Origin: Amphiscolops sp. MND2022 | Taxonomy: Eukaryota | Direction of reading: 5' to 3' | Length of the DNA stretch: 64,000 bases | Assembly (NCBI GenBank): GCA_964187785.1 | Contig: OZ076409.1 | Location: 25,236,001-25,300,000, forward strand | Part shown: positions 1-64,000 of the stretch, piece by piece | Numbering within the stretch: the first letter of the stretch is position 1 | Layout of the letters: every line of letters begins with the position of its first letter | Translations under genes and position numbers: made by a program | The notes under the pieces: generated by a model | What the model saw: the letters and a program-made list of their open reading frames with translations, nothing else | Databases searched by the model: none | Told to the model about the DNA's origin: nothing

Positions 1-35
1 TTGTCGAAGTATCCCATCCTGCTTTCTCATCCAAT
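1..35 (-). CDS. Laminin gamma-like chain, exon 6 (partial, runs off the window)
   Basis: ggttttag acceptor at 37-36 in phase 2 gives YSFR|LDEKAGWDTST, continuing the L4 domain. Confidence 0.75.
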
Positions 36-866
36 CTAAAACCAAGAGAATGAAAATGAATCATTTCATGGCATCCGAGTTCAAATAGTCGACATATGAA
101 AAATAAAAATGAGCAAGAGATCCTTTAAAACTGTTGTAGATCAACCACGGAAGTAGAAACAAGCTACTATTGTTCGGCGCCCTCTTAAGACGCAAAGAGA
201 GCTAAGTATTCTAACTATGCTCATGCTTGTGTTTTTGGAGATAATCTCACAGTTCCGAAAATATTCAAATGGAAGACCCTTTGGAGCCATCAAATACTTT
301 TTCCTAGCTGAAAATGAAAAATAACAAAAGCGGCCATTTAGAGGAGTGGGAAAACCACAAAGTCACGTAATGTTCAAAATCCAAAGAGGGCCTTTTGGTC
401 TTTAAGCTTTTCAATTCAGACAAAAAAGAAAAATTAAAGGGCCTTTGTTAGATCGTACGCGTACTGTAAAATTTTTCGGTCAGTTCGAGATTGAAAGTGA
501 AAACGACGAACAGCCACTATAGATGATCCATACTTCAGATAACGCGGACTAGAAATACAAATTCTGTTGAAGTTGGCGAGACCTGTGGTGTGAAGAAACA
601 ATCAGCCTCTGTAAGAATGGGAAACTTTTCTTTATATAAAAAACGAAGACCGAAATGATAACGTGCATCTTTTTTAATGGTTGACATTGCCTTTGGTATG
701 GAATATTCTTCAAAATTATACCGAGAGAAAAATTACATACATAACATATATCACCAAACATTGTCATTGAGCATGCATTGAACTCAGCTGTGGGTTTCCG
801 AATGCCACTAGGTTTGATGGAAAGGTTAAATACATAACATTGTACTCATGATAGATTTTGGTTTAC

Positions 867-1260
867 CTGAAGGAGTACGAGTTCCACTGATGAGCCTTGG
901 GTGCTGGGTTGTTGTGCCAATTCAAACCAGCTGTTATCCACTTCAGTTCACGTCCAATTTTGCCTTCGATGATCAAATCTCGAGAGGTGAAAAAGCTCTC
1001 TTGAATGTCACCCACTGGTTTGAGTTCAAAACTCAGCTGCAAACCATAACTCATGATTCGGTTCCCTGCGAACTGTTCGGGTAACTGAAAGTAGATAGGG
1101 CTATAATTAGGACCAATTTTACAGTTGCCTCCATTTTTGGAAGGGGAGGAATCCAAACTCATGTGGCGTTCACTTGCTGATCCTTCCAGAATAAGGTTGC
1201 ACTCCGATCCAGTCAAGTCTGTGGCCTTCCATCCAGCTATATCAAAGCCGTATTGCCTTC
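867..1260 (-). CDS. Laminin gamma-like chain, exon 5 (L4 / domain IV)
   Basis: ttttgcag acceptor in phase 1; YFQLPEQFAGNRIMSYGLQLSFEL and DLIIEG L4 motifs; GTAAAC donor, phase 2. Confidence 0.9.
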
Positions 1261-1783
1261 CTGCAAAAATATTATCAATCAATCGATCAAGACAATCAAT
1301 CAAAATAGCCCAAAAAGAGTCAAACTTCAATATAGCTGAAAATCAACGGGACTTTTAACTGATCCACAGAAAATCAGGTTCAATGAGTTCAATCCAGCTT
1401 TGTTTAATTTTCGATATTTATTTTTTACTGAACATTTTGTTAGTTATTCGGTACAAAACTGGAAACTAAAATTTACAAGTTAATCATTATTAATCAGAAA
1501 AGTAGCGCAATAGGTAACTTACAAAGTAGTTTTTAGTGACAACTTTTTTGGATTGTTGGTATAAAATTGGCCATTTCCTGCCGAGCGAGCAATTTCCCTA
1601 ATTGACAAAGAGCTTTTACGGACATTATTACTGAAAACTCGGTGAATAGTGACAATTTAGACTTTTTGAAGGTAAATATCAAATGATTCAGTGAATTGCA
1701 CAGTCTGGAGATGAGATCAACCGGGTTCAATCTGAGTTTCCATGGAATTTTTCTCTAAATACAGGGAAGAGAGTCAAACTAAC

Positions 1784-2748
1784 CTATTCCAGAAAAATCA
1801 GAAAGCATCTTTGTGACCCTGTAAGGATCGGTAGATGGTATACAGTCGAATGTGTGATTGGAACAAAAGCAAGCCTTGCAACCGAACTCATCATCGGCAC
1901 GGAGATCGAAGTGACCAGGAATACATTCAGAACATGTTTGGCCCTTCACATTCTCCTTGCACGGACATTGGCCAGTGGAATAATCACAGGAATTAACACC
2001 ACCTCGGGTACCTTCTGGGTTGCATTCACATTTCAAGCAGCCCTCTTCATTCCCGAAACCGTAATATTCAGGCAAACACTCGTCGCAAAACTCGCCAGTG
2101 ACTCCAGCTTTACAAAGACACATTCTGTTGAAGCTGCAATCAGTTTGCAAGGACCCCAACGAATTACAGCCACAGCTCTCACATTGGCCTTGACTTCCTC
2201 TGAAAAACCCAGGTTTGCAGAGTTCACAGTTTTGACCCAGTGAATTGTTTCTGCAGTTAACACAGACACCGCCGTTTTTGCCGCCATTTAGTTCCCAAAC
2301 TCTATGATCAAATTCGCAATCTGCCGAATTTCCGTTGCAATCACAGACAGTACATGTGACCCATTTTTTGGAATTTTCTCGGGTGAAACTTCGCCAAGGT
2401 TCACTGTAATAGTTTTTAGCACATCTTTCACAGTTTGTTCCCTCTGTGTTGTGTTGACAGTTACAAGTTCGGTTTAAAGGATTCTGCATTTCACAGAAAC
2501 TAGCGTGGCCATTACAGAAACATCTTCCCAATACAGATATGTCACTGATTGCATAATAGTACACGTTGCCAATGTCATAGTCATTAGAGGCGCCTCCAGA
2601 AACTGAATGAAGTTTCATCAGAGCGAATTTCAGAAAACGAGCTATTTGGGTCCTTCGCGAAGGTTCAAAGACAACTTTTCCTCCACTCATCGGTGACCGA
2701 TCTGATTGTCTTTGGTCACAATGCACACTGTCCGGGTTGAAAGAATAG
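1784..2748 (-). CDS. Laminin gamma-like chain, exon 4 (LN C-terminus, LE1-LE4 and N-half of LE5)
   Basis: ttctag acceptor in phase 2; YYYAISDISVLGRCFCNGHA motif; four 8-Cys laminin EGF repeats followed by FCSNHTFDC; GTTAGT donor, phase 1. Confidence 0.95.
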
Positions 2749-2914
2749 CTAGAACAACAATAAAAGTAGAGCATGACAGACAAACACTTCATGGCAATGA
2801 AAAAATCATCTTTAATATCTTTAAAGTTTGCAGTAGATGCCAATCTTAGCAGCCAAAATGCTAATTTCGAAAACTCACAAAACCGCGGATAAGCAAAATC
2901 GCCACCTTTTACTA

Positions 2915-3272
2915 CAGGGTCTTTCAGAAATTTTGTGTCGAAACTATCTTCAAACTGTGAGAAATTGTTCAAATTTAAGAAAAACAATGGAACTTTTGAT
3001 GTTTTTTGTTTCGCTCAATTTTGTAGAGTGGAAATTTCAATTTTTCACACTTTTGCGGCCATGAACCAACTTGCTGAATATTTGGAAGCGAATTCAGCTG
3101 CGTGAAGATCAGAATGGAGGTCATTTCCAGCAGCTAATGTAGAATGAACTTTTAATGTATCAAAACAAAAGTTCCATATACTGTTCAAAATCTGTTAAAA
3201 ACTAGTTACGTCATGAATAGTAGTTATTAAGATTTTCGAAATTGAAGTTGACATAATTTCTGAAAGACCCTG
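2915..3272. mobile_element. Tc1/mariner-like MITE in laminin intron
   Basis: TA|CAGGGTCTTTCAGAAAT ... ATTTCTGAAAGACCCTG|TA terminal inverted repeats with TA duplication. Confidence 0.75.
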
Positions 3273-3789
3273 TAGTTTTTCATAGTTGCCAGCAACTTTC
3301 ATTATTATTTTCTACAAAATTTTCATGCAAAAATACTTTCCTGTTGTATTCGACGTTCATCAATCTTGCTTGAAATCTTCAAAAAATGGGCCGCAATTTC
3401 AATCCGCGAAGTCTTGCAGTTTTATTATGTATGCATGTTTAATTATTGAATGCAGTTGAAAACTTTTCAAAATTGCCACCATTTTATTGCAAAGTAACTT
3501 CAGTCACGTTCTGAACTACTAATTAGTGCCATCTTTCAGCGTTCTATTGGAAAAGCGGTGATTAAATCAGATGAGTAGTTCAAAGTCAAAGTGTGAAAAC
3601 AACGTGATCGTGTCGGTGACAAAGCGGAAAAACTTTTCAATTCCCATTTCAATAGTGAAAACTGCAGTGTAACCCAGAAGATGTACCGCCTGAATCTTAC
3701 AGAATTCTCAAGATTTCATAGAATATTGCCCTGCATGCAGGCCTGCAGCATTTAAAAAGTTCCAGCAGTGTCGACTATGGAATATAAGG

Positions 3790-4267
3790 GTTTAGTATCA
3801 TTTCACCCCACGTTCATTTCATCCCACATTCATTTCACCCAAATTCATTCACCCCACATTTAAATTATTGCCACACAATTTCAATCTAATAGAAAAGCGT
3901 CTTGAATCTAATTACCAATTAGATAAGCAAACTATGCTGGCTATGTGAACCACAAAATCGGAACCGAAATGTTTGACTTGTCGGAATTGTAATACTTCTG
4001 AACAAGGCGCTGAAAAAATCTTTTTCTTTCTGTCAATCAAAATCTTCAACTATATATGCTGCGAATCTTCAGCAAAAAATTTCCTATTACGTTTTCCTAC
4101 GGCAAAAAATTTCCTGGAGGACAGAAACCTCAAAGCTAACTCAAAGAGAGTAGGCATCAAAGTTTAATTGTTAATAGGCTAATTAACGTGAGTCGCTTTT
4201 GTATAAATACAATATGGTGTGAAATGAATGTGGGGTGAAATGAACGTGGAGTGAAATGATACTGAAC
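3790..4267. mobile_element. MITE with ~60 bp TIRs built from CATTTCACCCCAC-like subrepeats
   Basis: gtttagtatcatttcaccccacgttcatttc... mirrors ...gaaatgaacgtggagtgaaatgatactgaac; no clear TSD. Confidence 0.65.
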
Positions 4268-4662
4268 AGACATCAGCTACTTAAGTAGACGAATCAGGTG
4301 CTTGGTTACCGAGAGACAAAATGGTAGTCGCACATGCATAAAACGACCGCCATGATTCATTTTTCAGCCTACACAGAAAAAAATTATTATTAAATATCTC
4401 GGTTAGATCATAATGGAAAGTATGGACAAAAAGTTGAAGAAACGACCCGAAGCCTTAAATATCTGGAATTAGACCTTTCTAAACTTGATGAATTTGACAC
4501 AGCGTCAAGGTAAGATCAATAAAACTTTCATACCATTTCACAGACCTGGAACTTTGCAATAATACCAATCTAAACATCTCTACTGCAAATAAATCAGTGA
4601 TAACAAAATCCGTTCACATATTTCATTGAGCTGAAAGAAATGCTCTACGTTTTGAGACTTAC

Positions 4663-5063
4663 CCTCCAAACCAAGGATCCCGGTTAAAGACTGAGTAGCA
4701 CGAAGCACTGTAGTACTGCATAGGAGCCCAGTCTTCGTCAGACGAATTTCTGCCCAGAATAACCATACTATGCGGTCTCGGCGATTGGAAAGTCAATGAT
4801 ATCTTTCCTATCTCTGTCATGACACCCAGATCAATGGTAACATTGACCTCCATGTCAACTGTTGATGTATACCTGTTTGTGACGGCATTTTTGCCATCTG
4901 CAGACCCACTGACCCAAAAGGTCAGGTCATCTTTGTCAACAGCCGAGGTCACAGGGTGAAGTGGGACATCAGAGCTGACGGTACAGTCTTCAGACGAAGT
5001 TGAAACTTTTCCTGTTTCAGTGGTTGTATATCGTAGGAATTGAGTATCACAGGTAGAAGAAGC
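4663..5063 (-). CDS. Laminin gamma-like chain, exon 3 (LN domain)
   Basis: ccttag acceptor; ASSTC...VNVTIDLG...FQSPRP.SM.I...W.PMQYYSASC motifs; GTAAGT donor, phase 2. Confidence 0.92.
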
Positions 5064-5360
5064 CTAAGGAAACATCCGATTTTCGTCTACGAAACAAAAA
5101 TTTTATCAAATTGGGAAACATTTAAAGCTAAATATTTTTCACGGGAAATCATTCATGGGCAAAAGATATTGCCACCATGAAATCAGACCTATTGTGGGCC
5201 AGACATTCTTTAATCCAAGAGTGGAGGATTTTTACGTGAATATCTGCAACACAGCCGACCAATTCCTATACAAAGATTGTAAGTGATAGTCGTATTGGTA
5301 ATTATTTTCAAAACTTTTAATGGGATTAGCAGAGAAGCGAACGAGTTCGAAATCACAGAC

Positions 5361-5450
5361 CTGTATATCGACATTTTTAGCGACCTCTTGATCACCGGGA
5401 AAGCAGGCAGTTGCAGCTCCAGAGGTTTGGTCATAGCATGAAAGTTGAGC
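5361..5450 (-). CDS. Laminin gamma-like chain, exon 2 (AQLSCYDQTSGAATACFPGDQEVAKNVDIQ; start of LN domain)
   Basis: tttaaag acceptor, GT donor at 5360, 90 nt, phase 0/0; the C-YD...C-x-P pattern leads into ASSTC of the next exon as in laminin/netrin LN N-termini. Confidence 0.85.
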
Positions 5451-5526
5451 CTTTAAACAACAAAACTATTAGCAATCAGCGAAACCAGGCCAAAGTTTTA
5501 GAAAATCTGGATAAAAAGTCACTTAC

Positions 5527-5592
5527 TTTGAATGAAAAAGTATACGTTGTGGTCCATGTTATAGACAATAGAAAAAGTCTCAGCGTGATCAT
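5527..5592 (-). CDS. Laminin gamma-like chain, coding exon 1 (signal peptide MITLRLFLLSITWTTTYTFSFK)
   Basis: ATG at 5592, 22 codons with a hydrophobic core, GTAAGT donor at 5526, phase 0 matching the next exon; missed by the ORF track. Confidence 0.75.
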
Positions 5593-6274
5593 GACATGAA
5601 AGCATCTGAAAAGGAGATCAAGTCAAATAGATATTGACCATGAATTTGATTTATCGACGTCGATCATTGATAGACCTTAAGTTACTGAGACCATAAATTA
5701 TGTAGTGAATATCATTTTAGATGAATACCCCTTAATTCTTCTAATAATTATTTCATCTGAAGTATAGTACCTAAAGAATTCATCAACTTTGCAGAATTAT
5801 GAAGTTTTTAGTTTGCTAATTCAATTATCACTGGGAAATTGCTTCCGGCGTCGCAAAAAACCCTCTGAAGCTAAGTTATATTACAGCAACTGGAAACATC
5901 CAAAGAAGCTTTTCAAAAAAAAATCAAATTATATAAATTTCAAGAAATGAATTTTTTCCGAGCTCAGGCAGTCCCAAGGTAGCTGAACTAGTCGACAAGC
6001 TCCAAATCTATTAGTGTCGACATCTGGTAGTGCAGTTGCTGAGCCAGAACATCGATCGCAGACATAAGTTCTCATTCGTGAAAGACTACCCGAGGCCACG
6101 GTACATCGTTTTTGAACCCGAGGGAGCTTCTAAATGAATGCCGACCCAGAAAGACTATTTCCAAAAAAACAATGAACTACTTTTCGTCGTTTTTTCATCA
6201 GAACTGTGACACATCTATATTGCATAGGCAAATGGACAGGATTTCTAAAAATCCTCAGAGAAAATGTTAACTGG

Positions 6275-7072
6275 AACAAGCCGGGACCGGCCCAAGTCGG
6301 CGCCCTATCTAAGGCTCAAAAATAGCAAAAGGACTTCAAAGTGTCAAAGTATTCTCTTCTAAAGCACCCCAAAAACTCAAAAATTGGACCGGATTGGGGC
6401 GCCAGGGGAACGCTTTGACATTTTTTATCCCTTCTGTCGCAAATCATCAAAAAAATTGAAGGGGGACCCTTTGGTGAAAAACAAAATTGAACAAAAGTCT
6501 TAATTCCGAAAAAAAACTGAAAGGGGGGCCTTTTGGTATTTTTCAACATCCATTCTGCCGCAAAACTCCAGAAAAAATGAAGACGGAACCTTTACGGAAA
6601 GTTTTTTTGTCTAAAAAGTCGCACTATGTCGAAATAATGAAAAAAACATATTGAAAATAATTTTACCGATTTTTTTAAAAATTTATTTTTTGAAGTCTCC
6701 GGTAAGTCGCCTAGTGCCAAAAATGTAAAAGAGGGGGCCCTTTGGGATTTTTTGAAGGTCCATTCTGTTGCAAAATATCAAAAAAATTGAAGGGAGGACC
6801 CTTTGGAGACAATAAAAAAATTTGCGAAAAAGAGTCTCACAAAGCCGAAATAACATGCACAAAAAATTTGGTCAAGGGTGAAACGTCCTTCTGCTTAGCA
6901 GACATCAAAAACTATCCTAATTAACCTCTATGCTAAGCGGCAGTAGAAGTTAAAAGTGTGGCAGTTGGTGGACGCAGCTTATAAAGCTTAAGAAATCTGT
7001 CACTTCGTTGGTCTTAAAAAAGAAATGTCACAGCTATAGTCTGCGTTTTCTACGAAAAGCGCCGACTAAAAA
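6275..7072 (-). mobile_element. Helentron-associated non-autonomous element (HINE/DINE-1-like)
   Basis: Subterminal inverted repeats AGTCGGCGC/GCGCCGACT, terminal hairpin plus CTTGTT end, T-rich flanks, internal AAAGGGG-ACCCTTT palindromic units; the family recurs throughout the window. Confidence 0.65.
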
Positions 7073-7779
7073 GACTGGTCGTATTTAATTGACACTTCTA
7101 AGTCAAATCGCAAGACTAGTACAGTTACTACTTTCTTCAAGACTGACACGAATGCGACGAAACGGATAGGACGGGTGATATGAACCCTCCAGCCTGAAAA
7201 CTAAAGTGTACCAACGGAGGCTGAAGTGTCTTCTCTATATGTGTTCATTATTAGTCGGCGCTTTATGAACTACAGTTACTACTTTCTTCAAGACTGACAC
7301 GAATGCGACGAAACGGATAGAACGGATATGGTATCACAAAAGCAAGTTTTTCAACTTTCTGAACTCCAAGCCTGTTGCGAAGATCAGAGTGGATGGACTA
7401 GGCATACCATTTCGAGTGGCAATTTCAGTAATTCTTCAGGAGAAGCTCTTCACTTGACATTTTATAAAATTGCTCATTTTGTCTGTCTACATCGATTACA
7501 TGTACATGAAATAAAAAACCTTTGATCGGACTGTATTTTATTCAAAATAAAACAGTGTTTTAAAACACCCATGTTTTATTTTGGCCAACCCTGATAGCAC
7601 AATCCATACCGGATTTAACGGAAACAGGATATAACGAATTCCGGATATAAGGTTTCCTGGATAATTTTTCAATGCCACAAAGGGTTCCCTCCTTTTGATT
7701 TTTAGAGTTGATACAAAATCATTTTTAAAGCCATTGGATTTTCTCGGCATTGTGAGACCTTATTCTTCCTTTTCGACTT

Positions 7780-8146
7780 AACCAAGCAGCTGTTTCATTC
7801 ACAATACTTTATCATACTTTGTTTGAGCTTTTTTTGGCTCTGCGGTTTTTCCGAAACTTTTATTTGGTCAAAGGGTACCCTACCACTTTCATAGCTTTTT
7901 TCGGCTTGAGAAAAGGTGGTTTTTGAACTGAGTTCCTTTTTCGAACTATAATACTTTTCCGAAAAAAAATCGAATTTTTTTCGAGAAAAGGATTTTTTGT
8001 TTTCATTTGGGGAAAATGTAGTATTTTTATGTGTACCCTTTGGGGTATTTTTCGTCACTGAGAAAGTGATCAAAGTTTGAAAACAGTGTCCTTTGCATAT
8101 TCAAGAAACTTGAGTGGGGCGCCGACTTGGGCTGGTCCGACTTGTC
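7780..8146 (+). repeat. Partial HINE-family copy (3' end GGCGCCGACTTGGGC...CTTGT)
   Basis: Same 3' subTIR and hairpin end as 14290-14317 and 15651-15678. Confidence 0.5.
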
Positions 8147-8818
8147 CTTATCCGATCACAGATCTCACACTGAATGGTCCTTTTTTGAATTTTCGCCTCA
8201 AGTCTACAAACATTCCAGGGGTTCCCCTGACTAATTTTAGCTTTTGCACGAACATTACAGTGCATAGGCAAGCTATTTTGCTGCTTGTCGTGGAATCCGG
8301 GACCACAAAATTGAGAAAAGTAGTGGAATCCAGGACAAAATTTCTCTTTGATGTTAAGCGTGTCTTGGATTCCACGACAGTGCTTGTCCTGGATTCCACG
8401 CCAATACTGCTGCTATAATGACGCTTTTGCCGCTGCTCTCTGATTGGTCCGCTGATTTTGAGTGATTATTGGAAAGGCAAAAGAACTTTTATAATTAAAT
8501 TAATTTTTATATCGATGGAAATTGTTTTGATTGACACGAAAAATCCCGAAGTACGAATAGAGATACTCATCACTGGTACCAAAATTGCAGCATGTCATCA
8601 AAAAATGGCAGATTGTGATGATCTGGTAGTTTGTTCAAAACTACCTCAGACAAAAGTGACCCTTTGCACTTTCTGACACTGGGTGACTTCAAAATTCATT
8701 TCGACCATATTTTCAACAGACTGCGTTTAATCCTCAAAGGGTGCGCGGCACCATCTGGAGACTTTCCCATCTAGATGGCATTACATTCAAAACTTGGAAA
8801 CAGATTTCTAAAAGAAGT

Positions 8819-9295
8819 TTTAGTCGGCGCTTGTCGTAAGCAAAGAGCCCGACTCTTACAGTGGGACAGTTTCCACTCTGAATGGTCTACGTTTTGCAAT
8901 CTTCTAGCCTAAGAACTTGAGTGTACTTTACAGGTTCTTTTGACTTCTCATTTTCACATCACCTACGTCACAGAAAAAGTACTATTCGGGCTTTTCTCGA
9001 CAGTGTACAACTTCTTTCGAAAAAATTTTCATTTCACCAAAGAGTCCTACCTTTGGTTTTCCCCCTGTTTTAACTTCGGAGAAGACGTTTTCTGGATCTA
9101 AAGGGTCACGCTTCGCGACTTTTGTGGGAATTTCCCCCACCAAATTGTTTTTGATGTTTTGAAAGAAAAGCATTTTCTAAAGCCACAGCGCCCCAAATTC
9201 GAGAATTTGTAGAAAGCCACTTTCAGCATATTCATGAAACTTTGCTCTTTTTGAACCACAAGCGAGGCGCCGACTTGATATGTTCTGGTATTAGT
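8819..9295 (+). repeat. Diverged HINE-family copy
   Basis: TTTAGTCGGCGC...CCCGACTCTTACAGTG 5' end and GGCGCCGACTT 3' subTIR. Confidence 0.5.
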
Positions 9296-10556
9296 ATCTT
9301 TACCTAAGCATCAACTAAACGGAAATTTTGACCGATAACCACATTAATGACTCGAAATGTAGTTTTTCAGAGGTGTCCATACAAAACATCGTACAAACGA
9401 ATTTGAACAAATGCATATGTACATACAGCTCATTGATGTAACTGAACGCTGAACCAACTCCTTTAAACAATAATCTTCAATGATTCTATATAAAAAATAC
9501 GATATTCCCCCCGATTTTGAAAACTGACTTTCTCGAAAGTTTAGTAATTCTTAAAAAACTATTTAGCAACCCGGAGATTTCAAAGGTATCCAGAGCAGGA
9601 ACTACTTGACTAGGATTGCAGAGAATCTTAGTGAAATTTCTTTTATGTCCAGTAATTCGCAGAAAAAATAACAATTCAATTAGCAACAATTTTGAGCTTA
9701 CAATTTTTCTAAGTTTTGGAGTTGATTTTACGCCCTTTTCACGCTGTCTCTCTCAGGGCCTATTTTTTGCGAGCCTTGAGCTAGACACATTTGCGCCTGT
9801 TTACATTTTTACTTTTCCAGCATGCGCTCCCCCAACTTGCTTGTTGCAGTGTGGCTTGTTTGTGGAAACAAGACGCCCATTGAGCACCGAATATTTTCTG
9901 CCCTGAGTTATTTTTAGCAAAAACATAGAATAAAGGCTTGTACATGTCTCCTCAAAAATGATGCAGGCGAAACGTTCAAACTTGCATAAAAGTTCACAAC
10001 TTGAAGGGAAAATAATGTTGGAACATCTTTTATTTCAGGCAGTTGTTCTTCAAAACGTTTTTCTACAAATTAATATGCGGCGTAACTAATTTTATCGTCG
10101 TCCAATTCTTTGGAAGCATCTATTTTTAACGGGTAAAAATAGGAGATTAGAGTCTGGCTCCAAAATTCGATTAAAAAATATAACGCCTATGTTCGGTTCC
10201 TCACAGCTTTCATGACATTGTTTGAAACAGCACAAGTTTGGTATCATTTATTATTTACTATTTTTCTCACTTCTGTCCATACCAAGTACCCATGGAAGCA
10301 AATTTTATGTTATACTTACCAACTAAGCAAATTACATTAGTACCAATGGTTTTTGACCGAAATTATTATTCAAGCCGGTAGGTTAGTAGAAGGCACAATC
10401 ATATTTTACTGTTAGTAGAGAAAACCAATACTTTCACTTTTTCAGCACTAACTTTATTATTGCTTTAGCTACCTGTCTACGCACGTGAATCAAGAATTCT
10501 CAGTAGCTAAAACAATTAAATTCAAAAAAACAATATACACAACACAAATTCAACCA

Positions 10557-11297
10557 TCAAAAACTAATACTACAATGTTTATCAAACAATGATACAAGTC
10601 TGCTTCTGCCCTCATTGGTCATAGTGTTACCAGACACATCAACTTTTTCAACATTTTTACAAAATTCGTCATTAGCGGATAACATATGAGTCACGGAATC
10701 ATTCAACGAGCATCTAGCTAAATTGACAACTTTCAACTTATTACAAAAAGAAAACAAATTTCGCACAAAACTAAGAGTAGGGCCCGACATGAAATTATCA
10801 CTGAGGCTCAAAAACTGCAAGCTAGAATACAGAAAGGGGTTTGAAGTTGATACACGGAGACATTCATTCACTATTCGTTTAAGACAATGCACGTCCATGC
10901 GATTCTTAGTTAGCTTCACTTCTTTGAGAAGCGGGCATGTAGCCAAAATGTTTCCAAGAGCGTTGAAATGATCATCGGTCATGTGGATTCTTGTGAACGC
11001 CAGCTGCTTAATGTTACGATATAACGATGCTTCGATTATGGACAACATCATTTCGGGGTTGTGATACTGAAAAGCGCCCAAAATTTCGTACTTGCTCTGC
11101 TCACAGTCTTGTACAATTTGCAGCGCATAGTCACAGATTTCAACTGAGTCGTTTCTCCTGTGACACAAATCTTTGAACTCGTCCATAATTCCTTGTTTTA
11201 GTTGCCAACCAATCACAATACAGAATAGTTCCTTCTTGCCCAAAATCTTCTCATTCAGAACTGAGTCTTTGGAGAGTGAAGCGAGATCGAGACTTTT
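10557..11297 (-). CDS. TONSL: Tonsoku-like protein, full-length terminal exon (end of UBL domain plus LRRs)
   Basis: ttgttcgtgttgcag acceptor in phase 0 matches the donor at 15765; LxxLxLxxN repeats (EVKLTKN, FLSLSDN, VVNLARC, VDVSGN); TGA stop; AATAAA on the minus strand near 10452-10457. Confidence 0.85.
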   Translation of the reverse strand, partial: KSLDLASLSKDSVLNEKILGKKELFCIVIGWQLKQGIMDEFKDLCHRRNDSVEICDYALQIVQDCEQSKYEILGAFQYHNPEMMLSIIEASLYRNIKQLAFTRIHMTDDHFNALGNILATCPLLKEVKLTKNRMDVHCLKRIVNECLRVSTSNPFLYSSLQFLSLSDNFMSGPTLSFVRNLFSFCNKLKVVNLARCSLNDSVTHMLSANDEFCKNVEKVDVSGNTMTNEGRSRLVSLFDKHCSISF

Positions 11298-14264
11298 CTG
11301 CAACACGAACAATTTCATAGAAAAGCGGTAAAGTTATGGCGCTTGATTCATTTTGAAGAAATTAATTTCTGATTCTTGATGAGAAAAAATTCAGTGAGGG
11401 CAAAAATACTACGTCATTATTTGCAGCGAAGGGCCGATTTAATGATAGACACAATACAGAGGAGTCTTAACAAGAGGGTCTTTACATTCACTATGCTTAT
11501 ACATAGACAGATACGATTAAGATGACATCTGAGGGGGTCGACAGTTTTGGCCCTGCGAAGTTACACGGGACCACGGGCAAATGAGCAAACCATATGTATT
11601 TCAACTCAAAAAATGAAATAACATTGAAGATTTTGGGTTGCAGTACTAGAAAACAATATAATTCATCAACTTTAATCAAATTTTTAGTCGGCGCCTTTTC
11701 CTCTAAGGAAAAAAGCCCGACTATTACAGTGGGTAGATTTTTAGTCAGCGCCTTTTCCTTTAACAACTAGAAATTGAACTCACCATAAACTCTCATAAAC
11801 AGCTGGAATTTATCTTTCCACAGTAGGGTGTCGAAAAACTTAGTTTTGACCATATCAAAAGACTTTTGTTTCCAACTTGTTAAGGAAAAAAGCCCGACTA
11901 TTACAGTGGGTAGTTTTTTTAGTCGGCGCTTTTCTAGTGAAAAGTGCTCGACTCTTACAGTGGCTAGTTTTTTAGTCGGCGCATTTTCCTTTAAGGAAAA
12001 AAGCCCGACTATTACAGTGGCTAGTTTTTTTTTCTTTTTTTTTCGTCAGACCACAGAGCTCATCGCGTATGTACCACTTTTTACAGAAACTGATAAGTTC
12101 ACTCAGGCCACTTCGACCAATGCAAACTTACTGCAAAGGGTCCCCCCTTTCGTTTTTTACCTTTTTTACGTAACCTACAAAACCGGAAGACTCCAAAGGG
12201 TCCCCCCTTTCAATTTTTTTTCGGCACTGTGCGAATTTTTTTTTCGAAAATTTTTAATTTTTCAAAAGAGTCCCCCCTTCGGATTTTCTGATATTTTGCA
12301 ACAAAAAGTATGTTAATGAATCCCAAAGGGTCCCCCCTTTTCATTTTTTGGCACTATGCGACGTTTTCGAAGTTTTTTCAAAAAAAATTTCAAAAAAAAA
12401 TTTTTCAAACATTTTTTTTTCAAAATTTTTTTTGTTTCCAGTCGAGTCGGGAAAAGTGATTTTCCAGTCATATCGAGCATGAAAGGCACACTTTGGGTGT
12501 CTCGAAAGTGTTTTCAAAGCTTTTCATGAATACATCCTGGGCATATTTAGAAAACTCATGCACGTCAATGCACGTTAGTCAATATTTAGACAATGCACGT
12601 CCATGCGATTCTTAGTTAGCTTCACTTCTTTGAGAAGCGGGCATGTAGCCAAAATGTTTCCAAGAGCGTTGAAATGATCATCGGTCATGTGGATTCTTGT
12701 GAACGCCAGCTGCTTAATGTTACGATATAACGATGCTTCGATTATGGACAACATCATTTCGGGGTTGTGATACTGAAAAGCGCCCAAAATTTCGTACTTG
12801 CTCTGCTCACAGTCTTGTACAATTTGCAGCGCATAGTCACAGATTTCAACTGAGTCGTTTCTCCTGTGACACAAATCTTTGAACTCGTCCATAATTCCTT
12901 GTTTTAGTTGCCAACCAATCACAATACAGAATAGTTCCTTCTTGCCCAAAATCTTCTCATTCAGAACTGAGTCTTTGGAGAGTGAAGCGAGATCGAGACT
13001 TTTCTGCAACACGAACAATTTCATAGAAAAGCGGTAAAGTTATGGCGCTTGATTCATTTTGAAGAAATTAATTTCTGATTCTTGATGAGAAAAAATTCAG
13101 TGAGGGCAAAAATACTACGTCATTATTTGCAGCGAAGGGCCGATTTAATGATAGACACAATACAGAGGAGTCTTAACAAGAGGGTCTTTACATTCACTAT
13201 GCTTATACATAGACAGATACGATTAAGATGACATCTGAGGGGGTCGACAGTTTTGGCCCTGCGAAGTTACACGGGACCACGGGCAAATGAGCAAACCATA
13301 TGTATTTCAACTCAAAAAATGAAATAACATTGAAGATTTTGGGTTGCAGTACTAGAAAACAATATAATTCATCAACTTTAATCAAATTTTTAGTCGGCGC
13401 CTTTTCCTCTAAGGAAAAAAGCCCGACTATTACAGTGGGTAGATTTTTAGTCAGCGCCTTTTCCTTTAACAACTAGAAATTGAACTCACCATAAACTCTC
13501 ATAAACAGCTGGAATTTATCTTTCCACAGTAGGGTGTCGAAAAACTTAGTTTTGACCATATCAAAAGACTTTTGTTTCCAACTTGTTAAGGAAAAAAGCC
13601 CGACTATTACAGTGGGTAGTTTTTTTAGTCGGCGCTTTTCTAGTGAAAAGTGCTCGACTCTTACAGTGGCTAGTTTTTTAGTCGGCGCATTTTCCTTTAA
13701 GGAAAAAAGCCCGACTATTACAGTGGCTAGTTTTTTTTTCTTTTTTTTTCGTCAGACCACAGAGCTCATCGCGTATGTACCACTTTTTACAGAAACTGAT
13801 AAGTTCACTCAGGCCACTTCGACCAATGCAAACTTACTGCAAAGGGTCCCCCCTTTCGTTTTTTACCTTTTTTACGTAACCTACAAAACCGGAAGACTCC
13901 AAAGGGTCCCCCCTTTCAATTTTTTTTCAGCACTGTGCGAATTTTTTTTTCGAAAATTTTTAATTTTTCAAAAGAGTCCCCCCTTCGGATTTTCTGATAT
14001 TTTGCAACAAAAAGTATGTTAATGAATCCCAAAGGGTCCCCCCTTTTCATTTTTTGGCACTATGCGACGTTTTCGAAGTTTTTTCAAAAAAAATTTCAAA
14101 AAAAAAATTTTTCAAAAAATTTTTTTTCAAATTTTTTTTTGTTTCCAGTCGAGTCGGGAAAAGTGATTTTCCAGTCATATCGAGCATGAAAGGCACACTT
14201 TGGGTGTCTCGAAAGTGTTTTCAAAGCTTTTCATGAATACATCCTGGGCATATTTAGAAAACTC
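10882..14264. repeat. Near-identical tandem duplication, period ~1706 bp (10882-12557 / 12588-14264) with a 30-bp junction insert
   Basis: Direct sequence comparison; the ORF track shows identical ORF pairs offset by 1706. Confidence 0.95.
12575..13003 (-). CDS. TONSL: Truncated duplicate of the TONSL terminal exon (stops after DVHCLNID)
   Basis: Essentially identical to 10882-11297 including the acceptor; the stop codon is created by junction sequence. Confidence 0.7.
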   Translation of the reverse strand, partial: KSLDLASLSKDSVLNEKILGKKELFCIVIGWQLKQGIMDEFKDLCHRRNDSVEICDYALQIVQDCEQSKYEILGAFQYHNPEMMLSIIEASLYRNIKQLAFTRIHMTDDHFNALGNILATCPLLKEVKLTKNRMDVHCLNID

Positions 14265-14745
14265 TGAGCTTTTTGAGCCTTAGATATAGCGCCGACTTTA
14301 GACGTTCCCGTCTTGTTCTTTTTTTCGTCAGACCACAGACCTCATCGCGTATGTACCACTTTTTACAGAAACTGATAAAAGTACTCAGGCCAAGTCCGGC
14401 CAATGCAGACTTAGTGCAAAGGGTCCCCCTTTCATTTTTAACCTTTTTTACGTAACCTACAAAACCAGAAGAGGCTAAAGGGTCCCCCATTTCAATTTTT
14501 CGGCACTGTGCGACTTTTTTCGAAAATTTTTTAATGTCTCAAAAGAGTCCCCCTTTCAGGTTTTTTAATATTTTGCAACAGAATATATGTTAATAAAGCC
14601 CAAAGGGTCCCCCTTTTACATTTTTCGGCACTATGCGACATTTTTTGAGAGAAAAAAATCAAAAAGTTCAAGTTTTTTTTAAAAAAGTCTTTAGCGCTTT
14701 TTGAGCCTTAGGTATAGCGCCGACTTCAGACGTTCCCGTCTTGTT
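13386..14745 (+). repeat. Cluster of HINE-family copies in the TONSL intron (mirrored at 11680-12557)
   Basis: Repeated TTTAGTCGGCGC..CCCGACTATTACAGTG 5' ends; GCGCCGACTT-AGACGTTCCCGTCT-TGTT 3' ends finishing at ~14317 and ~14745. Confidence 0.7.
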
Positions 14746-15364
14746 TCAGCTTAAAATCTCACTCTGACTGGACCACTTTTCTTTCAATTCTTACAATCTT
14801 ACCATTCTCACTTAGCTTACGAAGTAGTATTTTTACCCTAGTTGGAACTCCTTGAACTTTTTACATGTTTTTGTAGGTTACCAAGCTAATTTTCCATGAT
14901 TTTATAAAATTCTCAAAGAAATGTCCATGCATTAAATCTTCATTGATTCGATTTAACTTTATCAAGCTGCCTATAAAATGCACCTTAAATTTGGCGGCAA
15001 TTCTGCGCCGCGACGTTTTGCAAGTTTCATAAAGACGCCGTTCTAATTTTGAAAGCAGCTGAGACCTTAATCAATTTTACCGCGCTTTCAATGCAAACAA
15101 ATTTCAGTCACCTTATAAGTTTCAAAGTAGCGTCATATTTGGCTAACGGTGATTACATAAGGCACTTACATGAGAAACTTACGCGTGAAAACAAAGTGAT
15201 CGCTGCGGTGAAGAAGTGGAAATGTTTTCAGTTTTAATTCAAATAGTAGAAGCTGCATTGTAATCCTACAAAATGTTTCCATGCACGGTACCGGAATTTT
15301 CCATGTTTTATAAAAAATTAGCCTGCATGTTTCCATGCAGCATGTAAAAAGTTCAAGCTATCTC

Positions 15365-15680
15365 GACTAGGGTACATCATCTGAGAAACTCAACGGGGGC
15401 AAAGGGTACTCCCTTAGAGTATTTTTGACTCTGAGTCTTTTTTTTTCGAAAACAAAAATTTCACCAAAGGGTTCCTCCTTCAATTTTTTGATATTTTCCG
15501 ACAGAATGGATGTTGAAAAATCCCAAAGGGTCCCTCCTTTCAGTTTTTCTCGGCATTGTGAGACTTTCAATTTTTTTCATAAAAGGGCCCCCAATTCACC
15601 AATACTTTGACATTTTGAACACCTTCTGCTATTGTTGAGCCTTAGATATGGCGCCAACTTGGGCCGTTCTCGGCTTGTCT
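15365..15680 (+). repeat. Partial HINE-family copy
   Basis: AAAGGGTCCCTCCTTT units and 3' end GCGCCAACTTGGGCCGTTCTCGGCTTGT. Confidence 0.6.
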
Positions 15681-15765
15681 TTTTTATCCAGGAAGACAGA
15701 TTAAATTCTCTAATCCCAAAGTAAACAAATCTGACAATATTAAAGTTCGAATATCGATATCTTAC

Positions 15766-18700
15766 CCCTCGAAACTTGACATCAAGAAGTGGGACCAAGT
15801 CAAATTTCTGTTTGAAATTGGAGCGTTCCAAAATTTGAAGAACTGTTTCATTCCCATCTTTGACATTTACGTTTGCAGTGAAAATGGTTTCCATTGTTCG
15901 ATTGGTGATGTAGCGAATATTCACATCAATAGCTTTATAAGGCAGGATAGGAGCAATTCCTTGAAATAATGGTCGATTTGAAATACATTTAACAGATTCT
16001 GAAGAATTGGATATGAAAGTAGAGCACAAGGGGTGATTGTCCAGTTCTAAACTAAGAATATCATCTGCATCTTTTTGGTTCAAGTCGGCAACTTTAGAAG
16101 ATTGTTGGATAGATAAAACGTCAGAAACATAAGTCGGAATGTCAATGCAAGGCTTAGCGACCTCTAGCTTTGTACTTGTAGCCGCTGATTTGTTTCCAAT
16201 TTCAGGAGATAAGGTCAAAGACTCATTTTCCGACAAATCATTATTTGATTGACTGCTTTCGTCTTTCTCGGGAGACGAGAACTTTTGCAATTCGATTATA
16301 TTAGGTTTATCAACAACGAGAGTACGAGAATGGTCAATTACAGAGCTTCTATCACATATCTCCTCTGATTTTTTCGGCGATACTGGCCGTTGTCTTTTCT
16401 CAGGTGTGACCTCTTGAGATCTTCGTTTGCAAGGATTTGTCGGTATATTTTCCTTTTCTGAATCAGACGAGCTGCTGTCGTCAATAACAACTCTTTTCGA
16501 CAATCTTTTATCTTTTGTAATTTTTTCTTTAATCTTTGTAGGCTCATTGAGACAGCCAGACTCGGATTTCTTAGATTTCAAGCTGACTGAGGATTCCGTT
16601 GTACTACAAATTCCGGAATCAGCAATACTTCCAGATTTTCGGCTGGAAAAACTGCGAACTTCTTGCAGCCACGAAGCTTCATTGGTATCTTTCAAAGTGT
16701 CGTTCGTTTTGGTTTCATTGCCACTAACTGTGACGTCTTTTTCACGACGACGCTCTTTTATCCGATCTGATCGTTTGATATCATCGGCCGTTCTACTTCT
16801 ATATAAGGCATTTCTTCGACTTTGGCATCTTAGAGCGTCTTCGTACATATCCATTGCAGTTCCTGGTTCGTTAGTAACAGTGACGCTATCAGTCTGTTCT
16901 GTACGAAGCAATTCAGAAGGTGGATCATACACAGCGTCATCATCTTCATCACTACTTCCGCCAGAAACAACTTCCGGGCATTGAGCTTCCCTGTTAGACA
17001 ACAAATGAGCATCCAAAACTTTCGTATTTGCTTTGGCTTCCGCAACACATTTAGGTCTTGGAATTTTGCTCAACATGGATTTGATCTCCTCAATAATTTT
17101 CCATTCCTCTGCAGTTGTATTATCTTCACCGTATTGCTTGTCAAGGAGCTCATAAAAAGTATCGGCTGCACATATGCCAATTTTACCTGGAAAATATGGA
17201 TAAGCTCCATTTTCTAACAGAACCTTAGCACATTCAAACTGGTGGCTTTGCATGGCGTCCATCAAAGGTGTCAAACCTGTTTGGGCCATGACACTGTCTA
17301 CCTTGGCGCCGTTTTCAACTAGAAGTTTACAAATCTCCACATGTCCGTGATTTGCTGCTTCATGTAGAGGAGTCCAGCAGTTGTTGTCCCTCACGTTAAC
17401 GCTGTATCCTTGATTAATGAGACTGCGCACAACAGAATACTTGCCTTCGATTACAGCAACCTGCAGTTTTGTTTCGCCTTTTGCGTTTCTTCTCTGCTTG
17501 TTCAACGGAACTTTGCGTTTCTTCTCAGTTTCCGAATCTGAGCTAGAACTTCCGATCTCTTCTAGGAGAGCATCATCATTGTCATCCGCATAATCCGAAT
17601 CTGCCGATAAGTAACCATGTTCTTGCTCTCGTAATCGAGAAGCAAGAGCATTGCATTTGGCCAAACTCGTCTCACTTTCTGCATACTTATGAGCCTTGTC
17701 CATGTAAAGCTCAGCGTTGCTTTTGTCAGAGAGATTGTGATAGCATTTGGATATGTGTCGGGCAATTCGGCTCATTTTTTCATCTTTTTCTTCTATTTCC
17801 ACGCCATTTCTTCTTAAGAGTTTAAGCAATTCCAAATAAATTTCAACAGCATGAGAGAAAAGATTCGAGTCACACAAATTGAGACAAATGGACAATTTCA
17901 AGTCATAAACTTTCTGTCCGAATGTATTACCCTGCTTGTCCAAGAGCCTGAGAACAGCTTCGTAACATTCATTCGACAATTTGTAAGACTGGACCTGGCA
18001 ATAAGTATCACCCAGTTGCTCAATTGTGTCGATATTTCCAGAAAGTTCTAAATCATCATCCAACTTGCTTCTCAGTAATTTACACAACTTCAGTCTCCGC
18101 CCAAGTTTGAGAGCATTTTCTGATAACTCAAATTTTGTAGCATTTTTCATCTTTTTGGCAAGTTTTATATGCGTGTAAGCATCATCGGTATTACTATTCA
18201 TACAGTGATATCTGGCAATATGGTAGTAGCAATTGAACTTTTCTTCCAAGCTGTCTTTGTTCTTTTCAATGATATTCAAATATTTTTTGGCATACTCCAA
18301 ACACAGATCATATTCTTTCCTCTTCTCATATAATGCTTGGGCATCACAGTACAGGAGTAACAAAATGTCTTGAAGATCGCGACTTTGCCGAGCTAATTCG
18401 ATTCCTAAGTTCAAATAGTGAAATGCTGTTTCAAGCTGATCAGTGTTACAAAAGAATTGGGCCATATTTTGAAATAGACTGGCTTTCTTTCGCGGTACTT
18501 CTAAATCACTGGAACAGTCTTTGGAAGCCTTTTTTATATCGTTTAATGTTTTCTCGCTTCCTAAAAACATTTTCTCAGCGTTTGTCAAGTAATTCTTTTT
18601 CTCAGAAGAAGTCAAATTCTCCCCGTCGGCGAGATACATGAAAGCTCGTGCCTGATTCAAGTATGCTTGTTGTAAGTGAGGTAACAATTTGAAGTCTTTA

Positions 18701-19005
18701 GACAATGAAAGATACTTTTCTGCCTTCACAGATGCATCAGTAACATAATCAAGCTCTATCAAGCAGTCTATTGACCTGCGCAAACCATCCAAGTAAGTTT
18801 CACGTTGACTTTGCGTATCAAGCTCCCGGTCAGTGCAAAGCGTTACTATTTCCTCGAATTTCTTGAGAGCATCGTCATAATTTTCTTCCCTGAACAAAAA
18901 TTCTCCCATTTCGAACAATATATCCAACACTTTTTGGAAATAACAATGTGCTCGAGCTTTACTAAGGTCTTGCTGCATAGCCTTGAAAAGTTTTCGATCT
19001 CCCAT
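15766..19005 (-). CDS. TONSL: Tonsoku-like protein, main exon (1080 codons: TPRs, acidic linker, 3 ankyrin repeats, Ser-rich linker, start of UBL)
   Basis: N-terminal TPR helices; RRNAKGETKL...RDNNCWTPLHEAANHGH...TPLMDA ankyrin block retaining the acidic/aromatic residues typical of the TONSL/BARD1 H4K20me0 reader; GTAAGA donor at 15765; with the LRR exon the architecture is diagnostic (1326 aa if spliced to 11297). Confidence 0.88.
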
Positions 19006-19149
19006 TTCATCTGAAAAAGAGGTTATATTGCGACCGGGGTGATTATATAGAGGACCACCGGATTAACGATAGAATCAACAAAGATCTTAGGGTTACCCCT
19101 TCAAACTCCAGTTTCGAAATTGATATGATTTTATTTTTAGTTTTCATGT

Positions 19150-19497
19150 GTGTGGGCGGAAATAGGTCGAAGGAACGGGATCGAAAATCAGTTAGTCCTC
19201 AGGTCGACATACCAAAATTTTTGAATGGGATCGAAACAACTCGGATCGAAAATTTTATAACGTAGTCAGATATGTTCACATACCCCTAGTGCCCTGAATG
19301 CAGGAGCGAAGCGAAGAGGAGCGACGTGCCATATGGCCATGCCTCAATGTTGCTACTTGGCGAAGGGAGCGAAGCGACCGAGCCATACATCAAATACGAT
19401 AAAATTCGACCGCACTCCATTCGATCCCTGCAATACGATCAAAAATTTCGACCTCTGTCCTTTCGACCAGAAAAATTCGACCTATTTACAGCCACTC
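19150..19497 (+). mobile_element. Mutator-like MITE (~350 bp), copy 1
   Basis: TIRs G(T/G)GTGG..GAAATAGGTCGAA / TTCGACCTATTT..CCAC(T/C)C; 9-bp TSD TTTTCATGT at 19141-19149 and 19498-19506. Confidence 0.85.
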
Positions 19498-19950
19498 TTT
19501 TCATGTCTTGCAGTCTTCGCACACCAGCATCTACAACTACTTAAAAAACAGAAGTTAGCCGGGAGTACGAGCAAAGGATGGTGGACAGTAACAGACTCTG
19601 AAGTAATCTTTTCCCGTCAACAAAAGCATGCGCCGGAGATCTCTCGGGGCCAAAAGACTAAAGGATCGCCGAAATTTAAACAACGACAAAGCGAAATATT
19701 TTTCGTTCGAAGATTTAGATTTTGGTGATCCGCAAATAGTTTGGCATATTCTTTTTCTGACTGAAAACATTTCAAAACCCACATTGTGAATGAGGAAAAA
19801 AATCAAAAAGTTGCGATTTTCGGTGCCTATTCATACAGCAGAAAATGAAAATTTGGTCCCATACAGCCGAATTCAAATTACTAGCTTTTAGTGCTGTTAC
19901 AGCCAATATGTTGGAACTTGATTTATTTAAAAAGGTTTGAATATTTGTTG

Positions 19951-20083
19951 TATGGCTCGGTCGCTTCGCTCCCTTCGCCAAGTAGCAACATTGAGGCATG
20001 GCCATATGGCACGTCGCTCCGCTTCGCTTCGCTCCTGCATTTAGGGCACTAGGGGTATGTGAACATAGCTAACTACGTTATAA
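19951..20083 (-). repeat. Solo ~133 bp GAGCGAAGCG-containing module, also nested inside the Mutator-like MITE
   Basis: Reverse complement of 19256-19388 without the MITE arms. Confidence 0.8.
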
Positions 20084-21191
20084 TAATAATTCCGACAAAA
20101 TCTGACACGCGTTTTCAGCTTAGTGAATTCAATTCGATTTCAAATTTCAGCCAATCAGATTGCAACATAAAGAAATATTCTGCTGTTTGAGACCAATTTT
20201 TCATTTTCTGCTGTTTGGTACTTCGGCTGTTTGGGAATTCCCCCGATTTTCCAATGAAACTTGCGCAATATCAATAGCAACAGGTCATATCGCGAGTAGT
20301 TTGGTTATAAAGCGGTGGGTCCCCACGCCAGGGGGGGGGTGTCCAAAAAAATTTCGACCCAAGGCAAGTTCCGCAAGAATAAATGAGTCACACACTTACT
20401 CCCAAAAATTTCTGAAATCCGGAAAAAAATACACCCCCCCCCTGATCATCACATGTAAAAATTCGAAAAACCGAAAAATTTTCGAAAAATACCTATAAAT
20501 AGTTTGAAACATCCGAAAAATTCAAGAAACGTGTTTCAAGCATCACATATATTTGAAAAAAATCAATGGAAAAGTTCCATTGCACATTTTGTCAGGTCAT
20601 GAAAAATTGGAAACCCATGGGAAAATAATTCCATGGTCAATACTTTTAGTATTTTGGATATTTCTCCACAGAGTTGGGAAAAGCTTAGATTAACTACTGA
20701 AAAAAAGTAAAACAAAATGGTACATCAGGAAAGACTATGTCAAAAGACCGCAAAAATTCCAGTGTCATTACATTGAAAACTAATAACTATTGAATCACTG
20801 GACGAAGTGATGCTGTGTTGCATTAGGCGGATTTTTATATGAAGGAAAACAGTCCTATACAGGAAAAAAAAGATGGCGCTCAAACAATTATCTTTACAAA
20901 GCTGACTTCACTAACATGGAGAAATGTTTTTAATAGTGGAAAACTCCTCAATTTTGGATATGCATTTCAATCTACGGATGAGCAAACATCAGACATACGG
21001 GAACCTTCTGAATTTCGTCTACAGCATTGAGTGTTTTCTATAGACCGCAAAAAAGTCTAAATATACCACCAAATGTGTTCAGTCAATTTCTACATGAAAC
21101 AATAATCGGCTATTCTAGGGACGTTCGCTATACCAGTGCAACGATTTACAAGTTATCATTATTTGAGTACGAAGCAACCATTACAAGGATT

Positions 21192-21441
21192 GGGTGAACG
21201 GAAATGGGTCGAAAGAAATGGGTCGAATCGGCCTCCTGTGCCATGGGTCGAATCTTCACCGTTTCGGAATTGGGTCGAATGGACTTGGGTCGACCTTGAA
21301 AAATGCCAAGTTCAAGGGAGACAACATATTGATTTCGACCCAAGTCCATTCAACCCCAGTCAATTCGACCTAAGTTATTCGACCAAAAGGGTCGACCTAA
21401 TTCTTTTCGACCTATTTCATTCGACCCATTTCATGCAATCC
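21192..21441. mobile_element. Second Mutator-like MITE family, inserted in the left Polinton arm
   Basis: GGGTGAA..GAAATGGGTCGAA / TTCGACCCATTTC..CAATCC TIRs; 9-bp TSD ACAAGGATT at 21183-21191 and 21442-21450. Confidence 0.8.
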
Positions 21442-22794
21442 ACAAGGATTTACGCGTTGCATTTATTTCAGTAGATAATTCTTTTTGTTGAGTGTACATC
21501 GGATATTTTTTTCATTGTAGCTTATCTTTCATACAAAATCAGGTTAAAATTTTGCGTCTTCAGGAGGAAGATTTTTACTCTTTCAAATCTATATTCAACT
21601 CCGTTTCTCTATCGATTATTTGACGAATGGAGCTCCATGTAGTGTTTTTAAGGTACTTTCAAGACAATTTCATTTCGGGACGTTGTTCCTGTTAATGTTA
21701 CAAGAGTGCCTATGAAACGATGCATCACTATCAGATTCAGTTCGACTACACAACCAAGTTTACTACTTTGCTCGAAAAGTGGAGCACGCTTAAGACAAAT
21801 AATCATAAAATTCATGTGGTGACCTGTTAGATCATTCACTTCAAGGGCAAAATATTATCATTGAAAATTATTTGAATCACAGATGTGTTTATTTTCAACA
21901 AGGTACGCACAAAATACACTGCACCAGACATAGTGAAGAACTAGTTCCAATTGAAAATTTTCGTATCGACAACACGAGTTTTCCAGACAGCACTAAATTC
22001 AATACATTTATTTACCCGGATGGAAATAAGTTTGATAAATCGAACAGCGATGGCTGAAAGTGGATACTAATTGAGGTTTATCAATTTAAACCCATGAAAT
22101 TCAGTTGTTTTGACACGAATATTGAGACGTTGAAATCAAACATGAATAAACTTGTTTAGAAACAATTCCTACCATTTATCTCAAATTGGAATCACTTAAA
22201 AATGGATTTCAGCAAAAATCACGTGATTGTTTTATTACATACGACATGCCAAATACGATATAATCCAGGTCTCAAGCTTCAAAGCCCAAGAAGAAAATGG
22301 ATATAATCATCGAGAATTAAATATACGAAAGCGGTAATAAATTGTAGACAAGATAACTACCAAACAAATACACTACACCATAAAAACAAATACACTACAC
22401 CATAAAACATAGTTAGGAAGTTGATTAGAATTAAACTTGGAATATGTTAACGAAACAAGGTTTCATAATACTCCACTGACAAGCAAAACTTTCATTCAGA
22501 TCTTATTGTAATATACTCTTTTGTAAACGTGGAGGTACTTTTACTAGAGCTAAGTCCTAAAAAGCACACGAAATACAATTGATAGCATTGACAGGACAGT
22601 AAATTTGAGTCCTTAAGTTTGAACGAAATAATCTTTGGAAACAACACCTCACGAACAGAAAACGAAGTAATACATTCCACAATCACAGAATACAAAGTTA
22701 ATAGTTTTTGTTGTTGAATTCAAGTCTACTGATTGTTTTAACATCACGCAATTTCAATGCAATGCTGTACTTGCAGAAGGAGCACCCTAGGTTC

Positions 22795-24403
22795 TCATAT
22801 ATCAAAGGATCTGTGTGGATTCCGTCTGAATGGAGTTTACGTTTCGGATAAAAGTATGATAAACCTCTCTTGGATTGTACGTAAGTATAAACAGCATGAT
22901 TTCGCACCCTGAACCCTCGATTGATTGATCTAAAATCTGAAACGTCATTCAAAACTTTTCTGTACTTCTGGAGAGGATCGTCTGATGACTCGCTCAAAAA
23001 GTGCTTGTTTAAACCCTTACTGCTGAACTTCGTTTTCTTCGTTTGTGAATCATAGCAACAATATGTTTTGCTACACAAGCAAATCATTTCTGTTGCATGG
23101 AATTGTTCCTTGAATAATCGAGGCTCTCGTTTGTCAAGCTGAGAGTGTGTGGAGCAACACCTTCGAGGAAAGAAGTTCCTCAAACTGTCTGCATCAAAGT
23201 AATTACGGAAGTCTTCTATTCTGATGGCTGACCACTCTCCGAGTTTATCTTTTCTGATGCAATCAGTAATGTCGTTCTCTGCTAAGGCTAAATAAAGAGA
23301 GTCAGTATCCATTTCCAATTCCTCGAACTTGCTTTCGTCACAGTACTGCTTGAAGAAATTATAATAAAGCTCCAACATTCTGAGCTTAGCATTTATTGTT
23401 TCTAAGGTTGCCCCTTGAATTCATTAACATCAACTTCACAGTGTTCCAGATATTGCTGGAAAAAATTCGCTGTTTGTTGCTCCAAATTCTGTCTGCCTGT
23501 GAGGTGAAATGCAACAGCTCTTAACAAGCACAAGTTGTTGTTGTAAGGTTTGTTCGAGGTTTTGGTAGATAGACAGAACATCTTCTTGGTTTTGAGGATA
23601 CGTGAGGGAATTTCCAGATTTTGACCACCTAATGGGATTTCTTTCAGAATTGCAGCAAAAACAGTCATATTTGTTGCAAAAGCAAATTTCCATTTTGTTT
23701 TAGGTCGCTCTCGTGTCGCTCTTTCAACGAAATCTTCCAGAGAAAGTTTTGCTATGACATTGTCAAGATATTTTTCATTACTCAAAAGTTGTGATGTATT
23801 GAAATTGAGTGAGTTTTCGTGAGCATAATAATAGCGGTAATAATCGCTTTCAATATTACGGAGGACAAAACCTAGGCTAATATTTATTTTGGCACTATTG
23901 TCAAGGTTGGCGAACACTAGTCGAAGTTTTTCAGCCATCACTGTTGGACTCAATTCCGTCAAAGCGAAGTTGAAAACATGCTGTTTTCCTCGTATTGATT
24001 CCGAATCAACAACAAAATGTTCAACATTGCGAAGCTCTTCCCGAAGTTGTTGATTCGCGTGATCCCCCATGATTGTGTCGAGGTCAACCTTTCCTGAAAG
24101 TGTAACATTCGACTGTGACCGACTACCATGGAGAGTTTGCTTAGGTTTGCGGAGAGCGTAGAAACTGTGGAATGTTAGCATACACTCAGTGCAAGTGAAT
24201 TTTCTTGTCAAGTATTCTTTGCGATGCTTTTCTGCTGTGTGGTTATCCAGTTCTTCCTTGGTCTTCGCTGTGAATTTTGGACATTTGGGACAGAATAGAT
24301 TTCCTCTCATGCACGACTTGTTGTGACGAGATGTATGCTTTTTGACAATTCTTTTTCCACATTTGCCACGTTCATTGGGTTTGTTTCAATCAAGAGCTGG
24401 CAT
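22795..24403 (-). pseudogene. Left-arm Polinton pPolB remnant (C2H2 N-terminus joined to C-terminal palm; ~2.6 kb internal deletion)
   Basis: MDTDSLY motif C, KxYC and KFSSKG motifs; junction near 23390 joins the equivalents of right-arm 28956 and 31544. Confidence 0.85.
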
Positions 24404-25439
24404 TTTATGGTCTAAAAGTAGTAATCTTCAACGTGAAAAAGAACTATTCAATTTGGAAAGTGTTCTTTCCGTGTAGTAAAATGGAAGTTGTCCAAAACGA
24501 TTCTAACTGATTATGCCGCGTTGAAATATGACTTCTGATTTAACGTCTAATTAAAAGAGGTTTCATCGCAGTAGCACAAAACATTTCCATATGTTTTACG
24601 ATCACGGAGGTGGCAGAACCCCAAAATTTTGTGTGTACTCGAAAGTGTTTTTTGGAAAAACAGTTTAATTTGTGATCGGTTTCGAACACAACAGTCTTTT
24701 CCTACAATACTAATCTTTGTTGACGTGAATTTGTCGAAACTTGTCTCACTATCTGGGATATAGACCATGAAAGCAAAAACAAAAAAAATTACAAAAATTT
24801 TTATACATTGATATCGAGAAATGGTTCGTAAAAACTGAACGCTAAATCGAACACTTGGAAAAATTGTATTTGTTTATTGTATTTTAGCGGTTATCTCACA
24901 ACGAGTTTTGTGGGTGTATTACACTCACTGTGGCATTAGAGGCTCTTTAGTTGAGTCGTGAGAGTAATCCTGAATCAATTGTTTTGCCGAAAGATCAAAC
25001 TTCAAAGCGAAAGCGGGGCAACGTAATTGCCATCCTTAATCACACCACAACAGAGTTCGCGATTGATTATGCGTGTGTTTAGTCAATGCCGCTCTTCAAG
25101 ATTTCATTTTGAGTCACCCACAAAAATTCATGATTGCTGTATCGAAACGGAAGAACTGGAGCGTGACGCTGAATAAGCATTCAAGTGGCATTCAATTATC
25201 TTATCCAGCAGTAGTCTTTGAAGTTTTCTTTAAATGTGTGTTGTCACAGATTTCGAATTTGAATCACCTGGACATATTTGGTAATTGTTATATACACTGA
25301 TTGACAAGAGCGTCATGCTGTATAGACCTGAAAGGGACGCCGACAGCTTGTTTTTGCTGATCCTGTTCACTTTCACGAAGCCCTTTTATTCTTTCAAGCG
25401 TTCAATTTTTGCGTCTTGCCAATCGAATCATGCGCATTT

Positions 25440-26040
25440 CGAGTAGTCTATGACTAATATACAAATAACAATTCCATGTTTGAAACTGAATGCCTTGTTT
25501 TAAAAAGTAAAACAATAGGTGGATTTTCCGAAAAAGAAAAATCCATATAGATTTCAACCAGATACGGGATTAATGACAGTTCTGAAAGAATTTTGTATTG
25601 AAATTCTCCCCTAGACATATGTAGAATGGAACTAAATGTCTCAGTATCCAGTAGACATGACAATGCAACACGAAGTAATAACGTTTGGATTATGTGAATC
25701 TGAAATGTTTGCTAAAGTTATGTAAAAAGTTTTCTCTGAAACTCATTCTTGGTGCCCAAACTATTTGACGAACATCTCGAGAGTAAGTGAGATATTTTTA
25801 AAAGCTACATGTTCTGTGGTCAACAAAATTATTGCATTGCCAAAAATTAAATTGAGCGTTCTTGTAGTCAGTTTTTTAGGCCATTTTCAGTTTTCTAACG
25901 ATTATATTCTAACCCGCGTTGATATATTTGAAATTGAGTCAGCATGATTTTTCTTGGAACATGTCTATAATGAAGTTGCTCGCATGTTTGATTCTTTCAT
26001 CATCAGTAGTGTTGTAGTAACGTTATCAGTCAATCACTGA
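25440..26040 (+). pseudogene. Decayed unknown Polinton ORF pointing toward the palindrome centre (mirror copy ~26309-26900, minus strand)
   Basis: One frame reads PDTGLMTVLKEFCIEILP*...NYLTNISRVSEIFLKATCSVVNK...FFLEHVYNEVAR with scattered stops; conserved in both arms. Confidence 0.4.
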
Positions 26041-27941
26041 TTTTAAAGACTTTTTTTGGTTCGGATATGTTCTGTCTTGTTTATTCAGTTCGTGGCTAAT
26101 GTCTCAATGTCCACTAGTAACTCTGACATTCGACCACTTTCGTAATTTTAAATCTCCAATTTTTCTGCTGATCAAACCTTAAAAGGTTTAACTCGAAAAA
26201 CCTAACTGTTGAATGAGCCTAATAACACGTTATTCATAGTAATTTGACACTCTACTTGTTGAAACTATAATTGAATGTTTTATTCCTGCGACTTTTTTCC
26301 TGTGTTTGCTAAATAGCAAGGTACTGGAAGACTGGATAATAATCAGTAATGATTACATCAAGCTTTCGAGCTACTTCATTATAGACATGTTCCAAGAAAA
26401 ATCTTGTAGACTCAATTTCGAATATATCAACGCAGGTTAGAATATAATAGTTAGAAAACAGAAATTGGCCTAAAAAACTTACTACAAGAACGCTCAATTC
26501 AATGTTAGGCAATGCAATAATTTTGTTGACCACAGAACATGTAGCTTTTAAAAATATCTCACTTACTCTCGAGATGTTCGTCAAGTAGTTTGGGCACCAA
26601 GAATGAGTTTCAGAGAAAACTTTTTACATAACTTTAGCAAACATTTCAGATATACATATTCCAAACGTTATTACTTCGTGTTGCATTGTCATGTCTACTG
26701 GATACTGAGACAATTAGTTCCATTCTACATATGTCCAGCGGAGAAATTCAATACAATATTCTTTCAGAACTGTCATTAATCCCGTATCTGGTTGAAATCA
26801 ACATAGATTTTTCTTTTTCGGAGATCCACCTATTGTTTTACTTTTTAAAACAAGGCATTCAGTTTCAAACATGGAATTGTTATTTTTATATTAGTCAAAG
26901 ACTACTCGAAATGCGCATGATTCGATTGGCAAAACGCAAAAATTGAACGCTTGAAAGATTAAAAGGGCTTCGTGAAAGTGAACAGGATCAGCAAAAACAA
27001 GCTGTCGGCGTCCCTTTCATGTCTATACAGCATGAGGCACTTGTCAATCAGTGTATATAACAATTACCAAATATGTCCAGGTGATTCAAATTCGAAATCT
27101 GTGACAACACACATTTAAAGAAAACTTCAAAGACTACTGCTGGATAAGATAATTGAATGCCACTTGAATGCCTACTCAGCGTCACGCTCCAGTTCTTCCG
27201 TTTCGATACAGCAATCATGAAGTATTGTGGGTGACTCAAAATGAAATCTTTAAGGGCTGCATTGACTGAACACACGCATAATCAATCGCGAACTCTGTTG
27301 TGGTGTGATTAAGGATGGCAATTACGTTGCCCCGCTTTCGCCTGAAGTTTGATCTTCTGGCAAAACATTTGATTCAGGATTACTCTCACGACTCAACTAA
27401 GGAGCCTCTAATGCCAGAGTGAGTGTAATACACCCACAAAACTCGTTGTGAGATAACCGCTAAAATACAAAAAACAAATACAGTTTTCCCAAGTGTTCGA
27501 TTTAGCGTTTAGATTTACGAATCATTTCTCGATATCATTGTTTAAAAATTTCTGTATTTTTTTTGTTTTTGCTTTCGTGGTCTATATCCCAGATAGTGAG
27601 ACAAGTTTTTACAAATTCACCTCAACAAAGATTTGTATTGTAGGAAAATACTTTTGTGTTCGAAACCGATCACAAATTAAATTGTTTTTCCTTGAAACAT
27701 TTTCGTGTACACACAAACTTTTGGAGTTCTGCCACCTCCGTGATCGTAAAACATATGGAAATGTTTTGTGCTACTGCGATGAAACCTCTTTTAATTAGAC
27801 GTTAAATCAGAAGTCATATTTCAACGCGGCATAATCAGTTAGAATCGTTTTGGACAACTTCCATTTTACTACACGGAAAGAACACTTTCCAAATTGAATA
27901 GTTCTTTTTCACGTTGAAGATTACTACTTTTAGACCATAAA

Positions 27942-30900
27942 ATGCCAGCTCTTGATTGAAACAAACCCAATGAACGTGGCAAATGTGGAAAAAGAATTGT
28001 CAAAAAGCATACATCTTGTCACAACAAGTCGTGCATGAGAGGAAATCTATTCTGTCCCAAATGTCCAAAATTCACAGCGAAGACCAAGGAAGAACTGGAT
28101 AACCACACAGCAAAAAGCATCGCAAAGAATACTTGACAAGAAAATTCACTTGCACTGAGTGTATGCTAACATTCCACAGTTTCTACGCTCTCCGCAAACC
28201 TAAGCAAACTCTCCATGGTAGTCGGTCACAGTCGAATGTTACACTTTCAGGAAAGGTTGACCTCGACACAATCATGGGGGATCACGCGAATCAACAACTT
28301 CGGGAAGAGCTTCGCAATGTTGAACATTTTGTTGTTGATTCGGAATCAATACGAGGAAAACAGCATGCTTTCAACTTCGCTTTGACGGAATTGAGTCCAA
28401 CAGTGATGGCTGAAAAACTTCGACTAGTGTTCGCCAACCTTGACAATAGTGCCAAAATAAATATTAGCCTAGGTTTTGTCCTCCGTAATATTGAAAGCGA
28501 TTATTACCGCTATTATTATGCTCACGAAAACTCACTCAATTTCAATACATCACAACTTTTGAGTAATGAAAAATATCTTGACAATGTCATAGCAAAACTT
28601 TCTCTGGAAGATTTCGTTGAAAGAGCGACACGAGAGCGACCTAAAACAAAATGGAAATTTGCTTTTGCAACAAATATGACTGTTTTTGCTGCAATTCTGA
28701 AAGAAATCCCATTAGGTGGTCAAAATCTGGAAATTCCCTCACGTATCCTCAAAAACAAGAAGATATTCAGTCTATCTACCAATTCTTCGAACAATCCTTA
28801 CAACGACAACTTGTGCTTATTAGGAGCTGTTGCATTTCACCTCACAGGCAGACAGAATTTGGAGCAACAAACAGCGAATCTTTTGCGGCAATATCTGGAA
28901 CACTGTGAAGTTGATGTTAATGAATTCAAGGGGGCAACCTTAGAAGCAATAAATGCCCTAGAAGATCTAACAGAGCTGAATATCAGCATCTACGATATCG
29001 AAGTTGAAAAAGATCAGCTTGTTGGGGTTTTATCACGACGCAGTATCAATAAACATTCCAGAAGCGTAACACTTTTGAGTTATCAGAATCACGTCCGTTA
29101 CACGAAGGACCTCAATGCTGTTTTCAATTGCTTCCGCTGTGGAAGTTCGTAACAAATTTTTCCGCAAGCATTCCAATTAGCGACGTCATTTGCCAATTTG
29201 TAGTGAAAAAGTCAAGGAAAAATTCCCAGAATCTGCGTACCAACTGAAAAAAACAGTGTTCGAAAAACTTTCGAAGTTTGGAATTACAGTTCCTGAAGAC
29301 TACAGACTTTTCAAAAATCTCGCAATTTTTGATTTCGAATCAATTTGCGTGACTGAAAACAATTCCGAGTCAAGCAATTCAACTACAAGGGTAGGTAAGC
29401 ATCAACCCATTTCCGTATCAATATCTTCTAACCTTCTCAGAAATTACATCTTTTTATGTGATCCACAACGTAACCCAATTCGTATAGGCTTTGGAAAATC
29501 TTGCAAATGAAAGCAGAGACCAATTGCAGTCGCAATTTGCAGACATAACCTCAGCTGTTTATGAGAAGCTAGAGGAACTCTCTGACCAGATAACCTTGAA
29601 GGAATCGGGTTCAACGAAAATATCTGCACAAGAATTCTCTCGCAAGTTTTAAAACCAACGAAAACGGGATTTACTCAACCTACAGGAAACCCTAGATAAC
29701 TACTTATCAACATTTCCAGTTTTTGACTTCAACAGTGGTAAATATGATCTGAACCTTATAAAATCATATTTAATTCCAATTCTGATCAAGGAAAAAGTGT
29801 TGCAACCCCGTGTCATTAAAAAAACCAATCAATTCATCTCACTCAAATTTGGTAATGTGCAGATGTTTGATATCATGAATTTCATTGGCGGGGCGACAAC
29901 TCTAGATTCATTTTTAAAAGCTTAGGAATCTTCTGAGACTAAGGAATTTTTCCCTTATGAATGGTTCGACTGTCCATCAAAACTTGATAACGAACAACTT
30001 CCATCATATACTGAGTTTTTCAGCAAGCTCCGAAATCAAAATCCTCTGGAAGCCGATTACAAAAAGTTCGAAAATTTTCTTCGTAGTGGTTACACCGAAA
30101 AAGATGCCTTGCGAGAAACGAGAATATGCTCTGTTCCTCCTACAGGAAAGGAAAACTACTCTCATATGCAGGCTGTTTGGGAATCCCAAATCATGAGAAC
30201 TTTCAAAGATTTTTAAAAGTGGTACAATAACAAGGATGTTGTTCCAACACTGGAAGCTGTCCAAAAAATGATGAAATTTTATCATGACCGTGGAATCGAC
30301 GTGCTGAAACTTGGCTGCACTCTTCCGAATTTAGCCAACATATGTCTACATTCTTCGACTGATGCAAAATTTTACCCATTCATTGAACATGATCGGGATT
30401 TTTTGAACAAAATCAGAGAAGATATGGTCGGAGGACCATCCATTGTTTTCACACGGAAAGCAATTGCCGGAAAACCAAAATTCGTCATACTGAAAACTTG
30501 TGTAAGACTGTTGTTGGAATCGATGCTAGTCAATTATATACTCCATGTTCACCATGTGTCAGGAAATGCCGACTGGGCTATACACCAGATGGGAAATTGA
30601 TGCTGAAAAGAAAAAATTATTCCCTTTCAGAATCGGCGACGACGCTTTGAGAACATGGTGATGGACCATTTGCTGTAAAGTGTTTGATGGACACTGTAAC
30701 ACTGTGTTTGAAGCCATGGGATGCTTCTATCATGGCTGTAATTGTCAAATGACAAAGAAAAAACCTAATGCTCATACTGTGAAATTTTGGCAAGACAGGA
30801 GAAAGTTTGACGCAGAACGAAAAAATTTCATCATCGGAAAAGCTTTTGAAATAGTCGAAGTTTGGGAATGTCTTTGATAGAAGCAGGTGAGAGATGACAA

Positions 30901-32140
30901 GACCTTGAAGGAGCAATTGAAGATAAATTTTCCATTTCGGAAACCGTTGTCTGAGCAGCAGCTACTGCAACAGATTGACAATGGTTCACTAATTGGATAT
31001 GTTCAATGTGCTTTATCAGTCCCCAAAAATTTTCAAAGCTACTTTCAACATTTTCCTCCAGTTTTCAAGAATTGTTTTGTGAGCAAAAGCGATATTGGTG
31101 AATATATGAACTCCTATGCTGACCAACAAGGCCTGCTCCGACAACCCAGCAGAATATTGATTTCTAGTTTTCACTTGGAAAATGGGAGTGTTATAACTCC
31201 GCTTTTTAATTTCTACAGGAGGCTGGGTCTTGAGTGTACAAGGGTTCACCGAATTGTTGAGTACACTCCTGAAAAATGTTTCAAGGGATTCGTGAAGTCA
31301 GTTGTTGATGCTCGACGATTAGGTGATCAACAGTAACAGTTTTTATGGATACCAAATCATGGATCGTAGCAAGCATACGGAGACAAAATACCTGGATGAG
31401 AAAAAGACTAATCGAGCTATAAATAGTCCCTTGTTCAAACAGCTTCAGTACATCAACGATTCAGTGTATGAAGTGGAGCATGTCAAAGCCGAAATAGAAC
31501 ATCGGGAACCAATTATTGTAGGCTTCTTCATTCTTCAATACGCTAAGCTCAGAATGTTGGAGTTTTATTATAATTTCTTCAAGCAGTACTGTGGCGAAAG
31601 CAAGTTCGAGGAATTGGAAATGGATACTGACTCTCTTTATTTAGCCTTAGCAGAGAACCACATTACTGATTGCATCAGATAAGATAATCTCGGAGAGTGG
31701 TCAGCCATCAGAAAAGAAGACTGCCGTCATTACTTTGAGGCAGACAGTTTGAGGAACTTCTTTCCTCGAACGTGTTGCTCCACACACTCTCAGCTTGACA
31801 AACGAGAGCCTGGATTATTCAAATAAGAATTCCGTGCAACAGAAATGATTTGCTTGTGTAGAAAAAACATATTGTTGCTATGATTCACAAACGAAGAAAA
31901 CGAAATTCAGCAGTAAGGGTTTAAACAAGCACTTTTTGAACGAGTCATCAGACGGTCCTCTCCAGAAGTAAAGAAAAATTTTGAATGACGTTTCAGATAT
32001 TGGATTGATCAATCGAGGGTTCAGGGTGCGAAATCATGCTGTTTATACTTACGAACAATCCAAGAGAGGTTTTATCATACTTTTATCCGAAGCGTAAACT
32101 GCATTCAGACGGAATCCACACAGATCCTTTGGATATAGAA
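27942..32140 (+). pseudogene. Right-arm Polinton protein-primed family B DNA polymerase, near full length with frameshifts and stops
   Basis: N-terminal C2H2 fingers; ExoI FDFES; ExoII FNSGKYDL; ExoIII YNNKDV; GGPSIVF; motif A GIDASQLY; NSFYG motif B; MDTDS motif C. Confidence 0.9.
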
Positions 32141-32365
32141 GAACCTAGGATGCTCCTTCTGCAAGTACAGCATTGCATTGAAATTGCGTGATGTTAAAAC
32201 AATCAGTTGACTTGAATTCAACAACAAAAACTCTTAACTTTGTATTCTGTGATTGTGAAATGTATTAGTTCGTTTTCTGTTCGTGAGGTGTTGTTTCTAA
32301 AGATTATTTCGTTTAAACTTAAAGACTCAAATTTACTGTCATGTCAATGCTATCAATTGTATTTC

Positions 32366-34970
32366 GTGTGCTTTTTAGGACATAGCGCTAGTAAAAGTAC
32401 CTCCACGTTTACAAAAGTGTATATTACAATACGATCTGAATGGAAGTATTGCTTGTCAGTGGAGTATTATGAAACCTTGTTTCGTTAACATATTGCAAGT
32501 TTAATCCTAAATAACTTCCTAACTATGTCTTATGGTGTAGTGTATTTGTTTTTATGGTGTAGTGTTTTTGTTTGGTGGTTATCTTGTCTACAATTTATCA
32601 CCGCTTTCGTATATTAAATTCTCGATGATTATATTCATTTTCTTCTTGGGCTTTGGAGCTTGAGACCTGGATTATATCGTAATTGGCATGTCGTATGTAA
32701 TAAAACATTCTCGTGATTTTTGCTGAAATTCATTTTTAAGTCATTCCAATTTGAGATAAATGGTAGGAATTGTTTCTAAACAAGTTTATTCATGTTTGAT
32801 TTTAACGTCTCAATATTCGTGTCAAAACAACTGAATTTCATGGGTTTAAATTGATAAACCTCAATTAGTATCCACTTTCAGCCATCGGTGTTCGATTTAT
32901 TAAACTTATTTCCATCCGGGTAAATAAATGTATTGAATTTAGTGCTGTCTGGAAAACTCGTGTTGTCGATACGAAAATTTTCAATTGGAACTAGTTCTTC
33001 ACTATGTCTGGTGCAGTAGAAAATACTCAATGCTGTAGACGAAAATCAGAAGGTTCCCGAATGTCTGATGTTTGCTCATCCGTAGATTGAAATGAATATC
33101 TAAAATCGAGGAGTTTTCTACTATTAAAAACATTTCTCCATGTTAGTGAAGTCAGCTTTGTAACGATAATTGTTTGAACGCCATCTTTTTTTCCTGTATA
33201 GGACTGTTTCCCTTCATATATTAATCCGCCTAATGAAACACAGCATCACTTCGTCCATTGACTCAATAGTTGTTATTAGTTTTCAATGTAATGACACTCT
33301 GGAATTTTTGCGGTCTTTTGACATAGTCTTTCCTGATATACCACTTTGTTTTACTTTTTTTCAGTAGTTATTCTAAGCTTTTCCCAACTCTGTGGAGAAA
33401 TATCCAAAATACTAAAAGTATTGACCATGATATTATTTTCCCATGGGTTTCCAATTTTTCATGACCTGACAAAATGGGCAATGGAATTTTTCCATTCATT
33501 TTTTTCAAATATATGTGATGCTTGAAACACGTTTCTTGAATTTTTCGGATGTTTCAAACTATTTATAGGTATTTTTCGAAAATTTTTCGGTTTTTCGAAA
33601 TTTTACATGTGAAGATCAGGGGGGGTGTATTTTTTTTCCGGATTTCAGAAATTTTTGGGAGTAAGTGTGCTTTTTAGGACATAGCGCTAGTAAAAGTACC
33701 TCCACGTTTACAAAAGTGTATATTACAATACGATCTGAATGGAAGTATTGCTTGTCAGTGGAGTATTATGAAACCTTGTTTCGTTAACATATTGCAAGTT
33801 TAATCCTAAATAACTTCCTAACTATGTCTTATGGTGTAGTGTATTTGTTTTTATGGTGTAGTGTATTTGTTTGGTGGTTATCTTGTCTACAATTTATCAC
33901 CGCTTTCGTATATTCAATTCTCGATGATTATATTCATTTTCTTCTTGGGCTTTGGAGCTTGAGACCTGGATTATATCGTAATTGGCATGTCGTATGTAAT
34001 AAAACATTCTCGTGATTTTTGCTGAAATTCATTTTTAAGTCCTTCCAATTTGAGATAAATGGTAGGAATTGTTTCTAAACAAGTTTATTCATGTTTGATT
34101 TTAACGTCTCAATATTCGTGTCAAAACAACTGAATTTCATGGGTTTAAACTGATAAACCTCAATTAGTATCCACTTTCAGCCATCGGTGTTCGATTTATC
34201 AAACTTTTTTCCATCCGGGTAAATAAATGTATTGAATTTAGTGCTGTCTGGAAAACTCGTGTTGTCGATACGAAAATTTTCAATTGGAACTAGTTCTTCA
34301 CTATGTCTGGTGCAGTAGAAAACACTCAATGCTGTAGACGAAAATCAGAAGGTTCCCGTATGTCTGATGTTTGCTCATCCGTAGATTGAAATGAATATCT
34401 AAAATCGAGGAGTTTTCTACTAATAAAAACATTTCTCCATGTTAGTGAAGTCAGCTTTGTAACGATAATTGTTTGAACGCCATCTTTTTTTCCTGTATAG
34501 GACTGTTTCCCTTCATATATTAATCCGCCTAATGAAACACAGCATCACTTCGTCCATTGACTCAATAGTTGTTATTAGTTTTCAATGTAATGACACTCTG
34601 GAATTTTTGCGGTCTTTTGACATAGTCTTTCCTGATATACCATTTTGTTTTACTTTTTTTCAGTAGTTAATCTAAGCTTTTCCCAACTCTGTGGAGAAAT
34701 ATCCAAAATACTAAAAGTATTGACCATGATATTATTTTCCCATGGGTTTCCAATTTTTCATGACCTGACAAAATGGGCAATGGAATTTTTCCATTCATTT
34801 TTTTCAAATATATGTGATGCTTGAAACACGTTTCTTGAATTTTTCGGATGTTTCAAACTATTTATAGGTATTTTTCGAAAATTTTTCGGTTTTTCGAAAT
34901 TTTACTTGTGAAGATCAGGGGGGGGGGTGTGTTTTTTTCCGGATTTCAGAAATTTTTGGGAGTAAGTGTG
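32366..34970. repeat. Tandem duplication in the right Polinton arm, period ~1299 bp
   Basis: 32366-33669 repeated at 33665-34970 with GTGTG junction microhomology and a few substitutions. Confidence 0.92.
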
Positions 34971-35197
34971 TGACTCATTCATTCTTGCGGAACTTGCCTT
35001 GGGTCGAAAAATTTTTTTTGGACACACCCCCCCTGGCATGGGGACCCACCGCTATATAACCAAACTACTGAGGGGACCCAACTTCGACTGGATGTGGATC
35101 TATGCCCTATCTTAATACATGGGGGTCCCCTACCCCCAGTATGATCGTCTCAAATATAACTACTATCGCGATACCTAACTCCAGAAAGGCAATGATT

Positions 35198-37293
35198 AAC
35201 AACACGGGAACGTCCCAAGTGGGCGCCATACCTAAGGCTCAAAAATATTCAAGGAACAACTATTGGAAACATTTGGAAATTATTTTTTCCAAAAAAATCG
35301 CCCAATGCCGAAAACTCAAAAAGGCTATTTAGGCTCAATAAACGTTTTTACAAGCCGAAAACTTCAAAAAATGCAAGGGATTATCTTGTGACAGAATTCG
35401 AAAATTTTCGAAAAAAGTCGCATAGTGCCGAAAAAACCCAAAGGGGGACCCTTTGGTCTCGCCTCTACTTTTAGAAGCATAAAAAATTTGTGGTTTAGTG
35501 CAAGAATGGAACCCACGATCTTCTGCTTCTCAGAAAATTAGTGTAACAAATGAACAAAAGATTGTAAAAAAGTGGACCATTCAGAGTGAGATTGTCAGCT
35601 GAAAAAGAAAACAAGTCGGGATCGGCCCAAGTCGACGCCATATCTAGGGCTCAAAAATCCAAAAGTTTTATAGTACTGAAAACCTGACCCCTAAGCAAAT
35701 TATGTGACACTTTGGGGCAAAAATTGATATTATACGAGAAATGAAGAAAGTTATATCCGAACTTTGAACACGTTATAACCGAACTTTGGAAACATTACAT
35801 CGGAACATTGAAAACGTTACATCCGAACTCTGAAACGTTATATCCGAACTAGAATCCATGTTGACGTCTCGACAGTGCCGAAAAACCCGAAAGGAGACCC
35901 TTTGGACACAAAAAGTGGCTTATGGTTACAAAAAAACATCAAAAAGGGGACCCTTTGGTAACATTTGAAAATTTTGGAAAAATATCTCACAGAGCCAAAA
36001 ATACTGTAAGGGAGTACCCTTTAGTCCCGTTAAATTCCTTAGATGATGTAAAAAAACATTTTAATCTTTTGTGCAATCTATTAAATTTGCTTACTAAAAT
36101 TCATGAATCATGAAAATTGTAAAAAGTGAACCATTCAGAGTGAGATTGTCAGCTGAAAAAGAATACCCACTGTAACAGTCGGGCTTTTTTCCTCAAGAAA
36201 AAAAGCGCCGACTAAAAAACTACCCACTGTAACAGTCGGGCATTTTTCATTGGGGGAAAAGGCGCCAACTAAGAAGGACAAGGCGGGAACTTTTAAAGTC
36301 GGCGTTATATCTAAGGCTCGAAAAGCGCAAAGAACTGAAAACAAAACAATTTCTATGTCAAAAAAGATTCATTTCGAAAAATCTCACAATGTTGAAAATT
36401 GTAAAAGGGGGGACCCTTTGGGCTTTTTGAAAATCCAGTTTGTTGCAAAATATCAGAAAAATTGAAGGGGACCCTTGGAGACATTAAAAAGTTGTCGAAA
36501 GAAAAACGAAAAATGATTATTTTGAACAGTCTCATAGTGCCGAAAAATGTAGGAGGGGGTTGCAAAAAATCCCTGCAAAAAAATATTGCGGAATCCCTTC
36601 AGTTGCAAAATATCAAAAAAAATTGAAAGGGGGACTCTTTGGAGACAAAAAAACTTTCGAAAAAAAGTCGCACAGTGACGAAAGAAAATTGAAAGGGGGG
36701 ACTCTTTCAGTGGGTGGGCGGAAATAGGTCGAAGGAACGGGATCGAAAATCAGAGTTAGTCCTCAGGTCGACATACCAAATTTTTGAATGGGATCGAAAC
36801 AACTCAGATCGAAATTTTTATAACGTAGTCAGATATGTTCAATTACCGCTAGTGCCCTGAATGGAGGAGCGAAGCGACGTGCCATATGGCCATGCCTCAA
36901 TGTTGCTACTTGGCGAAGGGAGCGAAGCAACCGAGCCATAAAACAAATACGATAAAATTCGACCGCATTCCATTCGATCGCTGCAATTCGATCAAAAGGT
37001 TCGACCTTTGTCCTTTCGACCAGAAAAATTCGACCTATTTACAGCCACCCTCTTTCAGTCCCGTCCGGTTTTGTAGGTTACCTTGAAAAAGTAAAAAAGA
37101 AAGGGGACTAAGTTTGGACTAAGTTTGCCTTGGCCCCGGACTTGGCCTTAGGTGTATGTGGTTTCAGGAGTGTTTTTAAAAATTGGACCGATCAGTGTGA
37201 AGATTGTAGTCACAATTGTGAAGATTGAAGAAAAAAAGGTCACTGCTTTAGTCGGGCATTTTTCCTTAAAAGGATAAAGAGCCGACTAAAAAC
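35198..37293 (-). repeat. Nested cluster of HINE-family copies including a ~21 bp CCGAACTTTGAAAACGTTATA minisatellite (35750-35850)
   Basis: Several AACAAG..AGTCGGCG..TCTAAGGCTC ends and GCCGACTAAAAA ends. Confidence 0.65.
36712..37050 (+). mobile_element. Mutator-like MITE, copy 2
   Basis: GGGTGG...CCACCC TIRs; perfect 9-bp TSD TCTTTCAGT at 36703-36711 and 37051-37059. Confidence 0.9.
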
Positions 37294-37949
37294 AGGCTGC
37301 AGAACTGAACGACAACGGGAAAGATCACATCAAGCTGGCTCCACGCCTTGTCACTGAAACACTACAACCTTGATCTATCAAATTCAAAAGTCAGAGGGAC
37401 AAATCCGAACGTCTGGAAACAATTTGCAACGAAAATAGTTTCTTATCTGTAATGAGTAAGGACGGCAAACAACGTCTCAATTCCACGTCAGCCGGAAGGC
37501 GTGACTATTATCGGCTACGTGTAATCAGGTGTATGGAAATAGATCTACCAGAGGGGGCAAAATTGAGATCTAAATAAATTGATCTAAATAATCAGGTCTA
37601 AAAATCTCTTCTAATTTGATCTAATTTGAGAAAAAAATAAGTCAATTAGGATCTAAAACAAAAAAGTGATATGAAGTATAAAACGCGCCTCGGATATGTC
37701 CCAATTTCCTCTAGTGCCCCGAGGCCCCTTGGGGCCGCTTACATTCCCATCTTGCTATGCGAGGGTGAGCGTGCATACATCGCATCTGCCCCACTTTATA
37801 TTTTCGCTTTCAGAACACATATTGGATCATAAAGGGGATAGACCTTTAAAGTATATTAGTTACATCTGAAAGTTAGACGTAACAAAAAGATCTAATTCCA
37901 TTAGACCCAAGCAATTAGATCAAAGGCGTACACTCCACTATTATCCTCA

Positions 37950-40900
37950 GGTGGACGAGTTGGTTGCCGCGTCGGCTGAGGATTTCAAATTGCTCATTGG
38001 AAAATTGACGAAGGATTGGTTGCTTTGGCTTCCGGAAGATACCGTCAGTCATTTCAAACAAGCTATGTTATCTTCTTACATCAAATCTTTTGACGAGAAA
38101 CTTGACAATATTACTGAAATTGTTTCCAAAAACGTTCCTAATGCTAATCTCGAACGTGCTTCTAGTCCATGTATACAATCATCCAGCTGGGCCGAAGTGG
38201 TCAAGATAACAATTGAAGAGCGGGATTATGATAAAGAAGCTGAAAAGACAGTTATATACAGTATCTCTAATTTTGATGATATAAAAGCATCACAATCAGC
38301 GGGGTGTATCTTCGGAAAAACAGAAGTACAAAAGAATTTCATCGTTTCAGCCAACCGCATGGAAATATGAAAGAACAAAAAGTGCTCATTTGAGACGTAT
38401 CGAAGTTAAATTACGAAATGGTTTTGACAAACTCTGTGTCATGTCGACAGTGAAGTTATCGAAAGGAACCTCTTGTTTTCGTAAAACCCAAACTGTGCTG
38501 GATTGATCGCCAAATCGAGAAGTTAAACTGATAAAAAGTTATTCGGCATCATAAATCTTTCTCGTTTACAGTTCTGTCAGAATTGATCAAATGCATCCAT
38601 CTCAGACAAAATCCAACGTTTGAATGTTGATGAAGATCAATGTCAATGACTAAATCATGTTGATCAAAATTGATGACTTTTGAATTTCAACGGATTTGTG
38701 AATATCAATGGAAGCTTGTCAATACAGAAAATTTGCTCATTATTAGACTGTTTAACTTGAAACTCGTCGCAGTTGGTCTTTCTCACAGAAACATGGCTGA
38801 CTTCTTCTCTTGATAAAAGAGTACTATCACTCTTTGGTCAGTATGAAGTTATCTTAGAAATGATCGTATCAATGGTTCTCATAGTGGTGTAGCCATTCTT
38901 CTGAAATATGGAGCAGATCTTTCTGTGGAACCCCTTCTTCTGCCATTTATGTGTGACTTCAGCGCTTCCTTGACAATGGACTACTCTTCATTCTTTCCAT
39001 CTACCACCCGATCGTATTAGCTGAGAAATTGACCAATCCACTCTCAGTTCTTGCATGAGTTACTGTATTCTTAAATCACAATTAAATAACGCAAGTGAAA
39101 CATGTTTGTGTATCGGGTGATTTTAATGTACCGGGAACGAATTGGTATACTATGACCAGTTATTCATCCAGAGAAATTTCATACCTTGATTGTGTGACTT
39201 CATCAGCTCTACTTCCGAAAACCTGTAGCACTCACCAGGACGGTAAAACGCTTGATAATATATTTTTTAACAATGATTCTCGTGTATTCAGCTTTATAGT
39301 TGATCAAAAATATTATTCATTGAGCGATCATTTCCCAATCACTTTCCAGATCCATATTTCTGCTTCTTGGGCTGTTTCTCGAGACTGTCTAACTCCACAT
39401 TTTTCCTCTAAAAATTTCTTCTAACAAGAAGTTTTGACTTTTTCGTGAACTGCCGGTATAATTTCACCTTCTTTGAATATCCCTCTCAGAATTGTACAAA
39501 AGTTTTCTATGACTTCCTCTGGATTTATGACTTCCTCTGTTATGAATTTTCCGAATGTTCGCAAAAACACCCTGGTATTACTCATCGCATACAATGCATC
39601 TCATCAACAGAAAGAAACAATGCGTAAGAAATGCTCTCGTAATCCTACAAAAACGAATCTTACTCGATAACGTGTCACAAGATTTGGCTCAATCGATTGA
39701 ACTAGATAAAGTTTACTTTGTGAACGGTCGTCTTACGAATTCGATATCCGATTCGTTCAAACTCCTATATTCTCTGTATGGTACAAACTTTCCGCATACA
39801 ATGTCCTACAAATCGGAACATCTAACTCGGAGAGAGGATATCAGCAATGCGTTCAATTCTTTATTTGCTGAAGATTTAAATAATGTACTCCATTTAGTTT
39901 CGAAAGATGCGTCCTCCAAGACAGTGAAACTTGTCGAATTTCTTCAGTCTCTCAACAAAAGACTAATACAGAACGCCATTCAGAAAACTAAAAGCTCGTC
40001 CGCTAATTTTTCGAGCTGTTTTCCAAGTAAAAATCTTCATCTTTGTCCAAAATTATTCGACAGTAGTTTCCTTCCACTTTTCTCATCGATCATTTCAACA
40101 TGCGCATTTCCTCCAATCTGGGAAAATTTTCATAAATTTATCCGATGTTCAAGTCTGAACTCAGAAATTATATTGCCAACTATAGGCCTATTAGCTTGTT
40201 ACCAAAAGTCTCGTTAGTATTTGAAAGACTCCTCTTCAACTTTTTCCATGAGTAAATCAGACACCATAACATTCCGAGTCAGTTTGGATTTCAGTCACGT
40301 AAGAGTGCTGCTTGAAGCTGCTTGATTTCATTGGAACTACCAAATTTCGTAAGTTCGAACAACAATACATTCTATATCTTGATGCCAAAGGATTCGATAA
40401 AGTTCCCCTGAGCGTTTTGTTATCGAAGCTTTTCAGGTTTGGACTTGATGAATTCCTGGAACTTCTCCAATGACAGACATCAGCTTGTACATTTCTGCGG
40501 CGGTTTGTCAAACACCATTCGTGTTATCAGTGGTGTCCTTCGAGGATCGTTATTGAGTCCGCTGCTATCTTTAATTTTCATCAACGTTTTACCAGCCATA
40601 TTCCTCGACTCTATACCCTGGCTTTTTGCAGACGTTTTGAAGCTGCTCTTTTGTTCTCTTAACTTTGAAACTGACATCGCTAGAGTCGCTCTCTGGAATC
40701 TCTCAAACGGTGTGATTGCAAATATAGAAAAGACCAAATATCACCTACTTCCGGGTGATGTTTCATATCGACTTCGTGATGAAAATACTGAGAATGTTAC
40801 TCTCAAAAACTATTGAGAATGTTACTCTGATTTGGGTTTGATTGTTACATCTTTTCGCAAATGGAGAAATCATATCAACTATAGAATAAACAGAGAACGT

Positions 40901-41110
40901 TACACTGCAAAAATTGAGAATGTTACTCTGTTTTGGATTTAATTGTTACATCCATTACATCAAATGGAGATATCATCAACTATAAAATAAACAAAGCAAG
41001 AAGATCGTTTTTTCTTCTGAAATCAACTATTCCTAGGTCCACGTCATCGAAAGTCGAATACATCTTTTAGCTGAGCACTGTCCTTTCAACCATCCTTTAT
41101 GGTTCGGAAG
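37950..41110 (+). pseudogene. Decayed CR1/L2-group LINE (ORF1 remnant, APE endonuclease, RT)
   Basis: LTETWL, GDFN, TH..G.TLD, SDHFP; YRPISL; LDAKGFDKVP, SGVLRGSLLSPLL, FADVLK; many frameshifts. Confidence 0.85.
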
Positions 41111-41499
41111 TGCCAAAAACCTTGAGGAGGGGACTCTTTGGGTTTTTTTAACATCCATTGGGTTGCAAGCTATCAAAAAACTGCAGAGGACCCGTTGGAG
41201 ACTTTACAAAATTTTCGAAAAAAATCTCAAAGCCGAAACTACATCTCAACTTTGAAAACGTTATATCCGAACTCTAAAAACGTTATATCTGAACTTTGAA
41301 AACGTTTTATCCGAACATTGACAATATATCCGCACTACAAAACGTTACAACCGATCTTCGAAAACGTTAACTGCGAACTTTGAAAACGTTGTATGCGAAC
41401 ATTGAAAACGTTACAGCCGAACATTGAAAACGTTATATGCGAACTTTGAAAACGTTTTATGTGAACTTCGCAAAAAAAGATATATCCGATCCAAATCTA

Positions 41500-44400
41500 A
41501 ATAAGCTCAGTTACCTTTAAACTGCTGGGGAACAAAGATAACGTCTAAAGGACAACGTCTAAAATTTCACCGAAAATAACGTCCAAAAGAATAACATCTA
41601 AATCTGAAAAGGACGGGAATAATTTTTTTAAAAAAAACGAGAATAACGTCTAAAAAGTGGAACAACGTCTAAAAAGAGGAATAACCTCTGAAATTGACAA
41701 ATACGTTAAAAATGTCGAAAAATCATCAAAATACGTCTGAAAAACGGGAATGATGTCCGAAAATTGCAAATACGTATAAAATGTCAAAAAATATTCAAAT
41801 TACATGGGAGCGGGAGGACCGTCTGAAGAATAACATCTAAAAACGAAACGGCAGAAACGTCTAATCATTTTTGGGAATATTGTGTAAAATCTTAGACGTT
41901 ATTCTTGTTTTGAAAAGGGTTTTTCAGAAAGCGAAACTATCATGTTGTGAGGCACATGCAGTGAACGTGCACGCTCGCTCTCTCCGTCGCAAACATCAGC
42001 TCCCACTACGATCGCTTCGTGATCTCCGTTCCTACTAGGTCTTTGCTCCTGTTCGACCTCACTTAGCGAAATGATAACAAAAGCGGACCCAATATGACGC
42101 AGGGCACTAGACGAAATGGGGACATATCCGAGGCACGTTTTATACTTCATATGACTTTATAGTTTTACATCTTAAAAGACTGAAATTTTTTTTTGATTCC
42201 ATGTGTTTTCCTGTCTTTCAGTTGTTTTTATTTGACTGAGATTTTGAGCGTTTTCCTGTATTTTATACATAATTCCTGTTTTTCGAACGTATTTGGATGG
42301 TTTTTGATGATTTGAACGTTTTTTTCTGATTTAGGTACAATTAATCATCACACACAGATTTTTACACATCTCCGACGGCCTTTGATTATTTCATAGACCT
42401 TTCTTGAGAAACTAGAGCAAGGGAAGAACTTTTCAGAACAAGAAACAATATTTCAAAATCAGGAATAGCATCTAAAAAACGGGAATAATGTTTGTATCTT
42501 CAGACTTTATTCCTTTAGTCGTTATTTCCGCCACTGCAAACTGTTCAGGTATAAAGCTTTTGTATTGTGTATCTTAGCAGGTCTTCGTGGTCGGGCAATA
42601 ACCCTACCAAATTTTCGCAGGCGACGTGCAGGGACCTGTATGCCCGCATTTGTAACGAAGAAACATCTTATGGAAGTGGGGGTAAAATGGAAAAACATCA
42701 TTTTAAACCAATCCAATTGGATGAAATTTGGCATGGCCTGAGCGGAAAGGATGCTAAATTGTAGGAGCATTTTTTCCTGGCTTAGGTTTTCCAGGTGACT
42801 TTTTACCAATTTTGCGTTATTTTGCGTTTTTTACGTCTTTGAGTTTGTCGTTTTTATTTTTTGTCAGGGCATCCTAGCCACTTTTTTGCACTTACATTAT
42901 TGCGCCATCTAGACAAACGTCTGCTGGGAATTTTTGGTTGCATTCCATCGCCCCCCTCCGAGATAGAGGGGTACCACGTCCAAATTCGGGGAAACGCCAA
43001 TTTTGAGCATGAAGCGGCGCATTTAGTGTGCCCGCGCCGTCCTGAAGTGTCGTTGGGCGTGATGAGGTAGATCTGATGACAAGTGTGGTTTTTACGCCCA
43101 AACCCTCCTGAGACCGGAAATGGTCTTTTCAAACGTTTATTTACAGAAAGTCGTCACTTTCATAGGTAAGGAGTCGTTTTAAGGGCGCACTAAAGGGTAT
43201 CAAAGCTGAAAACCAATCTAGGCTCAACGTCCAAACAACATGGTGACCAGTCCTGAAAACCTTTATAACTTGAAATGGAGTTTAAAAACCCCTTTTGAAC
43301 GTTTTTGACATTGTGAATCGAATTTAGATCGTTTAGTTCAAGGAAATCCCATTAACCAGTATAAGGATGAGGTTCTAGTTAACTGGGGAGCCGTAAGCGA
43401 CATGATCCTGCAACGGAGTAACCCCTGTGGCCGGAAGTTGACCGCCCTGGCCGGAAATGCTTTGAAGTTAGTTCAAATATGTTTTTGAATACGTATTTTT
43501 TGAACCTTTTTCGAAACCAAATGCCACCTTAGTAAATTGTTTCTCTGATTTTCTAAACACGGATCACCTTTATTACCCCCGATAGCCTTTCAAGTTGACC
43601 TTTTGTCAATTTTGAAGGCTATCATTTGTGAAGAAAAATAAAATATTTGGTGTTCTCGTTCCTGTTGATTTTTTTCATTGACGTTTCTTAAGCTCAACCG
43701 CCTCAAACTCATTTCAGCGTGATTAGAAGCGCCCTCTAGTCTAGCGTTGCTTTACAATTGCAATTCACATATAGATGACGGTATTAGCTGTCTCCACGAA
43801 CTGTTATCAAGGCCCACCGTCTGTGGGCATGCCCTTCGACGACGTATGCCAAATTCTCCCCTTTGACGACTGCTCTCTAGGAAAAAGACAGAGGTATAGT
43901 CTGCGTTTTCTACGAAGAGTGCTGACTAAAAACCAAAAGACCAACGAAAACGAAAATATCCTTTAAAGTCTGGAGGAAAGCTTCAAAGAGCAAAATCATA
44001 AAATAATGTCTGAACAGGAAAAACGTATAAATTCGGGAAAGTGATATCAAGTACAAAACATCAACATCCCATTTTCCTAGGCGAGGTCGAACAGGACCAA
44101 ACACCAATGGAAACAGATCGCGAAGCAATCGTAGTGGGATCTGCTTTTTGCGACGGTGTGGACGAGCGTGCATACACAGAATATGCCCCATATTCGGTAG
44201 GAAAAAAGGTTAAAATGCTCTGATATTCGTTAAATAGGGCATTAGAAAAAAGAGTCTTTAACCTTCCAGATTTTATTCAGGTCATATTTGGATCTCATTC
44301 TGATTTTCGAAGATAAGCATGTCAAACTTTTAGATCTCATTCCGTTTTATCCTAATCTTTGAACGGGCGAACGAGAACCAGAGAAACAATTTTTCAGCAC

Positions 44401-47400
44401 TAGAAACAAGATTTCAAAGTTGAGAAAAACATCTGAAAAACGTAGACATTGGTACCCTCGCGACAATCCTCGGTGGTTTTGTATCAATTGATCTACAAAA
44501 AAGCGAAAAACTCACATTTGCACTTTCAGAAAGTCTAATGTCTATACGGAAATAACGTCTAAAGAAGGAATAGTCTGTTTGTATTTATTCTAAATACGCT
44601 CAATTACCTTCAAACAGCTGGGGCACAGAGATAACGTCTAAGGAACAACGTCTAAAATTCCACCAAAAATAACGTCCAAAGGAATAACATCTAAACCTGA
44701 AAAGGACGGAAATAACTTTTAAAAAACGAGAATAACGTCTAAAAGTGGATTAACGTCTAAAAAGAAGATTACCCTCTGAAATTGACAAATACGTTTAAAA
44801 TGTCAAAAAATCATCAAAATACGTCTGAAAACGGGAATGACGTCCGAAAATGGTAAATACGTATAAAATGTCAAAAAAGGATTAAATTACATGGGAGCGG
44901 GAAGAACGTCTGAGGAGTAACATCTGAAAACGAAACGGCAAAAACGTCTAATCATTTTTGAGAATTTTGTAAAAAGTCTTAGACGTTATTCTTGTTTTTA
45001 AAGGGGTTTTTCAGAAAGCCAAGCAATCATGGTGTGAGGCACATGCAGTGAACGTGCACGCTCGCTCTCTCCGTCGCAAACATCAGCTCCCACTACGATC
45101 GCTTCGTGATCTCCGTTGCTACTAGGTCTTTGCTCCTGTTCGACCTCGCTTAGCAAAATGATAACAAAAGCGGCCCCAAGGGGCCGCGGGGCATTAGACG
45201 AAATGGGGACTAATCCGAGGCACGTTTCATACTTCATATCACTTTATAGTTTTACATCTTAATTCTTTCAAATTTTTCCGATTTCATGTGTTTTCTCGTC
45301 TTTCAGTCGTTTTTATTTGATATTGAGATTTTGGGCTTTTTCCTGGATTTTATACGGTATTCCTGTTTTTCGAACGTATTTGGATGGTTTTTGATGATTT
45401 GAACGTTTTTTTCCGATTTAGGTACAATTAAACATCACACAGAGATTTTTGCGCCTCTCCGGCGGCCTTCGATTATTTCATAGACCTTTCTTGAGAAACT
45501 AGAGGAAGGGAAGAATTTTTCAGCACAAAAAACAATCTTTCAAAATTGGGAATAGCATCTAAAAAACGGGAATAACGTTTATATCTTCAGACTTTATTCC
45601 CGCCACTGCAAACTGTTCAGTTATAAAGTTTTTGTAATGTGTCACTTCTTAGGTCTTAGTGGTCCGGGCAATCACCCTACCAAATTTTCGCGGGCGACGG
45701 GCAGGGACCTGTATGCCCGCATTTGTAACGAAGAAACATCTTATGGAAATGGGGGTACAAAGGAAAAACATCTTTTTAAACCAATCCAAATGGATGAAAT
45801 TTGATATGGCCTGAGCGGAAAGGATGCTAAATTGTAGGAGCATTTTTTCCTGGCTTTGGTTTTTCCAGGTGACTTTTTACCATTTTTGCGTTATTTTGCG
45901 TAGACATTGGTACCCTCGCGACAATCCTCGGTGGTTTTGTATCAATTGATCTACAAAAAAGCGAAAAACTCACATTTGCACTTTCAGAAAGTCTAATGTC
46001 TATACGGAAATAACGTCTAAAGAAGGAATAGTCTGTTTGTATTTATTCTAAATACGCTCAATTACCTTCAAACAGCTGGGGCACAGAGATAACGTCTAAG
46101 GAACAACGTCTAAAATTCCACCAAAAATAACGTCCAAAGGAATAACATCTAAACCTGAAAAGGACGGAAATAACTTTTAAAAAACGAGAATAACGTCTAA
46201 AAGTGGATTAACGTCTAAAAAGAAGATTACCCTCTGAAATTGACAAATACGTTTAAAATGTCAAAAAATCATCAAAATACGTCTGAAAACGGGAATGACG
46301 TCCGAAAATGGTAAATACGTATAAAATGTCAAAAAAGGATTAAATTACATGGGAGCGGGAAGAACGTCTGAGGAGTAACATCTGAAAACGAAACGGCAAA
46401 AACGTCTAATCATTTTTGAGAATTTTGTAAAAAGTCTTAGACGTTATTCTTGTTTTTAAAGGGGTTTTTCAGAAAGCCAAGCAATCATGGTGTGAGGCAC
46501 ATGCAGTGAACGTGCACGCTCGCTCTCTCCGTCGCAAACATCAGCTCCCACTACGATCGCTTCGTGATCTCCGTTGCTACTAGGTCTTTGCTCCTGTTCG
46601 ACCTCGCTTAGCAAAATGATAACAAAAGCGGCCCCAAGGGGCCGCGGGGCATTAGACGAAATGGGGACTAATCCGAGGCACGTTTCATACTTCATATCAC
46701 TTTATAGTTTTACATCTTAATTCTTTCAAATTTTTCCGATTTCATGTGTTTTCTCGTCTTTCAGTCGTTTTTATTTGATATTGAGATTTTGGGCTTTTTC
46801 CTGGATTTTATACGGTATTCCTGTTTTTCGAACGTATTTGGATGGTTTTTGATGATTTGAACGTTTTTTTCCGATTTAGGTACAATTAAACATCACACAG
46901 AGATTTTTGCGCCTCTCCGGCGGCCTTCGATTATTTCATAGACCTTTCTTGAGAAACTAGAGGAAGGGAAGAATTTTTCAGCACAAAAAACAATCTTTCA
47001 AAATTGGGAATAGCATCTAAAAAACGGGAATAACGTTTATATCTTCAGACTTTATTCCCGCCACTGCAAACTGTTCAGTTATAAAGTTTTTGTAATGTGT
47101 CACTTCTTAGGTCTTAGTGGTCCGGGCAATCACCCTACCAAATTTTCGCGGGCGACGGGCAGGGACCTGTATGCCCGCATTTGTAACGAAGAAACATCTT
47201 ATGGAAATGGGGGTACAAAGGAAAAACATCTTTTTAAACCAATCCAAATGGATGAAATTTGATATGGCCTGAGCGGAAAGGATGCTAAATTGTAGGAGCA
47301 TTTTTTCCTGGCTTTGGTTTTTCCAGGTGACTTTTTACCATTTTTGCGTTATTTTGCGTTTTTTACGTCTTTGATTTTGTCGTTTTTACTTTTTGTCAGG

Positions 47401-49825
47401 GCATCCCAGCTACTTTTTTGCACTTACATTATTGCGCACTCTAGAAAAACGTCTGCTGGGTAATTTTGGTTGCATTCGATCGCCCGCCTCCGAGATAGAA
47501 GGGTACCACGTCCAAATTCGGGGAAACGCTAATTTTGAGCATGAGGTGCCGCATTTAGTGTGCTCGCGCCGTCCTGGAGTTTCATTGGGCGTGAGGAGGT
47601 AGATCTGATGACATGTGTGTTCTATACCCCCAAAGCCTCCAGGGACCGGAAATGGCCTTTTTAAACGTTTATTCACAGAAAGTCGTCACTTTCATTCGTA
47701 AGGAGTCGTTTTAAGGGCGCCCTAAAGGGTATCAAAGCTGAAAACCAATCTAAACTCAACGTCGAAACAACATGATGACCAGTCTTGCGTACCGCTATGA
47801 CCGGAAATGGAGTTAAAAAACCCCTTTTTAACGTTTTTTGACATTGCCCCTTTTTGACAATTTTCGACATTGTGAATCGAATTTAGATCGTTTAGTTCAA
47901 GGAAATCCCATTAACCAGTATGAGGGTGAGGTTCTAGTTAACTGGGGAGCCGTAAGCGACATGATTTTGTAACGGAGTAACTCCTGTGGCCGAAAGTTGA
48001 CCACCCTGGCCGGAAATAATTTGAAGTTAGTTCATAGATGTTTTCAAATACGTATTCTTTGAACCTTCTTTTGAAACCGAATGCCACCTTTGTAACTTGT
48101 TTCTCTGGCTTTCCATATACGGATCATCTTTATCACCCCCGAAACCCTTCCAAGTTGACCTTGTGTCAATTTTGAAGGCTATCATTTCTGAAGAAAAATA
48201 AAATAATTGGTGTTCTCGTTCCTGTTGATTTTTTTCTTTTTTAAAAAAAGACATTTTTTGAACATTTTGAACATTTTTTAAACTCAACTGCCTAAAACTC
48301 GTTTTAGCATGTATAGAAGCGCCCTCTAGTCTAGCGTCGCTTTACAATTGCATTACACATATATATGACGGTATTAGCTGACGCCACAAACTGTTATCAA
48401 GGCCCATCGCCTGTGGTCATGCCCTTCGACGACGTATGCCGAATTCTCCCCTTTGACGACTGCTCTCTAGAAAAAAAGCCAGAGCTATAGTCTGCGTTTT
48501 CTACGAAGAGCGCTGACTAAAAACCAAAAGACGTACGAAAACGAAACCAACCATTAAAGTCTGGAGGAAAGCTTCAAAAAGCAAAATTACATAATAATGT
48601 TTGAACAGGAAAAACGTATAAATTCGGGGAAGTGATATCAAGTACAAAACATCAACATCCCATCTTCCTAAGCGAGGTCGAACAGGACCAAACACCAATG
48701 GAAACAGATCGCGAAGCGATTGTAGTGGGACCTGGTTTTTGCGACGGTGTGGACGAACGTGCATACACAGAATTTGCCCCACATTCTGTAGGAAAAAAGG
48801 TTAAAATGTTCTGATATTCGTTAAATAGAGCATTAGGAAAAGAGTCTTTAACCTTCCAGATTTTATTCAGGTCATAATTGGATCTCATTCTGATTTTCGA
48901 AGATAAGCATGTCAAATTTTTAGATCTCATTCCGCTTTATCCTAATCTTTGAACGGGAGAACGAGAACCAGAGAAACACTTTTTCAGCACTAGTAACAAG
49001 ATTTCGAAGTCGAGAAAAACATCAGAAAAACGTAGACATTGGTACCCTCGCGACAATCCTCGGTGGTTTTATGTCATTTGATCTACAAAAAAGTGAAAAA
49101 CTGACATTTGCACTTTCAGAAAGTCTAATCTAAAAAACGAGAATAACGTCTAAAAAGTGGAATAACGTCTAAAAAAAGGAAAAACGTCTGAAATTGACAA
49201 ATACGTTTAAAAAGTCAAAAAATCATCTTAATACGTCTGAAAAACGGGAATGACGTCCAAAAATGGCAAAAACGTATAAAATGTCAAAAAAGAATCAAAT
49301 TACATGGGAGCGGGAAGAACGTCTAATGAGTAACATCTGAAAACGAAACGGCAAAAACGTCCAATCATTTTTGAGAATATTGTGTAAAGTCTTAGACGTT
49401 ATTCTTGTTTTTAAAGGGGTTTTTCAGAGAGCGAAGCAATCATGACGTGAGGCACTTGCAGTGAACGTGCACTTCGTGATCTCCGTTGCTACTAGGTCTT
49501 TGCTCCTGTTCGACTTCGCATAGCAAAATGATAACAAAAGCGGCCCCAAGGGGCCGCGGGGCACTAGACAAAATGGGGACATATCCGAGGCACGTTTCAT
49601 ACTTCATATCACTTTTTAGTTTTACATCCTAATTCACTCAAATTTGTCCGATTTCATGTGTTTTCCCGTCTTCCAGTCGTTTTTATTAGATTTTGAGATT
49701 TTGGGCATTTTCCTGGATTTTATACGTTATTCCTGTTTTTCGAAAGTATTTGGATGGTTTTTGATGATTTGGACGTTTTTCTCCGATTTAGGTACAATTA
49801 CTCATCACACAGAGATTTTTGCGCC
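41500..49825. repeat. Complex tandem array, ~3.1 kb unit in ~2.2 diverged copies, plus an internal exact 1458-bp duplication (44441-45901 / 45899-47359)
   Basis: Unit starts near 41505, 44599, 46057 and 49130 with ATAACGTCTAA subrepeats; duplicated pseudo-ORFs in the track; CGT microhomology at 45899-45901. Confidence 0.85.
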
Positions 49826-50599
49826 CCAAGGTACACTGCACACCAGATAGAGTCCAAAGTTTTTTTTTCTGGAAATTCTGAATTTTGCAGCATCTAATGT
49901 CTTTAGACCGAAAAAGGGCAACTCCGCCATGATGTGTGACTTAAAGCCAGGTGACCTGTGACTATGAGATCTGTATCCACACACCCGCAATTTGGTTGAA
50001 CAGTAGGTATGGGATGTAACGGTTTTCATTGCCCTTCCACCCAATCGCCTGAATCAAGGCTCCTTGTGCAATCCGGGAACCATCGCCATCGATGCAGATT
50101 CACTGAAGCTCCAGAGGTATCAATGATTGATTGACAACGAATGCATTGTTCAGCCGGTGGCACTGCTTCTTTAGGTGAAAGTAGTAAAGCATTTCTTAAC
50201 GGTCATCTAGCCTATTCATTGTGATAGACTTGTTGAATAGCTTCACATATGGCAATGATTTGAATTTGAGACAACTGGACACCATCTCGGACGCTGTTGT
50301 GTTGGTTTGTCGCTGCACAAGGGCTGAAAGAACATCACAACCAGTGAAATAATTCCATATCTATTTCATTTTATCAATTCAAGGTTTTGTTCCATATACA
50401 CATTGCTTCACTGTTGTGATGTTTTTTTTTGGGAGATTGGCACACATCCAAACGTGGTATTCCTCCAATTGGTTAGGTTTTGAGACTGAGTGGTGTTGAA
50501 AAACAGCGAAACCTGTAAGTTTCCGAAGTGTTTGAAGCCCTCAGGGTTGATGAGTTGGATAATCTGTAGGCTTTGCAACGGATGGGTTCATATAAAATG

Positions 50600-52655
50600 C
50601 GCCAATTTATCAATAACGGAAGCCGTAGCCTTGCCGAATTTAAATGTAGTAGTTGCTTTTTAGTAAACACAATCCCTCAGTGTCAGGATGATAACTTTAG
50701 ACCAGACATCTTTTTTAATCCAAGCGTTGTTCACTTGAAAATAATTCTCAAAAATTCACGGATCCCCTTAGCTGAAAACTTCATACCCAAAGTTAAGGAT
50801 ATTTGTGAAACCCTGTCAAACATTGCCTAGTGGTGCTTACTGCACTCCCCTCTAAGCTGTTTTTTGGAAAAACCACCTCAAGGAGGTGAACGTCAGAGGT
50901 TATCACTCAGAGCAATTATCAATCGGGATGGTGTCATTGAGAAAAAACCGAAAAGCGACAGAAAACCGCAGCAAAAAAACAAGTAAGATCAACGACTGCG
51001 TTCCATTTGCACTAAATTAGACGAAAGTAATGTTAAGGCCGGAATCATGAATGCAGTAGGCGACGACAAGATTGCAGATTTCATGGTCGACAACTACGCT
51101 GCCCTCAAGCTGAAACATCCGCAGAGGGAAACTTGCTCTGTTCCGGACCCCACAGATATCGATTGTTTGTCAACCTCGAAGTTTTTGTCCACAAGGCTCT
51201 CATGCCCTTCCCCAACAGCTCTAGTGCAGGAATGGATGGCTTTTTGGCCCAAACTGGACAGAATTTTCTCAGCGCCCTAACAAATCTTGTGAATGTGATT
51301 CTTGAGGAAAAGTACCTTTCGAACTTCGGCCATACTTTTTTGGTGCGAAACTAATAGCGCTAAAAAACCCGATGAAGGGTTTCGTCCTAATGCTGTGGGC
51401 AATACTTTCCGCCAGTTGTCCGCAAAATTTGCCGGATACCATGTCTTCGAATCACGTCAAGCGAGATATGGAATTCGACAAGTAGGTGTTTTCCAATGTT
51501 TGATAGAAAGCTCCCAGCCCAAAGAAAACGTAATTTTGAAAATTAACCATTTTTAAATCTTCCAGCTCTCTTGGAAAAATATGACAAAACCGAACGCTAT
51601 GGGCTTTCCAAAGTGTGTAACGTTAACTTCGACGATTTTTCGAGTACCCAGTTGGCTCTGCCTGCTGAGATGGGTGATCTTGGGAATTCATCCGCATCAT
51701 TATTAGCGTTTCTCACTTTTCTAGTCTCAGCTTTTGGTGCGAGTGACTTTCTCACGACGATTTTTTCGGAAACATTCGAAGATGTTCAGTTTACAAAAGC
51801 GCTTGAGAAATGGTTGAGTTTGACGATGAACAGGAAGATACTTTCGATGGAACACAAAAAATTGGACACAACCTGTCTACGTCAAAATTGTCCAAGATTT
51901 GATTTCTAGAATTGATGACATACGATCGAAAGTTTTTAACGCTCATCAAGGCAAGTTCCGGTCTCAATAGCTAAACGCCGTTCCTTGCAAGAACCTAGGC
52001 CTGAAACTTGATGATCAGCAGCTTCGGATTTCATTTGGTTTTGCGTCTTGGAGCCAACATCTGTGATTAGCATACGTGCCACTGTGGTAAAAGAGTTGAA
52101 CAGGACGGTTTACACGGTCTTTTTTGCACCAAGAGTGCTGGTCGCTGCTGACGTCATGGTACTCTCACTTCTCTCATAAAGCAGACATTGTGATCTCTCG
52201 ACTTGCCTTCAGTGCTCGAACCGCGTGGACTGTACCGAACTGATGGCAAACGTCCAGACGATGTTACCATGATTCCTTGGGAAATGGGTAAACCGCTGGT
52301 GTGGGATGTCACGGTTTTGGATGCACTTGCACCCAGCCGTCTGAATAAATGCTCTTTATGCAACCCGGGAACCACCACCACCGAGGCTGAAGCGCGTAAA
52401 ATTGAGTAGTATCGCGAAATAATAGACAACGGTTTTTTTCAACCGGTGGCCTTGGAAGTACAGGGTTCTTTAGGCGGGAGCAGTGAAATTTTAGTCACGC
52501 GTCTCTGTAAAATGCTTTGTCGTTCGCACGACGATCAAAAAGTTGGCAACTTTTTGATGCAACGGATTTCAATGGCTCTTCAGATCGGCATTGCGGCCTG
52601 TGTTCTAGAAACTGTGAGCGACAGAGATGCGTTCGAAGAAATGTATTACATTTAG
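50600..52655 (+). pseudogene. Decayed CRE-like non-LTR retrotransposon (RT plus restriction-like endonuclease), RT core deleted
   Basis: KKPDEGFRPNAVG, LPAEMGDLG, CHCG..DGLHGLFC..GR..RH zinc region, EPRGL..DGKRPD..WDVTV RLE motif; QGD/YxDD segment absent near 51555. Confidence 0.8.
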
Positions 52656-53809
52656 CTTAATATCTTCAAAACTCTATATCACTTCAGCTCGAAATAATTT
52701 TGTACTATTCGACTGGGATAATGGCTGGTATGAGTAGTTTGTTGGTTGTTTCTTTTGTTACTTGTTTAATGGGATAGTGGCTGGTATGGGTATCCCTACT
52801 TTCGTTGCAGACCACGGTTGTGTGTCTTCTTCCCCCAACATGATTATACGAATGGAACTTGCTTGATGACGAAGATCCATGATATCTGATAGAGTATCCC
52901 TACTTTCGTTGCAGACCAACGGTGTGTGTCTTCTTCCCCCAACATAATGATACGAATGGGACTTGATTGATGACGAAGATCCATGATATCTGATAGAGGA
53001 AGAAATTTCTTAACGTGCCTTCGTGAAATGCTGTCGTTCGCAGTTGATCAGCGAGCATGGAGCTTTTAAAGCAACGTATCAATGGTTCTAATAATTGACT
53101 GTGCGGCATGTGCTCTAGAAACAGTGAGTGGCATGCGTTTGAAGAAATTTATTACATAAAGTACTGTTTGTTTGGGACTTACTTTCTTCTGTGCTACTCG
53201 ACCATCAGAGTGGGGTTTTTGGTTCGGTCTGTCGACTGGGATATCTTGAGTAGTAGTAGTTCTTTGTCGTTCATTCCGTTTCGCTTTGCAGACCCCAGGA
53301 GTAAAGTGTCCTTACATAAGGTGTCTTCCCAGGAGTCTGAGAAAAAATTTCATTCCCTCGAGTCCAAAAATTATTGTTGCCAAAATAAAAAATCATATAA
53401 AAAAAAATTAGCCAAACTAGCGAAAAACTCTTTGCTACTTGGTAATCAAAAAATATTGGAATGCCATGTCTCATTTGTGCTAAACTTTTTAATTAATATC
53501 GACTTTTGTTTTTTGTTACTAGTTGTTTCATATTATATATGACAATGACAAGAAAATAAGTAAGTTGGACTCAACATTATCAAAGAAAAATGCATCGAAA
53601 ACTGGAGGTGATGACCATGACAAGGTGAAACATGTTTGCAAAATGTGGGGAGGGGACTAGTGCTGGCAACAACTGGGTGGGATGTGACAACTGTGGATTG
53701 TGGTTTCACGAGCAGTGTTCTTGTTTGCCGGAAGGAGTCTCGCCCTACAAACAAGATAAGCATATATTTTATCTTTTTGATTTTTCTGTTGAAAATAAAA
53801 TACCATAAA

Positions 53810-56800
53810 GCTATTACAACCTTCAATTGTAGAGACTGTTAAGAAACGTCTTCAAGAAACTGTGCCTAAAACAATTTAAAATGCCTTGAAAGAGGTTGTT
53901 AACCCTGGAGTTGCTACTCCATTATCTTTTTTGTTTTCATCTTTTAACAACTCGCTTGAAAATAGTTTATCTTTTACGGAGTACCTGATTTAGGTAACTC
54001 GGAAGTCAAGCAAACAGAATACGATGCAGTCGCATTAGATATACATTTCAGACACATTAACGAAGATTCTGCTAACATCATATCTGCTAGACGACTTGGC
54101 GAAAAAGAGCAAGCAATTGGAATTCCTTTGGGTCCCAAGGTTCGTTGCCTTCGGGGTCTCAAGGTGTACAGTGCCGCCCGACACTTGTTACATGCAACCC
54201 TTGGTTTCTGCGCAAATGTCCGAAACGCTACAAACTACAAGACTATGAACATCGAATATATTTCAAGAAATACCTTACTTCTAGTGAAAGGTCAGTCGAG
54301 AAAAAACTAATTGCAAAAAGACACTAATTACTACAAAGTGGTGAATACGAAAGGAAACAGTTTCGAATCAGAAAACTGGAGCTATTCTACATTGGCGTGA
54401 AATTTCCTGTAGATGGTACTGCTTGACTAAATCGCTTCAATATTCTGTCATACAACTGTCAATCTTTACGTGGTTTGGATAGACGACAAACTCTACATAA
54501 GCTATTAGTCACTAATACTTTTAAAAATGCTTATCTGTGTGAAACGTGTATATCAAGTGAAATCAGTAAAGCAGAAATTACAATGGGCTAAACATTCAAA
54601 ATTGTTGCACGTTCTGATAGGACTTATAATGAACATGGTGGTAATCTTATTAGGGCAATTGAGGATATCATAGCACGCTACCTTGTTGCAGACATCTCGA
54701 ATGACAGCGATCCATTTAGTTTATCGTGCAGCTTGCATTTGGAGAACTTTCTCATATTATTTATTTCCATATTTTGTCCACAAGCTTCATCATTGTACAA
54801 ACCATGTTTTGATGACATATCCAATTCTATTCTTAATTACGTGTCCTCAACCAAAGAAAAGTATACTGGTACTAAAACTATTGAAACCATTCTTCTGGGT
54901 GACTTCAATTTACCTGGGATCAATTGGGAAACCATCTCAGGAAGTAATTTGTATGAAAATGAATTTTTGAATCTCCTCTAAGATATCGATTTTTTCCAAT
55001 TAATAAATGAACCCACACACATTGAAGGAATTACACTTGATCGGATTCCAATATCTTGCCCAGATATAACATACTCTCTTTTCTGTAAAAACTTGTAGCA
55101 CAATTACCCTATAGCAATTCATCTACCTGAGTACACAATTGATCATGATGTAGTCTCTCTGCAGCAATATTCAAAACCCAGTTTCGATAAAACTGCTGTC
55201 AATTTTGCTCTCACTGATCTCTATATGCTTTTGTATGAAAATCGTATGTGCTACGATGGCTTCATGCAAAATTCGTTTCATGAAATGGCGAAGGCTCTTG
55301 AACTCAGCTTAACCCCAAAACGTACCAAAAGGATTATTTATCCCAATTTTTATTCGTCGCATACCCTACATCTGATTAACAAGCGAGATACTTTGTTGAG
55401 TAAAATCAAGAAAAACCTGAATAGGGTTTTAATCTTTAAGTTCTGTCTTATTAAGAACGAAATATCTGAATCCATAGAGCTCGATAAGGCTACTTACTTT
55501 GACACCATAAAACTCACAGACATCCGACACTGTTTCAAATATCGTTGCTCTATGAAACCCTCTTCTGTCTATCCCTCTGTGCTTGAAAGGAATGGCTGTA
55601 AAGCTCTTCCAATTGCTGAAAAAACCAATGTTTTTAACAACTACTTCTGTTGTGTGTTTGGGCCAGCAACTGAAATAACAATTGCTCTATCTAAACACCC
55701 AAGTATCATCCTTTCAGACTCTGTTGTAGCTGTTTCCGAAGTCACGATTATGGTGAAAGAATGTGATGATAACCTATCAGTCGGGAGTGACAATATTCCT
55801 GCGTTTGTTCTCCATCATTCAGCTTCTATTCTTGCTCCTCTTGTACATTCGCACTTTCAAGGCATTGTTTATACTGGAATATGGCCTGATGAATGGAAAA
55901 CTGCTTTCATCATTCTTCTTCAAAAAAATGGATCTATTTCACTGGCTCAAAACTATCAACCAACTAGCATTTTATTAAAGTTGTCTCTGGCTGTCGAGCG
56001 CATCCTATTTAGATACATTTTCCTCTTAGTTCGTGCCCAAATCTCCCCATCTCAACATGGATTCATAAAAAGACGTAGTACGATATCTCAACTGCTCCTT
56101 TATCTCGATAGTCTTTATCGCTCTTTTGATGAGAGTGTATCCGTTTGCTCAGTATACTTTGATTTCAAAAAGGCATTTGACCTTGTACCTCACGATGAAC
56201 TACTGATATAACTTTCAACTCTTGGTTTGGATGAAAAATTTCCGCTGTTATTTAAGTCTTATCTTTCCAATCGAAGGCAGTGCGTGAAATTGGATCAAAG
56301 TGTTTCTGAGTTGAAGACTGTAACATCCGGCGTTCCTCAAAGCAGTGTACTCGGTCCTTTGTTATTTACATTATTCATTATTGATATCTCTGACATCTTG
56401 CAAAATACCGAATCATTGCTCTATGCTGATGATCTAAAAACTTCGGCTCAATTTTTTTCGAGTGCTTGCGCTATTCAATTAAACAGTGATATCAATTCTC
56501 TTACTCTCTGGGCTGATGACAACGGGATGATTTTCAATCTCGATAGAATAATTTTATGTGTTTTGGCCAGGAAAAGTTATCGCTGTCTATGAAGGATGTA
56601 CCCATTTGCGAAGTCAACGAAATTAAAGATCTTGGTCTTCTAATTGCCAATAGATCATGTTTGGACTCACACATCAAATATCAGTTTCATAAATGTTCTC
56701 AAGTTTTGGCTCTCATGAAGATGAGTGTATCCTCTGGTCTTTCTTGCTGGAGAAAAATGCAACTCTATCAGTCCCTTATTTTATCAATTCTCCTTTACTG

Positions 56801-57560
56801 CAGGGAGGTTTGGTGTCCTTCAGTAACTTGTTTGAAGAAATTAAAAATTTCAGAAAAATTTCTTCCGCTGGTTAAATCCATTTGCCTCTTACCAAGAGTG
56901 CCTAGAGACTTGAAACTTCCTGCCCCAGTGTTATATTCTGATTGAAAAAGATATGTTGCTTCTCTGGCGGATCCTCAAAGAAAAAGTTGATGCCGACTTC
57001 AGCTCAACAATTTCATTTAGTACCTCCTCAATTGCGACGAAACAGGAAACTATGATTTTAGAAATCGTGTAATTGACTTCTGATGGCCCTCTCAAAAATA
57101 GGGGTGGCTGTAAGTAGATCGAATTTTCTGTTCGAAAGGAAAGAGGTTGAACCTTTTGATCGAATTGCAGGGATCGAATGGAATGCGGTCGAATTTTATC
57201 GTTTTTGTTGCATGGCTCGGTCGCTTCGCTCCCTTCGTCAAGTAGCAACATTGAGGCATGGCCATTTGGCACGTCGCTCCGCTTCGCTTCGCTCCTGCAT
57301 TCAGGGCACTAGGGGTATGTGAACATATCTGACTACGTAATAAAAAATTCGATCCGAGTTGTTTCGATCACATTCAAAAAATTGGTATGTCGACGTGAGG
57401 ACTAAATCTGATTTCCGATCCCGTTCCTTCGACCTATTTCCGGCCACCCCAAAAATTCAAATCCAGCCTTCACTCCTATTAATATTCCCTTCGCGACTCT
57501 AAAATTATGCTACATCTGTCCTGCACCTACTACGTTAAATGCTTTTGCCCTAGTTGCAGG
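53810..57560 (+). pseudogene. Decayed CR1/L2-group LINE (ORF1 C-terminus, APE, RT), interrupted by a MITE
   Basis: ILSYNCQSLR, LCET, GDFN, PTH; YFDFKKAFDLVPH, SGVPQSSVLGPLLF, YADDLK, DLG. Confidence 0.88.
57102..57449 (-). mobile_element. Mutator-like MITE, copy 3
   Basis: Reverse complement of copies 1 and 2; imperfect 9-bp TSD CAAAAATAG / CAAAAATTC. Confidence 0.85.
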
Positions 57561-57595
57561 AGGTAAATGATCTTTGATAGCTATATGGTGTCAAA

Positions 57596-57945
57596 AATGA
57601 GTGCTGTGTCTTCTTGACTCGCGTCTCCTATACAACTTCGTGATAATACAGCTTATACACGACTCCTATACAACTTCAGAAATGTCTCTTAACGGGAATA
57701 AACGTCTATACAACTTCAAAATTGACTGCTGAGTCTTCTTGTCTTCTAACGGGAATAAACGTTTATACAACTTCAAAAATGACTGCTTAGTCTTCTCGAT
57801 TCGCGTCTCCTATACAACTTCGTGAACATACAACTTATACATGTCTCCTATACAACTTCGGAAATCTCTCCTTACGAGAATAAACGTCTATACAACTTCA
57901 AAAATGACTGTTGAGTCTTCTTGACTCTCGTCACCTATACACTTC
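57596..57945. repeat. Minisatellite built on a CTATACAACTTC core with higher-order repeats
   Basis: About eight recurrences of (c)tatacaacttc with repeated gggaataaacgt and gagtcttct spacers. Confidence 0.75.
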
Positions 57946-58182
57946 GAATCTATTTCTTTGTTAAAACACACCATGTTATGTTTCGTTTAGCAATAATAAT
58001 TGCTAGATTGTTTACTTTTGTGGTTCGCATATTTGCTGTTGTTCTTTGCTTCTGAAAATGAATTTAGGTCTTTTTCTATCTATCTATCTTATAACCCAGC
58101 AATCCTCACCTACCTTCCTGAGTCATTTCTATTATACTATTTTCTTTGTTCTGGAATCAATGATACAAAGTCATTTGTACTG

Positions 58183-58359
58183 TGTCACGTGTCCGAGCCA
58201 AAACACGATTATAAGAGCAATGTTAATTCAACATAATGCAATGATAAAGAGTGACATCGTAACCATACATCTGGAATGCAACATATGCATTAGAATCTAC
58301 AAGCAATAAATTATGCATGTAATACCTAGAGTTCGAGGCAAACAAAGTATAACGTCACA
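58183..58359 (-). repeat. Putative 3' LTR (177 bp) of the Gypsy element
   Basis: Minus strand reads TGTGACGT...ACGTGACA (TG...CA with short terminal IR), directly preceded by purine tract AAATGAGAGAG. Confidence 0.65.
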
Positions 58360-61300
58360 ACTCTCTCATTTTCAAAAGCTAGTGTATCAGTCTATAATGT
58401 CAGTTTGTTTGGTTTTCTAACGACTCTTTCAGCGCGTGTTTTCACTTGTACGTCAGACGCAGGATCATTAGTATTTGAAGCCGGAACTGGTTCGATTACT
58501 GGATTACAAGAGCTAGATGGCTGCATGTTTCGTTTGTTTTCTTTTTTCTCAGAAGCAACAACAGGCGATTTCAATGTAATGTTCTCATTTGGTGCTGATG
58601 GTTCTTTCTGGTGACTTGACTGGGGTTGGTGCCGGGGCTAGATGTCGTAAATTGATTACCTCAGGCTTCTGCCATCAACTGTAACTTCAGCTGATTGAGG
58701 AGATAAAATATCCGTAACCACTCCCCTCTCTTCAACGAATGGGTCGGTTTTTCGATGCCGTACAAAGTTACGAATGAGGACATGTGACCCACGTTTAAGA
58801 TCTTTATTTTTAACAATTTGTGGTGCTTCCAAGCTATCCAAATCCTTCGAATTAGCAAAGATACGTCTCTGAAAACTGAAGAACATGTCATGTGGAGACT
58901 TTCCAGTGGCTTTGCATATTCGTGAACGCAAAATGAAAAGTGATTCGCCAACAACAAGTTCCCAATCATCTGGTTTTAGACCATTTTCTCCTAGAATGCG
59001 TGTCATTACGCGTTGTAGTTCTCCGTTGTATCTCTCATTTCGGCCATTTCCACGAGCATTGTACTTGGAAGAATGCGTAAGAGAGATGGAACAGGAATCC
59101 AAAAATGTTGATGAACTGACTTCCAATGTCTGCATGAATTCTAGTAGGTAAACCATATCTAGCGAAGATTTCTTTGGCCAAAATGTTAATAAGTAATTCT
59201 GACGTGGCAGAGTCAAACGGAAATGTTGCCAAGAAACGACTGTATTCATATACGATGGTAAAATTTTGACGTGGCAGAGTCAAACGGAAATGTTTCCAAG
59301 AAACGACTGTATTCATATACGATGGTAAAAATCCATTTCTTTTTTCCAGAAGGTGTAATTTTTGGTCCAATTAAATCAAGTGAAAGTCGTTCTATTGGTT
59401 TGGAAGAAGATATGAGCGTGCCATCTTCAGGTTTTTGGAACCTGGGCCGTGTTTCGCAGCAAATTTGGCAGTTTCTTTCATATTCTTCAATTTCTGAACG
59501 GAGATTGATCCAGAAAAAACCTTCACGGATCAACGAGACAGTAGCGTTGATTCCAAGATGTCCAAAGTTGTTATGAACCCTATCAAGAACTGCAGTCTTG
59601 ATTGACTCTGGACAAACTATTTGTGGACCGTTTCCAACTTTTACCAAGCAGAAAATTCCTTTTATTATCTTCATACGTTTTCGGTTGCTCCACAAAGATA
59701 AAGATACTTGACATGGTGGCACATCAGCTTCCAGACTGTCCATTTAGGTCGAAAGCTCTGGGTCCTCGGACTGTGCATTCTTGAATGAGGTGACAGAAAA
59801 TGTAGGTTTCAGCGAAGCTACTACTAATGCTCGCGAAAAGGCATCGGCTGTTTCATTGTCTTTTCCAGGTTTATACGAAATAGAGTAATCATACTCAGAG
59901 AGTTCATACCTCCAACGGATCAGCTTGTTATTCTTGCAAGCTGACTTCGCAGTATCATTGAAGATGTAAGCTAAGGCTTGTTGATCTGTATATAAGTTAA
60001 ACCTTCTCCCAAGAAAAAACTATCTAAACTTTTGAACGCAATAAACAATAGCTAGCACTTCAAGCTCGACAGTAGCCCAGGATTTCTCAGCCTCGGATAC
60101 TCGACAACTGGCAACTGCAATACGTCGTCCATCCTGCATTAGGACACCTGCACTAGCTGAACCGCTGGCATCGGTTTCTAAAGTCATCGGTTGATTGAAA
60201 TCTGGAACCGCAGGAAATGACTTAGAAATTTCGATTATAATTGAATCAGAACATTATTTGGCCTGTGCGGATCATACAATTGTTTTCGAATTCTTAATGG
60301 TTTGTAAGATCTTTATTTTTTCTGCAAATCCATAGATAAACTTCGAGTAATAAGTTGCCATACCAAGAAATGTTTCAAGTTGCTTCAGGTTCTCAGGTTT
60401 TTTGTAATTTTTGAGAGGCACAAGGCGCTCTGGATCAGGCTTCAAACAATTGTTCTCAATAAGATATCCAAGCCAAGACAGTTGTGATGTACCAAATATG
60501 CATTTAATTCGATTCGGTGAAACGTTCAAGCATTTACATCTTTCAAAGAATGCTGTGAGGTTCGTATCATGCTCTTCCTCGACCTCCAATAACAACGTCG
60601 TCAAGGTAAATAAACACAGGTTCCAAGTCACCAAAGCACTTGATCATGATACGTTGGAACTTCGGAACTGCATTTCGCACACCAAAGCAAAGACGTTTGT
60701 AATGGAATAATTTTCCTAATGCTTCTTTTCCATATCCTCTTGCACCAAAGGTACTTGATAATATGCCTGAGTGATGTCAACGACAGAAAAGCAATTGTAT
60801 CGAGATACTCGCTGGACCAGATCGGAAATCAGCGGAACAGGAAAAGCATCAAGTTTGCTAAACTTGTTTGTGGTGCAACTGAAGTCGATGGCCATCCGTT
60901 TACTACCGCCACGTTTACTGACGATAACTGGTTGACTTCGCCATTCTGATGTGGACTCTTCGATAATACCGTTTTTTATCAACGACGTCACAGTCTCGTG
61001 TATAACTTTTCGATCTGCATCAGAATATCGTCTTGTAGGGCATCGAATAGGAACTGTGTCATTTGTCAAATCAATGATAGGCTCCGGTTCTATCTTCAAT
61101 TGGCTATCTTTCAAAGATTTGTCGAAACACCCTGCATACGCTTTGACTATGCTCTCAACCTTTGTTTTCGACTGTTGAATTGATAACACTAATGATGGAC
61201 CTTTGCCGCCAGTTTTCAGTGTCACTTCGCTAAACTGCGTTAGCGAATCTCTCCCAAGTAGTGCGTTAAACTCGAGATTTGAAATGACACCAACTTCAAT

Positions 61301-62225
61301 GTCAAATAAACGACCTCGTAAATGCATGCGACATTTTCGACGTCCGAATTCCGACAACATAGAACCTGTAGCTGATTGCAGTTTGTCATCGGTCGCAACT
61401 TTGTTCCATGACAGAGAAATCGATTTCGCCCTTTTCTCCGAAATCATGGTATACGGATATCCTGAATCGACTAGCCAGGTGATGTTGCATCCATCAATTG
61501 TCGCCTCCACCATCTTCGCTACTTGTGAATCACCCGAAATACAGCCCGTTAACGTATTCAGACTATCATAGTCGACCTTCAACGCACCGACTTTACCAGA
61601 ACCAGGTGGTTTTTTCTTCTGTTTACACACAGCTGCAAAATGGTTGTTCTTTCTGCAGTTTTTGCAACTTTTGCCGAATGCAGGACAATCTTCTTCACTA
61701 GCATGTCGTTGGTTCTTCCCGCAATATTTACATTTCTGTTGTGTATCTCGATTACTCTTTTGTGAGACGCGCTTGCTTTTGTAACTGTTTGATACCAAAT
61801 GTACCGCTGTCAGATCCAGAGGTACCCGTCATCAAACCCTGTTCAGATGCACTCCATTTCTTTTGCTTAGCCTTAGTGATTACATTTTCTAGAGTTGCGG
61901 TCTCATCCATCAAAAGCAACTCTTGACATATCTTGGGATCACGAACACCGGAAATTAGCTGTTGCTTTATTTCATCATTCGCGGCTGCTCCGAAATTACA
62001 TTCTTTTGAAGAAGATTTCAAAACAGAGACAAATTGTTGGATATCTTGGCCAGCTTCCTGGCGTAACTTTCTGAAATTGTGCACCGAAAATGTTTTTAAT
62101 ATTTCTGCTTTAGCAGGAATATTATTGAAATCTGGAAGCGTCTGCTTTTTTTCAGAACAATTTTTTGGACGATCTGAATAATTCAGATATTTTGTTCCGC
62201 AGTGAGTGTAAGCGAGAGATTTAAA
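58183..62225 (-). mobile_element. Decayed Ty3/Gypsy LTR retrotransposon (gag with two CCHC knuckles, protease, RT, RNase H, integrase); 5' end and 5' LTR absent
   Basis: CKYC..H....C and CKNC..NH...C; LVDSG protease; FIYLDDVV; TDAS...ELE...YTD...ADAFSR RNase H; HH-CC integrase; order PR-RT-RH-IN. Confidence 0.9.
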
Positions 62226-62528
62226 TTCAATTCTAGTGCGATGGAACGAGCGAGTGGTAATTATCCATTCGTATGCTGACGTCATTGAGATGAAGCGAGC
62301 GAATGTTCGTAATTGTGCTTTCGTTGCCCCGAGTTATTGAGATGAAGCGAATGAGTGTTAATTATTCGTTCTCGGAGAGCTTCGCCTGCATTCAAATGCG
62401 AATGCGAAACTCGTCTACGCTTAGTAGTTATATTATCTTTAGTCCGAGAAGAATTAAAGGCGGTGTAAACTTGTACAGTGATTACATGTAATTGTTGTGA
62501 TAAACTTATTAAATAGTTTCCGGTTGTG

Positions 62529-63305
62529 ATGACTAAAGCCTCTACTTCTTCATCCAAGTGTGGCAGTTGCAAGAGGAGTGTCAAAGATGGGGACAAATCT
62601 GGCATCGCATGTGACAACTGCTCTCTTTGGTACCATGGAGCTTGTGCAAGCCTGTCTGAGGAGGATGTCAAGTTGATGGGACGAATCAAAGGATGTCTCT
62701 GGCTCTGCGATTCCTGCCTCAATGATGACATCTTCAGCCCTGAAGCTAAGTACAATCATATTATTGATGCCAAAAATATGAAAAGTAGTATGAAATCAAT
62801 TCAAAATTCTTTAACTGAAATCCAATCTGCCCTCAGACCAACCCCTGAACCTGTCAAAAAACATGTAAATGAAGAGAGTCTATCTCGTGAGATAATCATA
62901 AATGGTCTTGTTGAGGATAAAGGAACTTTTAAGTCGTCTTTCGAAGCTGACAACTCCAAACTACAGGAAGTATTCAACCATATGGATGAAAAAACTCTCA
63001 AAATAGAATCTACCCGCAGGTTAGGTCAACCCAAAGCTGATATGTCAAAACCAAGGCCGCTCCTCATTCGTTTTGCCTCAGAATGGGATGCCAGGAAATG
63101 TCTTTCAAAATCCTACAGGCTGAAAAATTATCATGAACGAATATTCATATCACAATCTCTGAATAAAGAAGATCAGGCAACCAAACGGAAGCTTTTGCAG
63201 AAACGGTATGAAATGATCAATAGTGACGGGGTACCACGAGATGAAATCAAAGTGAAAGGTCTTAAGCTCTTCAGAAACGGAACTGAAGTTACCTTCCAAA
63301 AGTGA
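62529..63305 (+). CDS. LINE ORF1 with PHD finger, coiled coil and RRM-like domain (intact)
   Basis: C-x2-C...C-x2-C..WYH..C...W.C-x2-C PHD; IIINGL.E, RRLG, RPLLIRF motifs typical of CR1/L2 ORF1. Confidence 0.88.
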   Translation: MTKASTSSSKCGSCKRSVKDGDKSGIACDNCSLWYHGACASLSEEDVKLMGRIKGCLWLCDSCLNDDIFSPEAKYNHIIDAKNMKSSMKSIQNSLTEIQSALRPTPEPVKKHVNEESLSREIIINGLVEDKGTFKSSFEADNSKLQEVFNHMDEKTLKIESTRRLGQPKADMSKPRPLLIRFASEWDARKCLSKSYRLKNYHERIFISQSLNKEDQATKRKLLQKRYEMINSDGVPRDEIKVKGLKLFRNGTEVTFQK

Positions 63306-64000
63306 CTGCAGATGAAAATTTGCCTATTGAATGCACAAAGTGTTATCAGTCTCCAGCAACGATTGAAACTACTCAACTTCTTAAGTTTACACTCACCTGA
63401 TTTGGTTTTTGTCACTGAAACTTGGTTATACCCAGAAATCGAAGACTCTGAAGTTTGCCCATTGAAATGTAACTACTCAATCATTGCCAGACAAGATCGC
63501 TCTGGTGGCGAACACGGCGGTGTCCTCGTTGCTGCCAAAAAGGATTTCTGTTTCAACTACTCTGACCTAACTCAGAAAATTGGACGCAATATGAAAATTG
63601 GCCAAATCAATGATTTTGCCGTCGCGTTTTCCATTACAACCATCCAGGGTTCTCACTTGTTCCTTTTAATTTACAATCCACCATCGACATCTCCATATCG
63701 AATCGAAGCGAACCTTTTGGCTGATTGGATCTCCTCGTGTTATGCTAAATTTGAAATCAATTATCTCAGCTCTTTCTCCATTTTAGGAGACCTCAATCTG
63801 AATGATGTTTGCTGGGCAACTGTAACTGGCCAGAGCGACTATTCCAAAAGCTTCATAGTTCAATCTCAAGCGATGAATCTCAATCCTTTAGTTTTTGAGC
63901 CTACTCATAAGTCTGGTAGCACTCTGGATATAATTCTAACCTCACATTCCGAGCTATTCAATGTTTATGTTGACTCACATCTCTACTCTGATCATTACCC
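63306..64000 (+). CDS. LINE ORF2 APE endonuclease, open to the window end (ATG at 63312); absent from the ORF track
   Basis: Manual translation shows no stops: LLNAQS, VTETWL, DR..GGV, IYNPP, GDLN, PTH..G.TLD, SDH. Confidence 0.9.
   Translation, partial: MQMKICLLNAQSVISLQQRLKLLNFLSLHSPDLVFVTETWLYPEIEDSEVCPLKCNYSIIARQDRSGGEHGGVLVAAKKDFCFNYSDLTQKIGRNMKIGQINDFAVAFSITTIQGSHLFLLIYNPPSTSPYRIEANLLADWISSCYAKFEINYLSSFSILGDLNLNDVCWATVTGQSDYSKSFIVQSQAMNLNPLVFEPTHKSGSTLDIILTSHSELFNVYVDSHLYSDHY

Follow-up and report, generated by a model that had tools for sequence, protein, structure and literature searches.

Whether a gene that meets a truncated copy of its last exon before the full one has evolved an alternative last exon, or merely bears a structural variant, is the question raised by the DNA-repair gene TONSL of the marine acoel Amphiscolops sp. 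MND2022. The window, i.e. the whole stretch of DNA analyzed, spans 64,000 nt (assembly GCA_964187785.1, contig OZ076409.1, positions 25,236,001-25,300,000, forward strand). TONSL lies on its minus strand and consists of two exons, with a tandem duplication of 1,706-bp period within the gene.

The preliminary description had named the gene TONSL, an identification supported by domains, alignments and Atlas clusters. Exon 1 matched the domains TPR_12 and Ank_2 (1.2e-19), and the last exon, which has the RI-type leucine-rich repeat (LRR) fold, matched LRR_6. Residues 1-620 of exon 1 were 44% identical to P0003, whose cluster includes P0125, the RefSeq tonsoku-like protein XP_063723731.1 of Symsagittifera roscoffensis; the last exon was 42% identical to the C-terminus of P0125. 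The best five Atlas clusters for P0125 were all tonsoku-like (scores 0.98-0.99). With the TPR region as query, phmmer returned values below 1e-30 for only four proteins (P0001, P0003, P0004, P0131). Named vertebrate TONSL was absent from the 120 matches listed in one search and from the 60 listed in PDB searches with the ankyrin region, the best 60 matches listed there all being multi-repeat ankyrin proteins. The histone-reading ankyrin motif D-x-x-x-W-T-P-L-H-E-A-x-N was present, including the conserved Glu, and its other pocket residues presumably match the human numbering. Human E568 is the conserved Glu of this H4K20me0-reading motif (PMC13031629). A ubiquitin-like domain (UBL) probably precedes the LRR, as its position suggests; the segment is conserved with P0125, gave no Pfam UBL match, and in the Atlas retrieved only LRR clusters scoring below 0.9. 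Mammalian TONSL binds MMS22L via the LRR (PMC9409234), in agreement with the preliminary description.

Features of the gene and of the duplication are listed in Table 1. The sequence surrounding the two acceptors (AG ends at 13004 and 11298) was identical, with approximately 1,260 nt in common on the upstream side and 416 nt on the downstream side. According to conceptual translation, splicing to the distal acceptor would give a predicted protein of 1,326 aa, and splicing to the proximal one a predicted protein of 1,222 aa ending in DVHCLNID and a stop. These identical acceptors, opening a truncated and a full last exon, had been described before, and every coordinate and length was verified. 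The donor position was identical in P0001, P0002, P0003, and P0130, and intron position and phase are kept in relatives (S. roscoffensis P0125, QVKYQG/KALQ, vs. the unspliced ORF P0003, QVKYQG/VSYF). The truncated copy had also been said to lack a poly(A) signal. This stood insofar as the scanned interval, from the truncated stop up to the second acceptor, contained no AATAAA. Three ATTAAA do occur there, however (12258, 11676, and 11443), and the AATAAA at 10458 lies downstream on the same pre-mRNA, 2,116 nt past the truncated stop.

Table 1. Features of the acoel TONSL gene and its internal duplication (window coordinates; a slash marks the splice point)
Feature	Position	Strand	Details
TONSL exon 1, coding part	15766..19005	minus	1,080 codons, ATG at 19005
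Exon 1 content			TPR region, ankyrin repeats (aa 514-602), low-complexity linker, start of probable ubiquitin-like domain
Codon 543, TGC (Cys)	17377..17379	minus	ankyrin motif D-N-N-C-W-T-P-L-H-E
Splice donor GT	15764..15765	minus	phase 0, context GGG/GTAAGA
First (proximal) acceptor AG	13004..13005	minus	intron 2,762 nt
Second (distal) acceptor AG	11298..11299	minus	intron 4,468 nt
Truncated last-exon frame	12575..13003	minus	142 codons: 139 native, then NID and stop from junction insert
Full last exon	10557..11297	minus	246 codons; five ribonuclease-inhibitor-type leucine-rich repeats
Donor-like sites 3' of proximal acceptor	11778..11786 (best; GT at 11783); others 12131, 12160	minus	best ATG/GTGAGT; simple consensus match only
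AATAAA, likely native poly(A) signal	10453..10458	minus	98 nt past full stop codon; motif only
Duplicated unit, upstream copy A	12588..14264	minus	1,261 nt intron, acceptor, 416 nt last exon
Junction insert	12558..12587	minus	30-nt patchwork templated by both breakpoints
Duplicated unit, downstream copy B	10882..12557	minus	1,260 nt intron, acceptor, first 416 nt of full exon

Copies A and B were 99.6% identical over 1,680 columns, far beyond chance. Only five differences were found in 1,677 nt, all of them intronic, and the 416-nt exonic parts were identical. Because the copies differ at these five positions, the duplication appears young, yet not brand new. One of the differences is a clean non-homopolymer substitution. 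At 13929, a CG-to-CA change separates the copies, and G is found in eight of nine members of the local repeat family.

The junction insert points to the way in which the duplication arose. Three patches of 9, 10, and 9 nt, copied from sequence at most 25 nt from the two breakpoints, cover 24 of its 30 nt. Such coverage by matches of at least 8 nt to 40-nt flanks was reached by none of 18,861 random 30-mers of the window and by none of 18,861 shuffles, at settings picked after the junction was seen; in a looser test (6-nt matches, 400-nt pool) 152 of about 5,000 random 30-mers and 115 of 5,000 shuffles (2-3%) reached the observed value. Templated and patchwork inserts are reported as hallmarks of polymerase-theta end joining (TMEJ) at duplication and deletion junctions (PMC13031629, PMC8654963). 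The head-to-tail arrangement and the flank-templated insert would accordingly place this junction among TMEJ-type tandem duplications, as judged from sequence. A break end may have been extended by copying about 1.7 kb off the sister chromatid, after which the ends would have been sealed by polymerase-theta-type end joining following several aborted rounds of priming. The patchwork insert, which supplies the in-frame stop, would be a relic of this aborted priming.

A second allele, apparently intact, could be traced on another contig. The full last-exon ORF (P0122) was present on two contigs, the longest of 885,014 nt, and the truncated ORF (P0121) on one of 236,232 nt. Counterparts of exon 1, of a laminin exon, of both inverted-repeat ORFs, and of a 39.5-kb ORF were found on the 885,014-nt contig, which is syntenic. 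Since this contig encodes an identical full last-exon ORF and not the truncated one, as read from ORF and protein calls, the duplication looks haplotype-specific. Five of ten neighboring ORFs were in the protein collection; three of their five clusters included ORFs of the 885,014-nt contig, and the other two were a singleton and a repeat family of 181. That the copy on this contig is a paralogue rather than an allele was rejected, as the neighbors are shared. In the related species represented by P0172, the intact last exon was the only form found. A search of JGI metagenome contigs gave 231 pattern matches and no confirmed relative of the last exon. The truncated ORF, on one of the two full-ORF contigs, appears neither fixed in the species nor conserved in relatives, as would be seen for regulated alternative last exons.

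The two haplotypes differed at seven of 1,071 aa in exon 1. At otherwise invariant columns, each carried one change: G543C on the duplication haplotype and D45E in P0001. The equivalent of residue 543 was Gly in the other haplotype and in all relatives (10 of 10 other acoel sequences holding the motif), and Cys at this Gly position occurred in none of 307 distinct ankyrin motifs (P0005-P0120). The change directly precedes the Trp of this histone-reading motif. Linked exon-1 variants of this kind would permit an allele-specific read-out. Pseudogenisation of the duplicated allele was rejected, since exon 1 showed no excess change.

Truncation drops 107 aa and three of the five LRRs, 139 codons being retained. 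The five repeats are recognizable both as motifs and as predicted strands. In a predicted model the product ends within the helix of the second of five repeats, without a cap; AlphaFold confidence for the last exon was poor from the single sequence (pLDDT 39) and only moderate for a three-row model (57, with 70-86 in the C-terminal repeats). One donor would now face two identical acceptors. The proximal acceptor probably serves a substantial fraction of transcripts, because it is made 1.7 kb earlier and is followed by 416 nt of native exon. Such transcripts would encode a TONSL lacking three of five LRRs, and would either carry a 3'UTR of 2.1 kb with the native poly(A) signal at its end or undergo a further splice past the stop, either of which would likely lower the yield of mRNA or protein. 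The other transcripts would skip to the distal acceptor and encode the full-length protein. Given these two outcomes of competing acceptors, we infer a leaky reduced-function allele, probably recessive and tolerated because intact alleles exist. The reading of a young, haplotype-specific duplication of polymerase-theta-type origin with such an effect is the one we consider reasonably probable, and a structural variant is the best reading of the locus rather than an evolved alternative last exon. The preliminary description had offered a hypomorph or a new LRR-short isoform. The former is most likely, and it gains strength from the absence of the duplication in the protein calls of the syntenic contig. 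The latter is weakly supported: the duplication is young and on one haplotype, its product ends uncapped in the second of five repeats, and the relative's last exon is intact.

Against this reading, the junction is known from one assembled contig and the splice forms are predictions; it also has rivals. The duplication may be real yet nearly silent, the proximal copy being skipped as 1.7 kb of extra intron, if the distal exon is defined jointly with the poly(A) signal and the proximal one lacks both a native donor and a near AATAAA. Terminal splicing is coupled to polyadenylation, and the AATAAA lies 839 nt from the distal vs. 2,545 nt from the proximal acceptor, which could favor the distal exon and thus speaks against reduced function, as does the absence of excess decay in exon 1 of the duplication haplotype, where both exon 1 and the last exon are still open. 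On the other hand, the acceptors share their flanks and the proximal one is transcribed first; in classic tests of duplicated acceptors, the proximal site was reportedly favored when its exon flank was long, although our literature search on such competition found no paper testing proximal preference. We regard near silence as unlikely, if worth keeping in view. Still less weight attaches to an artefact of assembly or library, whether from a chimeric read, from a chimera formed during amplification, or from two haplotypes strung together, which we consider quite improbable. In its favor, the junction comes from one contig, the copies of a neighboring duplication are 100% identical, and at an allelic intron divergence of 0.5% five or fewer differences are expected 40% of the time. 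Against it, this probability falls to 0.014 at 1% and to 1e-6 at 2%, and between allelic proteins 4 of 337 and 10 of 207 residues are changed. Moreover, the multi-patch templated insert had no second occurrence within the 64-kb window, the copies differ by a clean substitution outside homopolymers, and the identities of three duplications in the window are graded.

A stable LRR-short TONSL with an effect of its own, dominant-negative or as a regulatory isoform, is quite improbable. Retaining TPR, ankyrin repeats, and UBL, it could bind chromatin, dimerise with full-length TONSL, and fail to bring MMS22L; the truncated frame is open to its stop with three ATTAAA beyond, and human TONSL without the LRR is reported to co-precipitate full-length TONSL via the UBL (PMC13418528). 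Yet it would arise from one haplotype only, two repeats without a cap would, judging by the model, probably fold poorly, G543C sits beside the histone-reading Trp, and neither Pfam nor the Atlas confirmed the acoel UBL.

The TONSL duplication is one of three kb-scale tandem duplications in the window, with periods of 1,706, 1,458, and 1,299 bp. Together they cover 8,907 of 64,000 nt; their identities are graded, at 100, 99.6 (the TONSL duplication), and 98.8%. The two neighboring ones show 3- and 5-nt microhomology at their junctions, and the junctions of all three appear TMEJ-compatible. None of ten short ORFs within the TONSL duplication or spanning the other two junctions was in the protein collection. 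Loss of TONSL is reported to give TMEJ-joined duplications in worm and plant, of 5 kb-1 Mb (medians of about 25 and 300 kb for C. elegans and of about 200 kb for Arabidopsis; PMC13031629). The junction signature is the same, and the gene struck here is itself a suppressor of such events. A feedback, in which weakened TONSL in the lineage causes the duplications of the window including its own, might thus be imagined, and their density would fit. However, periods of 1.3-1.7 kb fall short of this size class, for which the 64-kb window is too short; the acoel duplication lies outside it, and an origin through TONSL loss was rejected for this mismatch. Those events arose in homozygous mutants, and tnsl-1 heterozygotes are treated as proficient in the relevant part of PMC13031629, whereas an intact allele exists here; the 98.8% duplication also looks older than that in TONSL. 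We hold this feedback to be extremely unlikely. A different proposal, that the lineage makes 1-2-kb TMEJ-joined duplications at a high rate through loss or weakening of a second-end annealing factor, like C. elegans without HELQ, and that the LRR-short protein poisons dimers with intact TONSL, is improbable but better placed. None of the papers listed in a literature search linked acoels to TONSL, to polymerase theta, or to HELQ or BRCA1.

Three known systems resemble the acoel allele. (i) TMEJ tandem duplications in C. elegans helq-1 mutants range from 100 bp to 10 kb (median about 1 kb), into which 1.7 kb fits, and likewise carry templated insertions; a patchwork with one stretch copied twice, as here, is shown at deletion junctions (PMC8654963). 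The acoel insert, at 30 nt, is longer than the insert class of 1-20 bp defined in PMC13031629. (ii) The mutually exclusive terminal exons of Drosophila pip arose by tandem duplication, likewise of an intron end and last exon, giving two acceptors per donor (PMC9013439). (iii) Human TONSL alleles in SPONASTRIME dysplasia are recessive and of reduced function, as proposed here, with variants in the ankyrin and LRR regions (PMC13418528). Unlike these, the acoel case is known from sequence alone: it is a natural variant rather than a mutant line; its upstream copy is, in contrast to pip, incomplete, without its own 3'UTR, identical in the exon part, and confined to one haplotype; and it is a structural variant in an invertebrate, unlike the SPONASTRIME alleles.

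Beyond the preliminary description, the analysis adds the templated junction, the second allele, and Gly543Cys, as well as the five intronic differences and the loss of three of five LRRs. For now, the duplication is a single structural variant, of a kind already known and seen on one haplotype. Its value lies mainly in being a clean, naturally occurring polymerase-theta-type scar and in setting two identical acceptors in competition for the same donor. It would matter more if RNA showed the truncated exon to be heavily used, since the allele would then be a naturally occurring TONSL hypomorph in an animal that regenerates and is rich in stem cells. Three kb-scale TMEJ-compatible duplications in 64 kb are a more interesting lead than the TONSL allele, and would matter more if a similar density were found across the genome and proved to go along with the loss of a repair factor. 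If the lineage does form such duplications at a high rate, acoel haplotypes would offer a natural animal model of the tandem-duplicator state and of the birth of alternative last exons, with the TONSL allele as a product caught soon after birth.

TONSL is encoded by two exons on the minus strand. A tandem duplication (period 1,706 bp) spans the boundary between its intron and last exon, repeating the final 1.26 kb of the former together with the initial 416 nt of the latter. Splicing into the proximal acceptor (13004) is predicted to yield a protein of 1,222 aa with the C-terminus DVHCLNID, and use of the distal acceptor (11298) one of 1,326 aa. The exonic portions of upstream copy A and downstream copy B are identical and give the two forms 139 codons in common; NID and the stop of the truncated form are encoded by the insert between the copies, and 107 aa are missing. 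Re-derivation of coordinates and splice products reproduced all numbers of the preliminary description. Its statement that the truncated copy lacks the native poly(A) signal was borne out in part: the stretch from the truncated stop to the distal acceptor contains three ATTAAA but no AATAAA, and the same pre-mRNA still includes the AATAAA that is probably the native signal (10458), 98 nt past the full stop and 2,116 nt past the truncated one.

Coordinates of the TONSL duplication and of decayed retroelement frames in the window
Feature	Position	Strand	Remark
TONSL exon 1	ATG 19005 to phase-0 donor 15765	minus	1,080 codons
Duplication copy A	12588-14264	minus	
Duplication copy B	10882-12557	minus	
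Insert separating copies A and B			30 nt
Reverse transcriptase	55099-56211		decayed retroelement frame
Aspartyl protease	60716-61828		decayed retroelement frame
PHD-finger ORF	62517-63305		in 181-member cluster

The TONSL intron (11680-15690) consists of dispersed repeats of one family, in which ~125-130-bp units (GGGGGACCCTTT motif) occur alongside 55-bp units; further members lie at 6250-6860 and 35200-37150. At 19005-19020, a pyrimidine-rich acceptor-like site (TCTTTTTCAG) immediately precedes an out-of-frame ATG (19010). The upstream frame that this ATG starts has 54 codons and overlaps the start of TONSL; the acceptor-like site may belong to an intron of the 5′UTR or else serve in trans-splicing.

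Exon 1 matched TPR and ankyrin repeats in Pfam, and the last exon gave weak LRR matches. Four proteins matched over the whole query (99, 77, 44, and 46% identity). The cluster of the 44% match includes RefSeq XP_063723731.1 (P0125), the tonsoku-like protein of the acoel Symsagittifera roscoffensis, whose best five Atlas clusters were all tonsoku-like (0.98-0.99). Because the last exon also aligns with the P0125 C-terminus (42% identity), and intron position and phase are the same as in relatives' TONSL, the gene is in all likelihood the TONSL of an acoel related to, yet distinct from, S. roscoffensis. Two results temper this picture: a search with the TPR region returned no strong non-acoel match (four proteins below 1e-30), acoel TONSL seeming strongly diverged, and a ubiquitin-like domain was not confirmed by Pfam and Atlas searches. 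The full last-exon ORF (P0122) contains five LRR motifs, starting at residues 103, 131, 167, 195, and 223. A three-row structure model of moderate quality (mean pLDDT 57) placed strands at these motifs and a helix at 143-159, and resembled ribonuclease-inhibitor-type LRRs (best E 3.5e-6). According to this model, truncation at residue 146 would fall within the helix and remove repeats 3-5 and the cap. Judging by the C-termini of P0122 and P0125, acoel TONSL appears to carry five LRRs, against seven in human TONSL. In mammals, the C-terminal LRR region mediates the complex with MMS22L (excerpt of PMC9409234).

By exact look-up, the full last-exon ORF was found on two contigs, of which the longest measures 885,014 nt. 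The truncated ORF (P0121) was found on one contig, 236,232 nt long, on which the exon-1 ORF of the window lies as well. The cluster of both last-exon ORFs had no further member, homologue searches returned no additional truncated form, and the last exon is intact in a related species (P0172, 77%). The 885,014-nt contig carries near-identical counterparts of (i) exon 1 (seven differences in 1,071 aa); (ii) the laminin exon (4/337); (iii) the ORF at 39.5 kb (10/207); and (iv) both inverted-repeat ORFs, so that it represents an allelic version of the region, one that by its ORF calls seems to lack the duplication. On the same strand, TONSL is followed downstream by the exons of this laminin-type gene (laminin EGF domains; 863-5063, allelic to P0149).

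The two haplotypes also differ in exon 1. Codon 543 (17377-17379) is TGC within the ankyrin motif D-N-N-C-W-T-P-L-H-E on this haplotype only; all ten other acoel sequences holding the motif have Gly, and among 307 distinct ankyrin motifs of P0005-P0120 the position is Gly in 202 and never Cys. Cys543 adjoins the motif Trp, which we take to map to the human histone-binding pocket, and the same motif carries the conserved Glu that corresponds to human E568. Human TONSL requires E568 for H4K20me0 binding (excerpt of PMC13031629). Gly543Cys may reflect relaxed selection, a reading tempered by a likewise single change at an invariant column on the other haplotype (D45E, P0001) and by an unremarkable total of changes, the related species' two sequences differing at 16 of 1,131 positions.

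Two further kb-scale tandem duplications were detected. One (44441-47359; period 1,458 bp), whose copies are 100% identical and whose junction shows 3-nt microhomology, is either very recent or an assembly artefact, and is nested inside an older 88% duplication (41496-44572/46047-49164). The other (32366-34970; period 1,299 bp, 98.8% identical, 5-nt microhomology) has inverted 95-96% copies of its unit at 20295-23390. Together with the TONSL duplication they span 8,907 of 64,000 nt, an uncalibrated density that serves as a lead. An inverted duplication of 2.6 kb at 23389-28956 (23389-25992/26357-28956, 96%) contains frame-broken ORFs with no Pfam match, and is older than the allele split because each copy is matched by a counterpart on the 885,014-nt contig; the adjoining ORF 22698-23420, which had no database match, gives only the impression of being polymerase-like. 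Dispersed elements of 140-350 bp with inverted arms, possibly MITEs, occur at 19142-20087 (arms 19255-19396/19942-20083, 96%), 36705-37057, and 57104-57447. Decayed retroelement frames occupy 55099-63305.

On the transcribed strand, both breakpoints have contributed pieces to the insert. The first piece, which begins inside the final three bases of copy A, matches the start of copy B over 9 nt; it is followed by 10-nt and 9-nt copies of one stretch just ahead of the copy A end, with 5-nt matches filling between. Every 12-mer of the insert is unique to it within the window. Matches of at least 8 nt to the 40-nt flanks cover 24 of its 30 bases, a value reached by 0/18,861 random window 30-mers and 0/18,861 shuffles, under settings picked after a looser statistic had been computed (equalled by 152 of ~5,000 random 30-mers and 115 of 5,000 shuffles); the weakest of twelve settings gave 123/18,856 and 30/18,856, respectively. 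The scar points to a polymerase-theta-type enzyme, and a break was most likely extended by ~1.7 kb of copying and then closed by theta-type joining.

Five of 1,677 positions distinguish copies A and B, and none of them is exonic: an isolated CG-to-CA change at 13929, where eight of nine local repeat family members have G, and four within a run of homopolymers. An artefact is improbable overall. Were allelic introns to diverge by 1 or 2%, two haplotypes set in tandem would be expected to show many more differences (P of at most five = 0.014 and 1e-6, respectively); at 0.5% the test is uninformative (P = 0.40). TONSL suppresses theta-joined tandem duplications, and worms that lose it acquire duplications of ~25 and 300 kb, Arabidopsis plants duplications of ~200 kb (excerpt of PMC13031629). 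The 1.7-kb acoel event differs in size and is not a member of this class, which makes a TONSL-driven feedback as the source of the duplications the least credible of the readings; the acoel event fits the size range in helq-1 worms (100 bp-10 kb, median about 1 kb; excerpt of PMC8654963). The type of event, a TMEJ-type (polymerase-theta end joining) duplication damaging a gene and creating competing last exons, is well known. In mostly open-access literature, no such allele was described, either among papers listed for TONSL and tandem duplications or among those listed for acoels in combination with TONSL, polymerase theta, HELQ or BRCA1.

The donor would now face two acceptors that share their branch and pyrimidine context and are each followed by the same 416 bases; transcription reaches the proximal acceptor 1.7 kb earlier. 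In tests of duplicated acceptors, the proximal site is preferred; polyadenylation aids terminal splicing. A nearly silent allele would be favoured by the shorter distance of the poly(A) signal from the distal acceptor (839 nt, versus 2,545 nt from the proximal one), but is unlikely given that the proximal acceptor is made first in the same flanking context. Proximal products could (i) carry a 2.1-kb 3′UTR that extends to the native signal; (ii) end at an ATTAAA; or (iii) undergo a second splice into the distal acceptor from a donor-like site (12160, 12131 or 11783), placing a junction 414-791 nt past the stop that would invite nonsense-mediated decay. Human LRR-less TONSL still dimerises with the full-length protein (excerpt of PMC13418528), as a stable LRR-short isoform with its own action might; we consider such an isoform rather improbable. 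The safest expectation from the splice-site arrangement is that both acceptors would be used, giving a mixture of products, and the duplication has probably turned TONSL on this haplotype into a leaky allele of reduced function.

Follow-up and report, generated by a model that had tools for sequence, protein, structure and literature searches.

A decayed palindromic Polinton with two polymerase genes in Amphiscolops sp. MND2022, a candidate integrated fold-back genome

The genome of Amphiscolops sp. MND2022 contains a dead Polinton/Maverick derivative with two outward-pointing, broken polymerase genes, arranged as two inverted arms around a short spacer. The element lies within the animal genome at positions 20295-35164 (14,870 bp at present) of the window, the 64,000-nt stretch of DNA that was analysed (assembly GCA_964187785.1, contig OZ076409.1, 25,236,001-25,300,000), to which all coordinates refer. 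Its assignment as a Polinton-type derivative, proposed in an earlier note on this sequence, was upheld by its genes for a protein-primed DNA polymerase of family B (pPolB), its end motifs and a 6-bp target-site duplication (TSD). We think it probable that the palindrome is a snap-back genome, or else belongs to a family that such a genome founded, and that it was integrated in trans as one piece.

Self-BLAST and global alignments recovered the inverted arms exactly where they had first been placed, at 20295-25992 (left) and 26357-35069 (right), and the spacer between them, previously put at about 360 bp, measured 364 bp (25993-26356). The description of nearly the whole element as an inverted repeat was right in that the arms are real but overstated their extent: 4,821 of the 5,698 left-arm bases are paired, in three blocks that align one-to-one in global alignment (20295-21040 with 34316-35069, 21918-23390 with 31542-33017, and 23389-25992 with 26357-28956). 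The unpaired sequence comprises 2.6 kb and a 1,299-bp tandem duplicate in the right arm and 877 bp in the left. The spacer is unique and carries a hairpin with a 7-bp stem (26174-26189) near the symmetry centre, a position with a post hoc P of about 0.014. The idea that the spacer is itself an older, decayed palindrome was rejected, and its fold-back homology was not significant: 97 of 300 shuffles scored as well, and beyond the boundary matches numbered 12 of 35 (P = 0.20).

The left arm opens with an (AGT)2 end motif (20295-20300), and the right arm closes at 35064-35069 with that terminus exactly mirrored. The symmetry stops at 35069 and not at 35164: the outermost 95 bp (35070-35164) form a second terminus, closing in (ACT)2 at 35159-35164, that adjoins the scar and differs from the inner terminus past the first seven bases. 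Copies of the TSD, ATCGCG, were located by self-BLAST and sequence inspection at 20289-20294 and 35165-35170, its target sitting in a 10-bp palindromic context; the chance of such a 6-bp match is 1.4-3.2e-4, and every 12-mer of end motif plus scar is unique within the window. The structure had been described as enclosed by AGTAGT termini and one ATCGCG duplication, of which the single scar and the end motifs stand, but the ends are not a matched pair. Those touching the scar are different termini with only their first seven bases in common, so that the scar may belong to an older host element. Homology between the outer and inner termini was considered and rejected, as 433 of 2,000 shuffles reached an equal score. 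Within the window the 95-bp terminus has no further copy, and neither the centre nor the flanks contain anything resembling a terminus, the best local score being 31 of 120. The termini folded with z-scores of -1.1 to 0.2. Two independent insertions with separate TSDs, which the earlier note had raised as a possible refutation, were not seen: one scar encloses both arms, and the centre is devoid of termini.

An outward-pointing pPolB gene in each arm was borne out by matches to a relative, P0001, and both copies are broken. The left copy (22803-24403, minus strand) matches P0001 residues 1-331 (62% identity) and 1248-1443 (75%) and lacks the middle 2.6 kb, with a junction near 23390. The right copy (27942-32137, plus strand) matches P0001 over its full length (1-1445) in nine pieces of 57-86% identity, with several frame changes and 15 stops within the aligned pieces, and retains exonuclease, polymerase and Vsr-like motifs. 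The nine-member P0001 cluster is an intact relative family in ENA assemblies; PF03175 was detected in 6 of 13 aligned relatives and is absent from P0001 itself. Two fragments that share a contig, P0011 and P0163, are 97% identical. The predicted fold of another natural relative, P0003, matched the PolB of a MELD-virus, an adintovirus and a bidnavirus (E 2.6e-20 to 4e-16), its best PDB match being phi29 polymerase (E 3e-3), and this modelling indicates that the polymerase of the element is a protein-primed family B enzyme. At a distantly related locus (L010), an A32 ATPase, an rve integrase and a double-jelly-roll capsid lie beside the polymerase.

Outside pPolB, the remaining 3-4 kb of each arm hold no recognisable gene, the longest frame free of shared stops being at most 372 bases, and the small ORF remnants reported earlier were supported neither by similarity searches nor by a codon model, in which the pPolB control scored 62.8, all else at most 11.2 and the host flank 7.2. 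A 113-codon frame just upstream of pPolB (27457-27798, plus strand), largely open in both arms, is a putative gene for which a homologue search gave no match. Pfam returned no match at the curated cut-off for 76 stop-to-stop pieces and 18 X-read frames, at a sensitivity that also missed the element's own pPolB frames. A homologue search with one X-read inner frame, the one of six inner frames searched whole, was without match, an Atlas search on the non-polymerase frames gave no usable match, and Rfam gave 0 matches. The claimed absence of integrase and packaging ATPase held against small profiles: the best E values were 1.6 for a two-sequence integrase profile of limited sensitivity, with no rve in the 76 pieces or 18 X-read frames, and 3.4 for a four-sequence ATPase profile whose members recognise one another with E values of 2e-44 to 0.008. 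For the major and minor capsid proteins and the cysteine protease the tests were weaker, with no credible match outside pPolB from 91 locus ORFs or Pfam, using queries that were not close; one weak match (E 0.0056) fell outside pPolB in the 91-ORF search.

The arms were later altered by a pair of deletions, by a tandem duplication and by a miniature insertion. An 877-bp segment present only in the left arm (21041-21917) was lost from the right arm before the latter's tandem duplication, as both tandem copies carry the same junction. The duplication itself (32366-34970) involves a 1,299-bp unit, with copies 1.0% apart and 5-bp microhomology at the junction; the two large deletions show 1-2 bp of junction identity, judged by eye from the alignment. 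A MITE-like insertion of 250 bp with imperfect inverted ends (21192-21441), which we take to be MULE-like from its 9-bp duplication (21183-21191/21442-21450), interrupts the left-arm segment. Apart from the large duplication, a doublet of 22 bp and the MITE insertion account for all tandem repetition in the element. By arithmetic, the size before these changes was 16.4-16.9 kb; the length at insertion is thus the Maverick unit length, intact vertebrate Mavericks measuring 16,862 +/- 1,678 bp in the data given in PMC8097293.

Across 4,815 sites of the global alignment, 182 substitutions separate the arms, along with 14 small indels. The differences in pPolB comprise 7 synonymous and 35 nonsynonymous changes, spread over codon positions as 16/12/14, with no departure from neutrality (P = 0.70) and rejection of omega <=0.3 (P = 5.5e-5), from which it follows that little separated the arms at the time selection ceased. 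Derived changes were symmetric (15 left, 13 right and 7 ambiguous), and this neutral, symmetric divergence excludes the read chimera that had been a concern. Divergence is uneven along the arms: a 1,030-bp tract (23590-24619 on the left, 27726-28754 on the right) contains 3 differences (0.3%) against 5.1% outside it, a pattern suggesting that the tract was homogenised by arm-to-arm conversion after the element had formed. It holds the sole stop common to both pPolB copies. Outside it all three pPolB stops are arm-specific, and 92 conserved pPolB sites show 12 arm-specific and 3 shared deviations; shared and arm-specific lesions number 4:2 inside and 3:12 outside, an enrichment not significant alone (Fisher P = 0.12). 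Shared losses of conserved sites and the shared stop had been candidates for decay before duplication, a reading dropped for pPolB only, because the stop and two losses at highly conserved sites fall inside the converted tract.

The element resembles vertebrate Polinton/Mavericks (polintoviruses, adintoviruses) in its 6-bp TSD, protein-primed PolB, original length of ~17 kb and end motifs, the (AGT)2//(ACT)2 type described in PMC8097293 occurring at 20295-20300, 35064-35069 and 35159-35164. Its present and former lengths both fall within the ~13-25 kb of Polintons. It departs from vertebrate Mavericks, whose TIRs are given as 46-1,447 bp in PMC8097293, in its arms of 5.7 and 8.7 kb, its doubled pPolB, its unequal outer ends and a unique centre of 364 bp; the usual Polinton arrangement of TIRs of ~0.05-1.5 kb with matching ends and a unique gene set between them is lacking. 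Butterfly Polintons likewise double core genes within inverted repeats, but as described in bioRxiv 10.1101/2025.02.07.637071 these genes are hexon and adenain and the insertions are called full-length, whereas in the present element the doubled gene is the polymerase and just 364 bp are unique. With the snap-back or copy-back defective viral genomes outlined in PMC13506859 the element shares a near-complete palindrome in which one end has been copied back, but those are extrachromosomal and, in that account, mostly from RNA viruses, whereas the present element sits in a chromosome between scar copies and has decayed. The same genome end stands on both sides of a near-full palindrome, the extra 95-bp end being the departure from that form. 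The kalilo linear plasmid, a pPolB replicon, reportedly has a hairpin deletion derivative (a title among the references of PMC11161782), which is extrachromosomal. Repbase lists non-autonomous Polintons, such as zebrafish Polinton-2N1_DR, with multi-kb inverted arms and Polinton ends that are non-coding, unlike the present element, each arm of which keeps a polymerase gene; if Polinton-2N1_DR is indeed so built, the palindromic form is already catalogued. Foldback and MITE-type cut-and-paste elements have arms of short tandem repeats and no polymerase, and the arms here, with pPolB and little tandem repetition, do not belong to that class.

The fold-back origin that we favour would begin with a free linear genome on which protein-primed synthesis started at the polymerase-proximal end, ran for ~8 kb, turned back near the midpoint by a template switch and ran off the same end again, to yield a molecule of ~16.5 kb with two origins and without integrase or capsid. 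One end would then have gained 95 bp from a Polinton-type terminus of another kind, through one-ended integration into the end of another family or an end-to-end template jump on an episome; alternatively, both ends may have carried the 95 bp and the left lost it between two 7-bp repeats. A helper integrase from another copy, on which the molecule would have depended if, as the searches suggest, it had none of its own, would have inserted it, making the 6-bp duplication. The arms would thereafter have diverged to ~5%, the right losing 0.9 kb and the left 2.6 kb of pPolB, the right duplicating 1.3 kb (1.0% apart) and a 1-kb tract being converted arm-to-arm (0.3% apart). A mirror that stops exactly at the terminal base would be expected if a free linear molecule had been copied or if an integrase had made the joint. 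Against a snap-back count the unmatched scar-touching ends and the non-significant fold-back homology of the spacer; the gene-poor state of the non-polymerase arms also speaks against it, not being obviously predicted for a snap-back newly made from a virus that was intact. By analogy with Polintons that have gene-bearing 2-kb TIRs, long coding arms need not mean snap-back.

The element could, as a possibility to which we give roughly one chance in four, belong to a class of self-replicating satellites, each a unit-length palindrome that doubles pPolB and keeps this gene alone under selection while other genes decay, swaps or captures helper termini and relies on full Polintons for packaging and integration. 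More doubtful is an autonomous Polinton with giant, pPolB-bearing TIRs of ~8 kb that lost its unique centre (integrase, capsid, ATPase and protease) down to 364 bp. The butterfly Polintons, with TIRs of ~2 kb that hold hexon and adenain twice (from the account in bioRxiv 10.1101/2025.02.07.637071), lend it some plausibility, the element did undergo two other large deletions, and the single scar and neutral arms are accounted for equally well. Its TIRs would nevertheless be five times the 46-1,447 bp given for vertebrates in PMC8097293 and its parent roughly at least 24 kb, the unit length is already reached without an extra centre, and the 95-bp second end is left unexplained.

Slightly more doubtful still, in our rating, is a nested arrangement in which the scar and outer 95 bp stem from an older family-B Polinton into which a palindrome, or two head-to-head copies of a family A, inserted before deletions removed the bulk of B together with inner sequence. 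In its favour, the terminus at the outer right is indeed a different one, the seven first bases common to both could guide a deletion, near-identical family members would likewise decay neutrally, and copies of Polintons accumulate and rearrange at a single C. elegans locus, as reported in PMC11414722. Such a history requires a left deletion ending exactly at both termini, yet the left kilobase of flank shows neither remains of B nor the hexamer found after the inner right end, the centre lacks inner termini, decay is symmetric (15 versus 13 derived changes) and the two other deletions show just 1-2 bp of junction identity by eye. A chromosomal break within an ordinary Polinton, after which host fold-back repair copied the left part back on itself and rejoined it to the old right tip, is very unlikely: double-strand breaks are known to give rise to inverted duplications by fold-back (according to PMC10622511), the window has several young duplications and a short hairpin lies near the centre, but the old right tip would be expected to match the left terminus in mirror image, which it fails to do, and there is no reason for copying to halt at the terminal base before the host flank. 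An assembly or read-chimera artefact, suggested by two other tandem duplications in the window that are 99.6% and 100% identical and by a nearly identical 1-kb inter-arm tract that polishing could mimic, is scarcely credible given the 5.1% arm difference outside the tract, the arm-specific kilobase deletions, MITE and duplication, and a matching scar that would not arise in this way.

Searches for related DNA brought to light no parent, sibling copy or empty site, which also counts against a snap-back. Viral contigs gave 0 loci for a window fragment, 0 for P0001 and 0 in exact searches for each of the two termini; with alignment A1 they gave 23 loci, all matching the Vsr-like insert only. Metagenomes yielded 15 loci with best-segment identities of 23-58%, an inverted repeat (68 bp) being present in one of them only (L011), prokaryote genomes yielded 2 short contigs, and phage records no match. 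Among the papers listed by full-text literature searches, none describes a fully palindromic Polinton.

Protein-primed replication of Polintons is deduced from homology. A fold-back genome fixed in a chromosome would, if our favoured reading is correct, be a replication fossil that preserves turn point, terminal run-off and integration in trans, and would offer rare sequence evidence for how these never-cultured elements copy themselves. The converted tract is a caution that such elements are older than the identity of their arms implies, and the second terminus may record the identity of the helper. A turn that restored unit length makes capsid size selection a testable prediction across palindromic copies, for a group whose vertebrate particles were unobserved as of PMC8097293. 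Were the satellite reading true, the element would be the link so far missing from autonomous Polintons to palindromic families that lack genes, and its length would hint indirectly at capsids of animal Polintons that select for size.

Self-comparison of the window and global alignments recovered the giant inverted repeat claimed in the earlier note, with arms at 20295-25992 and 26357-35069 flanking a unique spacer (25993-26356). The arms paired in three blocks, in which 182 of 4,815 aligned sites carried a substitution and small indels numbered 14. The description of nearly the whole element as palindromic held for most of the left arm, in which 4,821 of 5,698 bases were paired with the right arm, and failed for a left-only segment of 877 bp (21041-21917) and a right-only segment of 2.6 kb in the middle of the polymerase gene. 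The left-only part contained a 250-bp MITE-like insert (21192-21441) with a 9-bp target duplication, made up of 14-15-bp repeats arranged in inverted arrays. In the right arm a 1,299-bp unit was duplicated in tandem, its copies 1.0% apart and sharing 5-bp microhomology at the junction.

At the left end AGTAGT directly abutted ATCGCG, the target-site duplication found at 20289-20294 and 35165-35170, whose occurrence by chance was estimated at 1.4-3.2e-4 from flank composition. This terminus had an exact mirror ending at 35069, where the scar was not adjacent; a further 95 bases, the last six of them ACTACT (up to 35164), separated it from ATCGCG. The single scar proposed earlier does enclose both arms, the mirror terminus stopping 95 bp short of it. 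The (AGT)2//(ACT)2 end motif and a 6-bp duplication are hallmarks of vertebrate Mavericks (PMC8097293, excerpt). Of the outer 95 bp, only the initial 7 bases agreed with the inner terminus (433 of 2,000 shuffles aligned equally well), and no other copy of this stretch occurred within the window. Most simply, this end was captured from the terminus of another family, or it was an embedded terminus whose left counterpart was lost between the two 7-bp repeats. A perfect 14-bp G/C-rich inverted repeat (20329-20342 and 20431-20444) lies 35 bases inside the terminus and is kept at the mirror end.

Each arm carried an outward-pointing protein-primed family B polymerase (pPolB), as previously noticed. 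The sole match among long proteins, a 1,445-aa relative (P0001), aligned on the + strand of the right arm (27942-32137; full length in nine pieces, with 15 stops) and on the - strand of the left arm (24403-22803; residues 1-331 and 1248-1443). The right arm retained exonuclease, polymerase and Vsr-like motifs. PF03175 was matched by 6 of 13 aligned relatives, P0001 not among them. The predicted structure of the natural fragment P0003 (pLDDT 72.9) matched MELD-virus, adintovirus and bidnavirus polymerases in a structure search (E down to 2.6e-20), with phi29 polymerase as top solved-structure match (E 3e-3). In the distantly related metagenome locus L010, such a polymerase gene lies beside ATPase, integrase and capsid genes; L010:507-13948 makes up a near-complete Polinton-like genome, in which phospholipase A2 and integrase are fused. 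Another locus (L011:1-12801), a contig of 12.8 kb, is bounded by terminal inverted repeats (TIRs) of 68 bp, and none of its ORFs scanned matched an integrase. The P0001 cluster comprised nine members 97-100% alike, four of them full-length and one on a 17,976-bp contig, and represents a young, probably active relative family. For the pPolB fragments P0011, P0162 and P0163 the longest contig was 177,426 in all three cases; P0011 and P0163 were 97% identical, apparently out-of-frame ends included, and are probably local duplicates, possibly another palindrome.

Besides pPolB, no further gene could be named in the element by profiles, Pfam, homologue searches, Atlas, codon model or Rfam. Profiles of the packaging ATPase (four sequences) and integrase (two sequences) gave only E >1, in line with the absence of both stated earlier; the apparent absence of capsid and protease rests on Pfam and on 91 locus ORFs, weaker tests, the latter giving one weak match outside pPolB (E 0.0056). 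Pfam had no match at cut-off in 76 pieces and 18 X-read frames and is a weak test here because the three polymerase frames were missed as well. Homologue searches (with one X-read inner frame and a 113-codon frame), Atlas, codon model and Rfam were blank for the non-polymerase sequence, in which the longest frame free of shared stops was ≤372 bases, so that these parts were non-coding, held small genes or had already decayed.

Of the changes between the pPolB copies, 7 were synonymous and 35 nonsynonymous (codon positions 16/12/14), compatible with neutrality (P=0.70), and omega ≤0.3 was rejected (P=5.5e-5); derived changes numbered 15 left, 13 right and 7 ambiguous. Because these differences look neutral, the arms were near-identical when selection stopped. 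Differences between the arms were strongly clustered (dispersion P=5e-9), with 3 in 1,030 bp of one tract (23590-24619 / 27726-28754) vs 193 in the remaining 3,785 bp (likelihood ratio 35.6; permutation maximum 10.6, n=200). We read the tract as putative arm-to-arm gene conversion after insertion; its near-identity may also be a polishing error. The one stop and two highly conserved-site losses common to both copies fell inside it. Outside it 3 of 3 stops were arm-specific and, among 92 conserved sites, 12 deviations were arm-specific vs 3 shared; the difference between inside and outside is not significant on its own (P=0.12). This pattern is consistent with insertion of the palindrome while its polymerase was still intact.

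On balance, we lean towards the element being a fold-back product: protein-primed strand-displacement replication on a free linear genome would have folded back into a palindrome, which a helper integrase would have inserted as a single piece. We infer the replication, helper and packaging steps. The strongest points for this origin are the single scar, the lack of inner termini (nothing terminus-like in the centre or within the adjoining 5 kb on either side; best score 31/120) and a mirror that stops exactly at the terminal base. Near the symmetry centre (≤10 bases) lies a hairpin with a 7-bp stem (P about 0.014, noticed post hoc); the spacer as a decayed palindrome was rejected, 97 of 300 shuffles scoring equally well. 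Length arithmetic puts the original palindrome at 16.4 kb if the MITE is left out and at 16.9 kb if it is counted; intact vertebrate Mavericks measure 16,862 +/- 1,678 bp, from which their authors infer a size constraint (PMC8097293, excerpt), a comparison made across hosts.

An element with giant TIRs that later lost its centre is unlikely, although hexon and adenain are doubled within the TIRs, about 2 kb long, of butterfly Polintons (bioRxiv 10.1101/2025.02.07.637071, excerpt). Nesting inside an older element owning the scar seems marginally less probable again; Polinton pile-ups and inversions are described in C. elegans (PMC11414722, excerpt). Chromosomal fold-back repair is improbable beside a mirror ending at the terminal base. 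An artefact is the least credible, and a read chimera is excluded for the arms on sequence grounds because they diverge and carry arm-specific rearrangements.

The favoured fold-back product resembles a snap-back defective genome as defined in PMC13506859, but of a Polinton, and differs from an autonomous Polinton in its TIR structure and in lacking a detectable integrase and ATPase. The hairpin deletion derivative of kalilo, a pPolB plasmid, is a precedent (cited in PMC11161782, excerpt). Excerpts of PMC10748475, PMC6431247, PMC8502044, PMC9863843, PMC5499653 and bioRxiv 10.1101/2022.07.12.499685 carry no mention of palindromic Polintons. Our literature search, confined to main texts, found no description of such a form. 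Repbase contains non-autonomous Polintons with multi-kilobase arms, which would make the palindromic form less novel.

The neighbourhood held two young tandem duplications, 10879-12557 / 12585-14264 (99.6% over 1.68 kb) and 44441-45901 / 45899-47359 (100% over 1.46 kb), the latter nested in an older 3.1-kb one (41496-44572 / 46047-49164; 88.5%); both young ones are either real slippage events or assembly duplicates. A frame of 1,161 codons without interruption (15577-19062, -), 1.2 kb left of the element, encodes ankyrin repeats and matches TPR weakly. Coding pieces with laminin N-terminal, EGF and domain-IV matches occupy 863-5063 (-) and mark the host as an animal, and a 258-codon frame with weak LRR matches (10557-11333, -) lies partly within the young 1.7-kb duplication. 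Three stretches, 55099-56211 (+), 59246-61828 (-) and 62517-63305 (+), carried remnants of retrotransposons (a reverse transcriptase; an aspartyl protease together with an integrase zinc domain) and a frame with a PHD finger. A 350-bp dispersed repeat (89-92% identity) recurred at 19142-19503, 36705-37057, 57102-57449 and 19942-20087, one partial copy being close to the left scar.

Membership of a polymerase-only, unit-length satellite class is a tentative suggestion. The element itself is a real, old and decayed palindromic Polinton derivative, showing its parent's polymerase end twice.
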